Under the pieces are notes generated by a model. That model was not told the origin of the DNA. It made no database searches and saw only the letters and a list, made by a program, of their open reading frames with translations. A stretch of 64,000 bases of DNA from Acidobacteriota bacterium. GTDB lineage: Bacteria > Acidobacteriota > CAIWXX01. Made by a program: the position numbers and the translations under genes. The stretch is from assembly GCA_040755995.1 (NCBI GenBank), contig JBFMAF010000003.1:94210-158209 (forward strand). Direction: 5' to 3'. Shown in pieces: positions 1-64,000 of this stretch; the first letter of the stretch is position 1, and every line of letters starts with the position of its first letter.

Positions 1-626
1 GGGCTGATCTTGCGGATGATGTTGTAGTATGTCTTGTCCCGATCCCACTCATTCGGCGGCTGGGCGAGCGCTGCATATACGGCTTCCTCGTCCCAGACGA
101 TTCCGGCGTTCGGATTCTGATGCTCGTGGGGGAAACCGAGCGTGTGGCCGATCTCGTGGACGGCCGTGTCGATCTCAGTCGGATCTCGGGTGAGATCCCA
201 GCCGAAGTTCATGGTCCGCTCATCACGCCCTTGACCGAGGATGTCTCTACCGACGTACGACCATGCTCCATCGCCCCGCATGAACCCAATCCTGATTTCC
301 GCGTCATCGCGCGAAGCCACTTCCTTGAGATCGAGCCCGATACCCATCTGCTTCCAGACTGCGAATGCCTGACGTACTACGTCCTTCTCCTCCTGAGTGG
401 TGGTCCACGGGCGCCACTCGCTCGTGCCGTTGGACAAGAGAACGGACTGGCCGTCGGTTGGCTTGTCGAAGAAGTAGTAGTGCAGCACGGTGCCGTTCAC
501 CCACTTCTTGGCCGTCATGAGTATTAGCCGGGCTCTCACAAGTCCGACATCAGGTCCGAAGACCCGTTCCGAAACCTGCGGCAACGAACAGTAGGAATGC
601 TTGTGTCTCGCTGCTGAATCGACCAT
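1..626 (-). CDS. M12/astacin-matrixin-like zinc metalloprotease, 3' end beyond the window edge
   Basis: Not in the ORF track. Manual translation from the ATG at 626 (GGAGG RBS upstream) gives MVDSAARHKHSYCSLPQ...KKWVNGTVLHYYFFD...EIRIGFMRGDGAWSYVG...TMNFGW...TAVHEIGHTLGFPHEHQNP..., a metzincin HExxHxxGxxH motif at about 121-160. The frame is open to position 1. No signal peptide. Confidence 0.9.
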   Translation of the reverse strand, partial: MVDSAARHKHSYCSLPQVSERVFGPDVGLVRARLILMTAKKWVNGTVLHYYFFDKPTDGQSVLLSNGTSEWRPWTTTQEEKDVVRQAFAVWKQMGIGLDLKEVASRDDAEIRIGFMRGDGAWSYVGRDILGQGRDERTMNFGWDLTRDPTEIDTAVHEIGHTLGFPHEHQNPNAGIVWDEEAVYAALAQPPNEWDRDKTYYNIIRKIS

Positions 627-721
627 CTGTCTCGACCTCCTAAATGGCGAAATCGTCTAACCCTTGTTCATGCGGCATTGATACGACGCCCTACGGGCAA
701 GCCTCAGAGCGCGCCCACTGC

Positions 722-1537
722 CTACCCCAGTACCTTCCATTTCTTCATGGACTTCGAGCCATACAGATTCGGCGTCTGCGGATATTGCTGCGAGGGCAGC
801 GCATCGCGTATGGCCCTGTACCAATCCGCGTATGTGGCGTTCGCCGGCAACGGCGAAAGGGCGCGCAGGGCCACGAACGTGAAGGCACCGTTGGGACGTC
901 CCTGGAAATAGGCGTCGTAGCTGTACTCAGTGTCCTGGCATCCCGCCATGAGGAGCGCGGCGTAGCGCCCGGGCGGGCTGGATTTGCGCATTGCACGCCG
1001 CACACCGAGCTTCGCAGCGTCGCGCTTCGCCAGAAACACAGACGGAGGCAGGAAGCGGACTTTCCGCTGGGGCGCGTGCTTTGCCTTCGTGGTTGGGGGA
1101 GTTGTGATCGGAGCGAATCTCGCCACGGTGCCGGAGTGGCAGGAATCAGAGATCATGAGGAGGTTCACGCCCTGCTGCCTTGCGCTATAGATCTCGAACA
1201 GCTCGTCGTCGGTGATTGGACCCTTGGCGCCGATGTCGTAAGGGCAGAGGCACTCATCCGTGCCGTCTGGCTCGTCACCGTCCTCATCGGGCACGAACGA
1301 CCCATGGCCGGAGTACTGAATCACGACGAGGTCGCCCGCGCTTGCACCGGTGACCGCCGCAAGCATGGCCGACCGCATCGCCTTTCCCGTGGCCTGCTGA
1401 TCGAACAGCTGCTTCACGGCGAATCCTCGGTTCGAGAGTGCCTTGGCCCAGTCGTTCGCGTCGTTGACGCATCCGGCAAGGTCACTGTTGGTTCCAGGGT
1501 AGTTGTTGATCCCCATGCACAATGCATACTTAGCCAT
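722..1537 (-). CDS. Caspase-family (peptidase C14, metacaspase-like) cysteine protease
   Basis: KYALCMGINNY...LAGCVNDA N-terminus, catalytic YSGHG and DSCHSG motifs, C-terminal GAFT region; AAGGAG RBS. Confidence 0.95.
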   Translation of the reverse strand: MAKYALCMGINNYPGTNSDLAGCVNDANDWAKALSNRGFAVKQLFDQQATGKAMRSAMLAAVTGASAGDLVVIQYSGHGSFVPDEDGDEPDGTDECLCPYDIGAKGPITDDELFEIYSARQQGVNLLMISDSCHSGTVARFAPITTPPTTKAKHAPQRKVRFLPPSVFLAKRDAAKLGVRRAMRKSSPPGRYAALLMAGCQDTEYSYDAYFQGRPNGAFTFVALRALSPLPANATYADWYRAIRDALPSQQYPQTPNLYGSKSMKKWKVLG

Positions 1538-1589
1538 GTCTTGTTCTCCTTTCTCTGAAAGCCGATAATCTTGTTCACCCGGGGAACTG

Positions 1590-1928
1590 CTAGCCGCCGG
1601 CTGCCGAATTGACGGCGGGCTTGGGCGCTTTGAGCCTTGCCAGGCGCTCGGTCGCGGTCTCCTGCACGATCATGCCCTGCTCCATCAGAACCCCGAGCGT
1701 GAAGAGGTAGGTTCCCAGGTCCCTGACGATTGCGTCCCGCACCGCGGCGAGAACGGGGGAGACGATCAGGAGAGATAGCGGGATCCCGAGCAGGAGCTGC
1801 TTCCGGAGCGGCGGGCTGTTGGGCCCCGGCATCGCTTTCTTTCGAACGATGATGCCGGCGAAGTACGCGAGGAACGGCACTGCCAGAACAAGGACGTTCA
1901 GAAGGAGGAAGCTGGGTTGGACGCCCAT
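1590..1928 (-). CDS. Small integral membrane protein (2-3 TM helices), unknown function
   Basis: 112 aa with hydrophobic stretches; starts 4 nt after the upstream stop and has a GGAGG RBS. Confidence 0.75.
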   Translation of the reverse strand: MGVQPSFLLLNVLVLAVPFLAYFAGIIVRKKAMPGPNSPPLRKQLLLGIPLSLLIVSPVLAAVRDAIVRDLGTYLFTLGVLMEQGMIVQETATERLARLKAPKPAVNSAAGG

Positions 1929-1932
1929 GGCA

Positions 1933-2310
1933 CTATTCCTCCTTCCTCGGGCTGGCCTTCAGGGTCATCTCAGCGTCCTTCTTGCCCAGGTACACCCAGC
2001 CGGCCTTCTTCTCATTCGAGTCGGCCGGATCAGTCAGTTCTACCTTCAGCCACTGGTAGTCGCCAAAAAGGGTCCGGACGGGTGCAACCTCAGTCGCCTT
2101 GAGGACCGTGCCTTTGGGGACGGTCCCGATCTGATCGCCCGGGAGGTAGAAGAGACCCGACGGGTGCTTGCCTTGTCCGGCCAGTCTGATCAGCGTGTTG
2201 TCGAACAGGTCCCTGTCGACGACCATGCGAATCGCATCGAACTTCACGTATCGCATGGCCGCCTGCGGATCGGGCGGGTCCAGCGTCTTGTCGAGTCGTT
2301 CGATCGCCAT
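1933..2310 (-). CDS. Small protein with SH3b-like signature
   Basis: IGTVPKGTVLKATEV...YQWLKVE...GWVY resembles bacterial SH3; purine-rich RBS before MAIERL. Confidence 0.6.
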   Translation of the reverse strand: MAIERLDKTLDPPDPQAAMRYVKFDAIRMVVDRDLFDNTLIRLAGQGKHPSGLFYLPGDQIGTVPKGTVLKATEVAPVRTLFGDYQWLKVELTDPADSNEKKAGWVYLGKKDAEMTLKASPRKEE

Positions 2311-2489
2311 AGCCTTCCCCCTCGTCAGACTAAGTGTCATGACCAGGTCATTATCTTGGCCCCAGGGCGAGAGAATAGGTCAGCCTGGGGGTACGCTTCT
2401 GGCGTGCCGAGCAGCGCGACCCGCACGACCAACACCGAGCTGCACAGCGACCTCAGTTCGTTCATCGCACATTTCCTCCGTCCACCACC

Positions 2490-4130
2490 TCATTGATTCT
2501 CATCCGCCCCATGAAACAGCGAGCTGCCCTGGAGAGTCCGGCCGACGCAAGCGAGGGCCCCGGATTCGACTACGGACTTCGCGGCGAGCTGGCCGATACG
2601 ATCCGACAGCCGGGATAGCTTTGTGGCGAACTCATCATGTTTGACTGCCACCTCGGTGGCAAGATCGGTGACTGCTGCAGGCCGTACCGCGGCCGAGGAC
2701 GACCGAAAAGCGTCAGCCAGAGATTGGCAGGAACGGATCATGAAACGGTTCGCCGAGGACACAGTGTCCCATAGGGCGGCTTGGGTATCTTCGCCATCGG
2801 AGTAAAAGCGGCGCAGGGCCGCCGCCTGGAGGTGAACCCAGCGACTGAGTGTCATCACCCCACCGTCCCCGTGCATCCACAGCCTGAAGGCATCTGACAG
2901 CGCCCGGAAATACTCATCCAGCAGGCCGTCCCGAAAAGCGTAGTCTTCGTATGGGGATGTCCCTCGAAGACGCTTCAGTTTCCTGAGCTCTTCGTCGATT
3001 CTCGTTCCGGCCAACGGCAGCATCTTTCCGAGTGAGACAGCAGCAGAACCGTCTCCGCAGAGGGACTCCAGGAAGCCCAGGTTCTCTCTGACCGTGTCAA
3101 ACGTACTGTCGGGGTCGAAGAGCATGAATCCGAACTCGTACGCCATCCCGAGTTTCTTCAGGGTTCTCACCGCCGCAAGGTTGGTTTCGGGGCTGATCTG
3201 TTTCCTCATCAGTTCAAGCCCGGCACGAGTGCCGGACTCGATACCCAAGTAGACCATGCCGAGGCCATGCTCCATCATGAGAGAGATGTTCGCCTCGTCA
3301 ACCTCGTTGGGCCGACAACTGACCTTCCAGAGCAGGCTGTGCTGCAATCCGGCGGTCCTCAGGGCTCCACAGAAGGCCTCAAGCCAGGCCCTGCCGGGTC
3401 TCCCTCCCATCGGGAAGTCATCGTCCTGGAACAAGAAGACGGCGCAGCCTGATTCTTCGTAGTGTAGCTGCATCTCCCTGACCACATACTCTGGTTGCCT
3501 GATCCGCTTGACCTTCCCCGGGGGTTGGGCATAGAAACTCCTGATGCTGCAGAAGCTGCAGTTGTAGTAGCAGCCCCTTCCCGCCAGGATGTTGACGATC
3601 TTTCTGCCCAGAACCTCCGGCCGCGTGACTTTTCGGACAGGCAGTGGGAACTTGTCCAGATTGTCCGCCAACGGCCTCAAGCCGGTGCAGCGCACCTGGT
3701 CGGCGTCTCTATAGGCTATGCCCGTCACATGCTTCCAGTCCCGCCCGTCGCGTATCGCTTCTGACAGTTCCGCGAAGGTATGTTCGCCTTCGAACAGCAC
3801 GACCGAATCCAGTTGAGGAGCCAGATACAGGAGTTCCTTGTATCGGAAGCTGGGGTAATGTCCTCCCGCACAGAAGTGGCACTCAAGTCCGCCCTCTCTC
3901 AGGTAAGTCATCAGATTCCGGAACTCGTCCAGGTGGTATTGAAATACAATCGAGAAGCCGGTGATCAGGGGCCGTGGGTTCAGGAGGCTCTCCAGAATCG
4001 TGGGGAAGGGCTCTCTCATGTCAACCAGGGTGATGGCGAATCCCTTTTCCAGAAGGATCGAGGCGATGTACCCTACCCCCAAGTTGTCATGGTCGAGATA
4101 GGCAACAAACGCAATCTGATTGCTTGACAT
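2490..4130 (-). CDS. Cobalamin-binding radical SAM enzyme (class B methyltransferase-like)
   Basis: N-terminal B12-binding region (NLGVGYIAS, GFS, AGGHYPS, EGE), RGCYYNCSFC CxxxCxxC motif, FQDDDF, LGIESG, GFMLFDP. Confidence 0.93.
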   Translation of the reverse strand: MSSNQIAFVAYLDHDNLGVGYIASILLEKGFAITLVDMREPFPTILESLLNPRPLITGFSIVFQYHLDEFRNLMTYLREGGLECHFCAGGHYPSFRYKELLYLAPQLDSVVLFEGEHTFAELSEAIRDGRDWKHVTGIAYRDADQVRCTGLRPLADNLDKFPLPVRKVTRPEVLGRKIVNILAGRGCYYNCSFCSIRSFYAQPPGKVKRIRQPEYVVREMQLHYEESGCAVFLFQDDDFPMGGRPGRAWLEAFCGALRTAGLQHSLLWKVSCRPNEVDEANISLMMEHGLGMVYLGIESGTRAGLELMRKQISPETNLAAVRTLKKLGMAYEFGFMLFDPDSTFDTVRENLGFLESLCGDGSAAVSLGKMLPLAGTRIDEELRKLKRLRGTSPYEDYAFRDGLLDEYFRALSDAFRLWMHGDGGVMTLSRWVHLQAAALRRFYSDGEDTQAALWDTVSSANRFMIRSCQSLADAFRSSSAAVRPAAVTDLATEVAVKHDEFATKLSRLSDRIGQLAAKSVVESGALACVGRTLQGSSLFHGADENQ

Positions 4131-4242
4131 CGGACCACCCATCGCGTGTCTTGCGGCGGGCTGCGCATGGCAAGACCACTACGTTTTCCGAAAACCCCGA
4201 GATCAGACTCCACATGCCCTCCCCTTGGGGGGCACACGGAGC

Positions 4243-4497
4243 CTAGCGCCCCAGGCCCTCGATCAGCTTCTGCATCTCCACAAGCGCTTCCCTCTCAAGT
4301 TTCAAGCGTTCCATGTCGACGGCGATCATCTTCTCTTGGAACCTCAGGCCTACTGCCGCCACCTGTATCAGCTGCTTCACGTCGAGCTTTCGATAGAGCT
4401 CCGGCACCGGATCCGCAATCTCCATGAGTCGAGTGTGGAACGGAGAAACCACGCGGACATTCTCCATTCTCGGAAGGGTCAAATCGTCGGCTCCCAT
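4243..4497 (-). CDS. 84-aa peptide with an IADPVP motif and helical C-terminus; candidate radical SAM substrate or precursor
   Basis: Strong GAAAGGAG RBS before ATG at 4497; co-oriented and directly upstream of the B12 radical SAM gene. Confidence 0.7.
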   Translation of the reverse strand: MGADDLTLPRMENVRVVSPFHTRLMEIADPVPELYRKLDVKQLIQVAAVGLRFQEKMIAVDMERLKLEREALVEMQKLIEGLGR

Positions 4498-4970
4498 AAC
4501 GGCTCCTTTCACCTGTCGCAGCCCGCCGGCAAGGTGTTCAGCCAGGCTCCGGGGTCGGTCCAGCCTGGCAGCGATCGCATCAATTCCAACATCTCCCCCT
4601 ACCTAATGAAGTGTGGTCACGCCTTCGATATCTTGGCGTCCACCGACGAGATAGCGAGGTGCCCGTAGCTCGCAAGACGTGGCGGCCGATGCTGCAAGCT
4701 TGCGGACAGTCCCCACAGGCATCGTTGGGATCTCCTGTCCATGATCGAGAGTGGACCTCGACCACACCTGGCGATCGACCGGTGTCCTGTGCGCCGCACC
4801 TGTGTCGTTGTCTTGCGCGGCTGGTCTGCCTGGTGGTACAACACGCCGTTCCCGCCGTGTGATGAAATGATGTTCCAGACCATCGCGCTCAGGCCCAACA
4901 GGTGAAACAGGATTCCCCACGACGGTCTGTCATCCATTCCGATTCTCCTCTCGGTCACACAATTCGATCG

Positions 4971-6068
4971 CTACGTGCACTTGTCCGGCGGCTTGCAGAC
5001 CTTGCACGGGGTATATCCCTTGTCGAGAGCCTCACACACGGTAGTCTTGATCTTGCTCTCGCTCAGATATCGACAGCTGCCGCGATGATACTTGTCCCCG
5101 GTCTCGGTGATGTAGACAGTCTCGTCCTTCAAATGCCCTTTGTAGATGTGCCTCACGCCGTCGAAGGAAACGCTGAACGTGCCCCATCCGGAGGTGGTGA
5201 TGACGATGTCAGTCTCGGTCACCCAGCCTGAACGGGATGGGAGCTCGCCGCCAGATCCCTCCTCGGTGAGGTACATCTTGCATCTCGCCTCCGCCAACCG
5301 ATCCAGGACGCCTTGAGCAGGATGCCCATATGAGTTCGGCCCCACCAGGATGATCCCCACCGGCGGTTTGAGCGTGTCCACGAATGCCTGGTTCGTCGCG
5401 TGTGAGCTCCCGTGATGGTTAGCCTTGAACGCGTCCCTCAGACCAACCACCGGCGCAAGCGGGGTTTCCAGGTCGAGGCCGGATGTGCTGTCGCCCCCGC
5501 AATCGCCGCCGGTGAAATAACGGAACTTCCCGAAGCTCAGGATGAAGGCCAGACACAGGTCGTTCTCACCGCGAGCGGAGCCCACCGGACCGTAGTTGAG
5601 GACAGACCCGTTGGCGGCGACGCACTGCAGGGTGACGCCGCCTCCGAGCGTGATCTTCTTGCCGAGAATCATCATCATCCGACCGGCGGCCCTCGCCGCG
5701 GCCGCATAGTCATGGTAGGCGTCAGTCCCACTGGGAGGCGGCGTGGTGCCGCGATCGTAGACTGTCCCCACTCTCGCGACTCCCAGCCCGTAGATAACCT
5801 CATCCAGGCCGCCGACGTGGTCCGCGTCATAGTGGCTTGCCACGATGTACTGCAGCCGTTTGACACCAAGGGTTCGAATGTAAGGGAGGACGTGACCAAC
5901 CCCCTTCCCGCTGCTGCCTGCATCGATCAGCATGTTCTTGCCAGTTGGCGAGGTGATCAGTGTTGCGTCTCCTTGCCCGACATCCATGTGGTGGATATAG
6001 AGATCCTCCGCGACGCTTGTTCCACCAAGAACGAAGCCCGTCAGAACGACAATGCCTATCTTCCTCAT
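4971..6068 (-). CDS. Secreted ComEC/Rec2-like metallo-beta-lactamase-fold hydrolase with a C-terminal Ada-like metal-binding domain
   Basis: Signal peptide MRKIGIVVLTGFVLGGTSVA; DVGQGDA, IDAG, SHYDADH, GGD, HHGS, YGHP motifs; C-terminal VYITETGDKYH..SC...GYTPCKVC; GGAGGAG RBS. Confidence 0.88.
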   Translation of the reverse strand: MRKIGIVVLTGFVLGGTSVAEDLYIHHMDVGQGDATLITSPTGKNMLIDAGSSGKGVGHVLPYIRTLGVKRLQYIVASHYDADHVGGLDEVIYGLGVARVGTVYDRGTTPPPSGTDAYHDYAAAARAAGRMMMILGKKITLGGGVTLQCVAANGSVLNYGPVGSARGENDLCLAFILSFGKFRYFTGGDCGGDSTSGLDLETPLAPVVGLRDAFKANHHGSSHATNQAFVDTLKPPVGIILVGPNSYGHPAQGVLDRLAEARCKMYLTEEGSGGELPSRSGWVTETDIVITTSGWGTFSVSFDGVRHIYKGHLKDETVYITETGDKYHRGSCRYLSESKIKTTVCEALDKGYTPCKVCKPPDKCT

Positions 6069-6175
6069 TGCATCTCCTCCCCACGATCCGCTGTTCGGAT
6101 CATGTACAGCCTGCGCCATCAGCCGGCGCCCCACAGCCGATCGAAAGCCGCCCGGATTTCAGACGACAATGTCCA

Positions 6176-8080
6176 CTACTCCCCTCGCCCTATTAGTGTC
6201 ATCACCGGCCGCGTGCCTTGGACTCCGTGAGAAATGGCAGCCCCGGCGGAACCCGTGGTTTGGAGATGCCAGAGCAAGGGGTTGCCGTTTTGAGCCAGGT
6301 AGATCCATGCGGTTGGGGAGACGCCGGGCATGGTGGTGGTCCACGGAGCGACCGTGCCGCCGTACCAGTTGTCGCAGCCGCTCGGGAAGGAACCGTCGCT
6401 CCTCTGCAGGGGGTATAGCTGGCGAAGAACGTAGTTCGCACCAAGGATTCCTGCCGCCGCTGCCTGAGCACTGGCTTCGACCGACACCGTCCACGGCCCG
6501 GCGATGTCGCCATAGCCGTAGACGATCCTTCGAGCCGGATTGTTCTTGTCGAATGACTGGGTTCTGAGGAGCGTGGCGGCAAACCCCTGCGAGGACAGCG
6601 CGTCGGCTTCCCTGCCAGCCAGACGCAAGAGCTCAACACCCCAGCTCCCAGCCGTATCCATGGCTGTTCCAAAGTCGTTCGGTCCTGCCCCGATCTTCAT
6701 GCGCTTCAGGACGCTGTCCCACCCATAATTGAGGATGCTCTGCGAAAGCCGTCGCGCGTCCGCATCCCTCCCGGCTGCAATCAGTCCAAAGTAGGTGGAG
6801 ATGTTCCCCTCGAGCCCTTGCGTCACGAGCTTGGGGTAGTCCTTTACGCGTCCGACCTGTCTCACCATCCAGCTTCCCGCCTTGATGATTGCCTTGTTGA
6901 GACTCGCTGGACTCGGATGCATCTTCGCGTCTCTCAGACGGTCGAGCGCCACGACACACCACGCCGTGTTGCCGATCCATTGACAGCGATCAATGTCCCC
7001 GGTCTGCGTCTCGTTTCCGGTGCAGCTGGAGTCGACCGGCACGACCTGCTTCTCTTCGTCCAGCGTGTAGCCGGTGAACCACGCCCCGGCGTTCTTCTTG
7101 CCAGAGATCTGAAGCCTGAGCAGCTCATCTGCAAGATCGTTTGCGGCGTCTCTGAACGCTGTATCTCCGGTGCGCCCGTACTCATCGACGAAGACCAGAA
7201 GCGCAAGTGCCTCCGAATACGTGTTGTAGTTCGGGTAGGCGGGATCATTCGTGTCAAACCACGCCGGTACCAGACCATTGTCAGCATCCTGCTGTCTCAG
7301 GATCGCCTTCGCCGTGGATCCCCGAAGATCCGGATTGGCGATCACGGGCTCGAACGAGGTCTCGACAAGCCTGTGCTTGGAACCGGGACGAAGGTCAACC
7401 GCGGCGAGCTCGTCCAGGTACAGAATGCCGCTGTCCGACCCCGGCTCGCACTCTTTGCCGTCGCGAATGCAGCGGGCGATCGCCAGCTGGATCTCCGTGA
7501 TGGAGGAAGTGTCGAGTGGTGGAGCTTTCTCGCAGACTGACGACTCTCCGAAGCACTGGAACTCGCGGAGATCCACGTACATGGGCCGCCACACCCGTAG
7601 ATCCAGCACGCTCTCCGCCGAGATCCAATACAGACGTCCACTGCCGTCCTTCAGCTTGATCTGCAGATTGTGGTGGGTGTCCGTCGTCGAGTTTTTGAAA
7701 GATAGGCGCAGGTGGTCGTAGCCGGTCAGGTCCAGGGGACTGTCATGCGGGAAGGAACGGTAGATCACCAGCCAATCGCCATCATCGAGGTCGTAGCGGA
7801 CGGCCATGGACTTCCCCGAGCATCCGGCTGAACTGGTCAGCTTAGGCGGTGGGACGCCTTCATCGGAGCAACAGAACGACCAAACCGCGGGCTTCTCGAA
7901 GCCATCGATCACCAGATCGATGCGGCCGTCCTTACAGGCATTGGGCCACAGCGAGGGCGCCGCGACAGAGTCGGCTCCGGGTGGGGCGGGGACTGGGAGC
8001 ACACAAACGAGCGCGAATGCGCTCACCGGGATCAGCGATCTGCGGTCCACGCTTCTGCCACGCGCTGCTATGGATCTCAT
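6176..8080 (-). CDS. Secreted protein with a carbohydrate-binding-like N-domain and a helical, possibly alpha/alpha-toroid, C-domain
   Basis: Long ORF with a hydrophobic N-terminus; IDGFE...PLDLTGYDHLRLSFK...LQIKLKD...WRPMYVDLREF...LDTSSITEIQL...GILYLDEL resembles CBM11/CIA30-type domains. Start is uncertain. Confidence 0.6.
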   Translation of the reverse strand: MRSIAARGRSVDRRSLIPVSAFALVCVLPVPAPPGADSVAAPSLWPNACKDGRIDLVIDGFEKPAVWSFCCSDEGVPPPKLTSSAGCSGKSMAVRYDLDDGDWLVIYRSFPHDSPLDLTGYDHLRLSFKNSTTDTHHNLQIKLKDGSGRLYWISAESVLDLRVWRPMYVDLREFQCFGESSVCEKAPPLDTSSITEIQLAIARCIRDGKECEPGSDSGILYLDELAAVDLRPGSKHRLVETSFEPVIANPDLRGSTAKAILRQQDADNGLVPAWFDTNDPAYPNYNTYSEALALLVFVDEYGRTGDTAFRDAANDLADELLRLQISGKKNAGAWFTGYTLDEEKQVVPVDSSCTGNETQTGDIDRCQWIGNTAWCVVALDRLRDAKMHPSPASLNKAIIKAGSWMVRQVGRVKDYPKLVTQGLEGNISTYFGLIAAGRDADARRLSQSILNYGWDSVLKRMKIGAGPNDFGTAMDTAGSWGVELLRLAGREADALSSQGFAATLLRTQSFDKNNPARRIVYGYGDIAGPWTVSVEASAQAAAAGILGANYVLRQLYPLQRSDGSFPSGCDNWYGGTVAPWTTTMPGVSPTAWIYLAQNGNPLLWHLQTTGSAGAAISHGVQGTRPVMTLIGRGE

Positions 8081-8299
8081 GTGGCGGAACCTCCTTTCAT
8101 CCAGGTATGCCGTGTACCCCTCTGAACAACCACTGTCTCGTAGTAGGGTCACTTCGGGTGCATTACTCAACCTCGGTTCTTGCCTTGCAGCGAGCCTCCC
8201 GATTCCACTCAGGTGCGTGGCAACCTCCATCTCACAGTCTGCCACGGCGTGATCGGAGCCCAACCAGCACCGGCTACTTGGCCAAGTCTACTCCCCGGG

Positions 8300-9013
8300 C
8301 TATTTCTTTGGATCCTTGCACACTTCCTTCGCGTGCTCTATCGCGTCGCCGTGGCTCTCCCCTCGGTCGCGCTCGTGGTCATACGTCTCCTTGACGCATT
8401 CTCTCTCGCGGTCGGCCTTGTCCGGCTTGTCTTTGTCAGGCTTCTCTTCTGGCATTGTGTTCTCCTTTCCTCTTCTATCGTGCATCGGCCATTCGGCAAC
8501 TTGCAGATGGCTGGTTGGGGGATGCGGGATCAAGCGCAGGTTTCCGTCGGCATAAAGGACCAGAAACTGCGGCCATGAGTCCTCTCCGCTCAGCTTCTTC
8601 GATACTGCGAGGTAGTGAGTGTCCTCCAGGGAAGGACCCCCAACACTGGAGGCAGTCATTCCCTGCGGCCGCCAGAAACTGGATTCCCGATAAGCCCATA
8701 CCACCCAAGTCCCGTCGTCGTGAAGCTTGAGCTGCGCGGGCGTGAAGTTGTAGCTGTCGCCCGAGGGGGGCGGGCAGTTGGTGGAATTCGGAGGGCAATC
8801 ATATGTCGTCACTGCATACGCTGGATGCGTCGCCTCGATCACGAATCTCGACGACACACCTCGAAGCGCCATGTTAACGTTGTCCTCCTCCGCGCACAGG
8901 GTGGCTACGGAGTTGTTCCGGAGCTCCACGCAGGCCTCTTCACAGAAGCATGGATCTGAGAGCAGCCATCCGACGGTCAGATACGCTAGCAGTAATCTTG
9001 ACTTCGCTAGCAT
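8300..9013 (-). CDS. Secreted hypothetical protein, apparently truncated and read in-frame into a separate 51-aa ORF (8300-8455)
   Basis: Signal-peptide-like start and CAEEDNVN motif; an internal AGAGGAAAGGAG RBS precedes ATG at 8455, where composition switches to highly charged. Confidence 0.55.
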   Translation of the reverse strand: MLAKSRLLLAYLTVGWLLSDPCFCEEACVELRNNSVATLCAEEDNVNMALRGVSSRFVIEATHPAYAVTTYDCPPNSTNCPPPSGDSYNFTPAQLKLHDDGTWVVWAYRESSFWRPQGMTASSVGGPSLEDTHYLAVSKKLSGEDSWPQFLVLYADGNLRLIPHPPTSHLQVAEWPMHDRRGKENTMPEEKPDKDKPDKADRERECVKETYDHERDRGESHGDAIEHAKEVCKDPKK

Positions 9014-9125
9014 GGTCTTGTCTCCTTCGCGATCTCGTTCCCTCCGGTCCCACTGAACCCCTCACCGATTAAGTGCCTCTACATCACCAGAATCTTGGAA
9101 ACATTCGACACGACGACACGAATCC

Positions 9126-10397
9126 TCACTGGAGGCTCAGCTCGATGCTGGACCCTGCCGTCAGGAAGCGGTACTCCATCGTGCCGCCGGAGGCCAGGGC
9201 CAAGTTGCTCACCAGATCTTCCACCTTCGCCATATGGTCCTTGTTTGTCTGCTTGTCGCTTGCCGCGGAACTCGAGTTGAACCAGAAGGTGAACGGCTGG
9301 GGCGCCGCGGCCAGACGGGCGCGGGCGATCAGGTCCACTACGGCGAGGTCGGGGTTGTTGTGGGCGCCGTTGCCGCAGAAGATGTAGTGGTCGGCGGTGA
9401 CCTTGTTGCAGAAATCCTCGTGGATGTTGTGCTCGGAGCCGTGGTGCTGGACCTTCAGAACGTCCACGTGCAAACGGCCGCCTTCCAGGCGGCCCTCCAG
9501 TCCCTTCAAGATGTCGTCTGCGTGGCCGTCTCCCGTGAGCAGCACCTTCCTCCCATCCTCTTCGACCAGAAGCATCAGCGAGGCGAGGTTCGGGGTGGTC
9601 ACGTTCTTTCGATCGCCTAGTTCATTGGCCAGCGCCACAGCCGGCACGATCAGGCGGTCTATGGCGTTCGCGTGCAGACGCTCCTCGTCCTCGCGGGCCC
9701 GGCGGGCGATCTCCAGCAGCGCCTTGCGATTGTCGTCGAGCCACTCGTTCCACTCCTGACGCAGCTTGTCGAGATCCTCCTCGAACGGCCCCACCACCGT
9801 GATGCTCATCTGACCCACCGTGACCGGTTGCTGCGCAGGCCGCGCCATCGCGAGCTTCCCGCCAAATGCCCGGTTGAGCGGGATGCCGAGCTGGGCATCT
9901 CCGACCCGCCGCGAGAGCTGAATCGCCTCCTTCGTGCTCGTGACCAGCTCGGCGTACCCAGCCGCGCCGAGCTTGATCTCCTCGTCGTCGGAAGCCGAGA
10001 GCACCGAGGCGATCGCGGCCAGCATGTCCGAGATCGGCCCTGCGTTCTCACCGACAAGCTCGTGGAAGGCATTGTGCCAGATCTCGCGTACATCGGGCGG
10101 CGCCGGGCTGTTGGGAGGCGCCGGGTTGGGCGGATCATTCCTCTGGACCCGGTAGCTGTGGACGCGCCACGCCACCGTGTCATCCATCAGCTGCAGTATC
10201 CCGGAAATGTGATCCGAGTCGATATGCGAAACATACACAAGGTCCAGCGGCGCTCCACCAGTTGCCCCGCGCAGCACGGGCGCCACGTGTTGCGAAAACG
10301 ATGAACGCATGCCGCCGTCTACCAGCAGGTAGGTCGGTCCTTTACCCTCGATCAACAGGCAGTCGCCCTTGTCGGATTGGAAAACGGTGAGCTTCAT
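9126..10397 (-). CDS. Cytoplasmic MBL-fold metallo-hydrolase (ComEC/Avs1a-like motif set)
   Basis: Likely start MKLTVFQSDKGDCLL; LVDGG, SHIDSDH, LLTGDG, KVQHHGS motifs. The start overlaps the S8 stop (ATGA, 10394-10397). Confidence 0.9.
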   Translation of the reverse strand: MKLTVFQSDKGDCLLIEGKGPTYLLVDGGMRSSFSQHVAPVLRGATGGAPLDLVYVSHIDSDHISGILQLMDDTVAWRVHSYRVQRNDPPNPAPPNSPAPPDVREIWHNAFHELVGENAGPISDMLAAIASVLSASDDEEIKLGAAGYAELVTSTKEAIQLSRRVGDAQLGIPLNRAFGGKLAMARPAQQPVTVGQMSITVVGPFEEDLDKLRQEWNEWLDDNRKALLEIARRAREDEERLHANAIDRLIVPAVALANELGDRKNVTTPNLASLMLLVEEDGRKVLLTGDGHADDILKGLEGRLEGGRLHVDVLKVQHHGSEHNIHEDFCNKVTADHYIFCGNGAHNNPDLAVVDLIARARLAAAPQPFTFWFNSSSAASDKQTNKDHMAKVEDLVSNLALASGGTMEYRFLTAGSSIELSLQ

Positions 10398-12442
10398 CGC
10401 GTTATGTCCTTTCGCGTGCCGACCTCGGCTGCCTCGGCAAGGCAGGCCTCCGGGTCTATCCGGCCGAAACCGGCGTCGTTGGCCCACTGGAAATCGGCCC
10501 CCGGGAGCGGCCGGGCCGTACGGTGGATGATGCCCTCGATCTGCGCGGCCGTCAGCTTGGGCTCGACGGCAAGCATCAGCCCAACTACGCCCGCTACGAA
10601 CGGGCTCGCCATGCTCGTCCCCGTCATCTTCACCCAAGGATCGCCGGGCGCGCCGAAACCCTTCGCCGCCACGATATCGGTGCCCGGAGCGGCCACATCC
10701 GGCTTGCACCTCCCGTCGCGCGTCGGCCCCTGGCTCGAAGTGATGTTCACCCTCTCGGCCGCTTCATCGAGATTGGCCACCGAGATCACGCGATGGCCGC
10801 AAGCGAGCGAGCTGACGGAGGAGTTGTCGACGTTGGACTGCTCGGAGAAGAACGACGGGAAGCTCCAGGCCTGCCTCGGACCCACCCGGCCCACCCGGCG
10901 TGGGTCGTCTCGTTCGATCCAGCCGTGGAAATGCCCGTCGCGGACGTCGAGGCCGTGCAGGCGGACGGTCCACTGTCCTGCCGGGATGCCGACGACAGCT
11001 CCGTCGCGCAGCAGAGGGCTCAGGTAGACGGAGACCCAGTTGGCGCCGTTGGCCGGATGGTAGAGCTCGTTGTAGATGGAAAGGAAGCTGCCGTCGGCGA
11101 GCTGCCGGTTCTCGACATACTGTCGCGGATCGATCGGCCCGATCCAGTCGCCGCCCGGCGGCCTCACGGACACCGCGAATCGGTCCTGCGGGCTGTACCA
11201 GATCTCCAGCTCATTCTCCGAGATGTCCAGCACACCGTTGCCCGCCACCAGCCACTCGATGTCGGTCACGAGGCCGCGCGCCGCGATCTTGCCGGAGGTG
11301 TGGATCCGGCCCATGACATAGCCGATGTCGCCCTCGAACGCCGCCACATCCTGCCCCGCGTTTCCAGCCGCGACACAGACGCTGCGTCCCGGAACGGTGA
11401 GCGCAGCGTCGATCCAGCGGCTCACAGCGGCGCTTGCGTCGTGGGCGTGGCCGTTGGTCCCAAGACTGACGTTGATCGACAGGGGCACATGCATCTCGTC
11501 GGCAAGCCCGATGAGATAGTCCACCGCGTGAGCTATGCGCGTTGAGTCGTAGAACGACACGCGCCGGTCCAGGTCGGCCTCGGGGAGTGAGATGAGGACC
11601 CCCGCCAGCATCGCCTTCGGGCAGAGCCCGGAGTTGCCGGCAGCGATGCTGGCGACATGGGTGCCGTGCGAGGCCTCGGCCATCTGCGACTGCCGCTCCA
11701 GCTCTTGCGCCGGGACGCGAACGCTCGGCGCGGCCGCGATGGCTTCATTGAGGTGCTTCTGGAGGAGCTCAGCTCCGTAGTTGAACGGCGGCCCTGTGGT
11801 TGGGCTCGGGCGGGCGTCGCCGCCCTGGTCCCAGATCCGCACCCATCGAGTCGTGCCGTCGGGATTGAGGAAGTCCGGGTGAGCGAAGTCGAACCCCTGG
11901 ACGTCGATGACGCCGATGAGCACTCCTTCTCCGCCACGGTGCTTCGCGACCGGTGCCCACCGGCGCCGCTCCGCCGGAGCCGTCGCCGTCGCTTCGTTCG
12001 AAATGATCGGAGTCGGCGCCGCAAGGGACTGCCCTAGCTCGATGTACGCGACGTCGGGGCGGGCGGCGAGCCTCCGGAGGTCGGCGAGGGAGACGGTCGC
12101 AGTAGTCAGATCGCCGCGCCGGGCAGTCTCGCCGGGGAGCGGTCGCACCCGCCGCGCGCGGTCCAGCGTATGCACGAACACGTTCGCAAGGACATCGTCA
12201 GGGGTGTGATCGAGCGTCCGGCGAGCCACGTCCACTGTCGCGGGCACCTCGGATTTCGTGAGGGCCACGGCCAGCTCGCCCCGCTGGGCTGCGACCTTCC
12301 GCAGCAGAGGGCTTTTCGGCGCAGCAAGCGCCGACGCGTGCTCGGCCCGCAGCACGTTGACCTCAGAGCTGCCGTTAGCAAACATACGGAGCTTGGGTTG
12401 GATCTTCAGCGACTGTCTCGCCGTTGCTTTCGTCTGTATCAT
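10394..12442 (-). CDS. S8 subtilisin-like serine protease with an N-terminal prodomain and an inserted domain; no signal peptide
   Basis: Catalytic triad IGVID, SHGTHVASIAAG, GTSMASP; also AAGNAG and KPDVAAPG; GGGAGG RBS. Confidence 0.95.
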   Translation of the reverse strand: MIQTKATARQSLKIQPKLRMFANGSSEVNVLRAEHASALAAPKSPLLRKVAAQRGELAVALTKSEVPATVDVARRTLDHTPDDVLANVFVHTLDRARRVRPLPGETARRGDLTTATVSLADLRRLAARPDVAYIELGQSLAAPTPIISNEATATAPAERRRWAPVAKHRGGEGVLIGVIDVQGFDFAHPDFLNPDGTTRWVRIWDQGGDARPSPTTGPPFNYGAELLQKHLNEAIAAAPSVRVPAQELERQSQMAEASHGTHVASIAAGNSGLCPKAMLAGVLISLPEADLDRRVSFYDSTRIAHAVDYLIGLADEMHVPLSINVSLGTNGHAHDASAAVSRWIDAALTVPGRSVCVAAGNAGQDVAAFEGDIGYVMGRIHTSGKIAARGLVTDIEWLVAGNGVLDISENELEIWYSPQDRFAVSVRPPGGDWIGPIDPRQYVENRQLADGSFLSIYNELYHPANGANWVSVYLSPLLRDGAVVGIPAGQWTVRLHGLDVRDGHFHGWIERDDPRRVGRVGPRQAWSFPSFFSEQSNVDNSSVSSLACGHRVISVANLDEAAERVNITSSQGPTRDGRCKPDVAAPGTDIVAAKGFGAPGDPWVKMTGTSMASPFVAGVVGLMLAVEPKLTAAQIEGIIHRTARPLPGADFQWANDAGFGRIDPEACLAEAAEVGTRKDITR

Positions 12443-12678
12443 GGCTGCCTCCCGGTCCTGGTCGCACGCCCGGGATGGAATACGTGGACCCGGAATTCTG
12501 CGATGGCCCCCCGTTGGTATGCCTCATGAGCGCGCTGCGGCGTCCTGCGACGGACGGTGTGAGGGGGAGCCGCGGAAACGGAGCCCGGACTGATCGCCGC
12601 GTGTCCATCTCTCTCCGTCATCGCCCCCCGTCTGTTCACTGCCTTGAATGGCAGGCTGCGCATTCTGGTGTCCGACTG

Positions 12679-13242
12679 CTAGCTGTTGCGGCGGCGCCTG
12701 AGCATCGAAATCCTGTAGTAGACCGTGCCCTCCGGGACGCCGATGCGGCGGGCTACAGCGCGAACCGTCTCGCCCGCGACCAGCATCTCGCGGGCGCAGT
12801 CGGCGCCGGGGCCGAAGATCTCGCCAATGGCATTCAGAATCGCCTGGCGGGGCGAGCAAGGCTCGGGTGTCCCTGCCAGGCCGGGTGGGGCGGTTCCAAA
12901 CGCGGCGCTCGACCGGCGCAAGCGCAACCTCATCTCGCCGATCGACTGCCGATCGAGTGTGCCCCTGATCCAGGCAGTAGGGTGCTGGATCTGGTGCCCC
13001 TTGAGAACGGCCAACGCGAATGCCTCCTGCACAATGTCCTCTGCATCCTGCCAGCTCACTCGAAAACGCCTGTACACGGCCGTCACGAATCGTCTCCTGT
13101 ACCGCCTGTAACAGTGGTCCAGCTGTTCCGGCGAACACGGGCCCGCCATCGGCGGCAACCCACCTCCGCTCGGGCCGCAATGGGCGTCCGAGGACACCGG
13201 CGGCGGACTGATACCCCCTCCGTGAGATGCTCCCATTGCCAT
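12679..13242 (-). CDS. ECF-type RNA polymerase sigma factor-like protein
   Basis: Region 2 DAEDIVQEAF...AWI; region 4 HTH GETVRAVARRIGVPEGTVYYRI. Start is uncertain. Confidence 0.75.
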   Translation of the reverse strand: MAMGASHGGGISPPPVSSDAHCGPSGGGLPPMAGPCSPEQLDHCYRRYRRRFVTAVYRRFRVSWQDAEDIVQEAFALAVLKGHQIQHPTAWIRGTLDRQSIGEMRLRLRRSSAAFGTAPPGLAGTPEPCSPRQAILNAIGEIFGPGADCAREMLVAGETVRAVARRIGVPEGTVYYRISMLRRRRNS

Positions 13243-13597
13243 GCCCTCAATCTCCCCTTCTGATTTGGTCCCAGCCATCCCACACCCCCTGCGTGCGAAA
13301 CAACCCTCTGCCTAAGGAGGATTTGGGGAAAAGGCCGTATCTTGCGTCTGGGAATGAAAAAATCTTCGAAAAAAAACGTGATTGGGCAGCAGCCGATCTT
13401 CGCTGAACCGCCGGGTCAGCACCACGGGGCCAGACGAAGCCATAGGCTCGCACCGAGCCGCCGGCGGCTTGGCCGCGCGCTACTGGGCGGTGCGCGCGCG
13501 TCGCACCGTCAATCGCGGGTCAGGAACGGCACTCCATGACGCGGGGAAAAGCAGCTGCGGCAAGCCAGACCGAGGCCTGCAAGTGTCGCCTCGGCCC

Positions 13598-14008
13598 CTA
13601 CCCCTTCCTTGGGCGCTTCTCCGTGCGGCTCGACCTCGTCGACCGCGATGTGTGGGTTGCAACGATCACCCAACGCCTCCCAGTGCGCTTCCATACCCGA
13701 GTGAATCTGTAGCAGCCGGATATCGATCTACCGCCGACCTTGCCATCCACCTCTGAACGCCCGGTGACGACGGCACCGCCGCGCAGGAGGATGATCCTGT
13801 CCACCTCGACATCCAGCTTGGTGAGGCAGAAGTCAACGCGGGTGAAGTCGCTGAGTGCGTGCTCCCGGCCCCAGACTTCTCCGTCGCCGCTTGTGAAGAC
13901 GTATTCCCGCGCGAGGAGCCGCGACAGGGTCGGAAGGTCGCGCGACCGCATGGCCGACAGCAGCTCTCGCTCCTGTACCAGCAGCGCCCGCGCGTCTACG
14001 GTAACCAC
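13598..14008 (-). CDS. NTF2-like / DUF4440 protein
   Basis: RDLPTLSRLLAREYVFTSGDG...GAVVTGR...YRFTRVWKR...WVIVATH pattern; GTG start after a GGCGGA RBS-like site. Confidence 0.8.
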   Translation of the reverse strand: MVTVDARALLVQERELLSAMRSRDLPTLSRLLAREYVFTSGDGEVWGREHALSDFTRVDFCLTKLDVEVDRIILLRGGAVVTGRSEVDGKVGGRSISGCYRFTRVWKRTGRRWVIVATHTSRSTRSSRTEKRPRKG

Positions 14009-14070
14009 TCCGCCTACTGCCCGCGTCCTCTCAAGGTCGCAGGAATCACTCTGCCGGCGACGGCGTGCGG

Positions 14071-14589
14071 TCACCGGGCCTTCACCCCGTACTTGCTCAG
14101 GTCGCGATCCGGCGTCCAGAATGTGCCGTCCGGGAGCCGTGTGGTCGGGTCCAACCTGGCGCAGTCGAGACTGGCGCCTGCGATGTTCGCGCCGAGCATG
14201 TCGGCACCCTCCAGTCGCGCACCATGCAGGTTGGCGTCCTGCATCCGGGCTCCACGCAGGCCGGCCCTCCGCAGGTTGCTCCACCGCAGGTCCGCGCCGC
14301 GCAGATCCGCCTGGTCAAATGCGACACCCTGAAGATCTGCAGCCCTCAGGTTCGTCTTCTCCAACGCGGCTCCAATGCCGCCGTCGCTCCGCAGCTTCTC
14401 GACCAGCTTCACCTTCTGCCGCTCTTCCTCCCTGATCGATCCCGACCGTGACATGTCCTTATCGAAGCATGCGTGGCAAATCCCCCAGTAGATGTCCATC
14501 TCTGAACCGTAGACGTGGCTCTCGCAGCAAGGACGGCCGCAGTCACGGCAGGAATCCCGGGCGGGTTCCCCACAGATGTGGCATCGCAT
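14071..14589 (-). CDS. Pentapeptide-repeat protein with an N-terminal Cys/His zinc finger
   Basis: CHIC..CRDC..CCESH..CHAC followed by ADLRG/ANLHG-type pentapeptide repeats and PDG tail. Confidence 0.85.
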   Translation of the reverse strand: MRCHICGEPARDSCRDCGRPCCESHVYGSEMDIYWGICHACFDKDMSRSGSIREEERQKVKLVEKLRSDGGIGAALEKTNLRAADLQGVAFDQADLRGADLRWSNLRRAGLRGARMQDANLHGARLEGADMLGANIAGASLDCARLDPTTRLPDGTFWTPDRDLSKYGVKAR

Positions 14590-14775
14590 CAGGATGAGTC
14601 TCGCCGAAAAGCGCCGGTGGGTCAAATGCCTGCGCCCCTGCGCAAGCGTCAACGTTGGACCAGCGATCGGGCGATCGGTTGCCATCCTTGACTGGCCCAC
14701 CGAAGAGTCCTACTCTGGACATGTGCATGCGGGAGAACGAGGAGCTTGGGCTGCGACCGCCCGCAAGCCGAACAT

Positions 14776-16368
14776 ATGATGTTGACCAACGGCCTGAATC
14801 GATCGACCGTTCGCTATCCCGACGACACTACCGCGCACGCCCTGTTCGAGGCTCAGGCGGCGCGCACGCCGGATTCCACAGCCGTAGTATGCGGCGATGA
14901 GCGGTTTACTTACCGGGAACTCGACGAGCGCGCGAACCGCGTGGCTCACGCGATTCGCGCTATGTATGCCAAGCTTGCGGGCAGGCCGTTCTCGGCCGAC
15001 ACGCTGGTCGGGCTATGCATGAGCCGGCGGGCCGACCTGATCACAGGCATGCTGGCGATCTTGAAGGCCGGGGGCGCCTTCGTTCCACTTGACCCCGCAT
15101 ATCCGGAGCGCCGTCTGAAGTACATGATGGATGACGCAGGGGCCCCTATCGTCGTGAGCGAGCATGGCTGCCTGGAACAGCTTCTGTTCCTCAACCGGGG
15201 CGAGTACGGAGTGATTTCGATCGACGGCGGGTGGCCGGCGATCCAAAGGCATTCGGCCAAGATCCCCGCGCCTCTGAGCTCGGCGCGCAGCCTGGCCTAT
15301 CTCATGTACACGTCGGGATCGACCGGGCGGCCGAAGGGAGCCCTGATCGAGCACCGAGGGATGGTGAACTGCGTTCTCAACGAGGCCCGCGTGCGGGGCT
15401 TCGGGCCGCAGAGCCGCTGCCTGCAGTCCTCCTCGATCGCATTCGACGCGGCAGTCCTGGAGATCTGGCCTGCTCTGCTCTCGGGGTCGGAGCTGCACCT
15501 GGTGCAAGAAGACGTGCGGAGGGACAGCATCGAGCTGATTCGGTACATGTCGGATCGAGGAATCACGCACGCGTTCTTCACGCCCGCGCTGTTGCGCGCC
15601 CTGCCGCGCGCAGACCTCCCGTCGCTGCGTTCGCTGGTCGTGGCCGGCGACGTCTGCGACGCGGACACGATGGGCTACTGGAGCCGCGGGAGGGCACTGT
15701 ACAACGCGTATGGGCCCACGGAGACCACTGTGGCGGCCACGATGTGCCAGTACGGCGAGGGCAAGCTGGCCACGGAAATCGGCGGCCCGATTGCGAACGT
15801 CGCGCTCTACGTGCTGGACCAATACCGGAATCCGACGCCGGTCGGCGTGCCCGGGGAGCTCTACATCGGAGGCGACGGCGTCACGCGCGGGTATCACAAC
15901 TGGCCCGAGCTGACGGCCGAGCGGTTCCTCGAGAATCCATTCGCGACGGATGAGGACCGGGCACAACGTCGCAACCTCCGCATGTATCGGACCGGCGATC
16001 GCGTGCGGTGGCTTTCGAACGGCTCGCTCGAGTTTCTCGGGCGCGTCGACTGCCAGGTCAAGATCCGCGGGTTTCGCATCGAGCCGGGCGAGATCGAAGC
16101 GGCGCTCGCTGCTCATCCCGAGGTCCGCAGCTGCGCAGTCATGCCGTACGGCGACGGCGCCGACCGGCGTCTCGCTGCGTATTTCGTGCCTGTCGCCGGC
16201 GCCGCGGTCACGGCGGACTCGATCACGGCGCACCTCCGTTTGACCCTGCCCGAGTACATGATTCCATCGGCGTTCGTCGAGCTGGAGGCGCTTCCGTTGT
16301 CGCCGAGCGGCAAGGTGGATCGCAATGCCCTTCCGGCGCCGAGGCAGGCCGCTGCGGGCGGTATCTGA
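14776..16368 (+). CDS. Stand-alone NRPS-type adenylation domain (no carrier domain)
   Basis: Core motifs TYRELDERAN, LKAGGAFVPLDP, YTSGSTGRPKG, FDAAV, NAYGPTE, GELYIGG, YRTGD, GRVDCQVKIRGFRIE, SGKVDR; the ORF ends shortly after A10. Confidence 0.93.
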   Translation: MMLTNGLNRSTVRYPDDTTAHALFEAQAARTPDSTAVVCGDERFTYRELDERANRVAHAIRAMYAKLAGRPFSADTLVGLCMSRRADLITGMLAILKAGGAFVPLDPAYPERRLKYMMDDAGAPIVVSEHGCLEQLLFLNRGEYGVISIDGGWPAIQRHSAKIPAPLSSARSLAYLMYTSGSTGRPKGALIEHRGMVNCVLNEARVRGFGPQSRCLQSSSIAFDAAVLEIWPALLSGSELHLVQEDVRRDSIELIRYMSDRGITHAFFTPALLRALPRADLPSLRSLVVAGDVCDADTMGYWSRGRALYNAYGPTETTVAATMCQYGEGKLATEIGGPIANVALYVLDQYRNPTPVGVPGELYIGGDGVTRGYHNWPELTAERFLENPFATDEDRAQRRNLRMYRTGDRVRWLSNGSLEFLGRVDCQVKIRGFRIEPGEIEAALAAHPEVRSCAVMPYGDGADRRLAAYFVPVAGAAVTADSITAHLRLTLPEYMIPSAFVELEALPLSPSGKVDRNALPAPRQAAAGGI

Positions 16369-16504
16369 GCACTGCGGGCATCTCTGGAGGTGGGCGCCGC
16401 TGCCTTGCTCCGGCCTTCGGGTGGTCAGCCCGGACTCGACACCGAACGTCGATCACGCTACGATGTGTGCCTTCGGGTAGCAGTACTTGGAGACGGAGGG
16501 ACTC

Positions 16505-17893
16505 GTGAAACGTAAGGCCGCTGTTCTGCTGGCGCTCGTGGTTGCGTCTCTTCTGCAGGGGCAGGGCGTTGCCCGCGCATGTACCACCATCATCGTCGGC
16601 AAGGACCGTACCGCCGACCATTCGGTCCTGATCGCTCACAACGAGGATGATGAGGGCACCGTCGTCACGCACTGCGACGTTCACCCGTCTCGGAAGGGTG
16701 GGGCTTACCAGCTCTTCAGCACCGGCAGTGTGGCCGAGCCGAACGAGACAGTCGCGTACATGGGCCCGTCGGTCTATGACAAGGCCTACATTCCCGGCGA
16801 CTACTTCGGTGGGGTCAATGCATACCAGGTCGCCGCGTACAACAATCAGGCCCCTGGCAAGTTGGGCACTCTGGACACCCGGGGCGGCGTGATGTGGACT
16901 GAGTTCAACGAGCTCGCCATGATGCAGGCGAAGACGGCGAGGGAAGCCGTGCAGATAATGGGCCGGCTCAACGAGAGCCATGGCCTGACATCGGATCCCG
17001 GCACCTCGTTCGGTGTGGCCGATCCCGACGAAGGCTGGTGGATCGAGATCGCCCCTGGCGGCCAGTGGGCGGCGCAACGCGTACCAGACAACGCAGCGCA
17101 GGTCATCGCCAACTGCTACCGGATCGGCGTGATCGACTTCAAGGATCACGAGAACTTCATGTGGTCATCGAACGTGGCCGGCTACGCGCAGTCGATGGGC
17201 TGGTACGATCCGGCCAGCGGCCCCTTCAACTTCGCGCAGGCCTACGGCCTGGAATCCAGCCTGGCGGGCCCGTACAACGTGGTGCGGCACGCCATGGTCC
17301 AGCGATACCTCGACGCGCTTCCCAAGATCACGCCCCGTGATCTCATGTCGATCATGCGCTCGCACTACGAAGGAAGCGAGTACGATGTGAGCGCCCGCCA
17401 GCCGGAGAAGTTCCCGCACCACAGCACGGTACGGACGGTTTGCACCGACAGCACGCAGGCGAGCTTCGTCACTCAGCTGCGCGGCTGGCTGCCGGCTCCC
17501 ATCGGCGCCGTGGTCTGGGTGTCGCAGCGCAGCCCGTGCAGCAGCGTCTTCGTGCCGTGGTACGGCGGGGTCAGCGGCTTCCCGGCGCCGTACTCGACCG
17601 GCACAGACACTGTCCGGGAGGGCTCGGCCTGGTGGGCGTTCGAGGATCTGGCCGGGTATGTGGACGCCCACTACTCCGACACGAACGCCAGCGTGAAGGC
17701 AGGGTTTGCATCGCTCGAGCAAAGCGAGCTCGCAGAGCAGTCGACGATCGACGCCGTCGCACTCATTCTATGGAAGCAGAATCGGGGTCTGGCGACGTGG
17801 TGGATCACCAAGGCGAGCGGCGACTACGGCATGTTGGCGTACGGTCTGGCCCGATCATTGCTGGCGCAGGTCAGCCAGCCCGCACCGCGCTGA
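16505..17893 (+). CDS. Secreted C69 family dipeptidase (Ntn hydrolase)
   Basis: Signal peptide followed by CTTIIVGK N-terminal Cys nucleophile, IAHNED, AKTAREAV, WAAQRVPD, SVFVPWY. Confidence 0.92.
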   Translation: MKRKAAVLLALVVASLLQGQGVARACTTIIVGKDRTADHSVLIAHNEDDEGTVVTHCDVHPSRKGGAYQLFSTGSVAEPNETVAYMGPSVYDKAYIPGDYFGGVNAYQVAAYNNQAPGKLGTLDTRGGVMWTEFNELAMMQAKTAREAVQIMGRLNESHGLTSDPGTSFGVADPDEGWWIEIAPGGQWAAQRVPDNAAQVIANCYRIGVIDFKDHENFMWSSNVAGYAQSMGWYDPASGPFNFAQAYGLESSLAGPYNVVRHAMVQRYLDALPKITPRDLMSIMRSHYEGSEYDVSARQPEKFPHHSTVRTVCTDSTQASFVTQLRGWLPAPIGAVVWVSQRSPCSSVFVPWYGGVSGFPAPYSTGTDTVREGSAWWAFEDLAGYVDAHYSDTNASVKAGFASLEQSELAEQSTIDAVALILWKQNRGLATWWITKASGDYGMLAYGLARSLLAQVSQPAPR

Positions 17894-18095
17894 GCCTCCC
17901 GGCTCCGGCGGCGGAACGCGGCGCGAGTTCCGGCAGCCGCGAGGATTGCGCGCGCCCGCACTCCTCACTCCTCCCGACCGCCGCTTGTCCGGACCTGATC
18001 GGCGCCCGCCCGGCATGGCCCCCGCGCGAGGCCCACCGGAACCCCACGCGCATACAGCACGACCCATGTCGCGCTGATCAAGAGCCGGACCCCGC

Positions 18096-19061
18096 TCACA
18101 CTTCGACGATCAGTCCGTCGTAGGCGAGCAGGACCTCCAGGGTGGAAGAGGATTCGTGGATGGCAAGGTACCGGCGCGTGTCTTCGAAGAAGGCATCGAG
18201 CGCCCAATCGTCGCTGGTAGGTTCGTTGTGGTAGAGACAGAGCCGTTTCACACCGGCACGCACTGCCAGCTCGACCCCAACCAGATTGCTCGAATGTCCC
18301 CAATCCTCCTTCGTGTGAATCGCTTCCTTGAGGTTGTACTGGGCGTCATAGATCAACAGGTCTGCGTTTCTGAAGAATTCCACGAACGGGTATTCTTCAT
18401 CGTCCACCTCGCTCTTATGTTCACAGTCGGTCGAATAGACGATCTTCTTCCCTTCTTTTTCGAAGCTGTATCCGTATGATGCGCCGGGGTGGTTCTGCTT
18501 GATTCCCCGCACGGTGAAACCGGCGATCCGGCATTCGCGTTCCAGATCGAGGACCGTAAACCGGATGTCGGCCTTCATCGACTTGAGAGGAACGGGGAAG
18601 TGAGGTGCATCCTGCTGAGTCGTGAGAGCTTCCTGCAACTCATCGTGGAATCCGTAGACGTGTATTCGGTAGCCCGGAATGTACGCAGGCACGAAGAATG
18701 GAAATCCCTGGATATGGTCCCAATGAAGATGCGACAGGAATATGTGGAAAATCTCCTGGCGTTCCCCTGCCCGGTGAGCTGCTGACCTGACGACATGCTG
18801 ACCCAGGTCTCTCAGCCCGGCACCGGCGTCGCAGATGATGTGTTCATCTTGATTCTCGATCTCGACGCATGAAGTGTTGCATCCATAGCTTCCGGCTACG
18901 GAAAATGGCAGCTCAGCATCCACAAATTCCTCGATTGACTCATGTTGCCGCAGTCCGTTCTTCTGAAACTCTCTGATCGCAGCCACTATCTTCCTGCGGA
19001 CGTGTTCGTGCGTCACGGTCGATGGAAGCGAACCTCGCGTCCCCCAGAAACGAACTCGCAT
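18096..19061 (-). CDS. MBL-fold metallo-hydrolase (phosphodiesterase/RNase Z-like)
   Basis: MRVRFWGTRGS, NTSC, DAG, SHLHWDHIQG, HPG, TDCEH, DAQY, WGHS, HNEP. Confidence 0.92.
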   Translation of the reverse strand: MRVRFWGTRGSLPSTVTHEHVRRKIVAAIREFQKNGLRQHESIEEFVDAELPFSVAGSYGCNTSCVEIENQDEHIICDAGAGLRDLGQHVVRSAAHRAGERQEIFHIFLSHLHWDHIQGFPFFVPAYIPGYRIHVYGFHDELQEALTTQQDAPHFPVPLKSMKADIRFTVLDLERECRIAGFTVRGIKQNHPGASYGYSFEKEGKKIVYSTDCEHKSEVDDEEYPFVEFFRNADLLIYDAQYNLKEAIHTKEDWGHSSNLVGVELAVRAGVKRLCLYHNEPTSDDWALDAFFEDTRRYLAIHESSSTLEVLLAYDGLIVEV

Positions 19062-19175
19062 CAATCCTTCTGCCAGGCGACGGTTGTAGCCCAACCCGGT
19101 TTCAACAAGCTATATACCATACTAGAGCGGCCGAACGATTCTCAACCGGGTCCGTCCGGAAGTCCGGAAGATGCC

Positions 19176-20396
19176 TCACCGGATGAGCCCGTCGGCCAGT
19201 ATGCGCTTGGCCGCCAGGTCGGCGGCCAGGTCCTGGCCGGCCGAGTTCCAGTGGTCGTTGCCGTGGCGGAAGTAGAGCGAGTCGGGATTGCTGGCGGCGT
19301 AAGGATCGTACAGATTCAGCGTGTCGATCCCATGCCGTTTCGCAAGGTCCTCGGTAAGCGTCGTCAGCCGCGTGGGTCTGTAGTTCTCGTAGACGCGCCG
19401 CTTCACTCTTGTCTCGTATGTCTTGCACACGTCGATGGGAGACGGGATGATCATCAGGAGAAGCGGCACGGAGTTGTCGTCCGAGATCCGCTTGATCCTG
19501 CCCAAAACCTGTGCCATCAGGCGCACTTTGTAGCGCGCCGAGTCGGAGGTTGGAAACAGGCTGACGTCTGCATCATAGGCGTCTCTGAAAATCGCAAAGA
19601 CCTTGTCGTTCCCACCGACGACGAAGTCCTCATAGTCCTCGGCGCACCTCCGCAGCGAATGCTCGATGTGGTTGCGTGCCAGCACGTCCGGGTCCAGGGT
19701 CCGCGCCGAGCCCTCTCCGGACGAAAGCATTCGCGCCACCAGCTGGGCTCCTCTCACCACCTGCAGGTCGCTTCGCCGCCGCGCGCCTTCGAAGTCCCGC
19801 TCGAGCGACGAATCGACTTTCCAGCTGTTCTCGACCATGCGGCCGGAGTCGTCGAGGCGGTAGAGCTTGTTCCTCAGCAGGTCACCGAAGTCGTTGCCGA
19901 CGTAAATCGAGACGACGACAACTGACGGCTTGAGCGAGCCGATCTCATCTTGCATCCGGACGCTGATCTGGTCCGGCCCGTAGCCGGCAACCCCTGCATT
20001 GATGACTTCCACGGGACTCTGCAGACCGGCGCTCAGCTTCTCCTGCAGCCGCCATGCGAAGGTCTCCTCCGTGCGCGTGTACTCCGCCTCGATGAACGAA
20101 TCGCCGTAGACCAGGACTCGCCGCGGCGGCGGCCCCGAGCCGAGCTCCGGGCCTCTGTAGCCGCTGCTGTTGATCGTCAGAAGCACCCGACTCCTGCCCT
20201 CGTCCGTGTCCACCCACACCGTCTTGCGAGCATTTGGAATCAGCCTGTATATGCACCGCGGGTCAAGCTGATAGACCAGTCCCTGGATCGGAAACCACCG
20301 GCGCAAGAACACTTCTGTGGCCGCCAGACACACGAAGCACGACACGAGCAGTACGGCGAGATTCAACGCGGCCGCCCGCCAGTTAATCGGTTTCAC
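19176..20396 (-). CDS. Membrane-anchored SGNH/GDSL hydrolase-family protein
   Basis: N-terminal TM helix; GDSF, NAGVAGYG, GNDF, DHWN motifs. Confidence 0.88.
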   Translation of the reverse strand: MKPINWRAAALNLAVLLVSCFVCLAATEVFLRRWFPIQGLVYQLDPRCIYRLIPNARKTVWVDTDEGRSRVLLTINSSGYRGPELGSGPPPRRVLVYGDSFIEAEYTRTEETFAWRLQEKLSAGLQSPVEVINAGVAGYGPDQISVRMQDEIGSLKPSVVVVSIYVGNDFGDLLRNKLYRLDDSGRMVENSWKVDSSLERDFEGARRRSDLQVVRGAQLVARMLSSGEGSARTLDPDVLARNHIEHSLRRCAEDYEDFVVGGNDKVFAIFRDAYDADVSLFPTSDSARYKVRLMAQVLGRIKRISDDNSVPLLLMIIPSPIDVCKTYETRVKRRVYENYRPTRLTTLTEDLAKRHGIDTLNLYDPYAASNPDSLYFRHGNDHWNSAGQDLAADLAAKRILADGLIR

Positions 20397-20527
20397 TGGA
20401 CCTCGGCATCATCTTCTTTGGCTGCTTGCTGAAGCCCGTGCCTTGTGCGGCAGACGCGGGGACGCGGCGAAGCGGAGACGCGGAGAGCCGAACCCGGCCT
20501 CAATGCCGGCCGCGAAGAAGCCGAGAC

Positions 20528-21667
20528 TCATTCGAGCTTCAACTTCCGCTTGACCACCTTCAGGCTGGTGACGAGCGTTTCGTCGAGCGGATCGAGGGCG
20601 TGGGCGTTCTCCCACGCATCGAGCGCCCCGGTGAAGTCGTGTTCGCGGAACCTCTCGCACCCCTCGTCGAACAGGGCGTTGAACTTCTCGCGCGACGACT
20701 CTTGAAGACGCATCTTCCGGATCGTCTCCGCGTTCAGCTTCTCTCTGGTCTCCTTCTCCACCGCGCTGTGCTGTGTGTCGATAAGTCTCTCGAGCTCCTC
20801 GCGCGATGCGCCGGCCGGAGGGTATCCGGTGCGCGTAAGAACCGTCCGCCCGTCCACGGTGACCGTTGTCACGATCTGATTCTGCGGGTGAGTCGAAAAC
20901 TCGCTCTGGATCTGGAACAACCGGTTTTCGACTCGCAGGGCCGATAGGCGCCCCATCGGTCTCGGCGCGCCTCCGCCGCCACCGGCCGCATCGGCTCCCA
21001 ATGCGATCGCTGCCTGTTCCAGATCCCTGAAATCGAACGGCTGGGCGTGGATGACGAACGTGCCCGCCGTGAGATTGAACAGCCGTTCCAAGAAGTCCGC
21101 CGATTCCTCGGACGTGCTGAGGCCGAGCGTCCCACCTCGGAACTGAAGCCGCGTGTGCATGGTCGGGCTCGTCACCACAACTTCGCCGGTCAGTCCGCGA
21201 CGTTTGCAGAACTGCAGCAGCTTTGCGAATGAGAAGCCCGTCAGGTCTCCGTAAAACGTCGGTGTCGTGTATCGCGTCTTCTTCTGAATCACCGATCTCA
21301 CCTTGGCCCGCAGGATGTCCAGGTGAATCGGCTTCACCAGGAAATCATCGGCTCCAAGGTCGAGCCCGAGAATCATGCTGTAGCGGTCAGAGAGTGAAGA
21401 CAGAAAGACGAACGGCGTGAGGCGGTGAGGAAAACGCCGCGAATATTCGCCAAAAAACTGGAAGCCATCCATCTCCGGCATCATGACGTCGGACACAACG
21501 AGGTCCGGCTCGATCTTGTCCGCCTGTGCCAGCGCGTCGACTCCTGAAGAAGCGGCGCCGACCCGGTAGCCTTCACCCCTAAGGCCGGTCGCGATCATCT
21601 CACGTATCGGCGCCTCGTCGTCCACCAGGAGGATCCTGATCTCCCTTTTCGATTCCTGCGCTGCCAT
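20528..21667 (-). CDS. Response regulator (REC + DUF4388-like domain + C-terminal TPR)
   Basis: ILLVDDE, SDVMMPEMDG, GADDFLVKP; FYGDLTGFSFAKLLQF...TGEV. Confidence 0.9.
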   Translation of the reverse strand: MAAQESKREIRILLVDDEAPIREMIATGLRGEGYRVGAASSGVDALAQADKIEPDLVVSDVMMPEMDGFQFFGEYSRRFPHRLTPFVFLSSLSDRYSMILGLDLGADDFLVKPIHLDILRAKVRSVIQKKTRYTTPTFYGDLTGFSFAKLLQFCKRRGLTGEVVVTSPTMHTRLQFRGGTLGLSTSEESADFLERLFNLTAGTFVIHAQPFDFRDLEQAAIALGADAAGGGGGAPRPMGRLSALRVENRLFQIQSEFSTHPQNQIVTTVTVDGRTVLTRTGYPPAGASREELERLIDTQHSAVEKETREKLNAETIRKMRLQESSREKFNALFDEGCERFREHDFTGALDAWENAHALDPLDETLVTSLKVVKRKLKLE

Positions 21668-21724
21668 GGGAATTCCATTATACAACGATCGCCGGCGGCC
21701 GGAAGGGAATCGCGACGCGGCAAC

Positions 21725-22879
21725 CTAGCGGTTGGCGGGCGATGAGGACGGCCGTGTCGAGCTGTGGAGCGTGATGCGCACGATCTCGCTCGGGCGCCAC
21801 AGCCGCATTCGAGGCCCCCACGTGCCGGTGCCGCGGCACACGACCAGGCTCATCCCGCCGATCTGGCGGAGCCCTCCGGTCAAAGGGTACTGGCTGCGGA
21901 CGACGTACGTGAACGGCCAGATCTGGCCGTCGTGTGTGTGCCCTGAAAGCATCAAGTCTACGCCGCTCGCGGCCGCCTGGTCCATCTTCCACGGCGTATG
22001 CGAGATGAACACCGTGGCTCCAGCTGGTCGGCCCGAAAGCGCGTGACCGACCGCGTCGTCGGCGACGCCGAACTGGCGGCGGGCGGTCAGATCGTCCACA
22101 CCGGCGAAGACGAGTCCTGGGACGACCTCCCGCCACTGGTCTCTGAGGACGCGAAATCCGGCGTCCCCGAACACACCGAGTGAGTGTTCGACGCCGGCGT
22201 AGTACTCGTGATTCCCCGTCACGGCCCAGACGCCGAGCGGCGCGCGCAGGCGCTGGAGCACCGGCCGGAGCGGCTCCATTTCTCGCGCATCGCCATCCAC
22301 GAGATCGCCTCCTACGACGATAACGTCGGGCTTCAGCTCCTCCACCCGGTCGACCACGTTCCCCAACCAGCGCACGCCCAGCAACGACCCCACGTGCAGG
22401 TCGGAGATATGGACCAGCACGAGCCCATCCCGATCGGCGGGCAGCCCGTCGAGCGTAATATCATAATTGGTGAGGACCGGCCGCCGCGTGCCCTGCACAA
22501 CCGCGACCACCGAGAGCATCCCTGCAGCGACGACGGCTCCAGTCCTGAGCGATCCCGACGCGGAGGGCAGAAGGCGGCCGAACCCGCTGACGACGTCCAC
22601 CGCCAGAAAAGCCACCATCAGGAGAAACAGGACCCCCATCCAGTCGGCTCCCACGTATTCCAGCAAGCGACAGATGTACTTCACCCCCAGCCGGTCGAGC
22701 AGCCGTGACAGAGGATACGACGCCCACAGGAAACCCACCACAGCGATCAGCGCGCGGGTGGAAAGGTGCGACTTCACCACAGGCGTGTGCAGCAGCCGCC
22801 AGGTCACATAGACGTGCATGATCGTCCAGATGCCGAGGACGATCGTCAGAAAAACCACGAAACGCCATGTCTGGCTCAT
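21725..22879 (-). CDS. Membrane-bound metallophosphoesterase (YkuE-like)
   Basis: N-terminal TM helices; SDLH, GGDLVDG, GNHE, SHTP, SGHTHDGQ, G-TWGP motifs. Confidence 0.92.
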   Translation of the reverse strand: MSQTWRFVVFLTIVLGIWTIMHVYVTWRLLHTPVVKSHLSTRALIAVVGFLWASYPLSRLLDRLGVKYICRLLEYVGADWMGVLFLLMVAFLAVDVVSGFGRLLPSASGSLRTGAVVAAGMLSVVAVVQGTRRPVLTNYDITLDGLPADRDGLVLVHISDLHVGSLLGVRWLGNVVDRVEELKPDVIVVGGDLVDGDAREMEPLRPVLQRLRAPLGVWAVTGNHEYYAGVEHSLGVFGDAGFRVLRDQWREVVPGLVFAGVDDLTARRQFGVADDAVGHALSGRPAGATVFISHTPWKMDQAAASGVDLMLSGHTHDGQIWPFTYVVRSQYPLTGGLRQIGGMSLVVCRGTGTWGPRMRLWRPSEIVRITLHSSTRPSSSPANR

Positions 22880-23002
22880 AGAGACATTCTACGCGAATCG
22901 CGGCCTCTGAGTTCTAATGGCTGCCAATTGTCGCAGGGCATCCTTGTGCCCACTTGCGACCAACGCGGAGACGAGCTGACACGGGGACGCGGAGAAGGGC
23001 TT

Positions 23003-23031
23003 TTGAAATCGGCCGGGCTACTCGGTAGAAT
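23003..23031 (+). promoter_or_regulatory. Sigma70-type promoter of glmS
   Basis: TTGAAA-17 nt-TAGAAT, ending 32 nt upstream of the ATG. Confidence 0.7.
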
Positions 23032-23063
23032 CGTCGGATGCAGGTGGAGGAAGTGAGGCATCA

Positions 23064-24887
23064 ATGTGCGGAATCATAGGGTACATCGGTTCGCGCGAAG
23101 TCGCGCCGGTGCTGATCGAAGGATTGAAGAGACTCGAGTACCGTGGCTACGATTCGGCGGGGATCGCGGTTGCACAGGGAGGCCGGCTGTCGGTCTGGCG
23201 GTCGAAGGGCAAGATCGCCGATCTCGAGTCGCAGGTCGACGGAAAGGATCTCCGCGGCTCCGTGGGGTTGGGGCACACGCGATGGGCGACACACGGCCGC
23301 CCGAGTGAAGAGAACGCGCATCCGCACCGGGACTGCACCGGTGCCATCGTGGTCGTTCACAACGGCATAATCGAGAACTACCTGGATGTGAAGCGTTCGC
23401 TCATCGCCGAGGGGCACACGTTCCGAACGGAAACCGACACGGAGGTGATCGCGCACCTGGTTGAGAAGCACTTCCGCGGAAGCCTCGCAGAAGCGGCCGC
23501 GGCGGCCGTCCGCGAGCTCGATGGGATGTTTTCCTTCGCGGTGCTGAGCGCCGCTGACCCCGGCGCCATCGTCGCGGCCCGCAACGGGCCTCCGCTGGTA
23601 CTGGGCATTGGCGAACAGGAGAGCTTCGTTTCGTCGGATGTGGCGGCGGTCCTGCCATACACCCGCCGGGTGGTGTTTCTGAACGACCGAGAGTTGGCCG
23701 TCGCGACTCGCTCCGGATGCAGCGTCGCTACGTTCGACGGAACCGCCGTGCAGCGCGAGCCGCAGGCGCTGCGGTGGGACCCGATCATGATCGAGAAGGG
23801 CGGATATCGGCACTTCATGCACAAGGAGATCCACGAGCAGCCCGGCGCCATACGCGAAACGTGCAACGAGCGGATCTCGCTCGACACCGGTCAGGTGTTC
23901 CTCGACGAGACGGCCCTGACCCCAGCCGCCGTCCAACGGCTTCGCGGTGTGAGCCTCATCGCTTGCGGCACCTCGTGGCACGCGGCCCTGGTCGGCAAGT
24001 TCTATGTCGAGCAGATCGCCCGGATCCCATGCGAGGTCGACTACGCGTCAGAATACCGCTATCGCCAGCCACTCACGGACGATCGCGTCCTGACGGTCGT
24101 GATCACCCAGTCCGGCGAGACCGCCGACACCCTTGCCGCGCTGCGCGAGGCCCGCGGCCGGGGCAGCCACGTGGTGGCGATCTGCAACGTCGAAGGGAGC
24201 ATGGCTGTGCGGGAGAGTCACGGCAAGCTCCTGACCCACGCCGGACCCGAGATCGGCGTTGCATCCACAAAGGCGTTCACCTCCCAGCTCGTCGCCCTTT
24301 ACATCCTCGCGCATTATCTGGGCCAACAGAAGGGCACGTTGACACCCGCGGAGTCCCTCCCGGCCCTGACGCAGCTCGCGCGAATTCCGCACGACGTCGA
24401 AATCGCCTTGCATCGCGAGAAGGATGTTGAGGAGCTGGCGCGCAAGTTCTTCCGAGCCTCGAACTTCCTCTACATCGCCCGCGGGATCAACTACCCGGTG
24501 GCGCTGGAAGGCGCCCTGAAGCTCAAGGAGATCTCTTACATTCACGCCGAGGGCTACCCGGCCGGAGAGATGAAGCACGGGCCGATCGCTCTGATCGACG
24601 AGGACATGCCCGTGGTGGTCATCACGGCGAACCGCGGGCTCGCGCAGAAGACGGCGAGCAACATGCAGGAGGTGAAGGCAAGGAACGGGATCCTGATCGC
24701 CGTAGCTAGCGACGATCAGGACGGCACGGGCGCGGACCACGTCCTGCGCGTGCCGGCGACCAGCGACCTGCTGTCGCCGATCGTCGCCGTCGTGCCGCTG
24801 CAGCTGCTCGCCTACCACGTCGCGCTTCTCCGCGGCTGCGACGTAGACCAGCCGCGCAACCTGGCCAAGAGCGTGACGGTGGAATAG
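23064..24887 (+). CDS. glmS: Glutamine--fructose-6-phosphate transaminase (isomerizing)
   Basis: MCGIIG, LEYRGYDSAG, HTRWATHG, SIS domains, PRNLAKSVTVE C-terminus. Confidence 0.99.
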   Translation: MCGIIGYIGSREVAPVLIEGLKRLEYRGYDSAGIAVAQGGRLSVWRSKGKIADLESQVDGKDLRGSVGLGHTRWATHGRPSEENAHPHRDCTGAIVVVHNGIIENYLDVKRSLIAEGHTFRTETDTEVIAHLVEKHFRGSLAEAAAAAVRELDGMFSFAVLSAADPGAIVAARNGPPLVLGIGEQESFVSSDVAAVLPYTRRVVFLNDRELAVATRSGCSVATFDGTAVQREPQALRWDPIMIEKGGYRHFMHKEIHEQPGAIRETCNERISLDTGQVFLDETALTPAAVQRLRGVSLIACGTSWHAALVGKFYVEQIARIPCEVDYASEYRYRQPLTDDRVLTVVITQSGETADTLAALREARGRGSHVVAICNVEGSMAVRESHGKLLTHAGPEIGVASTKAFTSQLVALYILAHYLGQQKGTLTPAESLPALTQLARIPHDVEIALHREKDVEELARKFFRASNFLYIARGINYPVALEGALKLKEISYIHAEGYPAGEMKHGPIALIDEDMPVVVITANRGLAQKTASNMQEVKARNGILIAVASDDQDGTGADHVLRVPATSDLLSPIVAVVPLQLLAYHVALLRGCDVDQPRNLAKSVTVE

Positions 24888-24915
24888 ATTTCAGATCTCA
24901 GATTTCAAATTTGAG
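24888..24915. repeat. Four degenerate tandem heptamers
   Basis: ATTTCAG ATCTCAG ATTTCAA ATTTGAG immediately after the glmS stop. Confidence 0.7.
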
Positions 24916-24956
24916 AGGGCGCCTCGTCGGTACGAGGCCGCGCCTCCGAGGATTGA

Positions 24957-27152
24957 GTGCCGGTGATTGATCTGTCGGGGCTGAACGAACAGCAGCAGGA
25001 GGCGGTGGTGCACGTGGGCACGCCGCTGTTGGTCTCGGCCGGCGCGGGCTCCGGGAAGACCCGCGTGATCACGTACAAGATTGCCCACCTGGTGTACGAC
25101 CTAGGCGTGGATCCAGCGTCCGTTCTGGCTGTGACGTTCACAAACAAAGCGGCCAACGAGATGCGCGAGCGCGTGCACAGGCTGTTCGGGGGTGCGTCGC
25201 CGCCGGATCACGGCGCAGGCTCCCAGGTCACGCGGCAGCTTACGGTTTCTACGTTTCACTCGTACTGCGCCCGGCTGCTCCGTCGCCACTCATCTCTCCT
25301 GGGCTTCCCGCCGTCCTTCACGATCGCGGACGTGCCGGAGCAGGAACGGATACTGAAGGATGCGCTCGCGCGGGCCAAGCTCTCGCCGCAGGGCACGGCG
25401 CGCAAGTGGTTGGGCATGATCTCGCGGGCGAAGGAGCGAGGCATGACGCCGCGCCACGTCCGCGAGGAGGCGGGGTCCTGGGATTCGGACACTCTTGCTT
25501 CGGTCTACGAAGCTTATCAGAAGGCGCTGCTGGAACAGAAGGCGATGGACTTCGACGATCTGCTCCTGTTCGCAGTCCAACTCCTGAGAGGGCACCCGGA
25601 CGTCCTGTCAAGGTATCGTGAGACGCTCGGCCATATCCTCATCGACGAGTACCAGGACACCAACTTCCTGCAGTCCGAGCTCGTGCGACTGCTGGCGCGT
25701 GACCGGGGCCAGGGGCTCTGCGTGGTCGGCGACGAGGACCAGTCGATCTACGGATGGCGGGGCGCGTCTATCGACCACATCCGCCGGTTCGAGAAGGACT
25801 TCCCGGGAGCGAGGGTGATACTGCTCGAGCGCAACTACAGGTCCACGGGCCACATACTGGTCGGTGCGTCGAGCCTGATCCGGAAGAACAAGAATCGCTA
25901 CGAGAAGACGCTGCGTGCGAGCAGACCCATGGGACAGCCCGTGGTGCACTTCGACGGGGAGACGGGACAGGACGAGGTGGAGTTCGTAGTGCGAGAGCTG
26001 CGGCGGCTGATCGAAGAAAAGACCTCTCCTGCCGCGGTGCTGTACCGGGCGAACTATATGAGCCGCGCCTTCGAGGACGGGCTCGTGAGGAGCGGCCTGA
26101 GGTACACCATCGTTGGGAGCCTGCGGTTCTACGAACGGAAGGAGATCAAGGACCTCGCCGCCTACCTCCGCCTGCTCGCCAACCCGCGCGACGCGCAGGC
26201 CTTCGTACGGGCGGCCAACGTGCCGCCGCGCCGCGGGCTCGGGCCGAAGACGCTCGAGAGCATCGTCCAGCACGCGAGGGACAACGACACGGATATCGTC
26301 GAGGCGGCGCGCAGGTTCACAAGATCCAACCGCGCGGGCACCGTGGCGGCGGCCTCGATTCAGGACTTCCTGCAGGTGATGGATCGTGTCGCCGGCGGCG
26401 CGCCGCCGGAGGCGCGCGACGACGTCTCCCCCGAATCGCCGCTGGACCCTGCCGCTCCGCCAGGCGTCGCCTCGGTGCTGCGGCGGGTGCTGGAAGCGTC
26501 GCGGTACGAGGCGGCGCTGAAGGAGGCGGAGGCGGCGGAGGAAGCGGAGGACAGGATCGGCAACGTGCGCGAATTCGTGGAGGCGGCGGAGGAGTTCGAT
26601 CGGGACCGCCGTGGCACTCTCGTCGAGTTCCTCGACACCATCTCGCTCACCACCGCCCAGGACGACCTCAAGGACAGGGCTCCGATCGTTCTCATGACGA
26701 TCCACTGCGCGAAGGGGCTGGAGTTCCCGGCGGTATTTGTGGTCAACATGAATCAGAATGCCTTCCCGACGCCTTACGCGTATCAGAAGGATGACATCGA
26801 GGAGGAACGGCGATTGTGCTACGTCGCCATGACCCGCGCGATCGACCGCCTCTACCTGACTTCCAACGCCGACACCGGCCCGAGCCGCTTCCTGTACGAG
26901 ATCGATTCGTCCTGCTTCGTCGAGCGCGGAGGCGGTGAGGATGAGGCGGCCGGCGAGGAGGGCCCGGCACCCGTGAGCCCACCTGGGAGGAGATCGCTCA
27001 AGCGAGCGGATCGGGTCCAGCACGCGACCTTCGGGCAGGGCACGGTGTTGTCGGTCGAGGGCAAGGGCGAGTCAGCGATGGCCACCGTGCGCTTCGACCA
27101 GCACGGCGTCAAACGGATGGTGCTGAAATACGCGAAGCTCGAGCGCGCTTGA
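24957..27152 (+). CDS. pcrA: UvrD/PcrA-family ATP-dependent DNA helicase
   Basis: AGAGSGKT, TFTNKAA, DEYQDTN, VGDEDQSIYGWRGA, NYRS, EERRLCYVAMTRA; C-terminal Tudor-like RVQHATFGQG. Confidence 0.93.
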   Translation: MPVIDLSGLNEQQQEAVVHVGTPLLVSAGAGSGKTRVITYKIAHLVYDLGVDPASVLAVTFTNKAANEMRERVHRLFGGASPPDHGAGSQVTRQLTVSTFHSYCARLLRRHSSLLGFPPSFTIADVPEQERILKDALARAKLSPQGTARKWLGMISRAKERGMTPRHVREEAGSWDSDTLASVYEAYQKALLEQKAMDFDDLLLFAVQLLRGHPDVLSRYRETLGHILIDEYQDTNFLQSELVRLLARDRGQGLCVVGDEDQSIYGWRGASIDHIRRFEKDFPGARVILLERNYRSTGHILVGASSLIRKNKNRYEKTLRASRPMGQPVVHFDGETGQDEVEFVVRELRRLIEEKTSPAAVLYRANYMSRAFEDGLVRSGLRYTIVGSLRFYERKEIKDLAAYLRLLANPRDAQAFVRAANVPPRRGLGPKTLESIVQHARDNDTDIVEAARRFTRSNRAGTVAAASIQDFLQVMDRVAGGAPPEARDDVSPESPLDPAAPPGVASVLRRVLEASRYEAALKEAEAAEEAEDRIGNVREFVEAAEEFDRDRRGTLVEFLDTISLTTAQDDLKDRAPIVLMTIHCAKGLEFPAVFVVNMNQNAFPTPYAYQKDDIEEERRLCYVAMTRAIDRLYLTSNADTGPSRFLYEIDSSCFVERGGGEDEAAGEEGPAPVSPPGRRSLKRADRVQHATFGQGTVLSVEGKGESAMATVRFDQHGVKRMVLKYAKLERA

Positions 27153-27297
27153 CACGTCGCCTGCTCATGTCCCGCAGCGCCGACCACGGAGTCGGTAGCG
27201 CACCCCCGGCCCCCGCCATGTGCGCATTGGGATTCTGGAGGGCGCGCCTCCGGGTATGAGACGCCGCAACAGCGGCGCCTTACCGCGCGGGGTTCGG

Positions 27298-28446
27298 TTA
27301 CTGAAAGGTGATGATGTCGAGGTCGAGGAAGCGCTTCAGTATCAGGAGCGTTTCTTCCTCGGCCAGGGATGATCCGGCGATCAGGCTCTTCACGTCGCGC
27401 CGGCCGTCGATTCCCATGAAGACCTTGATCTCGAGCGGCGCGAAGACGAGGTTCTTAGTGCGGAAGTCACCCTTGACGACGGGGATCTTGTCACGCGGGA
27501 TCGACTCGCCCGCCTTGAGCTTGGCGGCCATGTTGCGGATCTTCAGCGTGTATACCTTGGCATACTGGTTCAGCGGGTCCAGCTTGAGCACCTCGGCGAA
27601 CGTCTTCTGAGCCTCCGGATAGTGACCCTCCTTGAATTCGCGGTCGCCGCGCTTGACCAGCACCCCGATCTGCCGCACCATCTCCTCTGTCTTGGGTTCC
27701 TCGCCGGTGGAGTCGACGGCCAGGACCTCGGCCGCCAGAAGATCCGTCAGCAGGCAGCTGACCTCGTAGTCGGACCGATTCACGTCGAGGGCGATCCGGC
27801 CGACGCTGTATGACTTGCCGGCCAGCCTGAACACCGCCTCCTTGAGCTCGTCCAGCTCCCCCTCCGGCGCCCGGCCGGTGTGCTTGAAGGTCGTACTGTT
27901 GCTCGGGATCACCTCGCGAATTCGCGTCCAATCGTCGATCCGTTTGATACCCTCCAGCACGATCTCCGAGACATTCTGCGACAGCGCGATCTTGATCCCC
28001 TCCGGAACCTCCTCCTCATAGAACCCGAACTTGCCCTCGGTCCAGAAGAACATGTCGAAGATGGCCTCGCGAGTCTTCAGTTCCAGGGTCCCGCGGATCT
28101 GATCCTCGCTTGCAATGCCGTCCTCCACGAGTATTTCGCCCAGCAGCTTCTTCCGCTTGTGCTGCTTCAGCAGCCCCCAGAAGAGCTGCTCTTCCGTAAT
28201 GTACTTCTGCAAGACGAGGAAATGCCCGAGCGACTCGCGCGGGTTGTTCGACGAGCTCGAAACAATCACCCCGTCCTTGAAGTAGATGAACTTCTTCAGC
28301 GAATCCCTTTCGACGAGCAACCTGCCCGTCTTCCTCCCGTACGCGACCCACTGCAGCAGATCCGAGAGGCTCATCGACTTCAGGCTGCCGCCCACCGCCA
28401 GAGTACTCTGGGTGCTTCTCATCTCGGATTCCATGCTGAAGTTCAT
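27298..28446 (-). CDS. DUF4388 (PatA-N-like) domain protein with TPR
   Basis: GSLKSMSLSDLLQW...KTGRL...IYFKDG...LGEILV...WTEGKFGF...EGIKRIDDW; TPR-like segment. Confidence 0.85.
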   Translation of the reverse strand: MNFSMESEMRSTQSTLAVGGSLKSMSLSDLLQWVAYGRKTGRLLVERDSLKKFIYFKDGVIVSSSSNNPRESLGHFLVLQKYITEEQLFWGLLKQHKRKKLLGEILVEDGIASEDQIRGTLELKTREAIFDMFFWTEGKFGFYEEEVPEGIKIALSQNVSEIVLEGIKRIDDWTRIREVIPSNSTTFKHTGRAPEGELDELKEAVFRLAGKSYSVGRIALDVNRSDYEVSCLLTDLLAAEVLAVDSTGEEPKTEEMVRQIGVLVKRGDREFKEGHYPEAQKTFAEVLKLDPLNQYAKVYTLKIRNMAAKLKAGESIPRDKIPVVKGDFRTKNLVFAPLEIKVFMGIDGRRDVKSLIAGSSLAEEETLLILKRFLDLDIITFQ

Positions 28447-28567
28447 CGCCTTAGAGCCTCCGACCTGCTGTCACTCGAAAGAACTCGGCTGCTGGATTCG
28501 GCTGGATCTTCCACTCGCTCAAGACGCAACTACGAAGAGCCCTCCCGGCCGGCATGAACACCCTGTG

Positions 28568-28596
28568 ATATTAAGCGCCCTATCGGTGGATGTCAA
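28568..28596 (-). promoter_or_regulatory. Sigma70-type promoter of the DUF4388 gene
   Basis: Minus strand TTGACA-17 nt-TAATAT. Confidence 0.6.
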
Positions 28597-28633
28597 TTGA
28601 TGACGAGCCCGCGCGGTGGAGTCAGGGCCGGGG

Positions 28634-29560
28634 CTACTTGCGCACGCTGGACCTGCCGCGCGCGCGGTCGCGGCGTGCGTCCTCCATGTAGCCGATCAGC
28701 TTGTAGACAAGACGCGCGGCGAGGAAGTCCGGGGCGTGCAGTCCGGGAATGGGGGACAACTCGACGATGTCCGCGCCGACCACCCTGCGCCGCCTGGCGA
28801 CCTCTCTCAGCAGCGCCGTGACGTCGTGCCACAGCAGGCCGCCGGGCTCCGGCGTCCCCGTCGACGGCACCACGGACGGATCGAACGCGTCGAGGTCGAT
28901 TGTGACGTATACCGGCTCCCCCAGCGCGTCGACCACACGATCGATCCAGCCCGCATCCGCGCGGATGTCGCCGGCGGTGAACATGGAGAACGGGCCGCCG
29001 CTCTTCACCAGCGCGGCGCACTGGGGGGTCATGGAGCGAATGCCGACTCCCGTCACTCCGGCGAACTCCCCCATCCGCCGTGCTGCGCAGGCGTGATTGA
29101 AACGTGAGCCCATGTAGGAATCGCGGAGGTCCGAATGCGCGTCGAACTGGAGGACGTGCAGATCGCGGTAGCGCGCCGCGTGCGCCCGGACGAGCGGCGG
29201 CGATATGGAATGATCGCCGCCGAGCGTGACCAGCGTCTTTCCGCTCGCCAGCGCCGAACGGGCCGCGCGGAAGATGCGGCCCACGGTCGCTTCGACTCCG
29301 GAGGTGTCCACATCGAGCGGGGGCAACGTGTGGATGCCGGCTCTGCACGGCTCGAACCCCAGCTCCTCGTCATAGAACTCCATGAACCGGCTCGACGCGA
29401 TGATCGCCTCCGGCCCGTACCTTGCCCCCGATCGGTAGCTTGTAGTGGCATCGTAGGGGACGGGCAGTATGAGGTATCGACTCGTCTCGAACTCGCTGAG
29501 GCGCCGTCCGAGCCCGAGGAAGTTCCAGTCGGGCTCCGACGGATACGAAGGTCGTCGCAC
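28634..29560 (-). CDS. speB: Agmatinase
   Basis: GGDHS, FDAHSD, DLDAFDPS, TGTPEPGG, ADIVEL; GTG start. Confidence 0.95.
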   Translation of the reverse strand: MRRPSYPSEPDWNFLGLGRRLSEFETSRYLILPVPYDATTSYRSGARYGPEAIIASSRFMEFYDEELGFEPCRAGIHTLPPLDVDTSGVEATVGRIFRAARSALASGKTLVTLGGDHSISPPLVRAHAARYRDLHVLQFDAHSDLRDSYMGSRFNHACAARRMGEFAGVTGVGIRSMTPQCAALVKSGGPFSMFTAGDIRADAGWIDRVVDALGEPVYVTIDLDAFDPSVVPSTGTPEPGGLLWHDVTALLREVARRRRVVGADIVELSPIPGLHAPDFLAARLVYKLIGYMEDARRDRARGRSSVRK

Positions 29561-29569
29561 GGTCGCGGG

Positions 29570-30121
29570 CTACTCGAAGAGCAAGATGGCGGATGCGAGC
29601 ACCGTCGTCCACAGGCCGGTCTTGTCGCCGACGGCGGTCTGAGTAATGTTGCGACTGCTCACGATCTTGCCCGAGATGCGGTAGATCTCCTTCTTTTCGT
29701 CCCAGCTCTTGTCCGCATCGAACTCGACGCCCAGGATCGTTGCCAGCATGCTCGCCGCCAGGTCCTCCGCGTAATCCCCTGCGAAGTCCTCTTTCTGGCC
29801 GAATGAATGATGTTCGGCCAGGTAGCCGTACATCGTTCGATCCTTCGGGATGGCCACGCCTATGGAGGCCGCGATGAGACGGTGCGGTTCGTTGGTCGCG
29901 TTCTCGCTCATGACGCAGAAGGTCACCTGGCCCGGGCGAAGGCGCTTCAGGCCCTCTTTGAGCGATACGAGCTCGCAGCCGGGCGGAAATATGCTGCTCA
30001 CTCTGACGAGGTTGCATGATGAGACCTGGGCGTCGCGCAGCGCCAGCTCGAAGCTCGTCAGCTTCTCACGATGCTTGCCCACTCCCTTGGTCAAGAAGAT
30101 CTTCTGCGGTACTAGCTCCAC
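29570..30121 (-). CDS. pdaD: Pyruvoyl-dependent arginine decarboxylase
   Basis: SFELALRDA...[11 protein letters not shown] self-cleavage site, GYLAEHH, WTTVLA; GTG start after a GAAGGGGAGAGAG RBS. Confidence 0.92.
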
Positions 30122-30194
30122 CTCTCTCCCCCTTCTCACAGATCGACGCAGAATATAGTGAATGTCTTCGGCCAAATCAACGATTCTTCTTCGG

Positions 30195-32792
30195 TCAGTG
30201 CAGCAGCTTCTTCTTGAAGGCGAGCTCGCGTCCGCGCAGATCCACGTCGACCTCGATATGGTCCCCGTCCTTGAACTCTCCGGCAAGCAGACGCGCGGCC
30301 AGGGAGTTCATGAGCATCTTCTGGATGGTGCGCTTGAGCGGCCGCGCCCCGTAATGCGGATCGTATCCGCGTTCCGCCAGCAGTTCCTTGGCTGCCGGCG
30401 TCAGTGAGATCTCGATCTTGCGTCCAGTCAGGAGCTTGGTGAGAACGCCGAGCTGGATATCGACAATCACCTCGATCTCCTTGCGCGTCAGCGGAGCGAA
30501 GATGATGGTCTCGTCGATGCGATTCAGGAACTCGGGACGGAACGCCCCCTTGAGAATCTCCGAGATGGCGTCCTGCAGCCGCTCGGGATCGCGCATGCTC
30601 GCGAACTCGTGGCTGCCGAGATTGCTCGTCATGATGACGATCGCGCTCCTGAAGTCCACGTGCCGGCCCTTGCCGTCGGTCAGCCGCCCGTCGTCGAAGA
30701 CCTGGAGGAGGACGTTGAAGACGTCCGGGTGGGCCTTCTCGATCTCGTCGAGGAGGATCACGGAGTACGGCCGGCGCCGCACTGCCTCGGTGAGCTGCCC
30801 GCCTTCCTCGTAGCCGACGTAGCCCGGCGGGGCCCCGATCATGCGACTGACGGCGTGCTTCTCCATGTACTCCGACATGTCGAGGCGGATCATCGCCTTC
30901 TCGTCGTCGAAGAGGAACTCGGCGAGCGACCGCGCCAGCTCGGTCTTTCCTACGCCGGTCGGTCCCAGAAACAAGAACACCCCCAGCGGCCGCCGCGGAT
31001 CCTGCAGGCCGGCTCGCGCCCGGCGGATCGTGTCGGAGATTCGCCGTAGCGCATCGTCCTGGCCGATCACGCGCTTTCGCAGCTGGTCTTCCATGCGGAT
31101 CAGGCGGCCGACTTCGCCTTCGAGCATCTTCGAGACGGGGATGCCGGTCCATCGCGACACGACATCCGCGATGTCCTCCTCGTCCACCTCCTCCTTGAGC
31201 ATCTTCCCGTCCTTCTGGACATCCGCCAGCCGGGCGGCGAGCGCCTGGAGTTCCTGGCCGAGGGCCGGCAGCCGGCCGTGGCGGAGCTCGGCGACTCGGT
31301 TGAAATCCGGCAGCTCCTTCGCGAGCTCCCTCTCCTCCTCGATCTTCACCTGCTCCATCTCCGCCTTCTTCTCGCGGATCTTCCCGATGATCTCCTTCTC
31401 TGTCGCCCACTGCGTTTTCAGCCGATCCGCCTCCTCCCGCAGCTCGCTCAACTCCCTATCGATTGCCGCGTGCCGCGCCTTCGCCTCCGGGTCCTTCGCC
31501 ACCGCCTGCTTCTCGATCTCGAGCTGTATGCGCCTGCGTTCCAGCGTATCGATCTCGGTCGGCATCGAGTCGATCTCCATCTTGAGGTGCGAGCAGGCCT
31601 CGTCCATGAGATCCACGGCCTTGTCCGGCAGGAAGCGATCGGAGATGTAGCGATGGCTGAGGGTGGCGGCGGCGACGAGCGCCGCGTCCTTGATCTTCAC
31701 GCCGTGATGGATCTCGTATCGCTCCTTCAGCCCGCGCAGGATCGCGATCGCGTCTTCGACACTCGGCTCGCCGACGTACACCGGCTGGAAGCGGCGTTCG
31801 AGGGCCGCGTCCTTCTCGATGCGCTTCTGGTACTCGTTCAGCGTCGTCGCGCCCACGCAGCGCAGGTCGCCGCGTGCGAGCGCGGGTTTGAGCATGTTGC
31901 TCGCGTCCATCGCGCCTTCGGCCGCGCCGGCTCCGACCAGCGTATGGAGCTCGTCGATGAAGAGCACGACGTTGCCCGCGCTCGCCTCGATCTCCTTCAA
32001 CAGCGCCTTCAGCCGTTCCTCGAATTCCCCCCGATACTTGCTTCCGGCGATGAGGGAGGCGAGATCGAGCGCCACGAGGCGCTTGTTCTTCAGTCCTTCG
32101 GGTATGTCCCCTTTCACGATGCGCTGTGCCAGACCCTCGACGATGGCCGTCTTGCCGACGCCGGGCTCGCCGATCAGCACCGGGTTGTTCTTCGTGCGCC
32201 GCGAGAGCACCTGCATCACCCGCCGGATCTCCTCGTCGCGTCCGATCACCGGATCGAGCTTGCCGCGGCGCGCGAGCTCGGTGAGGTCGCGGCAGTACCG
32301 CTCGATTGCCTGGAACTTCTCTTCGGGTGTCTGGTCGGTCACGCGCTGCGAGCCGCGGATGGTCATGAGCGCCTGCAGCAGCCGATCGCGGCCGGCGCCC
32401 TGCGATTGCAGAATGCGCGCCGCGTGGCCGTCGGGCTCACCGGCGATCGCCAGAAGAAGGTGCTCAACGGAGATGTACTCGTCCTTGAAGGAGTCGGCCT
32501 CTTTCAAGGCGTGATCGAGCACGCGGGAGAGCCGGTTGGACACCTGTGCCCCTGCCTGCGTGCCGGAGACCTGGGGGAGGCGGTCGAGCTGTGCGGCGAG
32601 GGCGTCGCGCATCCCTTCGGGCGAGACGCCGATCTTCTGGAGAAGCGGAATGACGATCGTGTCGCCGGATTCCAGAAGCGCCGTCATAAGGTGCTCGGGT
32701 GTGATCTCGGGGTTCCCCCGCCCGCCCGCAATCTCCTGCGCGGTCTGCAGCGCCTCCTGCGCCTTGATCGTGAACTTGTCCATTCGCAACAT
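30195..32792 (-). CDS. clpB: ATP-dependent chaperone ClpB
   Basis: Two AAA+ modules ([16 protein letters not shown]), a coiled-coil middle domain, [20 protein letters not shown]. Confidence 0.99.
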
Positions 32793-32919
32793 CCTCAGCA
32801 CCTCCGAATGTAGGGATTTTACGGTCGAGGGGCGGAAAGAGCAATGCCGCGTAGGCCGCTGCGGTCAGGCGGTGTCGCAGGCGCATCGTTCAGCACGCGC
32901 AGGCCGGCGGGCGGAGCAG

Positions 32920-33870
32920 TCAGATGGTGTCGAGAGAGTAGGCGCCGCCGTAGGAGCGCTGGACGATTGCTGCAGTTGTCTTCGAGAGCCGCGCGACCAG
33001 CTGCCCGCAGTTGCTACCAATGCGGTTCTCCTCGAGTTCGCCCGCCGACAGCAGCACGTCGAATCCCTCTCCGCGCAGCTCCTCGATCAGCGCCGAGGTG
33101 CGCTCATCCGGATCGGACTCGAAGGCCGTGTCGATTCGCGCCGCGCCGGCCGAATCGGTCGGGTTTACGGGTGTGAGCTTCACGAGGAAGCGGGCCGGAT
33201 CGAACAGGCGGGCCAGCCTGACGGAGGACACTTCGAAGCGCCGGTGCAGCGCGAAGTTCAGAGTGATCTTCCGGTCGCCGTGGTTCCAGAAGTCGCGACC
33301 GTACGCGGCGATCCGATCGAGGCTCCACTTGCGCGCAGGCATCAGCCGGTCGCGCTCCTGCTCGTCGGTGGAGTGGACGGAGAACTGGAGCTGGAAGCGG
33401 CCGGCAAGGCGATCCTTCACTCGAGCGAGCTCCTCGAAGAACGGCTCGCGCCCGGCCGGAGCGATCGTTGACACGCAGAACATCAGCCCCGGCGCAGAAA
33501 GGCGCTCGCGGATCAACCCCATAGCCCGCAGAACATCGTCATTCAGGGCCGGCTCGCCCATGCGGGCGAACTGGATCTTGAAGTGGTCTACCGGGACGCG
33601 CCGTTCCGGGAAGCGGCGGGCCACGAGATACTCGACCTGAGCGAGCATCTCTTCGGCCGAGAGATGCCCGGCGAAGCTGCCGCCGGCGTCGCAGATCGCG
33701 CATCGGACGGGACAGCCGAATGAAACCGACAGGATCAAGACCCACTTGCGGTCCCAGGGGATCGGCGGCTGCCGCGATTCGACGAACTCGACCAGCTTCC
33801 CCCGCATCTTCCCGACGAACACGGTGGCGATGGCCGGATTGCCGCGAGACATGAGCACCCTCATTGACAT
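32920..33870 (-). CDS. RlmN/Cfr-like radical SAM protein, atypical
   Basis: GCPVRCAICDAG, MGEPALN, QFSVHS, C-terminal NCGQL; lacks the RlmN N-terminal domain. Confidence 0.85.
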   Translation of the reverse strand: MSMRVLMSRGNPAIATVFVGKMRGKLVEFVESRQPPIPWDRKWVLILSVSFGCPVRCAICDAGGSFAGHLSAEEMLAQVEYLVARRFPERRVPVDHFKIQFARMGEPALNDDVLRAMGLIRERLSAPGLMFCVSTIAPAGREPFFEELARVKDRLAGRFQLQFSVHSTDEQERDRLMPARKWSLDRIAAYGRDFWNHGDRKITLNFALHRRFEVSSVRLARLFDPARFLVKLTPVNPTDSAGAARIDTAFESDPDERTSALIEELRGEGFDVLLSAGELEENRIGSNCGQLVARLSKTTAAIVQRSYGGAYSLDTI

Positions 33871-34727
33871 GGCCTCCCGATCGACTCGGCCGCCATGGCG
33901 GCGGCTCGAATGCCGTCGCCTACGGCGACGCCGACCTGGCGGAGCGCCGGGTGAAGCACGTCGCCGGCCAGAAAGAGGCCTTCCACGGAGGTCCGGCCGT
34001 CCGAGCGGATGTCGAGCCGGTCGAATCGATCCAATAGAGACCGATCCGCCGTCCTGCCCACGGCCACAACTACTACATCTGTAGTAATACTGGAGCCGTC
34101 TCCGGTCCGCAGCATGACGGCGCCGTCGTTCCCGACTGTCGCCTTGCTCACCTCGACGCCGGCTCGCACCTCTACACCGAGCCTTCGCACCTGTTCGTGC
34201 AGAAACGGAATCGCCTTGGGGGTGGTGCGGCAGAGGAGCGTGGCGGCGACGCCGCGCCGGGCCAGAGTGACGGCGTAGTCGAAAGCCACGTCGCCGCTTC
34301 CGATCACCACCGCATTGCTCGCGGCGGGGTGCTGTGAGACGTCGTACAGCAGTCTTTCGCCGAGGTCCTTCTCGCCGTCGAAACCGGCGGGACGAGCCCT
34401 TGTGCCGGCCGCGACGATAACGGCGTCGCAGGCGAAGGGTCTGCAGTCGATCGTGGCAGCGAATTTGTGTCCAGCGGCAGTGTCGAGACCGACCGAGCCG
34501 CTGGCCGGCTCGATTCCGGCCTGCGAAAGTTGGTCCGCCAGGCGGTGTGCCAAGTCTTCGCCGGCGATGCCCCCGGGGAAGCCAGGGTAGTTGCGTATCC
34601 AGGAGGCGCTTCGGAGCATCCCTCCGACACCCCCGCGATCCACGATGCGGAAGGGAATGGAGCGGCGGTGGAGCTCGAGCGCCGCGGCAACTCCGGCCGG
34701 TCCCGCGCCGGCGATCAGCACTGTCAT
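33861..34727 (-). CDS. Thioredoxin-reductase-like FAD/NAD(P) oxidoreductase without CxxC
   Basis: GAGPAG, NYPGF, AAG, IGSGDVAFD, TSVEGLFLAGDV, QVGVAVGDG; ATGA overlap with the upstream gene. Confidence 0.88.
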   Translation of the reverse strand: MTVLIAGAGPAGVAAALELHRRSIPFRIVDRGGVGGMLRSASWIRNYPGFPGGIAGEDLAHRLADQLSQAGIEPASGSVGLDTAAGHKFAATIDCRPFACDAVIVAAGTRARPAGFDGEKDLGERLLYDVSQHPAASNAVVIGSGDVAFDYAVTLARRGVAATLLCRTTPKAIPFLHEQVRRLGVEVRAGVEVSKATVGNDGAVMLRTGDGSSITTDVVVVAVGRTADRSLLDRFDRLDIRSDGRTSVEGLFLAGDVLHPALRQVGVAVGDGIRAAAMAAESIGRPCQ

Positions 34728-35383
34728 CTCAAGGCCGCCAATGTATCTGAAGTAGTGCGGATCTCGGCGAAGCCGTGCGCCATGGTGCGAAGTGCCGAGA
34801 CGTGCAGGTCCTCGGTGGTGGTGGCCGTGGCATCCGCGAGAACGATGGGCGAATAGCCGCGAACGAAGGCGCTTCGCGCGGTGGTCTCGCAGCAGAGGTC
34901 CGTCATGACGCCCGCGATGACGATCCACTCGACGCGCGCGCGCCTGAGCCTCGCGTCGAGGGACGTGCCGTGGAATGCGTCGTAGGTCCACTTGCGGACT
35001 ACCGGAAAGTCCAGGTCGGCCAGTGCCGGAATGATCCCGGACTCGATCGTGCCGTCCGCGATCGTCCCCTTCCAGAACGCGGCCATCGTGCGAGGCGCTT
35101 CGCGAGGGCGCTCGGCGTGCCGTGTCAGGATCACACGCGCCCCGGCACTGCGGGCCTCGATCACGAATCTCCGAAGATTCGGCACGATGGCCGGCGCTGC
35201 AGGCAAAGAGGCGCGGAAACGCCGTTCGAAAAAGCACCGCTGGGGATCGACGATGAGGACGCACGTGCGTCTCGCAACGGGGGAGCCCCACGGGAATCGC
35301 TGGTAGGGCTTCACCGCCGTCAGCCACGCCGCGGTGTGCCGGGCGAGGCTTCGAGCAGTCACATATTTCTCCTTGTTCGACAT
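34724..35383 (-). CDS. Isochorismatase-family cysteine hydrolase
   Basis: IVDPQ, RKWTYDAF, GVMTDLCCETTAR (Asp-Lys-Cys triad). Confidence 0.92.
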   Translation of the reverse strand: MSNKEKYVTARSLARHTAAWLTAVKPYQRFPWGSPVARRTCVLIVDPQRCFFERRFRASLPAAPAIVPNLRRFVIEARSAGARVILTRHAERPREAPRTMAAFWKGTIADGTIESGIIPALADLDFPVVRKWTYDAFHGTSLDARLRRARVEWIVIAGVMTDLCCETTARSAFVRGYSPIVLADATATTTEDLHVSALRTMAHGFAEIRTTSDTLAALR

Positions 35384-35593
35384 ACCTCTTCGCTCCGGCG
35401 TCGCGATCGGGAATGAAGCGGCGCCGTGCTGCCGCGGAAGCTTCCCGATCGCATGCGCCCCCAGATCAGCCTGGGAGGAAGGCGATTCTACAGTCAAGCA
35501 GTCCCCTCGCACAATCCCCCGCCTCCGGTCGTCCGGTCAGCGCGGGCAAGCAGGCGGCCCCTGGCGACCAGGCCACGGGGCCACGCTGGCATC

Positions 35594-35622
35594 TTGACAC
35601 AGATGGCTCAAGCACCTATCCT
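35594..35622 (+). promoter_or_regulatory. Sigma70-type promoter of the cold-shock gene, giving a long 5' UTR
   Basis: TTGACA-17 nt-TATCCT about 190 nt upstream of the csp start. Confidence 0.7.
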
Positions 35623-35810
35623 TGTACGCGGTCGAAGTGATGATGGTGTTTGTAGTTGGCATCACTTGCGTGGGTCCTTTCTCCCGGAAATCTGTGGGCT
35701 TGGCCGCGTGAACCGGAGATGGGGGAAGGGTTGCTCGCGTGGACTGGCAGGCGCTGCGTCCGGACCGCTGCTATGGCAATCGGAGTCCTTTGGAATAGGA
35801 AGGAGCAACC

Positions 35811-36050
35811 GTGCGAAGCAATGGCACTGTGAAATGGTTCAGCAACGCGAAGGGCTACGGATTCATCGCCCAATCCACAGGGCAGGATGTCTTTGTGCAC
35901 CACAAGGAGATCGATGTGGATAGGGCCGGCTTCAAGTCGCTCCAGAAGGGGCAGCTTGTCGAGTTCGATCTCGAAGACGGCCCGAAGGGCCCGATGGCGA
36001 GGAATGTCGTCCTGTTGTCGTCGGCGGAGCCCGCAGCCGAAGAGACGTAG
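35811..36050 (+). CDS. Cold-shock domain protein
   Basis: [46 protein letters not shown]. Confidence 0.97.
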
Positions 36051-36097
36051 CCAGCGAGGCTTGGGAGCGAACACGGCCCAGGGTGGCAGGCCGGTCT

Positions 36098-36676
36098 CTA
36101 CTTGGTCTCGATGGCTTTGGCTCTCAGCTGGACCTTGCCGTCCTTGATGGAGAGGCGAAACTCCACCGCCGACGCTCCGAACTTCTGGGTGAGCTGCTTG
36201 TACTGGCTCTGGATGAGCTTCTCGAAGGCCTGAGGCGATACCTTGTCCGCGGGCTCGCCGGTCTGGGACCGCAGCTCCATGAATTGGCCGTAGAGCGTCG
36301 AGATAGGTTGTCCGTGATCGGGTGAGCCGATCACGGCCGAGTACTCCGTGGGGCGCACCGGGGGTGCAGCTGCTGCGGCCGGCGCGGGGCGTGCGTGTGG
36401 CACGATCCCGGTGAGGGATATACCTTCTTCCCGTGCTCTCATCTGCCGGTTCCAGAGCTCGCTGTACGTGTAGAACCGCGTCATGAGGACCTGGAAGAGG
36501 TAGCGTTGAGAGAAGTTCTGCATGGACGTGGCGTTGAGCCGCTTGATCATGGCGGCCACGCGGTCCCTCTCGCGCTCGGGCGGAACCTTCTGTCCCCCGG
36601 AGAAGAATCTCTCGTAGTCCAGCTTCAGTCTGGTGATGGAGAGATCGAGATCCGCCAGTTCTTTATCAAGGTCCAT
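36098..36676 (-). CDS. MXAN_5187 C-terminal-like domain protein
   Basis: LKLDYERFFSG..KVPP...WNRQMRAREEG...VEFRLSIKDGKVQLRA pattern. Confidence 0.75.
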   Translation of the reverse strand: MDLDKELADLDLSITRLKLDYERFFSGGQKVPPERERDRVAAMIKRLNATSMQNFSQRYLFQVLMTRFYTYSELWNRQMRAREEGISLTGIVPHARPAPAAAAAPPVRPTEYSAVIGSPDHGQPISTLYGQFMELRSQTGEPADKVSPQAFEKLIQSQYKQLTQKFGASAVEFRLSIKDGKVQLRAKAIETK

Positions 36677-36763
36677 GGTTGTCTTACCCGGTCGGTCGTG
36701 CCTGCCGCTTGGTCATCTTCTCCGGCGATGCGTGATGCGATTCACACGTGGTCCGGCCCGCCC

Positions 36764-37198
36764 TCAGGTGCGATGGAACCAGAACAGGGGCAGCCACAGG
36801 TCTCGGGCGAACGGTAGCGGCAGATCGTGGATCAGGACCTCGTTTTCCGGCAGCTCGCTGGTCAATTGATAGAGGTCGAACAGGGCCCTCGATTGCTCCA
36901 TTTCAAATCGCGCGAAGTGGCGCAGGAATCTCCCCTCGCCCTCGGTCCAGTACTTCGGCGCCCTGATCGCGAGCTCCACCGCGCGCCCGTACCGCTCCAT
37001 CACCTCCGCATCCGGCGCCCGGTCGCGCTCGTCCGGCGGTCCGAAGACGAGCGTCGCGCAGGGCTTCAGCTCGACCATCTCCGGATGCAGAATGAAGGCC
37101 ACCTTCTGATCAAGAGATCGGATCTCTTCCTCGATTTCCCTCCGTACGCGCTCCCGATCGATCTCGGAGGCAGCCTCTATCTCGACTTCACCAGACAT
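36764..37198 (-). CDS. Hypothetical protein, 144 aa, probably leaderless
   Basis: 3' part of the track's 230-aa ORF starting MSGEVEIE; TTGACA-17-TATCCT lies 6 nt before this ATG. Confidence 0.75.
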   Translation of the reverse strand: MSGEVEIEAASEIDRERVRREIEEEIRSLDQKVAFILHPEMVELKPCATLVFGPPDERDRAPDAEVMERYGRAVELAIRAPKYWTEGEGRFLRHFARFEMEQSRALFDLYQLTSELPENEVLIHDLPLPFARDLWLPLFWFHRT

Positions 37199-37204
37199 GC
37201 TCGC

Positions 37205-37317
37205 AGGATATTGGATTGCCGGTTTGCTGTCAATCGCCGCCGCGCTCTCGCTCTCGCTCTCGTCGCCGAAGCTGCTAAGACGGTGCTTTGACAGCGGTGC
37301 GAGTCTGTTGGTAGGCT
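37205..37317. promoter_or_regulatory. Back-to-back divergent sigma70 promoters
   Basis: Minus strand: TTGACA (37233-37228)-17-TATCCT (37210-37205). Plus strand: TTGACA (37288)-18-TAGGCT (37312), then an AAGGAG RBS. Confidence 0.65.
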
Positions 37318-37343
37318 TGCCGTACCGAAGGAGATCACCGCAC

Positions 37344-39824
37344 TTGCCGCACCGCGCCGTCTGCTTCCCAGCCATCCTGACCACCCTTGTGCTGGTCACG
37401 GTCAGCGCTCCCGCATCGGATTCGGACCCGGCGGATTTCAAGTGGGAGGTCGGCATCGCAGGCGTCTACAAGAAGCGCTGCACTTTTCCTGTGAAGGTGA
37501 CGGCGAACCTCGATTCTCAGCGGGCTGCCCGTATGGAGGCTGTCGCGGTAATGGCCAACCGGGACCGGCAAAGCCGCACGGTCCAGCCCCTGCGCATTTG
37601 CCGTGCGCCATTCGATCGTGGTGATCCGCGTGGAGGTGTCTCGGCGATTCTCTCAGCCAGACTGAGCCAATCGTGCAACACCGTGCAGTTGATGGTGGTC
37701 GAGGGTAGTAGGACCATCAGCAGACAGACACTGGATCTGGAGGCGGTCAGCGATCGCGTTGTCTGCGTCTTGACGCAGGACCGTGGCCGGTTCGACGTGC
37801 TCGGCAGTCTCGAACAGCTGACGCACTTGTGCGTCGAAGCAGCCGACATACCGCCAAACGGCCACCTGTTCGAGTCCGTTGACGCTCTGATCGTGGACTC
37901 GTTCGATCTCGGCTCCTTGGACAAGCCAAGACTGGATGCCATCAACCTGTGGATACTCTCCGGCGGGGTGATGATCTTGACCGCGGAGGGGATATTGAAG
38001 AACGCCGGCGCAGATTCGCCAATGCCGCTCGCGGATATCGAGGCCGGGCCTCCGGCCAGCGCCGTGCCACCTCCGGCGTTTCTTTCGTACCTGGATCTGC
38101 GCGCGCCGGTGGTTCCCATCAAGTCTGTCCCAAGACTGGGGATTCGGCTTCCCAGCGGATGGGAGAGAATCATCGAGGATCCTATGGGACCTTGGCTCGC
38201 CAGAATGAGGTGGGGGTTCGGGTGGATCTACCTTGATACGACACGGATCGAGGGTGCGGAGACCGGTCCGACACTTGCGCCGCGCGAGCTGAGGAGAGAG
38301 CTGTGGCAAGCCATCCTCTCGACCCCACCCCTCGCCTCCGACTTGACGGCGGAGTTCGGCACGGAAGATCGGGACTTCTACAATGTCCCGCGCGAGGCGC
38401 AGGTGTCCGGAGTCATGAGCAGCGTGCTCGGGTTTCTCTCGATATGCCTGATAGTGCTCGGCCCGCTCAACTACATGGTCCTCAAGAAGCTGGATCGCAG
38501 GGAGTACATTCTGGCGACCGTGCCGCTCGTCGCCGTGATGCTGGCTGCGGGCGCGTACGTGGTGGCCTGGAGCCTTAGAGGTAGCGAGGCGGTGGTTCGA
38601 GTGGCGAACCTGACGGTCGGTGTGCCCGGTCAGAACGGCGTCACGAGGTCCTACCTCGGGTATCTCGCACCTGACACCGAACCATCCGAAGTCCACGCGA
38701 GCAATCCTGGCGGCTTTGCCGTGATGTTTCGCGACGAGATCGAGGGTGCCTGGCGCGAGGCCGATCGTGTCGGCAGGCACCCGGTGAACTTCTTCGGCTC
38801 GAGGGACCTCATGGAAATCAGCAACCTGTGCATGAACAAATGGGCCATGAGGTTCCTGAGGTTCGACAGTATCGATCGCCTCCACTCCGCAATCAAGATC
38901 GATGCAACCCTGAGTGCCGGCCGATTCTCGGGGCACTTATTCAATGGCACGCCCATGACGCTCGAGAAAGCGCACTTTCTCACTCGTTACCATTCCATCC
39001 CGTTGGGAGATCTCGCGTCTGGAGCCACGGCCGAGTGGAGCCTGGACCCGACCACGCCCAGTCGGGAGCTTACGGGAGAGCCGGAGGAGCTGCGATACAC
39101 AACGCTGCGGCGCACGAATTTCAGCCGAGACCAGAAAGAGCTCCTGTCCAAGGCGATCGCCACATACCCGGCAGTGGGCTACGCTCCGGCGCTGGTCTAC
39201 GCCTTCGCCGGCGAGGGGGCGCTTCGCGTCAAGACCGGTAATGCCGGTGCGCGCTGCGAAGGAAACAGCTTGGGAATCACTGCAGTTCCCTACCGCGTTG
39301 ATGCCGGACCAGGCAGCATTCCCATGGGCTTCAACTCTGTCTACGTGTCTCGGGGCACTCGGCGCGAGCCGACCGGCCCTCATTATGCTGGAGACGACAA
39401 CAGGGACGCGCTGGAATTCGACCTGCCAATCGAGACCTCGTACCCTATCGCGATCGAGCGGCTCAAGGTGCATCTCGGGAGAGGCAAGACGCAGTGTGGC
39501 CCCGTGGAGTGCCCGCCCCCGGCGCCGGCACGCATCCACCTGTACGACTGGGCTCGACAAGAATACGTTCAGGTGGGAATCAGCAGGGCCTGGGAGGACA
39601 CAATCGACGTTGCCACGCCCGGGCGATTCGTCGGTCTGCCAGGCGCCAGGATTCGCGTCCGGATAGAGCGCGCGCCCGGGTCGGGCGCCGCCTTCGGTGT
39701 ACCTGACTTGACTGTTCCAGGCGGTGGATATGACGAACCGCCCGCCGGTGCGCTCGAATTTCACTATGTTGACGTGTCCATGGTCATCGGGAGGCAGCCC
39801 GGCCCGACCGTGGAGGTCAAATGA
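37344..39824 (+). CDS. Large secreted/membrane accessory protein of the ABC operon
   Basis: TTG start after AAGGAG, signal peptide, AINLWILSGG, two TM helices (VLGPLNYMVLKKLDRRE); ATGA overlap with the ABC ATPase gene. Confidence 0.8.
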   Translation: MPHRAVCFPAILTTLVLVTVSAPASDSDPADFKWEVGIAGVYKKRCTFPVKVTANLDSQRAARMEAVAVMANRDRQSRTVQPLRICRAPFDRGDPRGGVSAILSARLSQSCNTVQLMVVEGSRTISRQTLDLEAVSDRVVCVLTQDRGRFDVLGSLEQLTHLCVEAADIPPNGHLFESVDALIVDSFDLGSLDKPRLDAINLWILSGGVMILTAEGILKNAGADSPMPLADIEAGPPASAVPPPAFLSYLDLRAPVVPIKSVPRLGIRLPSGWERIIEDPMGPWLARMRWGFGWIYLDTTRIEGAETGPTLAPRELRRELWQAILSTPPLASDLTAEFGTEDRDFYNVPREAQVSGVMSSVLGFLSICLIVLGPLNYMVLKKLDRREYILATVPLVAVMLAAGAYVVAWSLRGSEAVVRVANLTVGVPGQNGVTRSYLGYLAPDTEPSEVHASNPGGFAVMFRDEIEGAWREADRVGRHPVNFFGSRDLMEISNLCMNKWAMRFLRFDSIDRLHSAIKIDATLSAGRFSGHLFNGTPMTLEKAHFLTRYHSIPLGDLASGATAEWSLDPTTPSRELTGEPEELRYTTLRRTNFSRDQKELLSKAIATYPAVGYAPALVYAFAGEGALRVKTGNAGARCEGNSLGITAVPYRVDAGPGSIPMGFNSVYVSRGTRREPTGPHYAGDDNRDALEFDLPIETSYPIAIERLKVHLGRGKTQCGPVECPPPAPARIHLYDWARQEYVQVGISRAWEDTIDVATPGRFVGLPGARIRVRIERAPGSGAAFGVPDLTVPGGGYDEPPAGALEFHYVDVSMVIGRQPGPTVEVK

Positions 39825-40759
39825 ACAAAGACGCGGTGATCGACATCCGCGGGATGACGGTTCAGTACGGGGACCTCACTGCGGTGAAGGATCTGGACAT
39901 GCAGGTGTTCAGCGGCCAGGTCTACGGACTCATCGGCCCGAATGGCGCCGGGAAGACAACAACCATCCGAGTCCTCGCCACGCTGCAGGTGCCTCAGCGC
40001 GGAAGCGTGAAAATCTCCGGCGTCGATGCGCTCCAATCGCCCGCCGCCGTGAGGCCGCTCATCGGATACATGCCTGACTTCTTCGGTGTCTACGACAGCC
40101 TGAAGGTGAGTGAGTATCTCGATTTCTTTGGACGGACGTATGCCATTGACGAGGTCGAGCTGAAAGACAGAATCGGCGACCTGCTCTCCCTCACGAATCT
40201 CGAAGCCAAGCGCGACTCGTATGTGGAGGGGCTGTCGCGCGGCATGAAGCAGCGCCTTTGCCTGGCTCGGGCGCTCCTCCACGATCCACCCGTCCTGCTG
40301 CTCGACGAACCGGCCTCTGGACTCGATCCGAAGGCGCGCATCGAGATGCGCGAGCTGATCAAGCAATTGCGCCAGAAAGGGAAGACCATATTGGTCTCGT
40401 CGCACATTCTCACGGAGCTTGCCGACATCTGCACGCACGTCGGCATGATCGAGCTGGGTCAGATGGTCGTCTCGGGTGCGGTCGAGGCGCTGTTAGCCGA
40501 ACAGCACCGGAGGCGCGTCCTGTCTCTGCGCGTGAGGAATGTCGGACTCGCCATCCAGAGCATAGAATCGATGCAGGACGCGCAGGTGCTGTCGAGCTCC
40601 GAGGACGTCGTGCGGGCCAGCATCGAGGACGACGACGCCGTTGCCGAGGCGCTGATCACGACGATGGTACAGGCTGGTGTCGGGCTGCTTAGCGCGTCCG
40701 AGGTCAAGGATACGCTCGAGTCGCTCTTCCTGGCCCGGACGAAGGGGCAGGTCTGTTGA
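39821..40759 (+). CDS. ABC transporter ATP-binding protein
   Basis: GPNGAGKTT, LSRGMKQR, LLLDEP, SSH. Confidence 0.97.
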   Translation: MNKDAVIDIRGMTVQYGDLTAVKDLDMQVFSGQVYGLIGPNGAGKTTTIRVLATLQVPQRGSVKISGVDALQSPAAVRPLIGYMPDFFGVYDSLKVSEYLDFFGRTYAIDEVELKDRIGDLLSLTNLEAKRDSYVEGLSRGMKQRLCLARALLHDPPVLLLDEPASGLDPKARIEMRELIKQLRQKGKTILVSSHILTELADICTHVGMIELGQMVVSGAVEALLAEQHRRRVLSLRVRNVGLAIQSIESMQDAQVLSSSEDVVRASIEDDDAVAEALITTMVQAGVGLLSASEVKDTLESLFLARTKGQVC

Positions 40760-42279
40760 GGCGCCCTATGTCTACGGCCCTGCTCACAAAGGAGATCCGC
40801 ACGAGGATGCGGGGCAAGACGGTTTTCATTCTGCAGAATCTGTACCTACTTCTTCTGTTCGGAATCTTGCTTCTGATGCTTCAGGACGCGGCGGTCGGGG
40901 AATACGGATGGATCGTGGGCCGGAGCTTGTTCGAGTTCATCTTGGGATTCCAACTTGTTGTCCTCATCCTGATCGGCCCGAGTATCACGGCTTCTGCGAT
41001 CACCATGGAGAGGGACCAGAGGACGTGGGATCTCCTCACCAGTACGCCGCTGACCATGAAGAGGATCGTTTGGAGCAAGTTCGTGGCTTCGCTGTCGTAC
41101 CTGCTGGTGCTGCTGTGCGTCTCCCTTCCCGGCAGTTCCATCTGTCTCATCCTTGGCGGCACATCGCCGACCGAGCTTCTCTTCGCCTACCTGCTGAGCG
41201 CTCTGGCTGTATTCGCCGCAGGAGCTGTCGGGCTCTACGTGTCCTCCTGCTTTCACCGCACGATAGCATCGGTGCCGGTGGCAGGAGCCTCGATCCTGTT
41301 CCTCTTCGCAATTTCATCCATACTGGTGGGCCAGCTTTCGGATGCCGTGAAGATGTGGAATCCGCTCTATGCCTTTGGTCACCTGACGGGATCCTGGGGG
41401 GTCTCGTGGTATCGATCGGAGATCCCGTTCTGGGTGCCGTCGTTCGTACTGCTGACACTGAGTGCATTCGCGCTCATCGAAACAGCAGAGCAGCATGCGA
41501 AGCTGCCTGAGAGAGCTGACCACCGCCTGGGCAAGCTGCTCACGTTTCTGCTCATCGCGTCCGCCTTCCTGTTCCAGATTGGGGGGACGTACCCTGACCG
41601 ACTGGATGCCGGAGTGGTCAGCGGCTGGCAGCTCGATACCCTCGCCTATGTAATGAGAGTCGGACTGTTGCTCATGTTGGTCTTCCCCGTGGGAATCCCC
41701 ACACCCATCGACCACGATCAACTTCGCCGCAGGGCGCGCAGATCACTGCTCTGGCGGTTCTTCGGCGGCAACCTCTTGGCTGGCGGACCGTTCATACTGC
41801 TGCTCTCAGCGACGGTGCTGGCGGTGCTCTGGGTCTCCTCGCTATGGCTACCGGCGGTCCCGGAAGGAGCGAGTCAGATGGCCCGTGCGGCTGCGTTGAT
41901 CTGCGCCGTCCTGGCGTTCTTCGGATCTGCCGGCTTGCTGCTCTCTTTTACTCCCAGGCTCTCCGGGCGCTTCGTTCCGCGTCTCATCCTTGGTGTTCTG
42001 CTGGCGGCGGTACTCTTTCTCCCGCCGTACTGCGTGCAGCTGATCCACAGAGACGATGAGGGAGGGCTCAGCTACAGCCGCGTGGATGCGCTGTACTTGA
42101 TGTCCCCTACGGACGCGTTATGGTACCTTCGCAACCCCACACCCTATCTCAAACACCCATTCGTGAAGACTCTCTCGAACACGGCGAGCATCACCACCTG
42201 CACGACCGTGCTTTATTTCGGTCTATCTGCATTGCTGTTGATCCTGCTGAGATACCGCCTGCGATCGTCTCGGCCATGA
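40756..42279 (+). CDS. ABC-2 type permease
   Basis: KEIRTRMRG, AITMERDQRTWDLL.STP motif, many TM helices. Confidence 0.9.
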   Translation: MRRPMSTALLTKEIRTRMRGKTVFILQNLYLLLLFGILLLMLQDAAVGEYGWIVGRSLFEFILGFQLVVLILIGPSITASAITMERDQRTWDLLTSTPLTMKRIVWSKFVASLSYLLVLLCVSLPGSSICLILGGTSPTELLFAYLLSALAVFAAGAVGLYVSSCFHRTIASVPVAGASILFLFAISSILVGQLSDAVKMWNPLYAFGHLTGSWGVSWYRSEIPFWVPSFVLLTLSAFALIETAEQHAKLPERADHRLGKLLTFLLIASAFLFQIGGTYPDRLDAGVVSGWQLDTLAYVMRVGLLLMLVFPVGIPTPIDHDQLRRRARRSLLWRFFGGNLLAGGPFILLLSATVLAVLWVSSLWLPAVPEGASQMARAAALICAVLAFFGSAGLLLSFTPRLSGRFVPRLILGVLLAAVLFLPPYCVQLIHRDDEGGLSYSRVDALYLMSPTDALWYLRNPTPYLKHPFVKTLSNTASITTCTTVLYFGLSALLLILLRYRLRSSRP

Positions 42280-42331
42280 AATCCGACGACTCAGGCCGAG
42301 GAGCTCGCTCATCATCAGTGTCGTTGGTTCC

Positions 42332-43063
42332 GTGACGCCGAGAGGAGCTGGCATCGCAAGAGTCGTCCTGTTCTGCATCCCGTTCGTGCTCGCCGCGTTC
42401 TTCGTGACCGTCAAGTGCCTCGTGCCACGGAGTTACGAACGTATGATCCAGGAAGACCACCTCGTCGAGTACGCACAGTCCGCAATCTACTTCCTCGCTT
42501 CCATGATCACGGCGTGCTCGGTGAAGAGGTTCTTCGGATCCGGGAGGCGGGGCGCTGCAGTACTGTATGTCCTGCTTGCCGTCGGGCTGATGTTTGTAGC
42601 CTGCGAGGAGATAAGCTGGGGACAGAGGCTCTTCAATCTGGGGGCGCCTGAGCTCTTCCGGAGAAACAACTACCAGCAGGAGCTCACGATCCACAACATG
42701 GCCCCCGTCCAGGGATACCTTCATTGGATCTACATTGCCGTCGGGTTCTACGGGTCCTTCCTGTGGCTGGTCGTTCCACACCTCCGCTCGCAGATCCCGA
42801 CATCAACTGTACGACTATTCGTACCCGATTGGTACATCAGCTCCTACTTCATCCCCGTGTTCGCCGTATATTCTTGCTATGAGGCGCTCTTTCGCGTGGC
42901 GGTGAGATGCGGCCTGGATTCGTTCCGGCTCGGCGGGTTCTTCGTCTGGCGCGATCAGGAACCGGCGGAGCTCATACTTGCCCTGGGATTCCTCTTATTC
43001 GCTCTGAACGCCGGCGTGCGACAGACCACGGATCAGCTCATCGAATCTGTGTTGCCCTCATGA
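42332..43063 (+). CDS. Integral membrane protein
   Basis: EDHLVE, EEISWGQR, NYQQE.TIHN motifs with multiple TM helices. Confidence 0.8.
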   Translation: MTPRGAGIARVVLFCIPFVLAAFFVTVKCLVPRSYERMIQEDHLVEYAQSAIYFLASMITACSVKRFFGSGRRGAAVLYVLLAVGLMFVACEEISWGQRLFNLGAPELFRRNNYQQELTIHNMAPVQGYLHWIYIAVGFYGSFLWLVVPHLRSQIPTSTVRLFVPDWYISSYFIPVFAVYSCYEALFRVAVRCGLDSFRLGGFFVWRDQEPAELILALGFLLFALNAGVRQTTDQLIESVLPS

Positions 43064-43083
43064 CGCGCTGCATAGCGCTGCTC

Positions 43084-43665
43084 TCACCGGGAGGGTGCGG
43101 GCGTGGCCGCGGGCGCCTCTTGTTTCTTCCACGTGCCTTGAGCAAGCGTCCAGCGATGGATCTCCCTCCGCACCGACTTCCGCTCAGGATGACTGTTCAG
43201 GACCTTCTTCTTGTATTCGTCCACCGGATCCTTCATCCGCTCACTGTTGTGGATGAAGTTGTACTGCTGCTCGGCAATCACCGGCGTGATTCCCACTTCC
43301 ACGCTCAATCCGTCGCTGGTGATCACGGCACCCAGAGGCACCATGAGCTCAGCGGAGCTTATTATCGGCCGGTCCTCCGGCGTCTTTGAGGTTTTCGTCC
43401 TGGAATCGGCGGTTCTCGTAGAGGCCTCGACTCTGCCCATCGCGAGGTAGACGGCCTGTACTCGCGCGTTCTTCATCAGTTCGGGAACCATCTCCCAGTT
43501 TTCGCACACCGCCAGGATCTCGCGTTCCGTTCGATCACTGAAGTAGTTGACGAAGTTCCAGTCGTCGTAGTACTGCACGATCTCCTTCGGAATCTGCTCC
43601 TCTGCCGATCCAACCGCCACGATCGAAAGCACGAACATCCCCAGCAACATGACACGCCTCATCAC
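43084..43665 (-). CDS. Secreted hypothetical protein
   Basis: Signal peptide MRRVMLLGMFVLSIVAVGSA; fills the gap between genes. Confidence 0.7.
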   Translation of the reverse strand: MMRRVMLLGMFVLSIVAVGSAEEQIPKEIVQYYDDWNFVNYFSDRTEREILAVCENWEMVPELMKNARVQAVYLAMGRVEASTRTADSRTKTSKTPEDRPIISSAELMVPLGAVITSDGLSVEVGITPVIAEQQYNFIHNSERMKDPVDEYKKKVLNSHPERKSVRREIHRWTLAQGTWKKQEAPAATPAPSR

Positions 43666-43775
43666 TCTGCCTCCAGTCCAACCGAGCCGGTCACGACCAT
43701 GTTGCGCGTTAATCTACACCAGCGGCGCGCTCGCAACAATGGAGGTCTGCCGGTACATCAGCGCCGTCTTGCGGT

Positions 43776-46298
43776 CTAGTCGGCGGATTTGATCTTCATC
43801 AGGAACAGGCTGCTTCTCAAGTAGCCGCTCCTTGTGCGCTCGCCCGTGACAACGAAGCCTCCGTCTCGCGCCTCCACCATCGCGCATGGAGCGAGGCCGT
43901 GTCCGGCCAGAGCAATCCTCTTCTCCCACTCCACCGTACCTTCGTCATCGGTCCGGACGAGGTAGATGGCGGGGAGCGAATCCCCGGCCGGCCGATCCGA
44001 TGCGAGGACTGCAAAGCCTCCGTCGCTCAGCTGCCGGGTACACACGCCCGACTCGTCCCCTTCTCCGCCAAAGTGTCGCTCCCAAAGTGCGTTGCCCTGC
44101 GCGTCGGTCCTGACGAAGAAGACGTCGTCTCCGGTCGCCTCAGTCGATGAGGCCGTGCCGGTCGCGGCAAAGCCACCGTCATGTGTCCTCATGATGAATT
44201 GGCCGCTCTCCTTCCTCTTGCCACCGAAGGTCGCTCTCCAGGCGAGCGTGCCGTTCGGGTTGAGGGAGACCAACAGCAGGTCCTTGAACGTGGTTCCGAG
44301 GTTCCTCACTTCGCCTGCAGCAGCGACGGCACCGGAGACCTCCTGGCAGAGCGCCGTCAGCTCGCCGTCCCCTCCGACGATGTCCCTGACGATCCTCTGA
44401 GAGACCGCAGCACCCGACGCGTCGGTCTCGAATATGCACACGCCCGAGTCGGCAAGTCCTGCCACGGTGTAGCCGCCGTTATCCTTCTCCACTGCGGAAT
44501 AGCCCCACTCCTCGGCTCCCTCTTCTCCAAGGCTTCTCTCCCACTCCACAGCGCCGGAGGACGACAGTTTGGCAACATAGATCCTGCTCGCCTGCGATGC
44601 ATCCAAGGTACCAATTGGCGGTCTCGAGCCGCCGACCAGCAGATATCCCCCGTCCCGCGTCGGCACCGCCGACTCGCCGTAGTCCCAGCGTTCAGTGCCG
44701 TACGAGCTCCGCCATTGAACACCGCCTGCTTCATCGCTCTTGAGCACCAGCACCTGTACGTCGTTGCCACGCATGGCGCGGCCGATGATGAGATACCCGC
44801 CATCGCGCGTCGGGATGACACCCGTGCCGACAACCGATTCGAATTCAGGCTCGCCCTCCACCGTCCGGTCCCATTCGACGTCAGGCCGGGCAACGGGCAC
44901 GGGTGCCGTCTCAACAGGCGACTGTCGCTCATCGCGCACGAGCCGCGCATCAAGCCAGAGCTTGTTCAGGAGAAACACCGCGCCGATGCTTGCGAGCACG
45001 ATGAAGGGCGAGGCGAAGAGTAGCGCCAATGCGAGCTCGTCCCGGGAGATTCTTCCTTTCTTCCCCGCCTGCTCGAGCGTCGGCGGTATGATCGCCCTGA
45101 TAATGAGCTCCTCCTCGCGCCTCTGCACGCCAGCCGCCTGCAGGGCCTGGACGATGGTTTCCGCAGCCTTCAGGGCCTGGTTGCCGAGTTGGTCGGTGAG
45201 CCAGATGCAGAGCCTGGACCCGTCCAGCATCGTGAGGCGAATGCCGCCATAGCCAGTCCCCGACAGAATCGAGGCTCTGCCGACGGCACCGATCCGCTGG
45301 CTCCCGCTCGTACCCAGAGCGGCCACCCACGAAGCAGCGATCAGCCACTTCGGCGGCAGCAGCTTCACTGGTTCGAACGACACGATCTCCCGGAAGAAGT
45401 AGTCTCTCGCACCCCCCGGGCCGGCAACCCGCAGGCGATCCTCCAACGGCTGGAGCCAGTAGCCGGCATACCATGCCATGTACTGAAGCAACCAAACGCC
45501 TACGAATGCGAGGGGCCAGATCACTAGAATGACGAACCACGCGCTGGTGATGGCCTGGACGATTCCCCCGACGATGAAGAAGGGCAAGCCGAAGAAGACG
45601 ACGAAAAGAAGGAGACCCAGGAAATCAGACAACACACAGCGCCAGCGCGCACAATAGACGGCACCGCCAGGCCTTGTGGGCTGCGGAAGAGCGATGTAGA
45701 ACGCGATGCCGATCAGAAACAACCATAGGCTGAAGCGGCGATAGGGAAACAGGAACCGCGTCGGCGGCCTTGGAGTTCGCCTGAACCCTGACCCGAAGGC
45801 GAAATCATCACTGCTGTAAACGTAGTATTGCACTCGCAGGTAGTCCTTGTGCCCCTCGCCAGCCGTCACGAGATAAGCGACCTGCCCATCCTCGGAGAAT
45901 CTTCTCTCGATCGAGCGGATAGGGGGTTCCCCAGGCCGGAAGAACAGGTGTTTGCTGAACGGGGAGGCATCATCGGGGCTGAGCCGGCCGGCTGACCCTC
46001 CCTGCGTCCCCTCGCCCTTGCTCGCGCTCATCACAGATTGGCAGAACTCGGCCCACACCGGACCGGTTACCTCGATCAGTTTTCCCGCTGTCACCTCGCC
46101 GATGTACTCCTCGAGCGGAAGCTGCCGCAGATACTGCTCCTGCTCTGTCGCGAAGCCGGTGAACGAACCCTCCTCCCTCTGCTCCTCCGCGAAATCCACG
46201 GGTACGACCGACACAAGCGGCTCGAGTGAGGCGTAGAAGGCTGATAAGATTGCCGCGGCCGTCATGCCCACCAGCACCAATCGACGTGCACGTTCCAT
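43776..46298 (-). CDS. Multi-pass membrane protein with a C-terminal beta-propeller-like repeat domain
   Basis: GAGGAGG RBS; TM helices; repeated T.DGG(Y/F)...K.D..G...W.. blades. Confidence 0.8.
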   Translation of the reverse strand: MERARRLVLVGMTAAAILSAFYASLEPLVSVVPVDFAEEQREEGSFTGFATEQEQYLRQLPLEEYIGEVTAGKLIEVTGPVWAEFCQSVMSASKGEGTQGGSAGRLSPDDASPFSKHLFFRPGEPPIRSIERRFSEDGQVAYLVTAGEGHKDYLRVQYYVYSSDDFAFGSGFRRTPRPPTRFLFPYRRFSLWLFLIGIAFYIALPQPTRPGGAVYCARWRCVLSDFLGLLLFVVFFGLPFFIVGGIVQAITSAWFVILVIWPLAFVGVWLLQYMAWYAGYWLQPLEDRLRVAGPGGARDYFFREIVSFEPVKLLPPKWLIAASWVAALGTSGSQRIGAVGRASILSGTGYGGIRLTMLDGSRLCIWLTDQLGNQALKAAETIVQALQAAGVQRREEELIIRAIIPPTLEQAGKKGRISRDELALALLFASPFIVLASIGAVFLLNKLWLDARLVRDERQSPVETAPVPVARPDVEWDRTVEGEPEFESVVGTGVIPTRDGGYLIIGRAMRGNDVQVLVLKSDEAGGVQWRSSYGTERWDYGESAVPTRDGGYLLVGGSRPPIGTLDASQASRIYVAKLSSSGAVEWERSLGEEGAEEWGYSAVEKDNGGYTVAGLADSGVCIFETDASGAAVSQRIVRDIVGGDGELTALCQEVSGAVAAAGEVRNLGTTFKDLLLVSLNPNGTLAWRATFGGKRKESGQFIMRTHDGGFAATGTASSTEATGDDVFFVRTDAQGNALWERHFGGEGDESGVCTRQLSDGGFAVLASDRPAGDSLPAIYLVRTDDEGTVEWEKRIALAGHGLAPCAMVEARDGGFVVTGERTRSGYLRSSLFLMKIKSAD

Positions 46299-46631
46299 GA
46301 TCTTCCTCCTCTTGGCGCAGCAGTCTGCCCGTGAGGACGCCCTCCTATTGTACATGCGGCAGCGTCGAGCTTCGACAGGAAACTGAAACTGCGGGACAGC
46401 CTCTTCACCAGGGACTCTGCACAATCGCGCATTTCCGCACAACCGCCGGATTGTGGGTCAGTCAGGTCCGTTCCTTGAGGGTCGCTCCTCTGTGTGGTAT
46501 AAACCGAAGTCCCGGGGATTGAATGCACACCGAGACCTTTCACAACTCAGCGCACACCGGCGGCTGCGAGCTCTGCCGAATCGGCCCGCCGCCGGTTGGG
46601 CGCCGCGCTCGCGCGGTCTGACGGACTCAGA

Positions 46632-49577
46632 ATGCCGGCGTCTCGCGAGCTGCTGATCCCGGGCTCGCGCCTCCGCGAGTACGAGATAATCGAGCCGATC
46701 GCGCGCGGCGGCATGGGCGCGGTGTACAGGGCCCGCCATGTTTATCTCGAACAGGAGAGGGCCATCAAGATCATTCTGCCGAACGTGTCGGAAATGGCGG
46801 GCATGGTTGACCGCTTCATCCGGGAGGCCAGGATTCTGGTGCGGTTGCGCCACCCGAATCTGGTCCAGCTATTCGAGTTCGGCACCCTCGAGGACGGGGC
46901 TTTCTTCATGATACTGGAGCTGATACGCGGCGAGAGCGTGCTCCAGCGCCTCCAACGGATCCAGCGAGTCCCCGTCAGCGATGCCATCAGGATCGTCCGC
47001 GAGGCAGGCCAGGGCCTCGCCGCGGCGCACTCCCAGGGGATAGTGCACCGCGACATCGCTCCGGACAACCTCCTGCTTGTCCAATCGGAGCAAGGCAAGG
47101 AGATAACGAAGGTGATCGACTTCGGCATCGCCAAGCCGATCGTCGAGGACACACAGCACACGCTGTCGAGCGGGCTGTACGTCGGCAAGCCGCAGTACAG
47201 CAGCCCGGAGCAGTGCGGGATAATGGAGCCGGCGGTGGCCATCGACCACCGCACTGACATCTACTCGCTGGGCGTCACTCTGTATTACATGGTCACGGGC
47301 AGGCTGCCTTTCGACGCCCCGACGCCTATCGCCTACCTATTCAAGCATGTTCAGGAGACGCCTCAGCCGCCCTCCACGCACATGGCTGCGGGTGAGCTGC
47401 CCCAGGAGCTGGATGCACTCATTATGCGTGCGCTCTCCAAGCGCCGCGAGGACAGGCACGCCTCGATGGAGGAGTTTCTGAACGAGCTGGGCCGCGTGCC
47501 GTGTGAGGGCAGGGAGGAACCGGAGCGCGCGGTGGCAGGGCCCGAGGTGCTGGTGCACGAGCTGATGGTCGAGCGGCGGTACTCGCAGGCCGTCAAGATA
47601 CTGTCGGGGCTCATCGAGACCGATCCGGGCAATCCTCGTTGGAAAAAGCTGCGCGACAGGGCGTTGAACGAGAGGGCGCTGAGGGAAATCCGGCGCGCCA
47701 AGAAGCTCCTCCGCGAGAAGCAGCTCGATCGCGCCAGAACTGTGCTGGTGCGGCTGGACATCGGACAGATCCCGAGTGAAAAGGTCGCCTCGCAAGCGAA
47801 ACAGCTCTGGGAGACGCTCGAAAGAGAGATGGCCCCGGCACCACCGGAAGAGGCAACTGCGCCGATCCCGGCGCAGGCGGCCGCGCCGGATGCGGCAGAG
47901 CGCGAGGGACGACGGCGCCTCCTCGAAGCCGCCGCGCAGCTCCATCAGGAAGGGCGGGACGACGAGGCCATCGCGAACATCATGTCCGTGATGTACGACG
48001 ACCCGGAGAACGAACGCGCGAGGGAGCTCGAGATCATCGTCAGGGTGTCGATGGAGGAACGGGAGATGGCCGGGAGCGTCGCCGAGCGCGCCAGGGCCAT
48101 TGCCGACCTCGCGACATCGGACAGGATGCACGAGGCTCGCGACAGGATCAAGGAGCTGCAGTCATTCACGGCCGATACGAGCTTCGAGGAGGCGAGCGAG
48201 AGGCTGAGCGCCGACACGCTCCAGCTCATCGCAGCCATCGAGAGCGGAAGCTATGAGCCGGCCTCGCAGACGTTGCGCGGCATGGCGGCAAGGCATCCCC
48301 TGCTCGCCCCCGTTAAGGAGGCTCTACAGGAGTACGCCGGCCGTCTGGAGACGCGGCATCGCCGATGGATCTTCGATCAGTATGTGGCGGCGGGCCGCCA
48401 GGCGATGGGAGAGAGCCGGTGGGCCAATGCAATCGAGTACTTCGACTTCGCCCTTCAGCTCGACGTGGACGATGAACCGGCGCGCCAGAAGGCGGCCGAA
48501 GAACGGGCGAGCGCCGAGGCAGCTGCGGCCAGGGAGAGACGGCTCCGGTCGCTTCTCTATCAGATCGACAGCGCGCTGCGCGCGGAGAGTTGGGACCAGG
48601 CGCTCGAGGTCTGCAACCAGGTGCTCGGGGGAGAGTTCGCGCTGGTGATACGCGAGGAGGAGATCGAGTGGGTTCGCAAGGCCATCGAGCGCGCCAACCT
48701 GCCGCGGATTGAGAAGGAGTTGTCGGCGGCGGAGGAACTCTGGTCGGCAGGTGACCTTGTCGGCGCTCGCGACCGGTACAGTCGAATCCTCGAGGCCTTT
48801 CCTCAGCAGGTGGCTGCATCGCAGGGACTGCGCGAGCTCGAGGATCTGCTCCGGCGCTTCAATTCGGCGGTCGATCGAGCCTCACAGCTGTTCGAGCGGG
48901 ACCAGCGGGAGGAGGCGCTTCGGCTATGGTTGGAGGCCTTGAACATGTGCCCGCAGGAGCACCGGGTCCGGGAGAAGATCGTCGAGGTCGAGACGCTGAT
49001 CGAGCGCGAGCAGGCCGCCCGCAGGCTCTTCCGCCAGTGCTCCGATGAGTGCCGGGCGTTCCTGGCTTCGAACCAGCTTGACGCGGCGCGTCAGGCGCTC
49101 GACCGCTCCGAGGCCTGCATCCGCCCGGGACTGCGCCTCGACGACCTCCGCATCGAACTAGTGGCGCTGCAGAGCGATCTGGAGAGGCGGGTCGAGAAAG
49201 AGAACCTCAGGCAGAAGCTGCTCGGCGACTTCCTGGCGTCCGCCAGGCGGCTCTATGAGGCAGGCGAGCTTGAATCAGCGCTTGGAAAGACGCAGGACCT
49301 GTTGAGAGCCGCCCCGGGAAACGAAGATGCATCGCGACTGAGACAGGCGATAGAGACTCAGCTCACCAAGGAACGCGTGGCTCGGCAGGTGTTTGCGAAG
49401 CAGTCCAGGAGGTGCCGGCAGAGTCTCGTCGCCGGAGACCTGGAAGACGCGCGCGTTGCGCTCAGGGAATGCCAGGCATGCCTGCAGCCGGAGCTTCGGC
49501 TGGAAGACCTTCGCATCGAGCTTGCCGTGTTGTATTCGGAGGTCGAGGAGGCGGCGGACGCAACGGGTCCGCGGTAG
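46632..49577 (+). CDS. Hanks-type Ser/Thr protein kinase with a long TPR-like helical tail
   Basis: IARGGMGAVY, AIK, HRDIAPDN, DFG, YSSPEQ, DIYSLG. Confidence 0.95.
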   Translation: MPASRELLIPGSRLREYEIIEPIARGGMGAVYRARHVYLEQERAIKIILPNVSEMAGMVDRFIREARILVRLRHPNLVQLFEFGTLEDGAFFMILELIRGESVLQRLQRIQRVPVSDAIRIVREAGQGLAAAHSQGIVHRDIAPDNLLLVQSEQGKEITKVIDFGIAKPIVEDTQHTLSSGLYVGKPQYSSPEQCGIMEPAVAIDHRTDIYSLGVTLYYMVTGRLPFDAPTPIAYLFKHVQETPQPPSTHMAAGELPQELDALIMRALSKRREDRHASMEEFLNELGRVPCEGREEPERAVAGPEVLVHELMVERRYSQAVKILSGLIETDPGNPRWKKLRDRALNERALREIRRAKKLLREKQLDRARTVLVRLDIGQIPSEKVASQAKQLWETLEREMAPAPPEEATAPIPAQAAAPDAAEREGRRRLLEAAAQLHQEGRDDEAIANIMSVMYDDPENERARELEIIVRVSMEEREMAGSVAERARAIADLATSDRMHEARDRIKELQSFTADTSFEEASERLSADTLQLIAAIESGSYEPASQTLRGMAARHPLLAPVKEALQEYAGRLETRHRRWIFDQYVAAGRQAMGESRWANAIEYFDFALQLDVDDEPARQKAAEERASAEAAAARERRLRSLLYQIDSALRAESWDQALEVCNQVLGGEFALVIREEEIEWVRKAIERANLPRIEKELSAAEELWSAGDLVGARDRYSRILEAFPQQVAASQGLRELEDLLRRFNSAVDRASQLFERDQREEALRLWLEALNMCPQEHRVREKIVEVETLIEREQAARRLFRQCSDECRAFLASNQLDAARQALDRSEACIRPGLRLDDLRIELVALQSDLERRVEKENLRQKLLGDFLASARRLYEAGELESALGKTQDLLRAAPGNEDASRLRQAIETQLTKERVARQVFAKQSRRCRQSLVAGDLEDARVALRECQACLQPELRLEDLRIELAVLYSEVEEAADATGPR

Positions 49578-49598
49578 GATCCGGACCGGCGCACCACG

Positions 49599-49895
49599 CT
49601 ACGCGTCATGCGGCAGAGATTGCACGTCCAGCGTTTCTCGACGGCGGCCGCTCCTCACCTCGACGCACACCACTCTGTCGGTGATGGTCAGGTTCACGTG
49701 GAACCTGCGGCTCTCGGAACCCCTGCGCTTCGTCTCCTCCTGGAACCAGACTCCGATTGTCGCCTCGACGCGCTCCGCGTCGGCGGCAGCCACGCCAAAC
49801 GCATCGAGCGCCTGGCGGCTCGATGCGAGCAGCATCGGCGCATATGCCTCGTCCGGAGGGACCGAGATGCTGACGTCAGGGGTGGTTTGCTGCAT
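49599..49895 (-). CDS. Small hypothetical protein, degenerate anti-sigma/HATPase-like
   Basis: 98 aa downstream of sucD; weak pattern resemblance only. Confidence 0.45.
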   Translation of the reverse strand: MQQTTPDVSISVPPDEAYAPMLLASSRQALDAFGVAAADAERVEATIGVWFQEETKRRGSESRRFHVNLTITDRVVCVEVRSGRRRETLDVQSLPHDA

Positions 49896-49904
49896 TGTCG
49901 AAAC

Positions 49905-49929
49905 GGGGGCGGCCGCGAGCGCCGCCCCC
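49905..49929 (-). terminator. GC-rich stem-loop downstream of sucD
   Basis: GGGGGCGGC / GCCGCCCCC, a 9-bp perfect inverted repeat followed by a short T run on the minus strand. Confidence 0.55.
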
Positions 49930-49936
49930 TGCGTGA

Positions 49937-50806
49937 CTACCCGAGTGCTTCCTTGATTTTGTCGCCTATATCGGCGGGGCTGTTCGACACGATGATCCCG
50001 GCTTCGCCCAAGATGCGCACCTTCTCGGCGGCCGTGTCTTTGCCTCCGGAGATGATGGCTCCGGCGTGACCCATTCGCCGCCCCGGCGGTGCCGTCTGAC
50101 CCGCAATGAATCCGACGACGGGCAGCTTACAGTTGGCCGTGATGAACTCGGCGGCCTCCTGCTCGGCCGAGCCGCCGATCTCTCCGATCAGAACGATGGC
50201 TTTGGTGTCGGGGTCCTTGATGAACAGCGCGAGCAGGTCGACGAAGGTGGAGCCTATGATCGGATCGCCGCCGATTCCGATGCAGGTGGACTGTCCGATG
50301 CCGAGGCAGGTCAGTTGATGGACCGCCTCGTAGGTCAGTGTGCCCGATCTCGAGATGACACCGACCGGCCCCTGCTTGTGGATGTGTCCCGGCATGATGC
50401 CCATCTTGGCCTTGCCGGGCGAGATGATGCCCGGGCAGTTCGGCCCGATCAGACGGGTCTTGCTGCGGTTCAGCACGTGCTTGACTTTGAGCATGTCGGA
50501 GGCAGGGATGCCTTCGGTGATGCAGACGACGAGGTCCATTCCGGCGTCGACGGCTTCGAGGACCGCGTCGGCCGCGAAGAGCGGCGGGACGAAGATCAGA
50601 GAGGCGTTGACGCTCTCCTTGTCGACCGCTTCCGCCACAGTGTTGAAGACCGGGATGCCGTCGACCGACATTCCGCCCTTGCCGGGTGTCACGCCGGCGA
50701 CCACCTTGGTACCGTAGGCGACGCAGTTCTTTGCGTGGAAGGTGCCTTCCTTGCCCGTGATTCCCTGGACAACGACCCTGGTTTTTTCGTCTAGCAGTAT
50801 GCTCAT
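49937..50806 (-). CDS. sucD: Succinyl-CoA ligase alpha subunit
   Basis: [34 protein letters not shown]. Confidence 0.99.
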
Positions 50807-50810
50807 GTGA

Positions 50811-51971
50811 TCATCCTCTGGCGAGCGCGACGACCTTCTCGGCCGCGTCCTTCATGCCGCCGGCGACGGTGAAGTTCAGCCCCGAGTTGCGCAGGATCTG
50901 GCTGCCCTGCTCCACATTCGTCCCCTCGAGCCGGATCACCATCGGCACATGCAGTCCCAATTCAGTGGCGGCCTTCACGATCCCCTGAGCGACGATGTCG
51001 CATCGCATGATGCCGCCGAAGATGTTGATGAGGACCGATTTCACGTTCTTGTCCGAGAGCAGGATTCTGAAAGCGTTCTTAACCTGTTCTTCGTTGGCAC
51101 CGCCGCCGACGTCCAGGAAGTTGGCCGGCATGCCTCCGGCCAGCTTGATGATGTCCATCGTGGCCATGGCGAGGCCTGCGCCGTTGACCATGCAGCCGAT
51201 GTTGCCGTCGAGCTTGATGTAGTTCAGAGAATACTTCGACGCCTCAACCTCCAGCGGGTCCTCCTCTTCGAGGTCGCGCATCTCGCGGATCTCGGGATGG
51301 CGGCCTAGCGCGTTGTCGTCGAAGTTCATCTTCGCGTCGAGCGCGAGCAGATCATCCTCAGCGGTAAGCAACAGCGGATTGATTTCGACGAGCGATGCGT
51401 CCGTCTCTTCGTACGCGCGGCACAGGGCCTGCATGAATCCGACGGCCTTGGAGAGGACGGTGGGGGGAAGCTTCAGGGCGAAGGCGAGCTTGCGTGCCTG
51501 GTACGGGCGGAAGCCCGCCGTGACGTCGACGTATTCCTTGTAGATGAGTTCAGGTGTTTTCTCGGCGACCTTCTCGATCTCGACGCCGCCCTCGCTCGAA
51601 GCCATCATCACGGGCCGCGCCGTTCTTCGATCGAGCACCATGCCGAGGTAGAGCTCGCGCTTGATGTTCGACGCCTCTTCGACCAGCACGCGCCGCACGA
51701 TCCGGCCTTCGGGTCCCGTCTGGTGCGTCTTGAGGCACATGCCGATGATTTCCTTGGCCGCCATCTCGGCATCGTGCGGTGTGGCCGCCAGCTTGATGCC
51801 TCCTCCTTTGCCCCTTCCGCCGGCATGGATCTGCGCCTTGACGACCACCTTCTTTCCGAGTCGCTCGGCGACGGCCCGCGCCTCCGCCGGCGTGAATGCC
51901 ACCTCGCCTTTGGGGCAGGCTACCCCATACTTCTTGAGGATGGACTTCGCCTGGTACTCGTGAACCTTCAT
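50811..51971 (-). CDS. sucC: Succinyl-CoA ligase beta subunit
   Basis: [40 protein letters not shown]. Confidence 0.99.
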
Positions 51972-52190
51972 CTAATCTCCTTTCCGCGCGCAGAAGCGCG
52001 ATCCGGCATGCTGCGATCGGCTATTCTGGACATCCGCGCCTTCCGAGTACGACATAGGATGCGGACGCCTTCCGGCATCCCGCGGGATGATAGTAGAACG
52101 GGAAGAGGCAGTCAAACTCTCGTTCGATCCATTCCGATGTCAACGTCGCCGACTGCGGTGTCGCCTGGATTGCACTCGTCTGGGGCAAAC

Positions 52191-53810
52191 TCAGGGAGCC
52201 TGGTAGCGACCCGAGTTGAATGTGTCGCGGCGAAACATCGGCCATTCGATCTTCGAATGATCGATCCGCGATGGGAGGTCCCAGAGATAGAACAGGCATG
52301 CGAGGTCGTTGTCTGGCACATTGCCTATTCCCAGCTCGACGTCTCCATCTCCATCCACATCGAGGGCGATCGGACCGGAACGGTCGACGTAGCCTCGCGG
52401 TTTCAATGGGAAGTAGGGCAGCCCCCTACCACGGCCGTTCCAGGCCATCAGGTACTTGGACGGGTACGCGTTCGCGCTCACGATGTCGTTCGCGCCGTCC
52501 CCATCCATGTCGGCGACTGCGAAGCCGGCCGGAAACTTCTGATAGACGGGAAACCCGTCGAAGGTCGTGCCGTCCTGATCCAGGAGGTAGACGGCGTGCG
52601 GGTGGCCGACAACGATTTCGGGGCCGGGGTCCCCGTCGAACTCTGCGAGGGCGAGACGGTTCTCGAGGAAGTCGGTGTACTCGGGGAGCTGGACCGGCCA
52701 GCCCCGCTGCCTGACGCCGTTTTTATCAAGGCAGTACGCCTTGGTCAGGTCTTTCGCGACGACCTCGAGATCGCCGTCGCCGTCGAGGTCACCCAGGACC
52801 ACAGACTCGAAGTATGACCACCAGTACTTCTCGAGCGTGACAGGCCAGCCCTTGGCCAGCGCGCCGTCCGAGCGTCTGGCGTAGATCCTGTTGCAGTTCT
52901 TCGACCCAGTCTCGCTCGTGTACATGACCGCGATGACGACCTCGACATGCCCGTCGCCATCCAGGTCGCCGACCGCTGGTGTGGCAGGGTTGAATTCCCT
53001 GTACGCGTAGTTCCGGGGCCACCCCCTCAAGTTGCGGCCTTCGTGGTTGAATGCGAAAGTCTGGCCGTACCGTTGCGAGTTGTAGACAACATCGAGGCGT
53101 CTGTCTCCATCGAGATCGGCCAGCACTGGCGAGGTCTGAATATGCGCCCCATCTCGGTGAGGATACTGATCGTCAACCAGCTTCGGCCAACCCTCGATCA
53201 CTTGAGCACCGTGGTCGACCGCGTAAAGGAAGCCGTCGTTAGAGCTGATCACGACTTCGAGGTGGCCGTCGTTGTCAAGGTCGCCGCAGGCCGGCGTGGA
53301 GATCACGTAAGACATTGTTTTGAACGGCCAACCAGCCACACGAGTTCCATCGTGGTGCCAGGCGTAGACTCTTGAGTCATAGCTGCCCTGGATGATCTCG
53401 ATGTCTCCATCTGCATCAAGGTCTGCGAACACCGCCGACGCGAGCACGCCTGACTTGTCTCCACGCCTCAGGGGCACTGGCCACCCCTTCTGTGCCGGCG
53501 GGACTGCCCAGGGCATCTTCGGCTCGTCACCCGCGGCGCGGATGCTGGTCAAAAACGGGTAGGACGGATTATCCGGCCAGCTCTCGAGTGGTTCCATCGG
53601 AGGTATCTTGAGCCGGCTAAGACTGACCGCCTGCGGCGATGAAGTCAGCCGGATCCACGGGCGACCGTCGATGGACACGTACGAGCCGTCTCGTGCGCGT
53701 GCGAGGCGCAGGCTCGGAGTCTCGCCAGCCATTCGCGACTCGCCTGCCACGACGGCCCCCGCAGGGCCATTTGTCAGCACCACCAACATCAATGGCTTTG
53801 TGAATCTCAT
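52191..53810 (-). CDS. FG-GAP/VCBS repeat beta-propeller protein, paralogue 1
   Basis: Repeated ADLDGDG..E(I/V)V and G....GWP/GFP units, C-terminal WPMFRRD..NSG; GGAGG RBS. Confidence 0.88.
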   Translation of the reverse strand: MRFTKPLMLVVLTNGPAGAVVAGESRMAGETPSLRLARARDGSYVSIDGRPWIRLTSSPQAVSLSRLKIPPMEPLESWPDNPSYPFLTSIRAAGDEPKMPWAVPPAQKGWPVPLRRGDKSGVLASAVFADLDADGDIEIIQGSYDSRVYAWHHDGTRVAGWPFKTMSYVISTPACGDLDNDGHLEVVISSNDGFLYAVDHGAQVIEGWPKLVDDQYPHRDGAHIQTSPVLADLDGDRRLDVVYNSQRYGQTFAFNHEGRNLRGWPRNYAYREFNPATPAVGDLDGDGHVEVVIAVMYTSETGSKNCNRIYARRSDGALAKGWPVTLEKYWWSYFESVVLGDLDGDGDLEVVAKDLTKAYCLDKNGVRQRGWPVQLPEYTDFLENRLALAEFDGDPGPEIVVGHPHAVYLLDQDGTTFDGFPVYQKFPAGFAVADMDGDGANDIVSANAYPSKYLMAWNGRGRGLPYFPLKPRGYVDRSGPIALDVDGDGDVELGIGNVPDNDLACLFYLWDLPSRIDHSKIEWPMFRRDTFNSGRYQAP

Positions 53811-53957
53811 ATGCCCTCCTGGCCTACGACTGCATTCCTGTCGGCGGCGACCATTCCATCGGATCTGAATTCGTGTCGAGATCGATTGACTTCTCAACGC
53901 CCTACGTTCTCGCACGGCCTGCGTTCTCATGCTTCGCCTGCTGGCGTCGCGGGCGTC

Positions 53958-55622
53958 TCACCGGGGGCCGCGATCGCCGACGGCGGAGAGTCCTTCCTGC
54001 GGTGGATAGAAGCCCGAGTTGTAGGCGTCGCGGTCGTGAGTGGGCCACTCGGTCATCTGTGGGTTGTACGCAAAGGGCAAGTCCCACATGTAGAAGAAGT
54101 GCTCCTTCGATAGACGTCGACCGTAGTCCCCTATTCCGATGTCCACGTCGCCGTCTCGGTCGATGTCGCAAATGAGAGGAGTAGAGTACATGGTAGCTCG
54201 TGTTCTCAATGGGAACCCTGCAACCTTCGTGCCGCCGCTGTTCCACGCGTAAAGGCCGCGGCGCGGGTAGTAACGGCCAGCTACGATTTCGTTCTGACCA
54301 TCGCCGTCGATATCAGCAACCGCAGGCATTATAGGGTATTCAACAAGTGCTGGAAACCCTTCCAATGTGCTTCCATCACCATCCAGAAGATATATGCCGT
54401 CCCAATTGCTCGCGACGACTTCAAGGTCCGGGCTCGAATCGAAGTTGGCGAGGCACAAAGTATGTGGCACAAGGTCTCCCCTCATCCATGTATAGGGCCA
54501 CCCTTGCAGCATCTTGCCGTACCTGTCCAAGACGTAGACATTTTTCACGTCCCTTGCGGCGATGTCCGGGTATCCATCCCCATTCACGTCGCCGATCACA
54601 ACTGTGGTGATCCAAGACCAGTAGTGTTTTTCCAGGGTGACAGGCCATCCTTTCATCGGACTTCCATTAGATCGCCAGAGGTGGATGCGATTGTAGTGTT
54701 CATCAATGATGTCCCCGGGGTACATGACGCCCACCGCTACCTCGAGACGACCGTCGCGATCGACGTCGCCGACCGCGGTGTCGCTTGGATTGAACTCGTG
54801 TGGGGCAAACTTTCGCGGCCATCCTCGGACACGCTCTCCGTTCCGGTTGAAGACGAAGACACAATCGTACATGTGGGAACTGAAGACTATGTCCAGGTAC
54901 GAGTCACTGTCGATGTCCGCCAGGACCGGCGATGACTGGGAGTCCGCACCTCCCTGATGGGGTATGCGCTCATCGACCAGTTTCGGCCATCCGGTGCGAA
55001 CGTGGGCATTCTGGTCAAGCACGTAGAGTAGGCCGTCGTTGGAGGCGACAACCACCTCGGGGAAACCATCCTTGTCAAGATCGCCGACGGCGGGAGCCGT
55101 GACGATGTATGAGGCGGTGGTAAAGGGCCAGTTGGCGACCAGCTTGCCCGTGTGATGCCAGGCATACACCTTGCCATCCATGCAGCCGAGGATGACTTCG
55201 AGGTCGTCATCACCGTCCAGATCCGCGAACTTGGCGGATCCGGAGATTCCGTATTCACTGATCGAGGGCGCGGTGACAGGCCAGCCCTTCACGTAGGGAT
55301 ATCCTCTCGTCTCAAGAAATTCCGACGCGGAATCAGGCGTAGAGGCCTCTCGATGGTACTGGCCCTCTTGATCCTCCAAGCGCAGGCCGGCGACCGGCGG
55401 GAGTATCGATAGCAGCTCCTCGCGGGAGAGGCCGGTGCTGTGTGGATGAAGTCTGATCCTGGGTGCCCCATCGATGGACAGGCACGGCCGCCCGCGCTGA
55501 TCGCACACGAGATACCCAGTGCGTCCCGCCGATCTGCTGCCCGCGCTCTCCCTGGGAGAGAGCCAGGCAAGGCCACCCAGCAGGAAGGTGCCGACCAATG
55601 CGCTAGTACCCAATCTCTTCAT
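53958..55622 (-). CDS. FG-GAP/VCBS repeat beta-propeller protein, paralogue 2
   Basis: Signal peptide; same repeat units, collinear with paralogue 1, ending EWPTHDRDAYNSG. Confidence 0.88.
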   Translation of the reverse strand: MKRLGTSALVGTFLLGGLAWLSPRESAGSRSAGRTGYLVCDQRGRPCLSIDGAPRIRLHPHSTGLSREELLSILPPVAGLRLEDQEGQYHREASTPDSASEFLETRGYPYVKGWPVTAPSISEYGISGSAKFADLDGDDDLEVILGCMDGKVYAWHHTGKLVANWPFTTASYIVTAPAVGDLDKDGFPEVVVASNDGLLYVLDQNAHVRTGWPKLVDERIPHQGGADSQSSPVLADIDSDSYLDIVFSSHMYDCVFVFNRNGERVRGWPRKFAPHEFNPSDTAVGDVDRDGRLEVAVGVMYPGDIIDEHYNRIHLWRSNGSPMKGWPVTLEKHYWSWITTVVIGDVNGDGYPDIAARDVKNVYVLDRYGKMLQGWPYTWMRGDLVPHTLCLANFDSSPDLEVVASNWDGIYLLDGDGSTLEGFPALVEYPIMPAVADIDGDGQNEIVAGRYYPRRGLYAWNSGGTKVAGFPLRTRATMYSTPLICDIDRDGDVDIGIGDYGRRLSKEHFFYMWDLPFAYNPQMTEWPTHDRDAYNSGFYPPQEGLSAVGDRGPR

Positions 55623-55704
55623 GGTCCACTCCAATGGTTTCATCGATAGTGCTGATCTAAGGGCGCACGGTCTCCAGGGTACATGCCGCTACATGAAAGG
55701 CGAT

Positions 55705-56922
55705 TCAGGTCGATCGCCGACCGCTCTTCGGTGCTCGCGCGGATGCTGCTCGCCAGTACGTGCCCTTGTCCTCGCTCTTCGCTATTAGACCCTTGTTCAC
55801 CAGGTATTCGAGCCTAAAGTAGATCTCGGAGCTCGTGAGGTCATGCAGGCCCGCATCTTGCTTCAGCTCCTCGTCCTTGTAGAAGCGGAGCAGAAGGTCG
55901 CCGTGGGTGACGGGCGAAGGACCAAGCATGTCGCACAGAGTCTTGTTCACATGGTCAAGCGCGCGGTCTGCGCTGCCCGAGGCTGTCTCCGGCGGCGTCG
56001 ACAAAGTCTGGAGCGCATCATCGAAGCCGATGTAGTCCTCGCCTGGATCGTAGTAGCAGACTTCAAACCCCTTGACCGTCTCTAGATACGTCCCACGTCT
56101 CACCCCCTCCCTGTTCCGTGGTGCCAAGACATACTCGGATTCGAGCTGGGCTTTGTACGTCAGGCTGAGTTCCTTCTTCCTGCGAACTATCTCCTCGTCA
56201 ACCTCTGTGCCTATGAATACTACGGTATGCTTCAGTAGAACGGCCCGAAGGAAGTAGTCGATGGACGGACGTGCGATATAGAGATCGTCATAATCTTCCT
56301 CGGCGAGAACGACCTTGCCGTGCTCGACGTTCCCATGGAGATAGACCAGGAACGGACGCCTGAATGATGATGAACGAAGTACCCTTCCGAGGTTGTCGTG
56401 TTCGCCACGACACACTTGCCCCCAGTGCGTAGCGGTCGTTGGCCCGTACTTCTCGACAAGGACGTCGTAGTTAGTCGTTATGATGCCGACCCACGGAATG
56501 GCCAGGAGCGCGCGGAGGCGAGCCTCCATCCGTTTGCGCCGTGGATCAGTGGAGGGAAGCTCGTACAGATGGCGTGAGTCAAACAACTCCCTGATTCTCT
56601 CCGTCAACCACGGCTTGTCCGCGGATGCGAGCCTGATTGCCGACGCGGCCAAGGGGAGACGACCCTTCACGAGGCACTCGCGGGCATACTCGACGAATAG
56701 CCGCCGCGTTTCATCATTGAGCTCCCGCATGTCAGCGGTCTTGCCCCGGTTCTTGGACCGTTTCACGCTGGGGGGAACCAGCTCCTTTTCAAGCTCCGTG
56801 ACCAGCTGCTCTAGGAGGGGCTTCCACAGCGGCATCCCACAGGCTGCAGAAAAGCCCGCTCCCAAGTAGGCGACGCAACGGCGATCCCACACTGCCTTCC
56901 TGAGAGTCTCTAGGTTAGACAT
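55705..56922 (-). CDS. SIR2-like (SIR2_2) domain protein with a C-terminal winged-helix-like segment
   Basis: YLGAGFS..CGMPLW, IITTNYD, YLHG, VVFIG motifs; C-terminal SSEIYFRLEYLVNKGLI. Confidence 0.88.
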   Translation of the reverse strand: MSNLETLRKAVWDRRCVAYLGAGFSAACGMPLWKPLLEQLVTELEKELVPPSVKRSKNRGKTADMRELNDETRRLFVEYARECLVKGRLPLAASAIRLASADKPWLTERIRELFDSRHLYELPSTDPRRKRMEARLRALLAIPWVGIITTNYDVLVEKYGPTTATHWGQVCRGEHDNLGRVLRSSSFRRPFLVYLHGNVEHGKVVLAEEDYDDLYIARPSIDYFLRAVLLKHTVVFIGTEVDEEIVRRKKELSLTYKAQLESEYVLAPRNREGVRRGTYLETVKGFEVCYYDPGEDYIGFDDALQTLSTPPETASGSADRALDHVNKTLCDMLGPSPVTHGDLLLRFYKDEELKQDAGLHDLTSSEIYFRLEYLVNKGLIAKSEDKGTYWRAASARAPKSGRRST

Positions 56923-57505
56923 GCGCTCTCCCTCGGTCTACAAGGGCCTGTATGTACTCTGCCAGCTTCTTCACGGAGGAGTGCAACGCGTCGGCGGGAG
57001 CCAGATGCGAGAGCCAGGCAGATAGCGCGGGGAGTCTGCCTAGAACGAGGTGCTTTTCGTTTTCGCTCAAGGCTCCAAGATCACCCGTGGCTGCCTTGAT
57101 CCGTTCAATCCTCTCGATTGACTTGTTTACGTAGTCAACCACAATCGGCCAAAGACCTTGATTATGTAGCATGTGATCGACTCGGTAGAGTACGGACACG
57201 GTAGTCACGGAGAGGGCGCCGTATCTGCACTTGCTCATCTTTCTCAGTTCTTCGTAGCTCAACCCGGTTTCGTCTCTGATCTTCTGGATCTGCTCCGGGT
57301 TCGCAGGAGACGGACTTCTCTCGATCGATAGAGGAAGCCGGCGGATGTAATAATTGTCCGGCGGGACCAAGAGCACGCTGCCCCTCTTCTTGGGTCGTGG
57401 CCTGAGACCGCCGGAATTGCCTATGGGTCGTTGCGAGCCGAATTCTTCGAATTGCAGCTTGCTCCTCAGTCCAGCCAGAATCTTGTCTTGACCAATCAGC
57501 CCCAT
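56915..57505 (-). CDS. Hypothetical protein with an XRE-like HTH segment
   Basis: IQKIRDETGLSYEELRKMS...LSVTTVSVL; GGAGG RBS; overlaps the SIR2 start by 8 nt. Confidence 0.7.
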   Translation of the reverse strand: MGLIGQDKILAGLRSKLQFEEFGSQRPIGNSGGLRPRPKKRGSVLLVPPDNYYIRRLPLSIERSPSPANPEQIQKIRDETGLSYEELRKMSKCRYGALSVTTVSVLYRVDHMLHNQGLWPIVVDYVNKSIERIERIKAATGDLGALSENEKHLVLGRLPALSAWLSHLAPADALHSSVKKLAEYIQALVDRGRAHV

Positions 57506-57706
57506 CGTGTTTCATCCTCCATCCTGCTTGTCATCGCAGTCATTGTGGCGCCGGCGCCTGTTTCTCAGCGGCCTGGCTGCGGTGAGATAGGCCAACTTCG
57601 TACTGTTCGGGTATTCATCGGCAGTAGTAACCATGCTTGATTGCGTTCAATACGCCCAACTCAACCACCCAGTGGCCGATCGTGAACCTCCCACGGAATC
57701 ACCAAG

Positions 57707-58632
57707 TCAGCAGTACGAGTATGGGTGCCAGAGCTGCGGGGTGTCGATCCCGCGATGGCTATCGATCGCCGGATCCGGGCTGATCCACCGGTATTGCAAG
57801 TGGGCGAGATCGCAGCGCCGAAATAGTCGAAGCCTGTCGAGCTATCGCGTTCCCTGCCGCTGAATTTGAGCGTTGGGGCGGCGGTGTCGCCGGTCTCGAG
57901 CTGGATGCCGCCGAAGGGGTCGTAGGTGGCGGCGTAGGTGCGGGTGCCGCTCGAGTCCGTTACTACGCGTGTAGAATTGATCTGGTCCTGCGCGTAGAAG
58001 TAGAACTTGCTCTCCTTCGGACGGTATTCGGCTACCAGGCGGTTGCCGGCGTAGATGTAGTCACGGTCGCAGAAGCCGTTGGTGTCGTATTCTGCCAATA
58101 GCTTGCCGTCGTGGCCGTAGACGTAGTAGACGACTTCGCTGCCGGGCGGCGGGGTGAAGGGAGTCGGCGCCTGCTGCTCGGGATCGCCTCCGGGTGGCGG
58201 CGCGTCTTCGGTCCACTGGTTCCAGCCGCCCTCGGGTGGCGCCTCGTCCGGCCATTCGTAGGTGCCGTCTTCGGGCGATTTCTCCCACATGAAGTCGGGC
58301 AGGCCAAGCTCTGCATCAGCGGGGGCATAGATGATGTTCGGATCTCCCTCCCAAACTCTTGATGCGTCTCCAGGCGTGTCATCCAGCGTCAGCCTCGTGC
58401 CGTCCCATGCCAGGGCGTAGTCCTCCTCGGTGCCCTTCGCCGGAGCCTCCGCTGCTGCAGCTGGGGCCGCGGGCTTCCTCCGGCTCGACGGCGAAGCCTG
58501 AGCGGGCGTCGTCGGAACGAACATCGATGGCGAAACTGAAAGGCCGGACGGCGCCCTCGATCCTCCCGCAGCCACCGCCAGGGAAGTCGTTGGTCCAAGC
58601 CCTGACATGGCTGACCAGGTCAGCTCACTCAT
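57707..58632 (-). pseudogene. Degenerate orphan Rhs-core cassette (frameshifted, no toxin tip)
   Basis: Close copy of about 59710-60435. After FDYFGA (about 57812) the homology moves to another frame: LAHLQYRWISPDP...PQLWHPYSYC, then a stop at 57707-57709. Confidence 0.85.
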
Positions 58633-60435
58633 GCTCGCCGCCTTCACTGGTTCGGGCTAGCGCCCACTCCAAGACTTCCTTGTCGGTGTCCTTCTCGAGA
58701 TCGAAATGCCTCGATGCGCGTGGTATCTCTTGCCAGCCCCAGCCGTACGCTCTCGCCATGGCACAATAGGCAGCTTCGCGTGTGATTCGTTCTTCTGCCG
58801 CGTCTCGAAAAAGGTGAAGAAGCCTTCTGAGCAAGTCCGCTTCCGGCTTCTTTCTCAAGTATTCCCCAGTGATGGATATCGCCATCAATTTGACGTCATC
58901 ATCCTCGTCCCACGGTGCACCATGAAGGTACTCCTTCACCGTCGCAAGGTACTTCTCGGTCTTGCCCCAGAAATGACATAGAATCTGGAGTGCCAATCGC
59001 ACCAGCATTGGATCGTCTTTTCTCTCCAGGAACGAGACAACCAGCTCCTCGTGTTTGAGGGAAAACCCCCTCCCTATGATGTGCAAGAGAGTATATTCAC
59101 TTAGGTTTTCATCCCTTGCCGTGGTGAGAACTCGAGCTACGTCATCGATTTCCTCTTGGGATATTTCGCCCCGCTTGGCCTTCTGCAAGAGTTCGTCGAA
59201 ATTCATCGCGGCAGGTACCCTTCTGAGTGATCCAGTAGCTTGCTTGCCTCACTCAATTCCTTCTCCAACGCAGCCCTCTGCTCGTCAGTAAGGTTGGGAT
59301 CCGCGCGAAGCTTATTGATTTGCTCTATACGCTTTACCAAGGCCCTCTGCGCCTCTTGAACCTCTGTGACATGATCATAGGGAGTGCCGTCAGGCTTTCT
59401 GGCGACCACCTGTCCTTGCGATTCCCTGCGCGCCGCATCGAGGTCCGCCTGGGTAAGATGTTCCTTTACATTGTCGGTCTTCGTCGCCCCGGCTTTCGCA
59501 GCCGCCCCTATGATTACGGTGGCGACAGCCGCCCCTTGAATCGTCTTGTCGACTGCCGGGGTAGTGGCAGAGAACTGTCCATCCATGTAAGCGACGGGCG
59601 GAGTGTAGTCGAATCCCACGGTCGACATGATTTCTCTGAATTGGGCGACTACCCAGTCCAATATGTCCCGTCCATCGGGATCCAACTTCGTAAGGGGATT
59701 GTTCTCGCAATAAGCGTATAGGTTCCACAGTTGCGGATTGCTGAGGGCGTCGTCATGGTTCATGACCGGGTCGACGGAGATCCACCTGTACTGCCCGTGT
59801 GCGTACCATCTAGCGCCGAAATAATCGAAGCCCGTCGAGGTATCCCGTTCCTTGCCGCTGAACTTGAGCGTTGGGGCTGTGGTGTCGCCGGTCTCGAACT
59901 GGAGGCCGCCGAAGGGGTCGTAGGTGGCGGCGTAGGTGCGGGTGCCGCTCTGGTCCGTTACTACGCGTGTAGAGTTGATCTGGTCCTGCGCGTAGAAGTA
60001 GAACTTGCTCTCCTTCGGGCGGTACTCGGCGATGAGGCGGTTGCCGGCGTAGATGTAATCGCGGTCGCAGAAGCCGTTCGTGTCGTATTCCGCCAGGAGC
60101 TTGCCGTCGTGGCCGTAGACGTAGTAGACGACTTCGCTGCCGGGTGGCGGGGTGAACGGCGTCGGGGCCTGCTGCCCGGGATCGCCTTCAGGCGGCAGCG
60201 CGTCCTCGTTCCACTGGTTCCAGCCGCCCTCGGGGAGTGGCTCCTCCGGCCATTCGTAGCAGCCATCATCCGGCGATTTCTCCCACATGAAGTCGGGTAG
60301 GCCAAGCGCCTCGTCAGCGGGAGCATAGATCATGTCCGGATCTCCCTCCCAAACCTTCGAGGCGTCTCCAAGCGTGTCTTCCAGCATCAGCCTGCTGCCA
60401 TCCGGCGCGAGCCCATAGTCCTCCTCTGTGCCCTG
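57710..60435. repeat. Dispersed direct repeat of about 0.7 kb (57710-58435 vs 59710-60435, offset about 2 kb)
   Basis: Long identical runs such as gccgccgaaggggtcgtaggtggcggcgtaggtgcgggtgccgctc and gatctggtcctgcgcgtagaagtagaacttgctctccttcgg occur in both copies. Confidence 0.92.
58625..59206 (-). CDS. Putative immunity protein for the Rhs toxin (HEAT-repeat-like)
   Basis: ATGA overlap with the toxin stop; helical DD..VR..A repeats; visibly more AT-rich than its flanks. Confidence 0.8.
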   Translation of the reverse strand: MNFDELLQKAKRGEISQEEIDDVARVLTTARDENLSEYTLLHIIGRGFSLKHEELVVSFLERKDDPMLVRLALQILCHFWGKTEKYLATVKEYLHGAPWDEDDDVKLMAISITGEYLRKKPEADLLRRLLHLFRDAAEERITREAAYCAMARAYGWGWQEIPRASRHFDLEKDTDKEVLEWALARTSEGGEHE

Positions 60436-63400
60436 CGGCGGGGCTTCCGCTTCCCCGGTTCCGTAGTCCAGCTCCGGGTCTTCGCCCTCGCCACCGGTGC
60501 TGCACTGCGTGCAGATCCTGAACAGTGGGCTCAGGTCGAACGGATCGCCGTCCAGGTCGCTCACCTTGATCACGCACTTGCTGGAGTTCCAGTTCGGCAC
60601 GGACCAGGGGTAGGCCTTGGGACTGGTGTTGTTCGTGACCGAGGCCGCAATGACCGTGGGGAATGTCTTCCCACCGTCCGTGGAGGCAAGGATCTTCACC
60701 TTGGGAACGCTTCCAGCGGTGGTCCATTTGATCATGAGGTTGCTCCCCGCCACCACCTTCTGATTCACCTTCGGATTCGTCACCGTGATGCTCGGCACGA
60801 TTGAGAACGCCGTGTCATTCGTGTCCTCCGAGCCCGGGTACGCCACGCTGGCATGCTTGACCCTGATGAAGCAGTTGTTCGACTCCGGCCCGCTCACTAT
60901 CCAATGGCAGTGCCCCTCATTCTTGATCACTTCGTTGTCCGGGTCAATCGGGACGTACGGGCCTTCCCTGCCGGTCCTGGATAGCTCGACCCGCACCTTC
61001 GACGGGTTGCCCTTAGGTATCCACTGGATCACGTAGTCCTTGCCGATCGGCACCTCTTCTTCTTTGGCGGGACGCTCGACCTTGATGCTCTCGATGATAG
61101 GAAAGTCGGCATGGCTCGTATCTGACGGAATGCCGTCGGCATCCTGGATCCTTATTCTGCAGTGGGGCTGCGCATCGCCACTTTGGGGATAGCCCCAGAC
61201 CTTCCAGTTGAACCAGCCCTGCTTGTTGTCAGCACCATTCTTGATCGTCTTCGGGTACTCTCCACCGCTGTCGATGGAGAGCTGGATGTTCACCAGCGGC
61301 ACCTGTTCGGTGTGAGTCGACTTCCAGAGTATCTGCTTGAAAGTCCCGATCACACACGCGTCGTTGGGGCCGTCCGGGTCGGTTACGTAGATCTTCGCCG
61401 GAAAATCGGCGATCGTGAACAGCTCGGCGCTTGTGCCGGACGCATGTTGGCCGCCGATCTCGGTGACCTTGATCCTGCAGAGCTCGGACGGGTGGTCCCC
61501 CGGGACATCCCATAGATACTCGCCGGTGTTCGGGCACGTCTCCGCCACGTTGGGCCAGTGCCCCCCGTCGTCCCAGGTGTACTCTATCTTGACGTTCTGG
61601 ATGGCGCCGGTCGTGTCCCACTTGAGCGTGTACCTGCTCCCCACCTTCAGTGTCTGCCCGCCGTTCGGGTAGAGGATCCGGATGGAGTGGGTAACGTCCT
61701 TTATGGTGAAGAGCCCGGTGCTCTTGCCCCACTCGCGGCCGTCCATGTCACTTGCGCGTACCTTGCACTGGGTGGACAACGTTGGCGGCACCTCCCACTT
61801 GTACGGCGGCTGGTACGCGACCTTGTCTGCGATCTTCGTCCAAATGGGGTTGGCCACGCTCGCGTCAGTCGTATATTCGATCTTCAGGCCGCGGCCGCCA
61901 GTGATCGGAGGGTTGAGCTGCCAATTGATCTTGCAGATGCTCCCGGCCGTGAGCTTCGTCCCGTTCTTGGGGTAGAGCACCTGGAGCGTCTCGGTGGAGG
62001 CAGGCTCGACGATCGAGAAGAATTCGTCGGACTTGTCGGATGCCTGGCCCGCTTTGTCGCTGATTGCGATGAGGCACTTCGTGGATCTCAGCTCTTCCGG
62101 CACAAGCCAGTCGTAGTACCCGGTGTCATGTCTGATGACTTCCCCAGGCAGCGGGACCGTCCGATAGATCGGCCTCTCGGCATCTCCGTTGGTCGTGAGA
62201 CCGATGGTCACGTAGCTCAGCTCGTTCCAGGTGCCGCTCACGTGCCACCTGATGCGGCACTTCTTCCCAGCCTCGATCTGCTCGCCTCCGTTCGGGTAAT
62301 CGATGGTGATCGTCGGCGTATCCGCCGACTGCGAGATCGGGCGGACCGTCCTCATTCGCATCGCGCGGTCGTCGTACAGGTTCTCAGTCAACACCGTGGG
62401 CACCGTCTGCCCCGACAGGAGCCTGCTGACCTGCGTGAGGCGATTGAAAGCGTCCCATACGTACGTGTTCATACCGTCGGCTGTCAGGTTGCCCCGTAGG
62501 TCATACTGGAATCCGGCGATGCGGTTCGACCCGTCGTAGGTCTTGTTGAATACGGTGGTGTTGTCCTCCTTCACAGTCAGCATGTTGCCCCAGGCGTCGG
62601 GATCATAGGAGAAGTTCGTCACGCGGCCGCCGGCCCCATAATCTGCAGTCTTCAACCGGTTCAACGAGTCGTACGTGAAGTCGGCACTCGGTCCAGGATC
62701 GGCGTTGTCGAGGTGCGTGATGTTGTAGTTGTTGTCATAGCGGTATTTGTTTCGATAGCGAAGACTCCCGGCTGCAGCGAGCGCATCGCAGATGCTGCCG
62801 TTGCCGGCCGGCACCGCGACCGCCCTGGCGGCGGCGCCGTAGGCCAGCGCGGCGTCGAGCAGATGGCCGGCCTCGTCGTAGTCCGAGCCGAAGGCACTGG
62901 TGCTTCCGGCCAGGTCGATCTTGCGGGGCTGCCTGTAGCTCCCGTAGACTACGCTCTCAATCAGCGTGGTGTCGCCGCTGCCGCTGTTGAAGCTCACCTT
63001 GTTCGGGGCGTCCAGACCGTTGTTGAGGATGGTGGCTACCTTGGTATCGGGGTACTTCACCATCTTGAGACTGTTCCCGCCGTCGTAGTCGTATACCAGC
63101 TTCTTGTTCGAGATGCCCGGGATCACGAGCGTCTCGCCCTTGACCGAGCCGAGGGAGTTGTAGCTGATGTTGATCCTCTTCGGTCCCTTGGTGCTCGATA
63201 TCCCGGTCAACAGGCCGTTGGTGTTGTACGAGTATGTGATGGTTTCATCGGCGGAGGTGACTGTTTGCAGCTGGTTGTCGAACCGGTAGGTGTAGTCGAT
63301 GATGGTGCCGCCCCACGTCTTGCGCGACAGGTTGCCTTCGGCGTTGTAGTCGAGCTGGATCGTGTCGGTTTCGGGATGATGCTCGTATGCCACCTGATCC

Positions 63401-64000
63401 ATCCCATTGTAGGTCCACCAATGCTCGCGGCTGCCCGCGAGCTTCGCGTTGGTCAGGCGACCGAGTCCGTCATACTGGTTGGTGGCCGAGTGGCCGTCGG
63501 GCTGCGGTTCGTGGACAGTGGTGATGCGACCGGGCAAGTGAGCGTACTCGTACTTCCAGACGTACCCCTTCGCATCGGTGACCGTCTTCTGCGCTCCCGG
63601 GAAGTCGACTGTGACCTCCTTCTGTTCCGGGTCCTTCGTGCTCCTGATGTCGCCTGCCGCATTGTAGCCGTATTCCCATTGGTTGCCGGCGTCCGTGCTC
63701 CCCTTCGACTCCTTCTTCACTCTGCCCTCATCGTCGAGCAGCTTCAGGTAGTTCAGCGTGACGGTGTAGTCGGTCTCGGTGTGTCCGAGCCCGCGTCCAA
63801 GGCCGTCCCAGCTCTTCACTATCCGCTTCGACGAGCCGCGATCGATGGTCACGCTGTTCTTGCTCCAGGCGGCGTCGATGTCGTCGAAGCCCGGTGGCAT
63901 GTTTACGAAGTCCACCCTTCCGAGGTTGTCGTAGGTGAACGTCATGGTTCCGTCATACTGGTTTCTCTCCGATTTGATGGAGCTGTCATACTGACTGATA
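59203..64000 (-). CDS. Rhs/YD-repeat polymorphic toxin with six inserted Ig-like repeats and an Ntox28-like C-terminal toxin; 5' end beyond the window edge
   Basis: YD repeats; core KFSGKERD..TGFDYFGARWY...RWISVDP...NLYAYCENNP..LDPDG; tip KEHL...D...K.DG..YDHVTEV. The frame is open to position 64000. Confidence 0.95.
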   Translation of the reverse strand, partial: ISQYDSSIKSERNQYDGTMTFTYDNLGRVDFVNMPPGFDDIDAAWSKNSVTIDRGSSKRIVKSWDGLGRGLGHTETDYTVTLNYLKLLDDEGRVKKESKGSTDAGNQWEYGYNAAGDIRSTKDPEQKEVTVDFPGAQKTVTDAKGYVWKYEYAHLPGRITTVHEPQPDGHSATNQYDGLGRLTNAKLAGSREHWWTYNGMDQVAYEHHPETDTIQLDYNAEGNLSRKTWGGTIIDYTYRFDNQLQTVTSADETITYSYNTNGLLTGISSTKGPKRINISYNSLGSVKGETLVIPGISNKKLVYDYDGGNSLKMVKYPDTKVATILNNGLDAPNKVSFNSGSGDTTLIESVVYGSYRQPRKIDLAGSTSAFGSDYDEAGHLLDAALAYGAAARAVAVPAGNGSICDALAAAGSLRYRNKYRYDNNYNITHLDNADPGPSADFTYDSLNRLKTADYGAGGRVTNFSYDPDAWGNMLTVKEDNTTVFNKTYDGSNRIAGFQYDLRGNLTADGMNTYVWDAFNRLTQVSRLLSGQTVPTVLTENLYDDRAMRMRTVRPISQSADTPTITIDYPNGGEQIEAGKKCRIRWHVSGTWNELSYVTIGLTTNGDAERPIYRTVPLPGEVIRHDTGYYDWLVPEELRSTKCLIAISDKAGQASDKSDEFFSIVEPASTETLQVLYPKNGTKLTAGSICKINWQLNPPITGGRGLKIEYTTDASVANPIWTKIADKVAYQPPYKWEVPPTLSTQCKVRASDMDGREWGKSTGLFTIKDVTHSIRILYPNGGQTLKVGSRYTLKWDTTGAIQNVKIEYTWDDGGHWPNVAETCPNTGEYLWDVPGDHPSELCRIKVTEIGGQHASGTSAELFTIADFPAKIYVTDPDGPNDACVIGTFKQILWKSTHTEQVPLVNIQLSIDSGGEYPKTIKNGADNKQGWFNWKVWGYPQSGDAQPHCRIRIQDADGIPSDTSHADFPIIESIKVERPAKEEEVPIGKDYVIQWIPKGNPSKVRVELSRTGREGPYVPIDPDNEVIKNEGHCHWIVSGPESNNCFIRVKHASVAYPGSEDTNDTAFSIVPSITVTNPKVNQKVVAGSNLMIKWTTAGSVPKVKILASTDGGKTFPTVIAASVTNNTSPKAYPWSVPNWNSSKCVIKVSDLDGDPFDLSPLFRICTQCSTGGEGEDPELDYGTGEAEAPPQGTEEDYGLAPDGSRLMLEDTLGDASKVWEGDPDMIYAPADEALGLPDFMWEKSPDDGCYEWPEEPLPEGGWNQWNEDALPPEGDPGQQAPTPFTPPPGSEVVYYVYGHDGKLLAEYDTNGFCDRDYIYAGNRLIAEYRPKESKFYFYAQDQINSTRVVTDQSGTRTYAATYDPFGGLQFETGDTTAPTLKFSGKERDTSTGFDYFGARWYAHGQYRWISVDPVMNHDDALSNPQLWNLYAYCENNPLTKLDPDGRDILDWVVAQFREIMSTVGFDYTPPVAYMDGQFSATTPAVDKTIQGAAVATVIIGAAAKAGATKTDNVKEHLTQADLDAARRESQGQVVARKPDGTPYDHVTEVQEAQRALVKRIEQINKLRADPNLTDEQRAALEKELSEASKLLDHSEGYLPR

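Follow-up and report, generated by a model that had tools for sequence, protein, structure and literature searches.

The window analysed here, a stretch of 64,000 nucleotides from an Acidobacteriota bacterium, carries a gene for a SIR2 protein of 405 amino acids that is overlapped at its start by a gene for a protein of 196 amino acids. This raises the question of what the small protein does for its SIR2 neighbour, and whether the two genes form a system by themselves. A first-pass annotation of the window had read the small protein as XRE-like with a helix-turn-helix (HTH), and had proposed a minimal two-gene system in which it inhibits, or senses for, a SIR2 NADase. The two open reading frames and their overlap of 8 nt (56915-56922, minus strand) are as that annotation described, and the overlap probably couples their translation. 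Each frame has a purine-rich ribosome site, which is GGAGGA in front of the 196-aa gene (Table 1). The G+C contents of the two genes (0.55 and 0.59) are slightly lower than that of the genome (0.63), and a promoter/terminator scan returned three promoter-like sites (0.8 expected) and two terminator-like sites (1.8 expected). The genes adjoining SIR2 encode the small protein, an FG-GAP protein and Rhs pieces. The early observation that no TIR, HerA, Ago or STAND partner accompanies the pair also stands, since none occurs among the open reading frames of positions 44000-64000.

Table 1. Positions of the gene pair, its protein features and its Rhs neighbour in the window
Feature	Position	Strand	Description or basis
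196-aa ORF (gene 3 of the four-gene operon)	56915..57505	-	HicA-fold protein with four-helix C-terminal extension, catalytic His absent; AF2 model
405-aa SIR2-winged-helix (SIR2-wHTH) protein, predicted NAD+ hydrolase (gene 4)	55705..56922	-	Pfam SIR2_2
8-nt stop/start overlap of the two ORFs	56915..56922	-	sequence
Leader of the pair, ribosome site at 57515-57520	57506..57656	-	
HicA-like dsRBD domain, residues 1-91	57233..57505	-	AlphaFold model, Foldseek, profiles
Arg/Lys-rich loop, residues ~20-43, at the site of the HicA catalytic His	57377..57448	-	typical of the window's clade
Four-helix extension, residues 97-194	56924..57217	-	AlphaFold model
TTNYD motif, residues 149-153 (N151)	56464..56478	-	sequence
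HG motif, H196-G197	56332..56337	-	sequence
C-terminal winged-helix-like domain, residues ~318-395	55738..55971	-	
Frameshifted orphan Rhs stub (context, not part of the system)	57661..58647	-	87% copy of the main Rhs gene core

The SIR2 protein and its HicA-fold partner

The 405-aa protein carries a Pfam SIR2_2 domain (E 1.1e-16; 61.6 bits against a curated cut-off of 24.5). The motifs pointed out at first reading are intact: GAGFS occupies residues 21-25, and the TTNYD and HG residues T149, T150, N151, D153 and H196 do not vary in any of the 13 homologues aligned. The winged-helix-like C-terminus is likewise supported, as the last ~80 residues resemble winged-helix models when compared model to model (TM 0.60-0.70; FUR, DprA-cluster, MC6 and WHD_BLACT, all below the Atlas naming bar) and are conserved among the 20 aligned family members. 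Two members of the SIR2 family lack the winged helix (L013 and L030), and in a third (L029) it is followed by a fused SEFIR/TIR domain. PADLOC (ThsA, LmuA, Dsr2) and NCBIfam matches to the protein are at the level of the domain only, while the nearest solved chains include ThsA, DSR2 and KomC, with profile E values of 1e-12 to 1e-15. These matches support the earlier suggestion of a SIR2 domain of the defence-NADase type, which is predicted to deplete NAD+.

The partner proved more difficult to place. A word-based homologue search with the 196-aa protein returned only the protein itself, an Atlas search returned nothing usable, and no match was obtained in Pfam, PADLOC or NCBIfam at E<=1; its relatives came from gene neighbourhoods and a profile search. 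An AlphaFold (AF2) model, folded with 19 homologues (pLDDT 85, pTM 0.81), runs in the order helix, three strands, two helices and then four long helices, and its alpha-beta-beta-beta-alpha start superposes on HicA structures. The best Foldseek match is 1whz (prob 0.96, TM 0.71 by target, E 0.5). Using VIA-align, the model aligned to 1whz with a Z of 7.2 and an rmsd of 2.5 (69/70 residues) and to HicA3 (4p78_D) with a Z of 6.3 and an rmsd of 2.6 (63/66 residues); 1WHZ and 4P78 have both been named as structural homologues of HicA (PMC6159526). In a wide fold search the HicA rows rank 11 and 41, below generic helical matches to the C-terminal part, and the four-helix extension itself produced such generic helical matches only, with no specific fold.

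Profile comparisons point to the same assignment. The relatives of the small protein, whose gene we call gene 3 after its place in the operon described below, comprise a main clade and the clade of the window. Main-clade gene 3 matches an HicA alignment from other genomes with prob 88 and E 3.2e-6, at a score of 37.6 where shuffled sequences reach at most 16.6 (n=25), and its RH motif aligns to the GSH histidine of HicA. The window's clade gives a weak match when compared with HicA directly (prob 3, E 0.014) and is linked to the main clade at E 7e-6. With a profile built from the main clade only, the window protein comes out first (E 0.012) when the 137,403 six-frame segments of its genome are ranked, and a profile built from the window's clade without the window protein matches that protein at E 3.9e-15.

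HicA has a single conserved histidine that is required for RNase activity (PMC6159526). Of 108 full-length proteins of the main clade, 102 have a histidine within three columns of this catalytic site, as compared to 5 of 14 window-like proteins, and in the 196-aa protein itself the catalytic histidine at the start of strand 2 is absent. By the HicA rule, a protein without this histidine cannot be an RNase; judging from the model, the 196-aa protein is predicted to have the fold of HicA without being a HicA toxin, and to be catalytically dead.

The XRE-like HTH of the first-pass annotation, on the other hand, was not recovered. The segment in question (residues 70-91) corresponds to the final helix of the HicA fold together with the short helix that follows, and an XRE-family regulator was ruled out as a candidate on the lacking Pfam HTH match and on the mixed alpha-beta domain that the model places there. 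The corresponding explanation, that an XRE-type protein binds DNA as an antitoxin or as a repressor of the SIR2 gene, draws on a weak match of the main-clade profile to the XRE structure 2ofy (E 1.1) and on a low Atlas feature match (score 0.84) to a cluster in which 36% of the members carry HTH_31. It is highly improbable in our view, as neither the window protein nor its 19 homologues (20 aligned) match any HTH Pfam family at E<=0.5, the two helices are preceded by a sheet of three strands and overlay the final helix of HicA, and the homologues retain the HicA histidine and sit behind a HicB-like gene.

The four-gene operon and its distribution

Relatives of the SIR2 protein were gathered through SIR2 and numbered 21 metagenome and 10 genome loci. 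Two were dropped as weak, unrelated SIR2s (L021, L031), the identical loci L005, L010 and L015 were counted once, and five with less than 200 nt upstream of the match were set aside (L006, L011, L014, L017, L018), leaving 22 loci. A gene 3 homologue lies upstream of SIR2 in 21 of these 22 distinct loci, so the pairing on which the early reading depended is indeed conserved. One of these loci (L022) has an insertion sequence (IS) between gene 3 and SIR2, and in another (L023) the gene 3 homologue is frameshifted; in the sole locus without gene 3 (L028), SIR2 is broken at its 5' end. Since the profiles used to search the loci were built from the same loci, their scores show the coherence of the family rather than an independent discovery, and independent tests are provided by the gene neighbourhoods upstream of SIR2, the clade-to-clade profile link and the ranking by the main-clade profile in the window's own genome. 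The distances of gene 3 and of the SIR2 gene (gene 4) correlate across 17 loci (Mantel r 0.82; 0/2000 permutations) and within the main clade only (r 0.48, 11 loci; 2/2000 permutations). The two genes are inherited together, a joint inheritance that does not show binding.

Further upstream, a HicB-like gene is present in 19 of 19 loci with enough DNA. In the main clade the HicB-like domain follows a receiver domain within one fused protein. All 13 main-clade loci whose upstream DNA extends far enough have a gene for a histidine kinase of ~610 aa ahead of the receiver-HicB gene, which gives the gene order GAF histidine kinase / receiver-HicB / HicA-helical / SIR2-wHTH. The notion of a minimal two-gene system does not hold for the family, where the pair represents a four-gene operon at its most reduced. 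We have high confidence in the architecture and homology of this four-gene system.

The HicB-like domain matches HicB by HHalign with prob 93 and E 2.4e-7 (score 39.7, with shuffles reaching at most 16.2; n=30), and its model has the order strand-strand-strand-helix. A comparison with the sequences of solved structures gave no meaningful match, and receiver domains crowded the fold-search results for the receiver-HicB model; the homology to HicB rests, therefore, on the profile comparison and on the order of strands and helix in the model. The receiver fold is recovered with a Z of 16.6 and an rmsd of 2.2 over 125 aligned residues. Its acidic pair, phospho-acceptor Asp, Ser and Lys are conserved, with D24, D69 and K131 invariant and D25 and S106 found in at least 90% of the sequences (n=14). 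All ten kinases scanned have a HATPase_c domain and four of the ten have GAF matches; the H-box (H378-D379), N507 and the DxGPG box are invariant. Peak hydropathy is below 1.7 in nine of the ten, with no clear membrane helix, and the kinase is predicted to be soluble.

The gene 3 family comprises 208 clusters at 50% identity (E<=0.001), for which Pfam, NCBIfam and PADLOC hold no model; most of the 150 clusters listed are stand-alone proteins of 165-197 aa. Full loci occur in Planctomycetota, Pseudomonadota, Verrucomicrobiota and one assembly labelled Bacteroidota. The gene 3 profile found no further gene 3 with a helical extension in 1,900 sampled genomes: 400 genomes of the window's own phylum gave one short, ordinary HicA-like gene (L060), and other samples of 400, 350, 350 and 400 genomes gave none, centres not counted. 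Misses are possible in these samples because only 8-9 candidates were scored per genome. The SIR2 profile detected no family member in two other genomes of the same taxonomic family, and among 40 relatives it picked up a single distant SIR2 (E 4.9e-18). Plasmids gave no match to the main-clade gene 3 protein, and viral contigs contained only distant SIR2s of 21-29% identity. Overall, the system occurs rarely and sporadically in several phyla.

A defence-type (PADLOC-type) gene lies directly downstream in three (L027, L029, L030) of the eight full-system genome loci (L022-L027, L029, L030), while most neighbours of these loci are housekeeping or unknown genes. The patchy spread and rarity of the family, the SEFIR/TIR fusion, the PADLOC-type neighbours and the IS insertion lead us to regard a defence role as probable. 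A stress or dormancy switch was weighed as another explanation, in which a HicAB module would be gated by the two-component pair and the SIR2-winged-helix protein would act as a DNA-binding, NAD-sensing regulator or as a protein deacylase. GAF kinases commonly sense small molecules, a winged helix could bind DNA, and the preponderance of neighbours that are not defence genes would agree with such a role. It nevertheless appears decidedly unlikely: the SIR2 protein falls in profile with ThsA, DSR2 and KomC and not with classical sirtuin deacylases (SIR2_2 is its sole Pfam match), the winged helix is dispensed with in L013 and L030 and precedes a SEFIR/TIR domain in L029, and the distribution is rare and sporadic.

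The reduced clade and the window copy

In a SIR2 tree of 30 rows, from which short and duplicate rows were left out and which was midpoint-rooted with no outgroup, the window protein groups with L001-L005 on a long branch (support 100/100) and splits first within this group. The HicB-like gene of this reduced clade is short and without a receiver (4/4 loci with upstream DNA), no kinase was seen in three loci with 0.6-3.9 kb upstream, and an Arg/Lys-rich loop replaces the HicA histidine. The window goes one step further. No HicB-like partner was found upstream of the pair, including its leader, or elsewhere in the 99.8% complete genome, where the best HicB-like scores were E 0.058 and 0.22; HicB members of the reduced clade were detected at E<1e-25 in a leave-one-out comparison. 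The genome also holds no orthologue of the kinase, only partial generic matches. A frameshifted HicB remnant suggested by eye at 57490-57790 was rejected, as 2559 of 3000 random segments score as well. Gene loss may thus have run from four genes to two, with the kinase, the receiver and the HicA histidine lost stepwise in the clade and HicB then lost in the window lineage.

The surroundings of the pair agree with the variable spot next to an Rhs locus that had been noted earlier. On one side the pair is flanked by two FG-GAP genes, and on the other by an Rhs-Ntox28 gene, the gene likely to confer immunity to it, and the orphan stub. A relative of ~95% identity, found in two runs of one sediment study, covers parts of both genes and the leader; in both runs it shares the window sequence up to 57656 and has other DNA beyond, and the DNA that replaces the Rhs stub was not found in the window genome. 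Contig C28 of the window genome has a paralogous slot between Rhs and FG-GAP genes, occupied by a DUF5615/DUF433 pair, an XRE gene and a primase. The spot is variable, given that the relative leaves the window sequence at this point and that the paralogous slot holds other cargo. This setting could suggest that the pair is immunity cargo of the Rhs locus, protecting against Rhs toxin tips, and its position directly behind an orphan Rhs stub is the usual place of an immunity gene. We give this explanation almost no weight, as the 63 neighbour ORFs scanned at related loci contained no Rhs domain and the same slot of the paralogous locus carries other mobile cargo; the conserved, Rhs-free operon in other genomes largely refutes it.

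A further question is whether the window copy still works, or whether the family is real and this copy is an inactive remnant, in which the HicB-like gene was lost through recombination at the Rhs locus and the two genes left behind have yet to decay. The presence of the HicB-like gene in all four reduced-clade loci with upstream DNA and its absence from the window genome would fit a remnant, as would the frameshifted Rhs stub next door and the differences between partner and relative, of which four are amino-acid changes and two silent among the six listed, too few to speak of selection. Against a remnant, both frames are open and retain their ribosome sites, their overlap and all SIR2 motifs. 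The window is also the earliest split of its clade, with a long branch, and so need not be a recent deletion. Furthermore, the ~95% relative has the same HicB-free leader of 151 nt, and the differences listed in the parts covered, which at the SIR2 end comprise three amino-acid and four silent changes, introduce no stop. Per nucleotide, more of these differences fall in the leader (15 in 151 nt) than in coding sequence (about 8 in 331 nt; p 0.0008, from one study with low-depth contigs). We consider a remnant unlikely, though less so than the other alternatives weighed here, and that the window pair is still working, with the 196-aa protein as a direct regulator of SIR2, is a possibility that we advance with some reserve.

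Known systems and a proposed mechanism

The operon was not found described in a full-text literature search, although large tables of predicted systems may hold it unnamed. PADLOC 2.0.0 (2023) has no model for the kinase, receiver-HicB and gene 3 proteins tested and no system that fits, and in keeping with the novelty suggested at the outset none of its systems covers the partner of SIR2. SIR2-linked NADase defence systems have been listed (PMC13464706). With the SIR2 effectors ThsA, DSR2, Sir2-HerA, SIR2-short pAgo and KomC, the protein described here shares a SIR2_2-type domain, the GAGFS/TTNYD/HG motifs and the predicted depletion of NAD+. It differs in having a winged helix instead of SLOG/Macro, a long DSR2 sensor or an Ago partner, and in its company of HicA-fold, HicB-like and two-component proteins with no TIR, HerA or Ago gene. 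As regards type I Thoeris, the PADLOC ThsA match covers only positions 92-194 of 478, and there is neither a SLOG domain nor a neighbouring TIR; as regards DSR2, the protein has 405 residues against about 1000, and the NCBIfam Dsr2 model scores 18.3 bits against a cut-off of 1400; and no HerA ATPase or Argonaute gene is adjacent, as would be the case in Sir2-HerA and SIR2-short pAgo. The system is SIR2-NADase-like, yet lies outside the Thoeris, DSR2, Sir2-HerA and pAgo systems.

Among HicAB modules, the nearest are classes 6-8 of Gerdes 2024, with hicBA order, an extended HicA and a large HicB, and in class 8 HicA likewise has two extra C-terminal helices (PMC10865869). The likeness lies in a toxin of dsRBD fold encoded downstream of an antitoxin with a partial RNase H fold, with the histidine conserved in the main clade. 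Here, however, HicA is longer by about 100 residues, HicB forms a fusion with a receiver, and a kinase and SIR2 flank the two; the window protein, moreover, lacks the catalytic histidine and has no adjacent hicB. None of the 14 HicA contexts set out in that publication includes a kinase gene, a receiver or SIR2, and its main text and two supplements do not mention receiver, response regulator, Sir2 or sirtuin (PMC10865869). The available part of PMC8195603 does not mention HicA, while DefensePredictor has validated a HicA domain in defence (PMC13092281). A two-component module within a defence operon has a precedent in Ambrosia, which combines a histidine kinase with a receiver protein and needs the phospho-acceptor for defence (10.1101/2025.09.30.679545). 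Ambrosia also includes an XRE gene, and its receiver is joined to a winged helix, with a proposed control of transcription of a methylase and an HNH nuclease (10.1101/2025.09.30.679545), whereas the receiver output here is HicB-like, the effectors are the HicA fold and SIR2, and the operon contains no methylase or HNH.

Taken together, we incline to the view that the pair is the effector end of the four-gene operon, and that this operon serves in abortive defence against phage, through the NAD+ depletion predicted for SIR2. A signal from the cytoplasm would, in the full form, alter the activity of the kinase; the grip of HicB on HicA would slacken once the receiver was phosphorylated, and the HicA so released would cut RNA and switch on or release SIR2. 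In the window, the HicA protein without its histidine would no longer be a toxin; translated together with SIR2, it would rather hold SIR2 in check until foreign nucleic acid or a phage protein bound to its dsRBD surface and basic loop, and such binding to the 196-aa protein would release the NADase. A brake or sensor on SIR2 is more likely here than a standing activator, because a standing activator would be lethal, HicB is absent, and the genes are intact and coupled.

A bolder proposal, which we offer tentatively and regard as rather doubtful when taken as a whole, is that the operon represents a new class of immune circuit, in which a soluble two-component phosphorelay controls the antitoxin directly through receiver-HicB, freeing a HicA that both cuts RNA and fires the NADase, and that serial loss has left a dead toxin as the sole sensor and inhibitor of the NADase. 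Should our preferred reading of the operon be true, it would constitute a new trigger for a SIR2 NADase and, within the searches made, the first antitoxin domain serving as the output of a response regulator, with toxin release under the control of phosphorylation and not of proteolysis or transcription. It would also extend the contexts of HicA beyond the 14 published classes. The family supplies natural four-, three- and two-gene versions, such that the role of each part is directly testable. Finally, the idea of the first-pass annotation that the partner restrains or senses for SIR2 is retained, with a repurposed toxin fold in the place of a DNA-binding XRE repressor.

Variants and disrupted copies of the operon

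The operon pairing gene 3, which encodes the HicA-fold protein, with a SIR2-wHTH gene varies in its SIR2 component (Table). The two SIR2 members that lack the winged helix, in L013 and L030, cluster together with support of 99/98. In L029 the fusion of SIR2-wHTH to a SEFIR/TIR domain, together with the TIR gene downstream, may represent a two-NADase variant. Disrupted copies were found at L022, L023 and L028, the last with hipA and integrase genes near the broken SIR2.

Table. Positions of window features and of genes in related loci (SIR2-relative loci, and L060 from the 400-genome own-phylum sample)
Locus	Position	Strand	Feature
Window	46596-49577	+	Ser/Thr kinase, 993 aa, TPR-like repeats
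Window	52191-55643	-	Tandem pair of FG-GAP repeat proteins
Window	57661-58647	-	Orphan Rhs stub, frameshifted
Window	58625-59206	-	HEAT-like protein, 193 aa, next after Rhs-Ntox28 gene
Window	59203-63999	-	Rhs protein, internal Ig-like repeats, Ntox28 toxin tip (E 6.7e-25)
L013	1474-2364		Operon SIR2 without winged helix, about 290 aa
L030	5959-6828		Operon SIR2 without winged helix, about 290 aa
L022	4408-5993		Transposase-like insertion separating gene 3 from SIR2
L023	5122-5946		Gene 3 with frameshift
L028	5905-6777		SIR2 broken at 5' end, without partner genes
L029	5974-8352		SIR2-wHTH and SEFIR/TIR domain in one protein, 793 aa
L029	9516-10895		Second TIR gene, downstream of the fusion
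L060	1471-2561	-	Run of three genes, including HicB-like and 92-aa HicA-like genes

Relatives of gene 3

The HicA-like gene of L060 is related to gene 3 and is devoid of the helical extension, and this three-gene run is likely to be a parent type. In P0166, a 424-aa protein without a locus, the receiver-HicB is continued, in the same reading frame, by the later portion of a gene 3 protein; the fusion is either genuine or an artefact of assembly.

The Rhs locus and other neighbours

The HEAT-like gene is likely the immunity gene of Rhs-Ntox28. The orphan stub matches the main Rhs gene's core at 87% identity across 674 nt, and a close relative carries different DNA past 57656. A paralogous Rhs-to-FG-GAP locus (L087, G000:C28:14000-33999) lies on another contig of the same genome, C28; its cargo differs from that of the window and comprises a DUF5615/DUF433 pair, an XRE gene and a CHC2-Toprim primase. 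The tandem FG-GAP proteins are 46% identical to each other, with a third copy on C28; with the query used, no match was found in the two same-family genomes. The Ser/Thr kinase was matched by PADLOC kinase models via its kinase domain.
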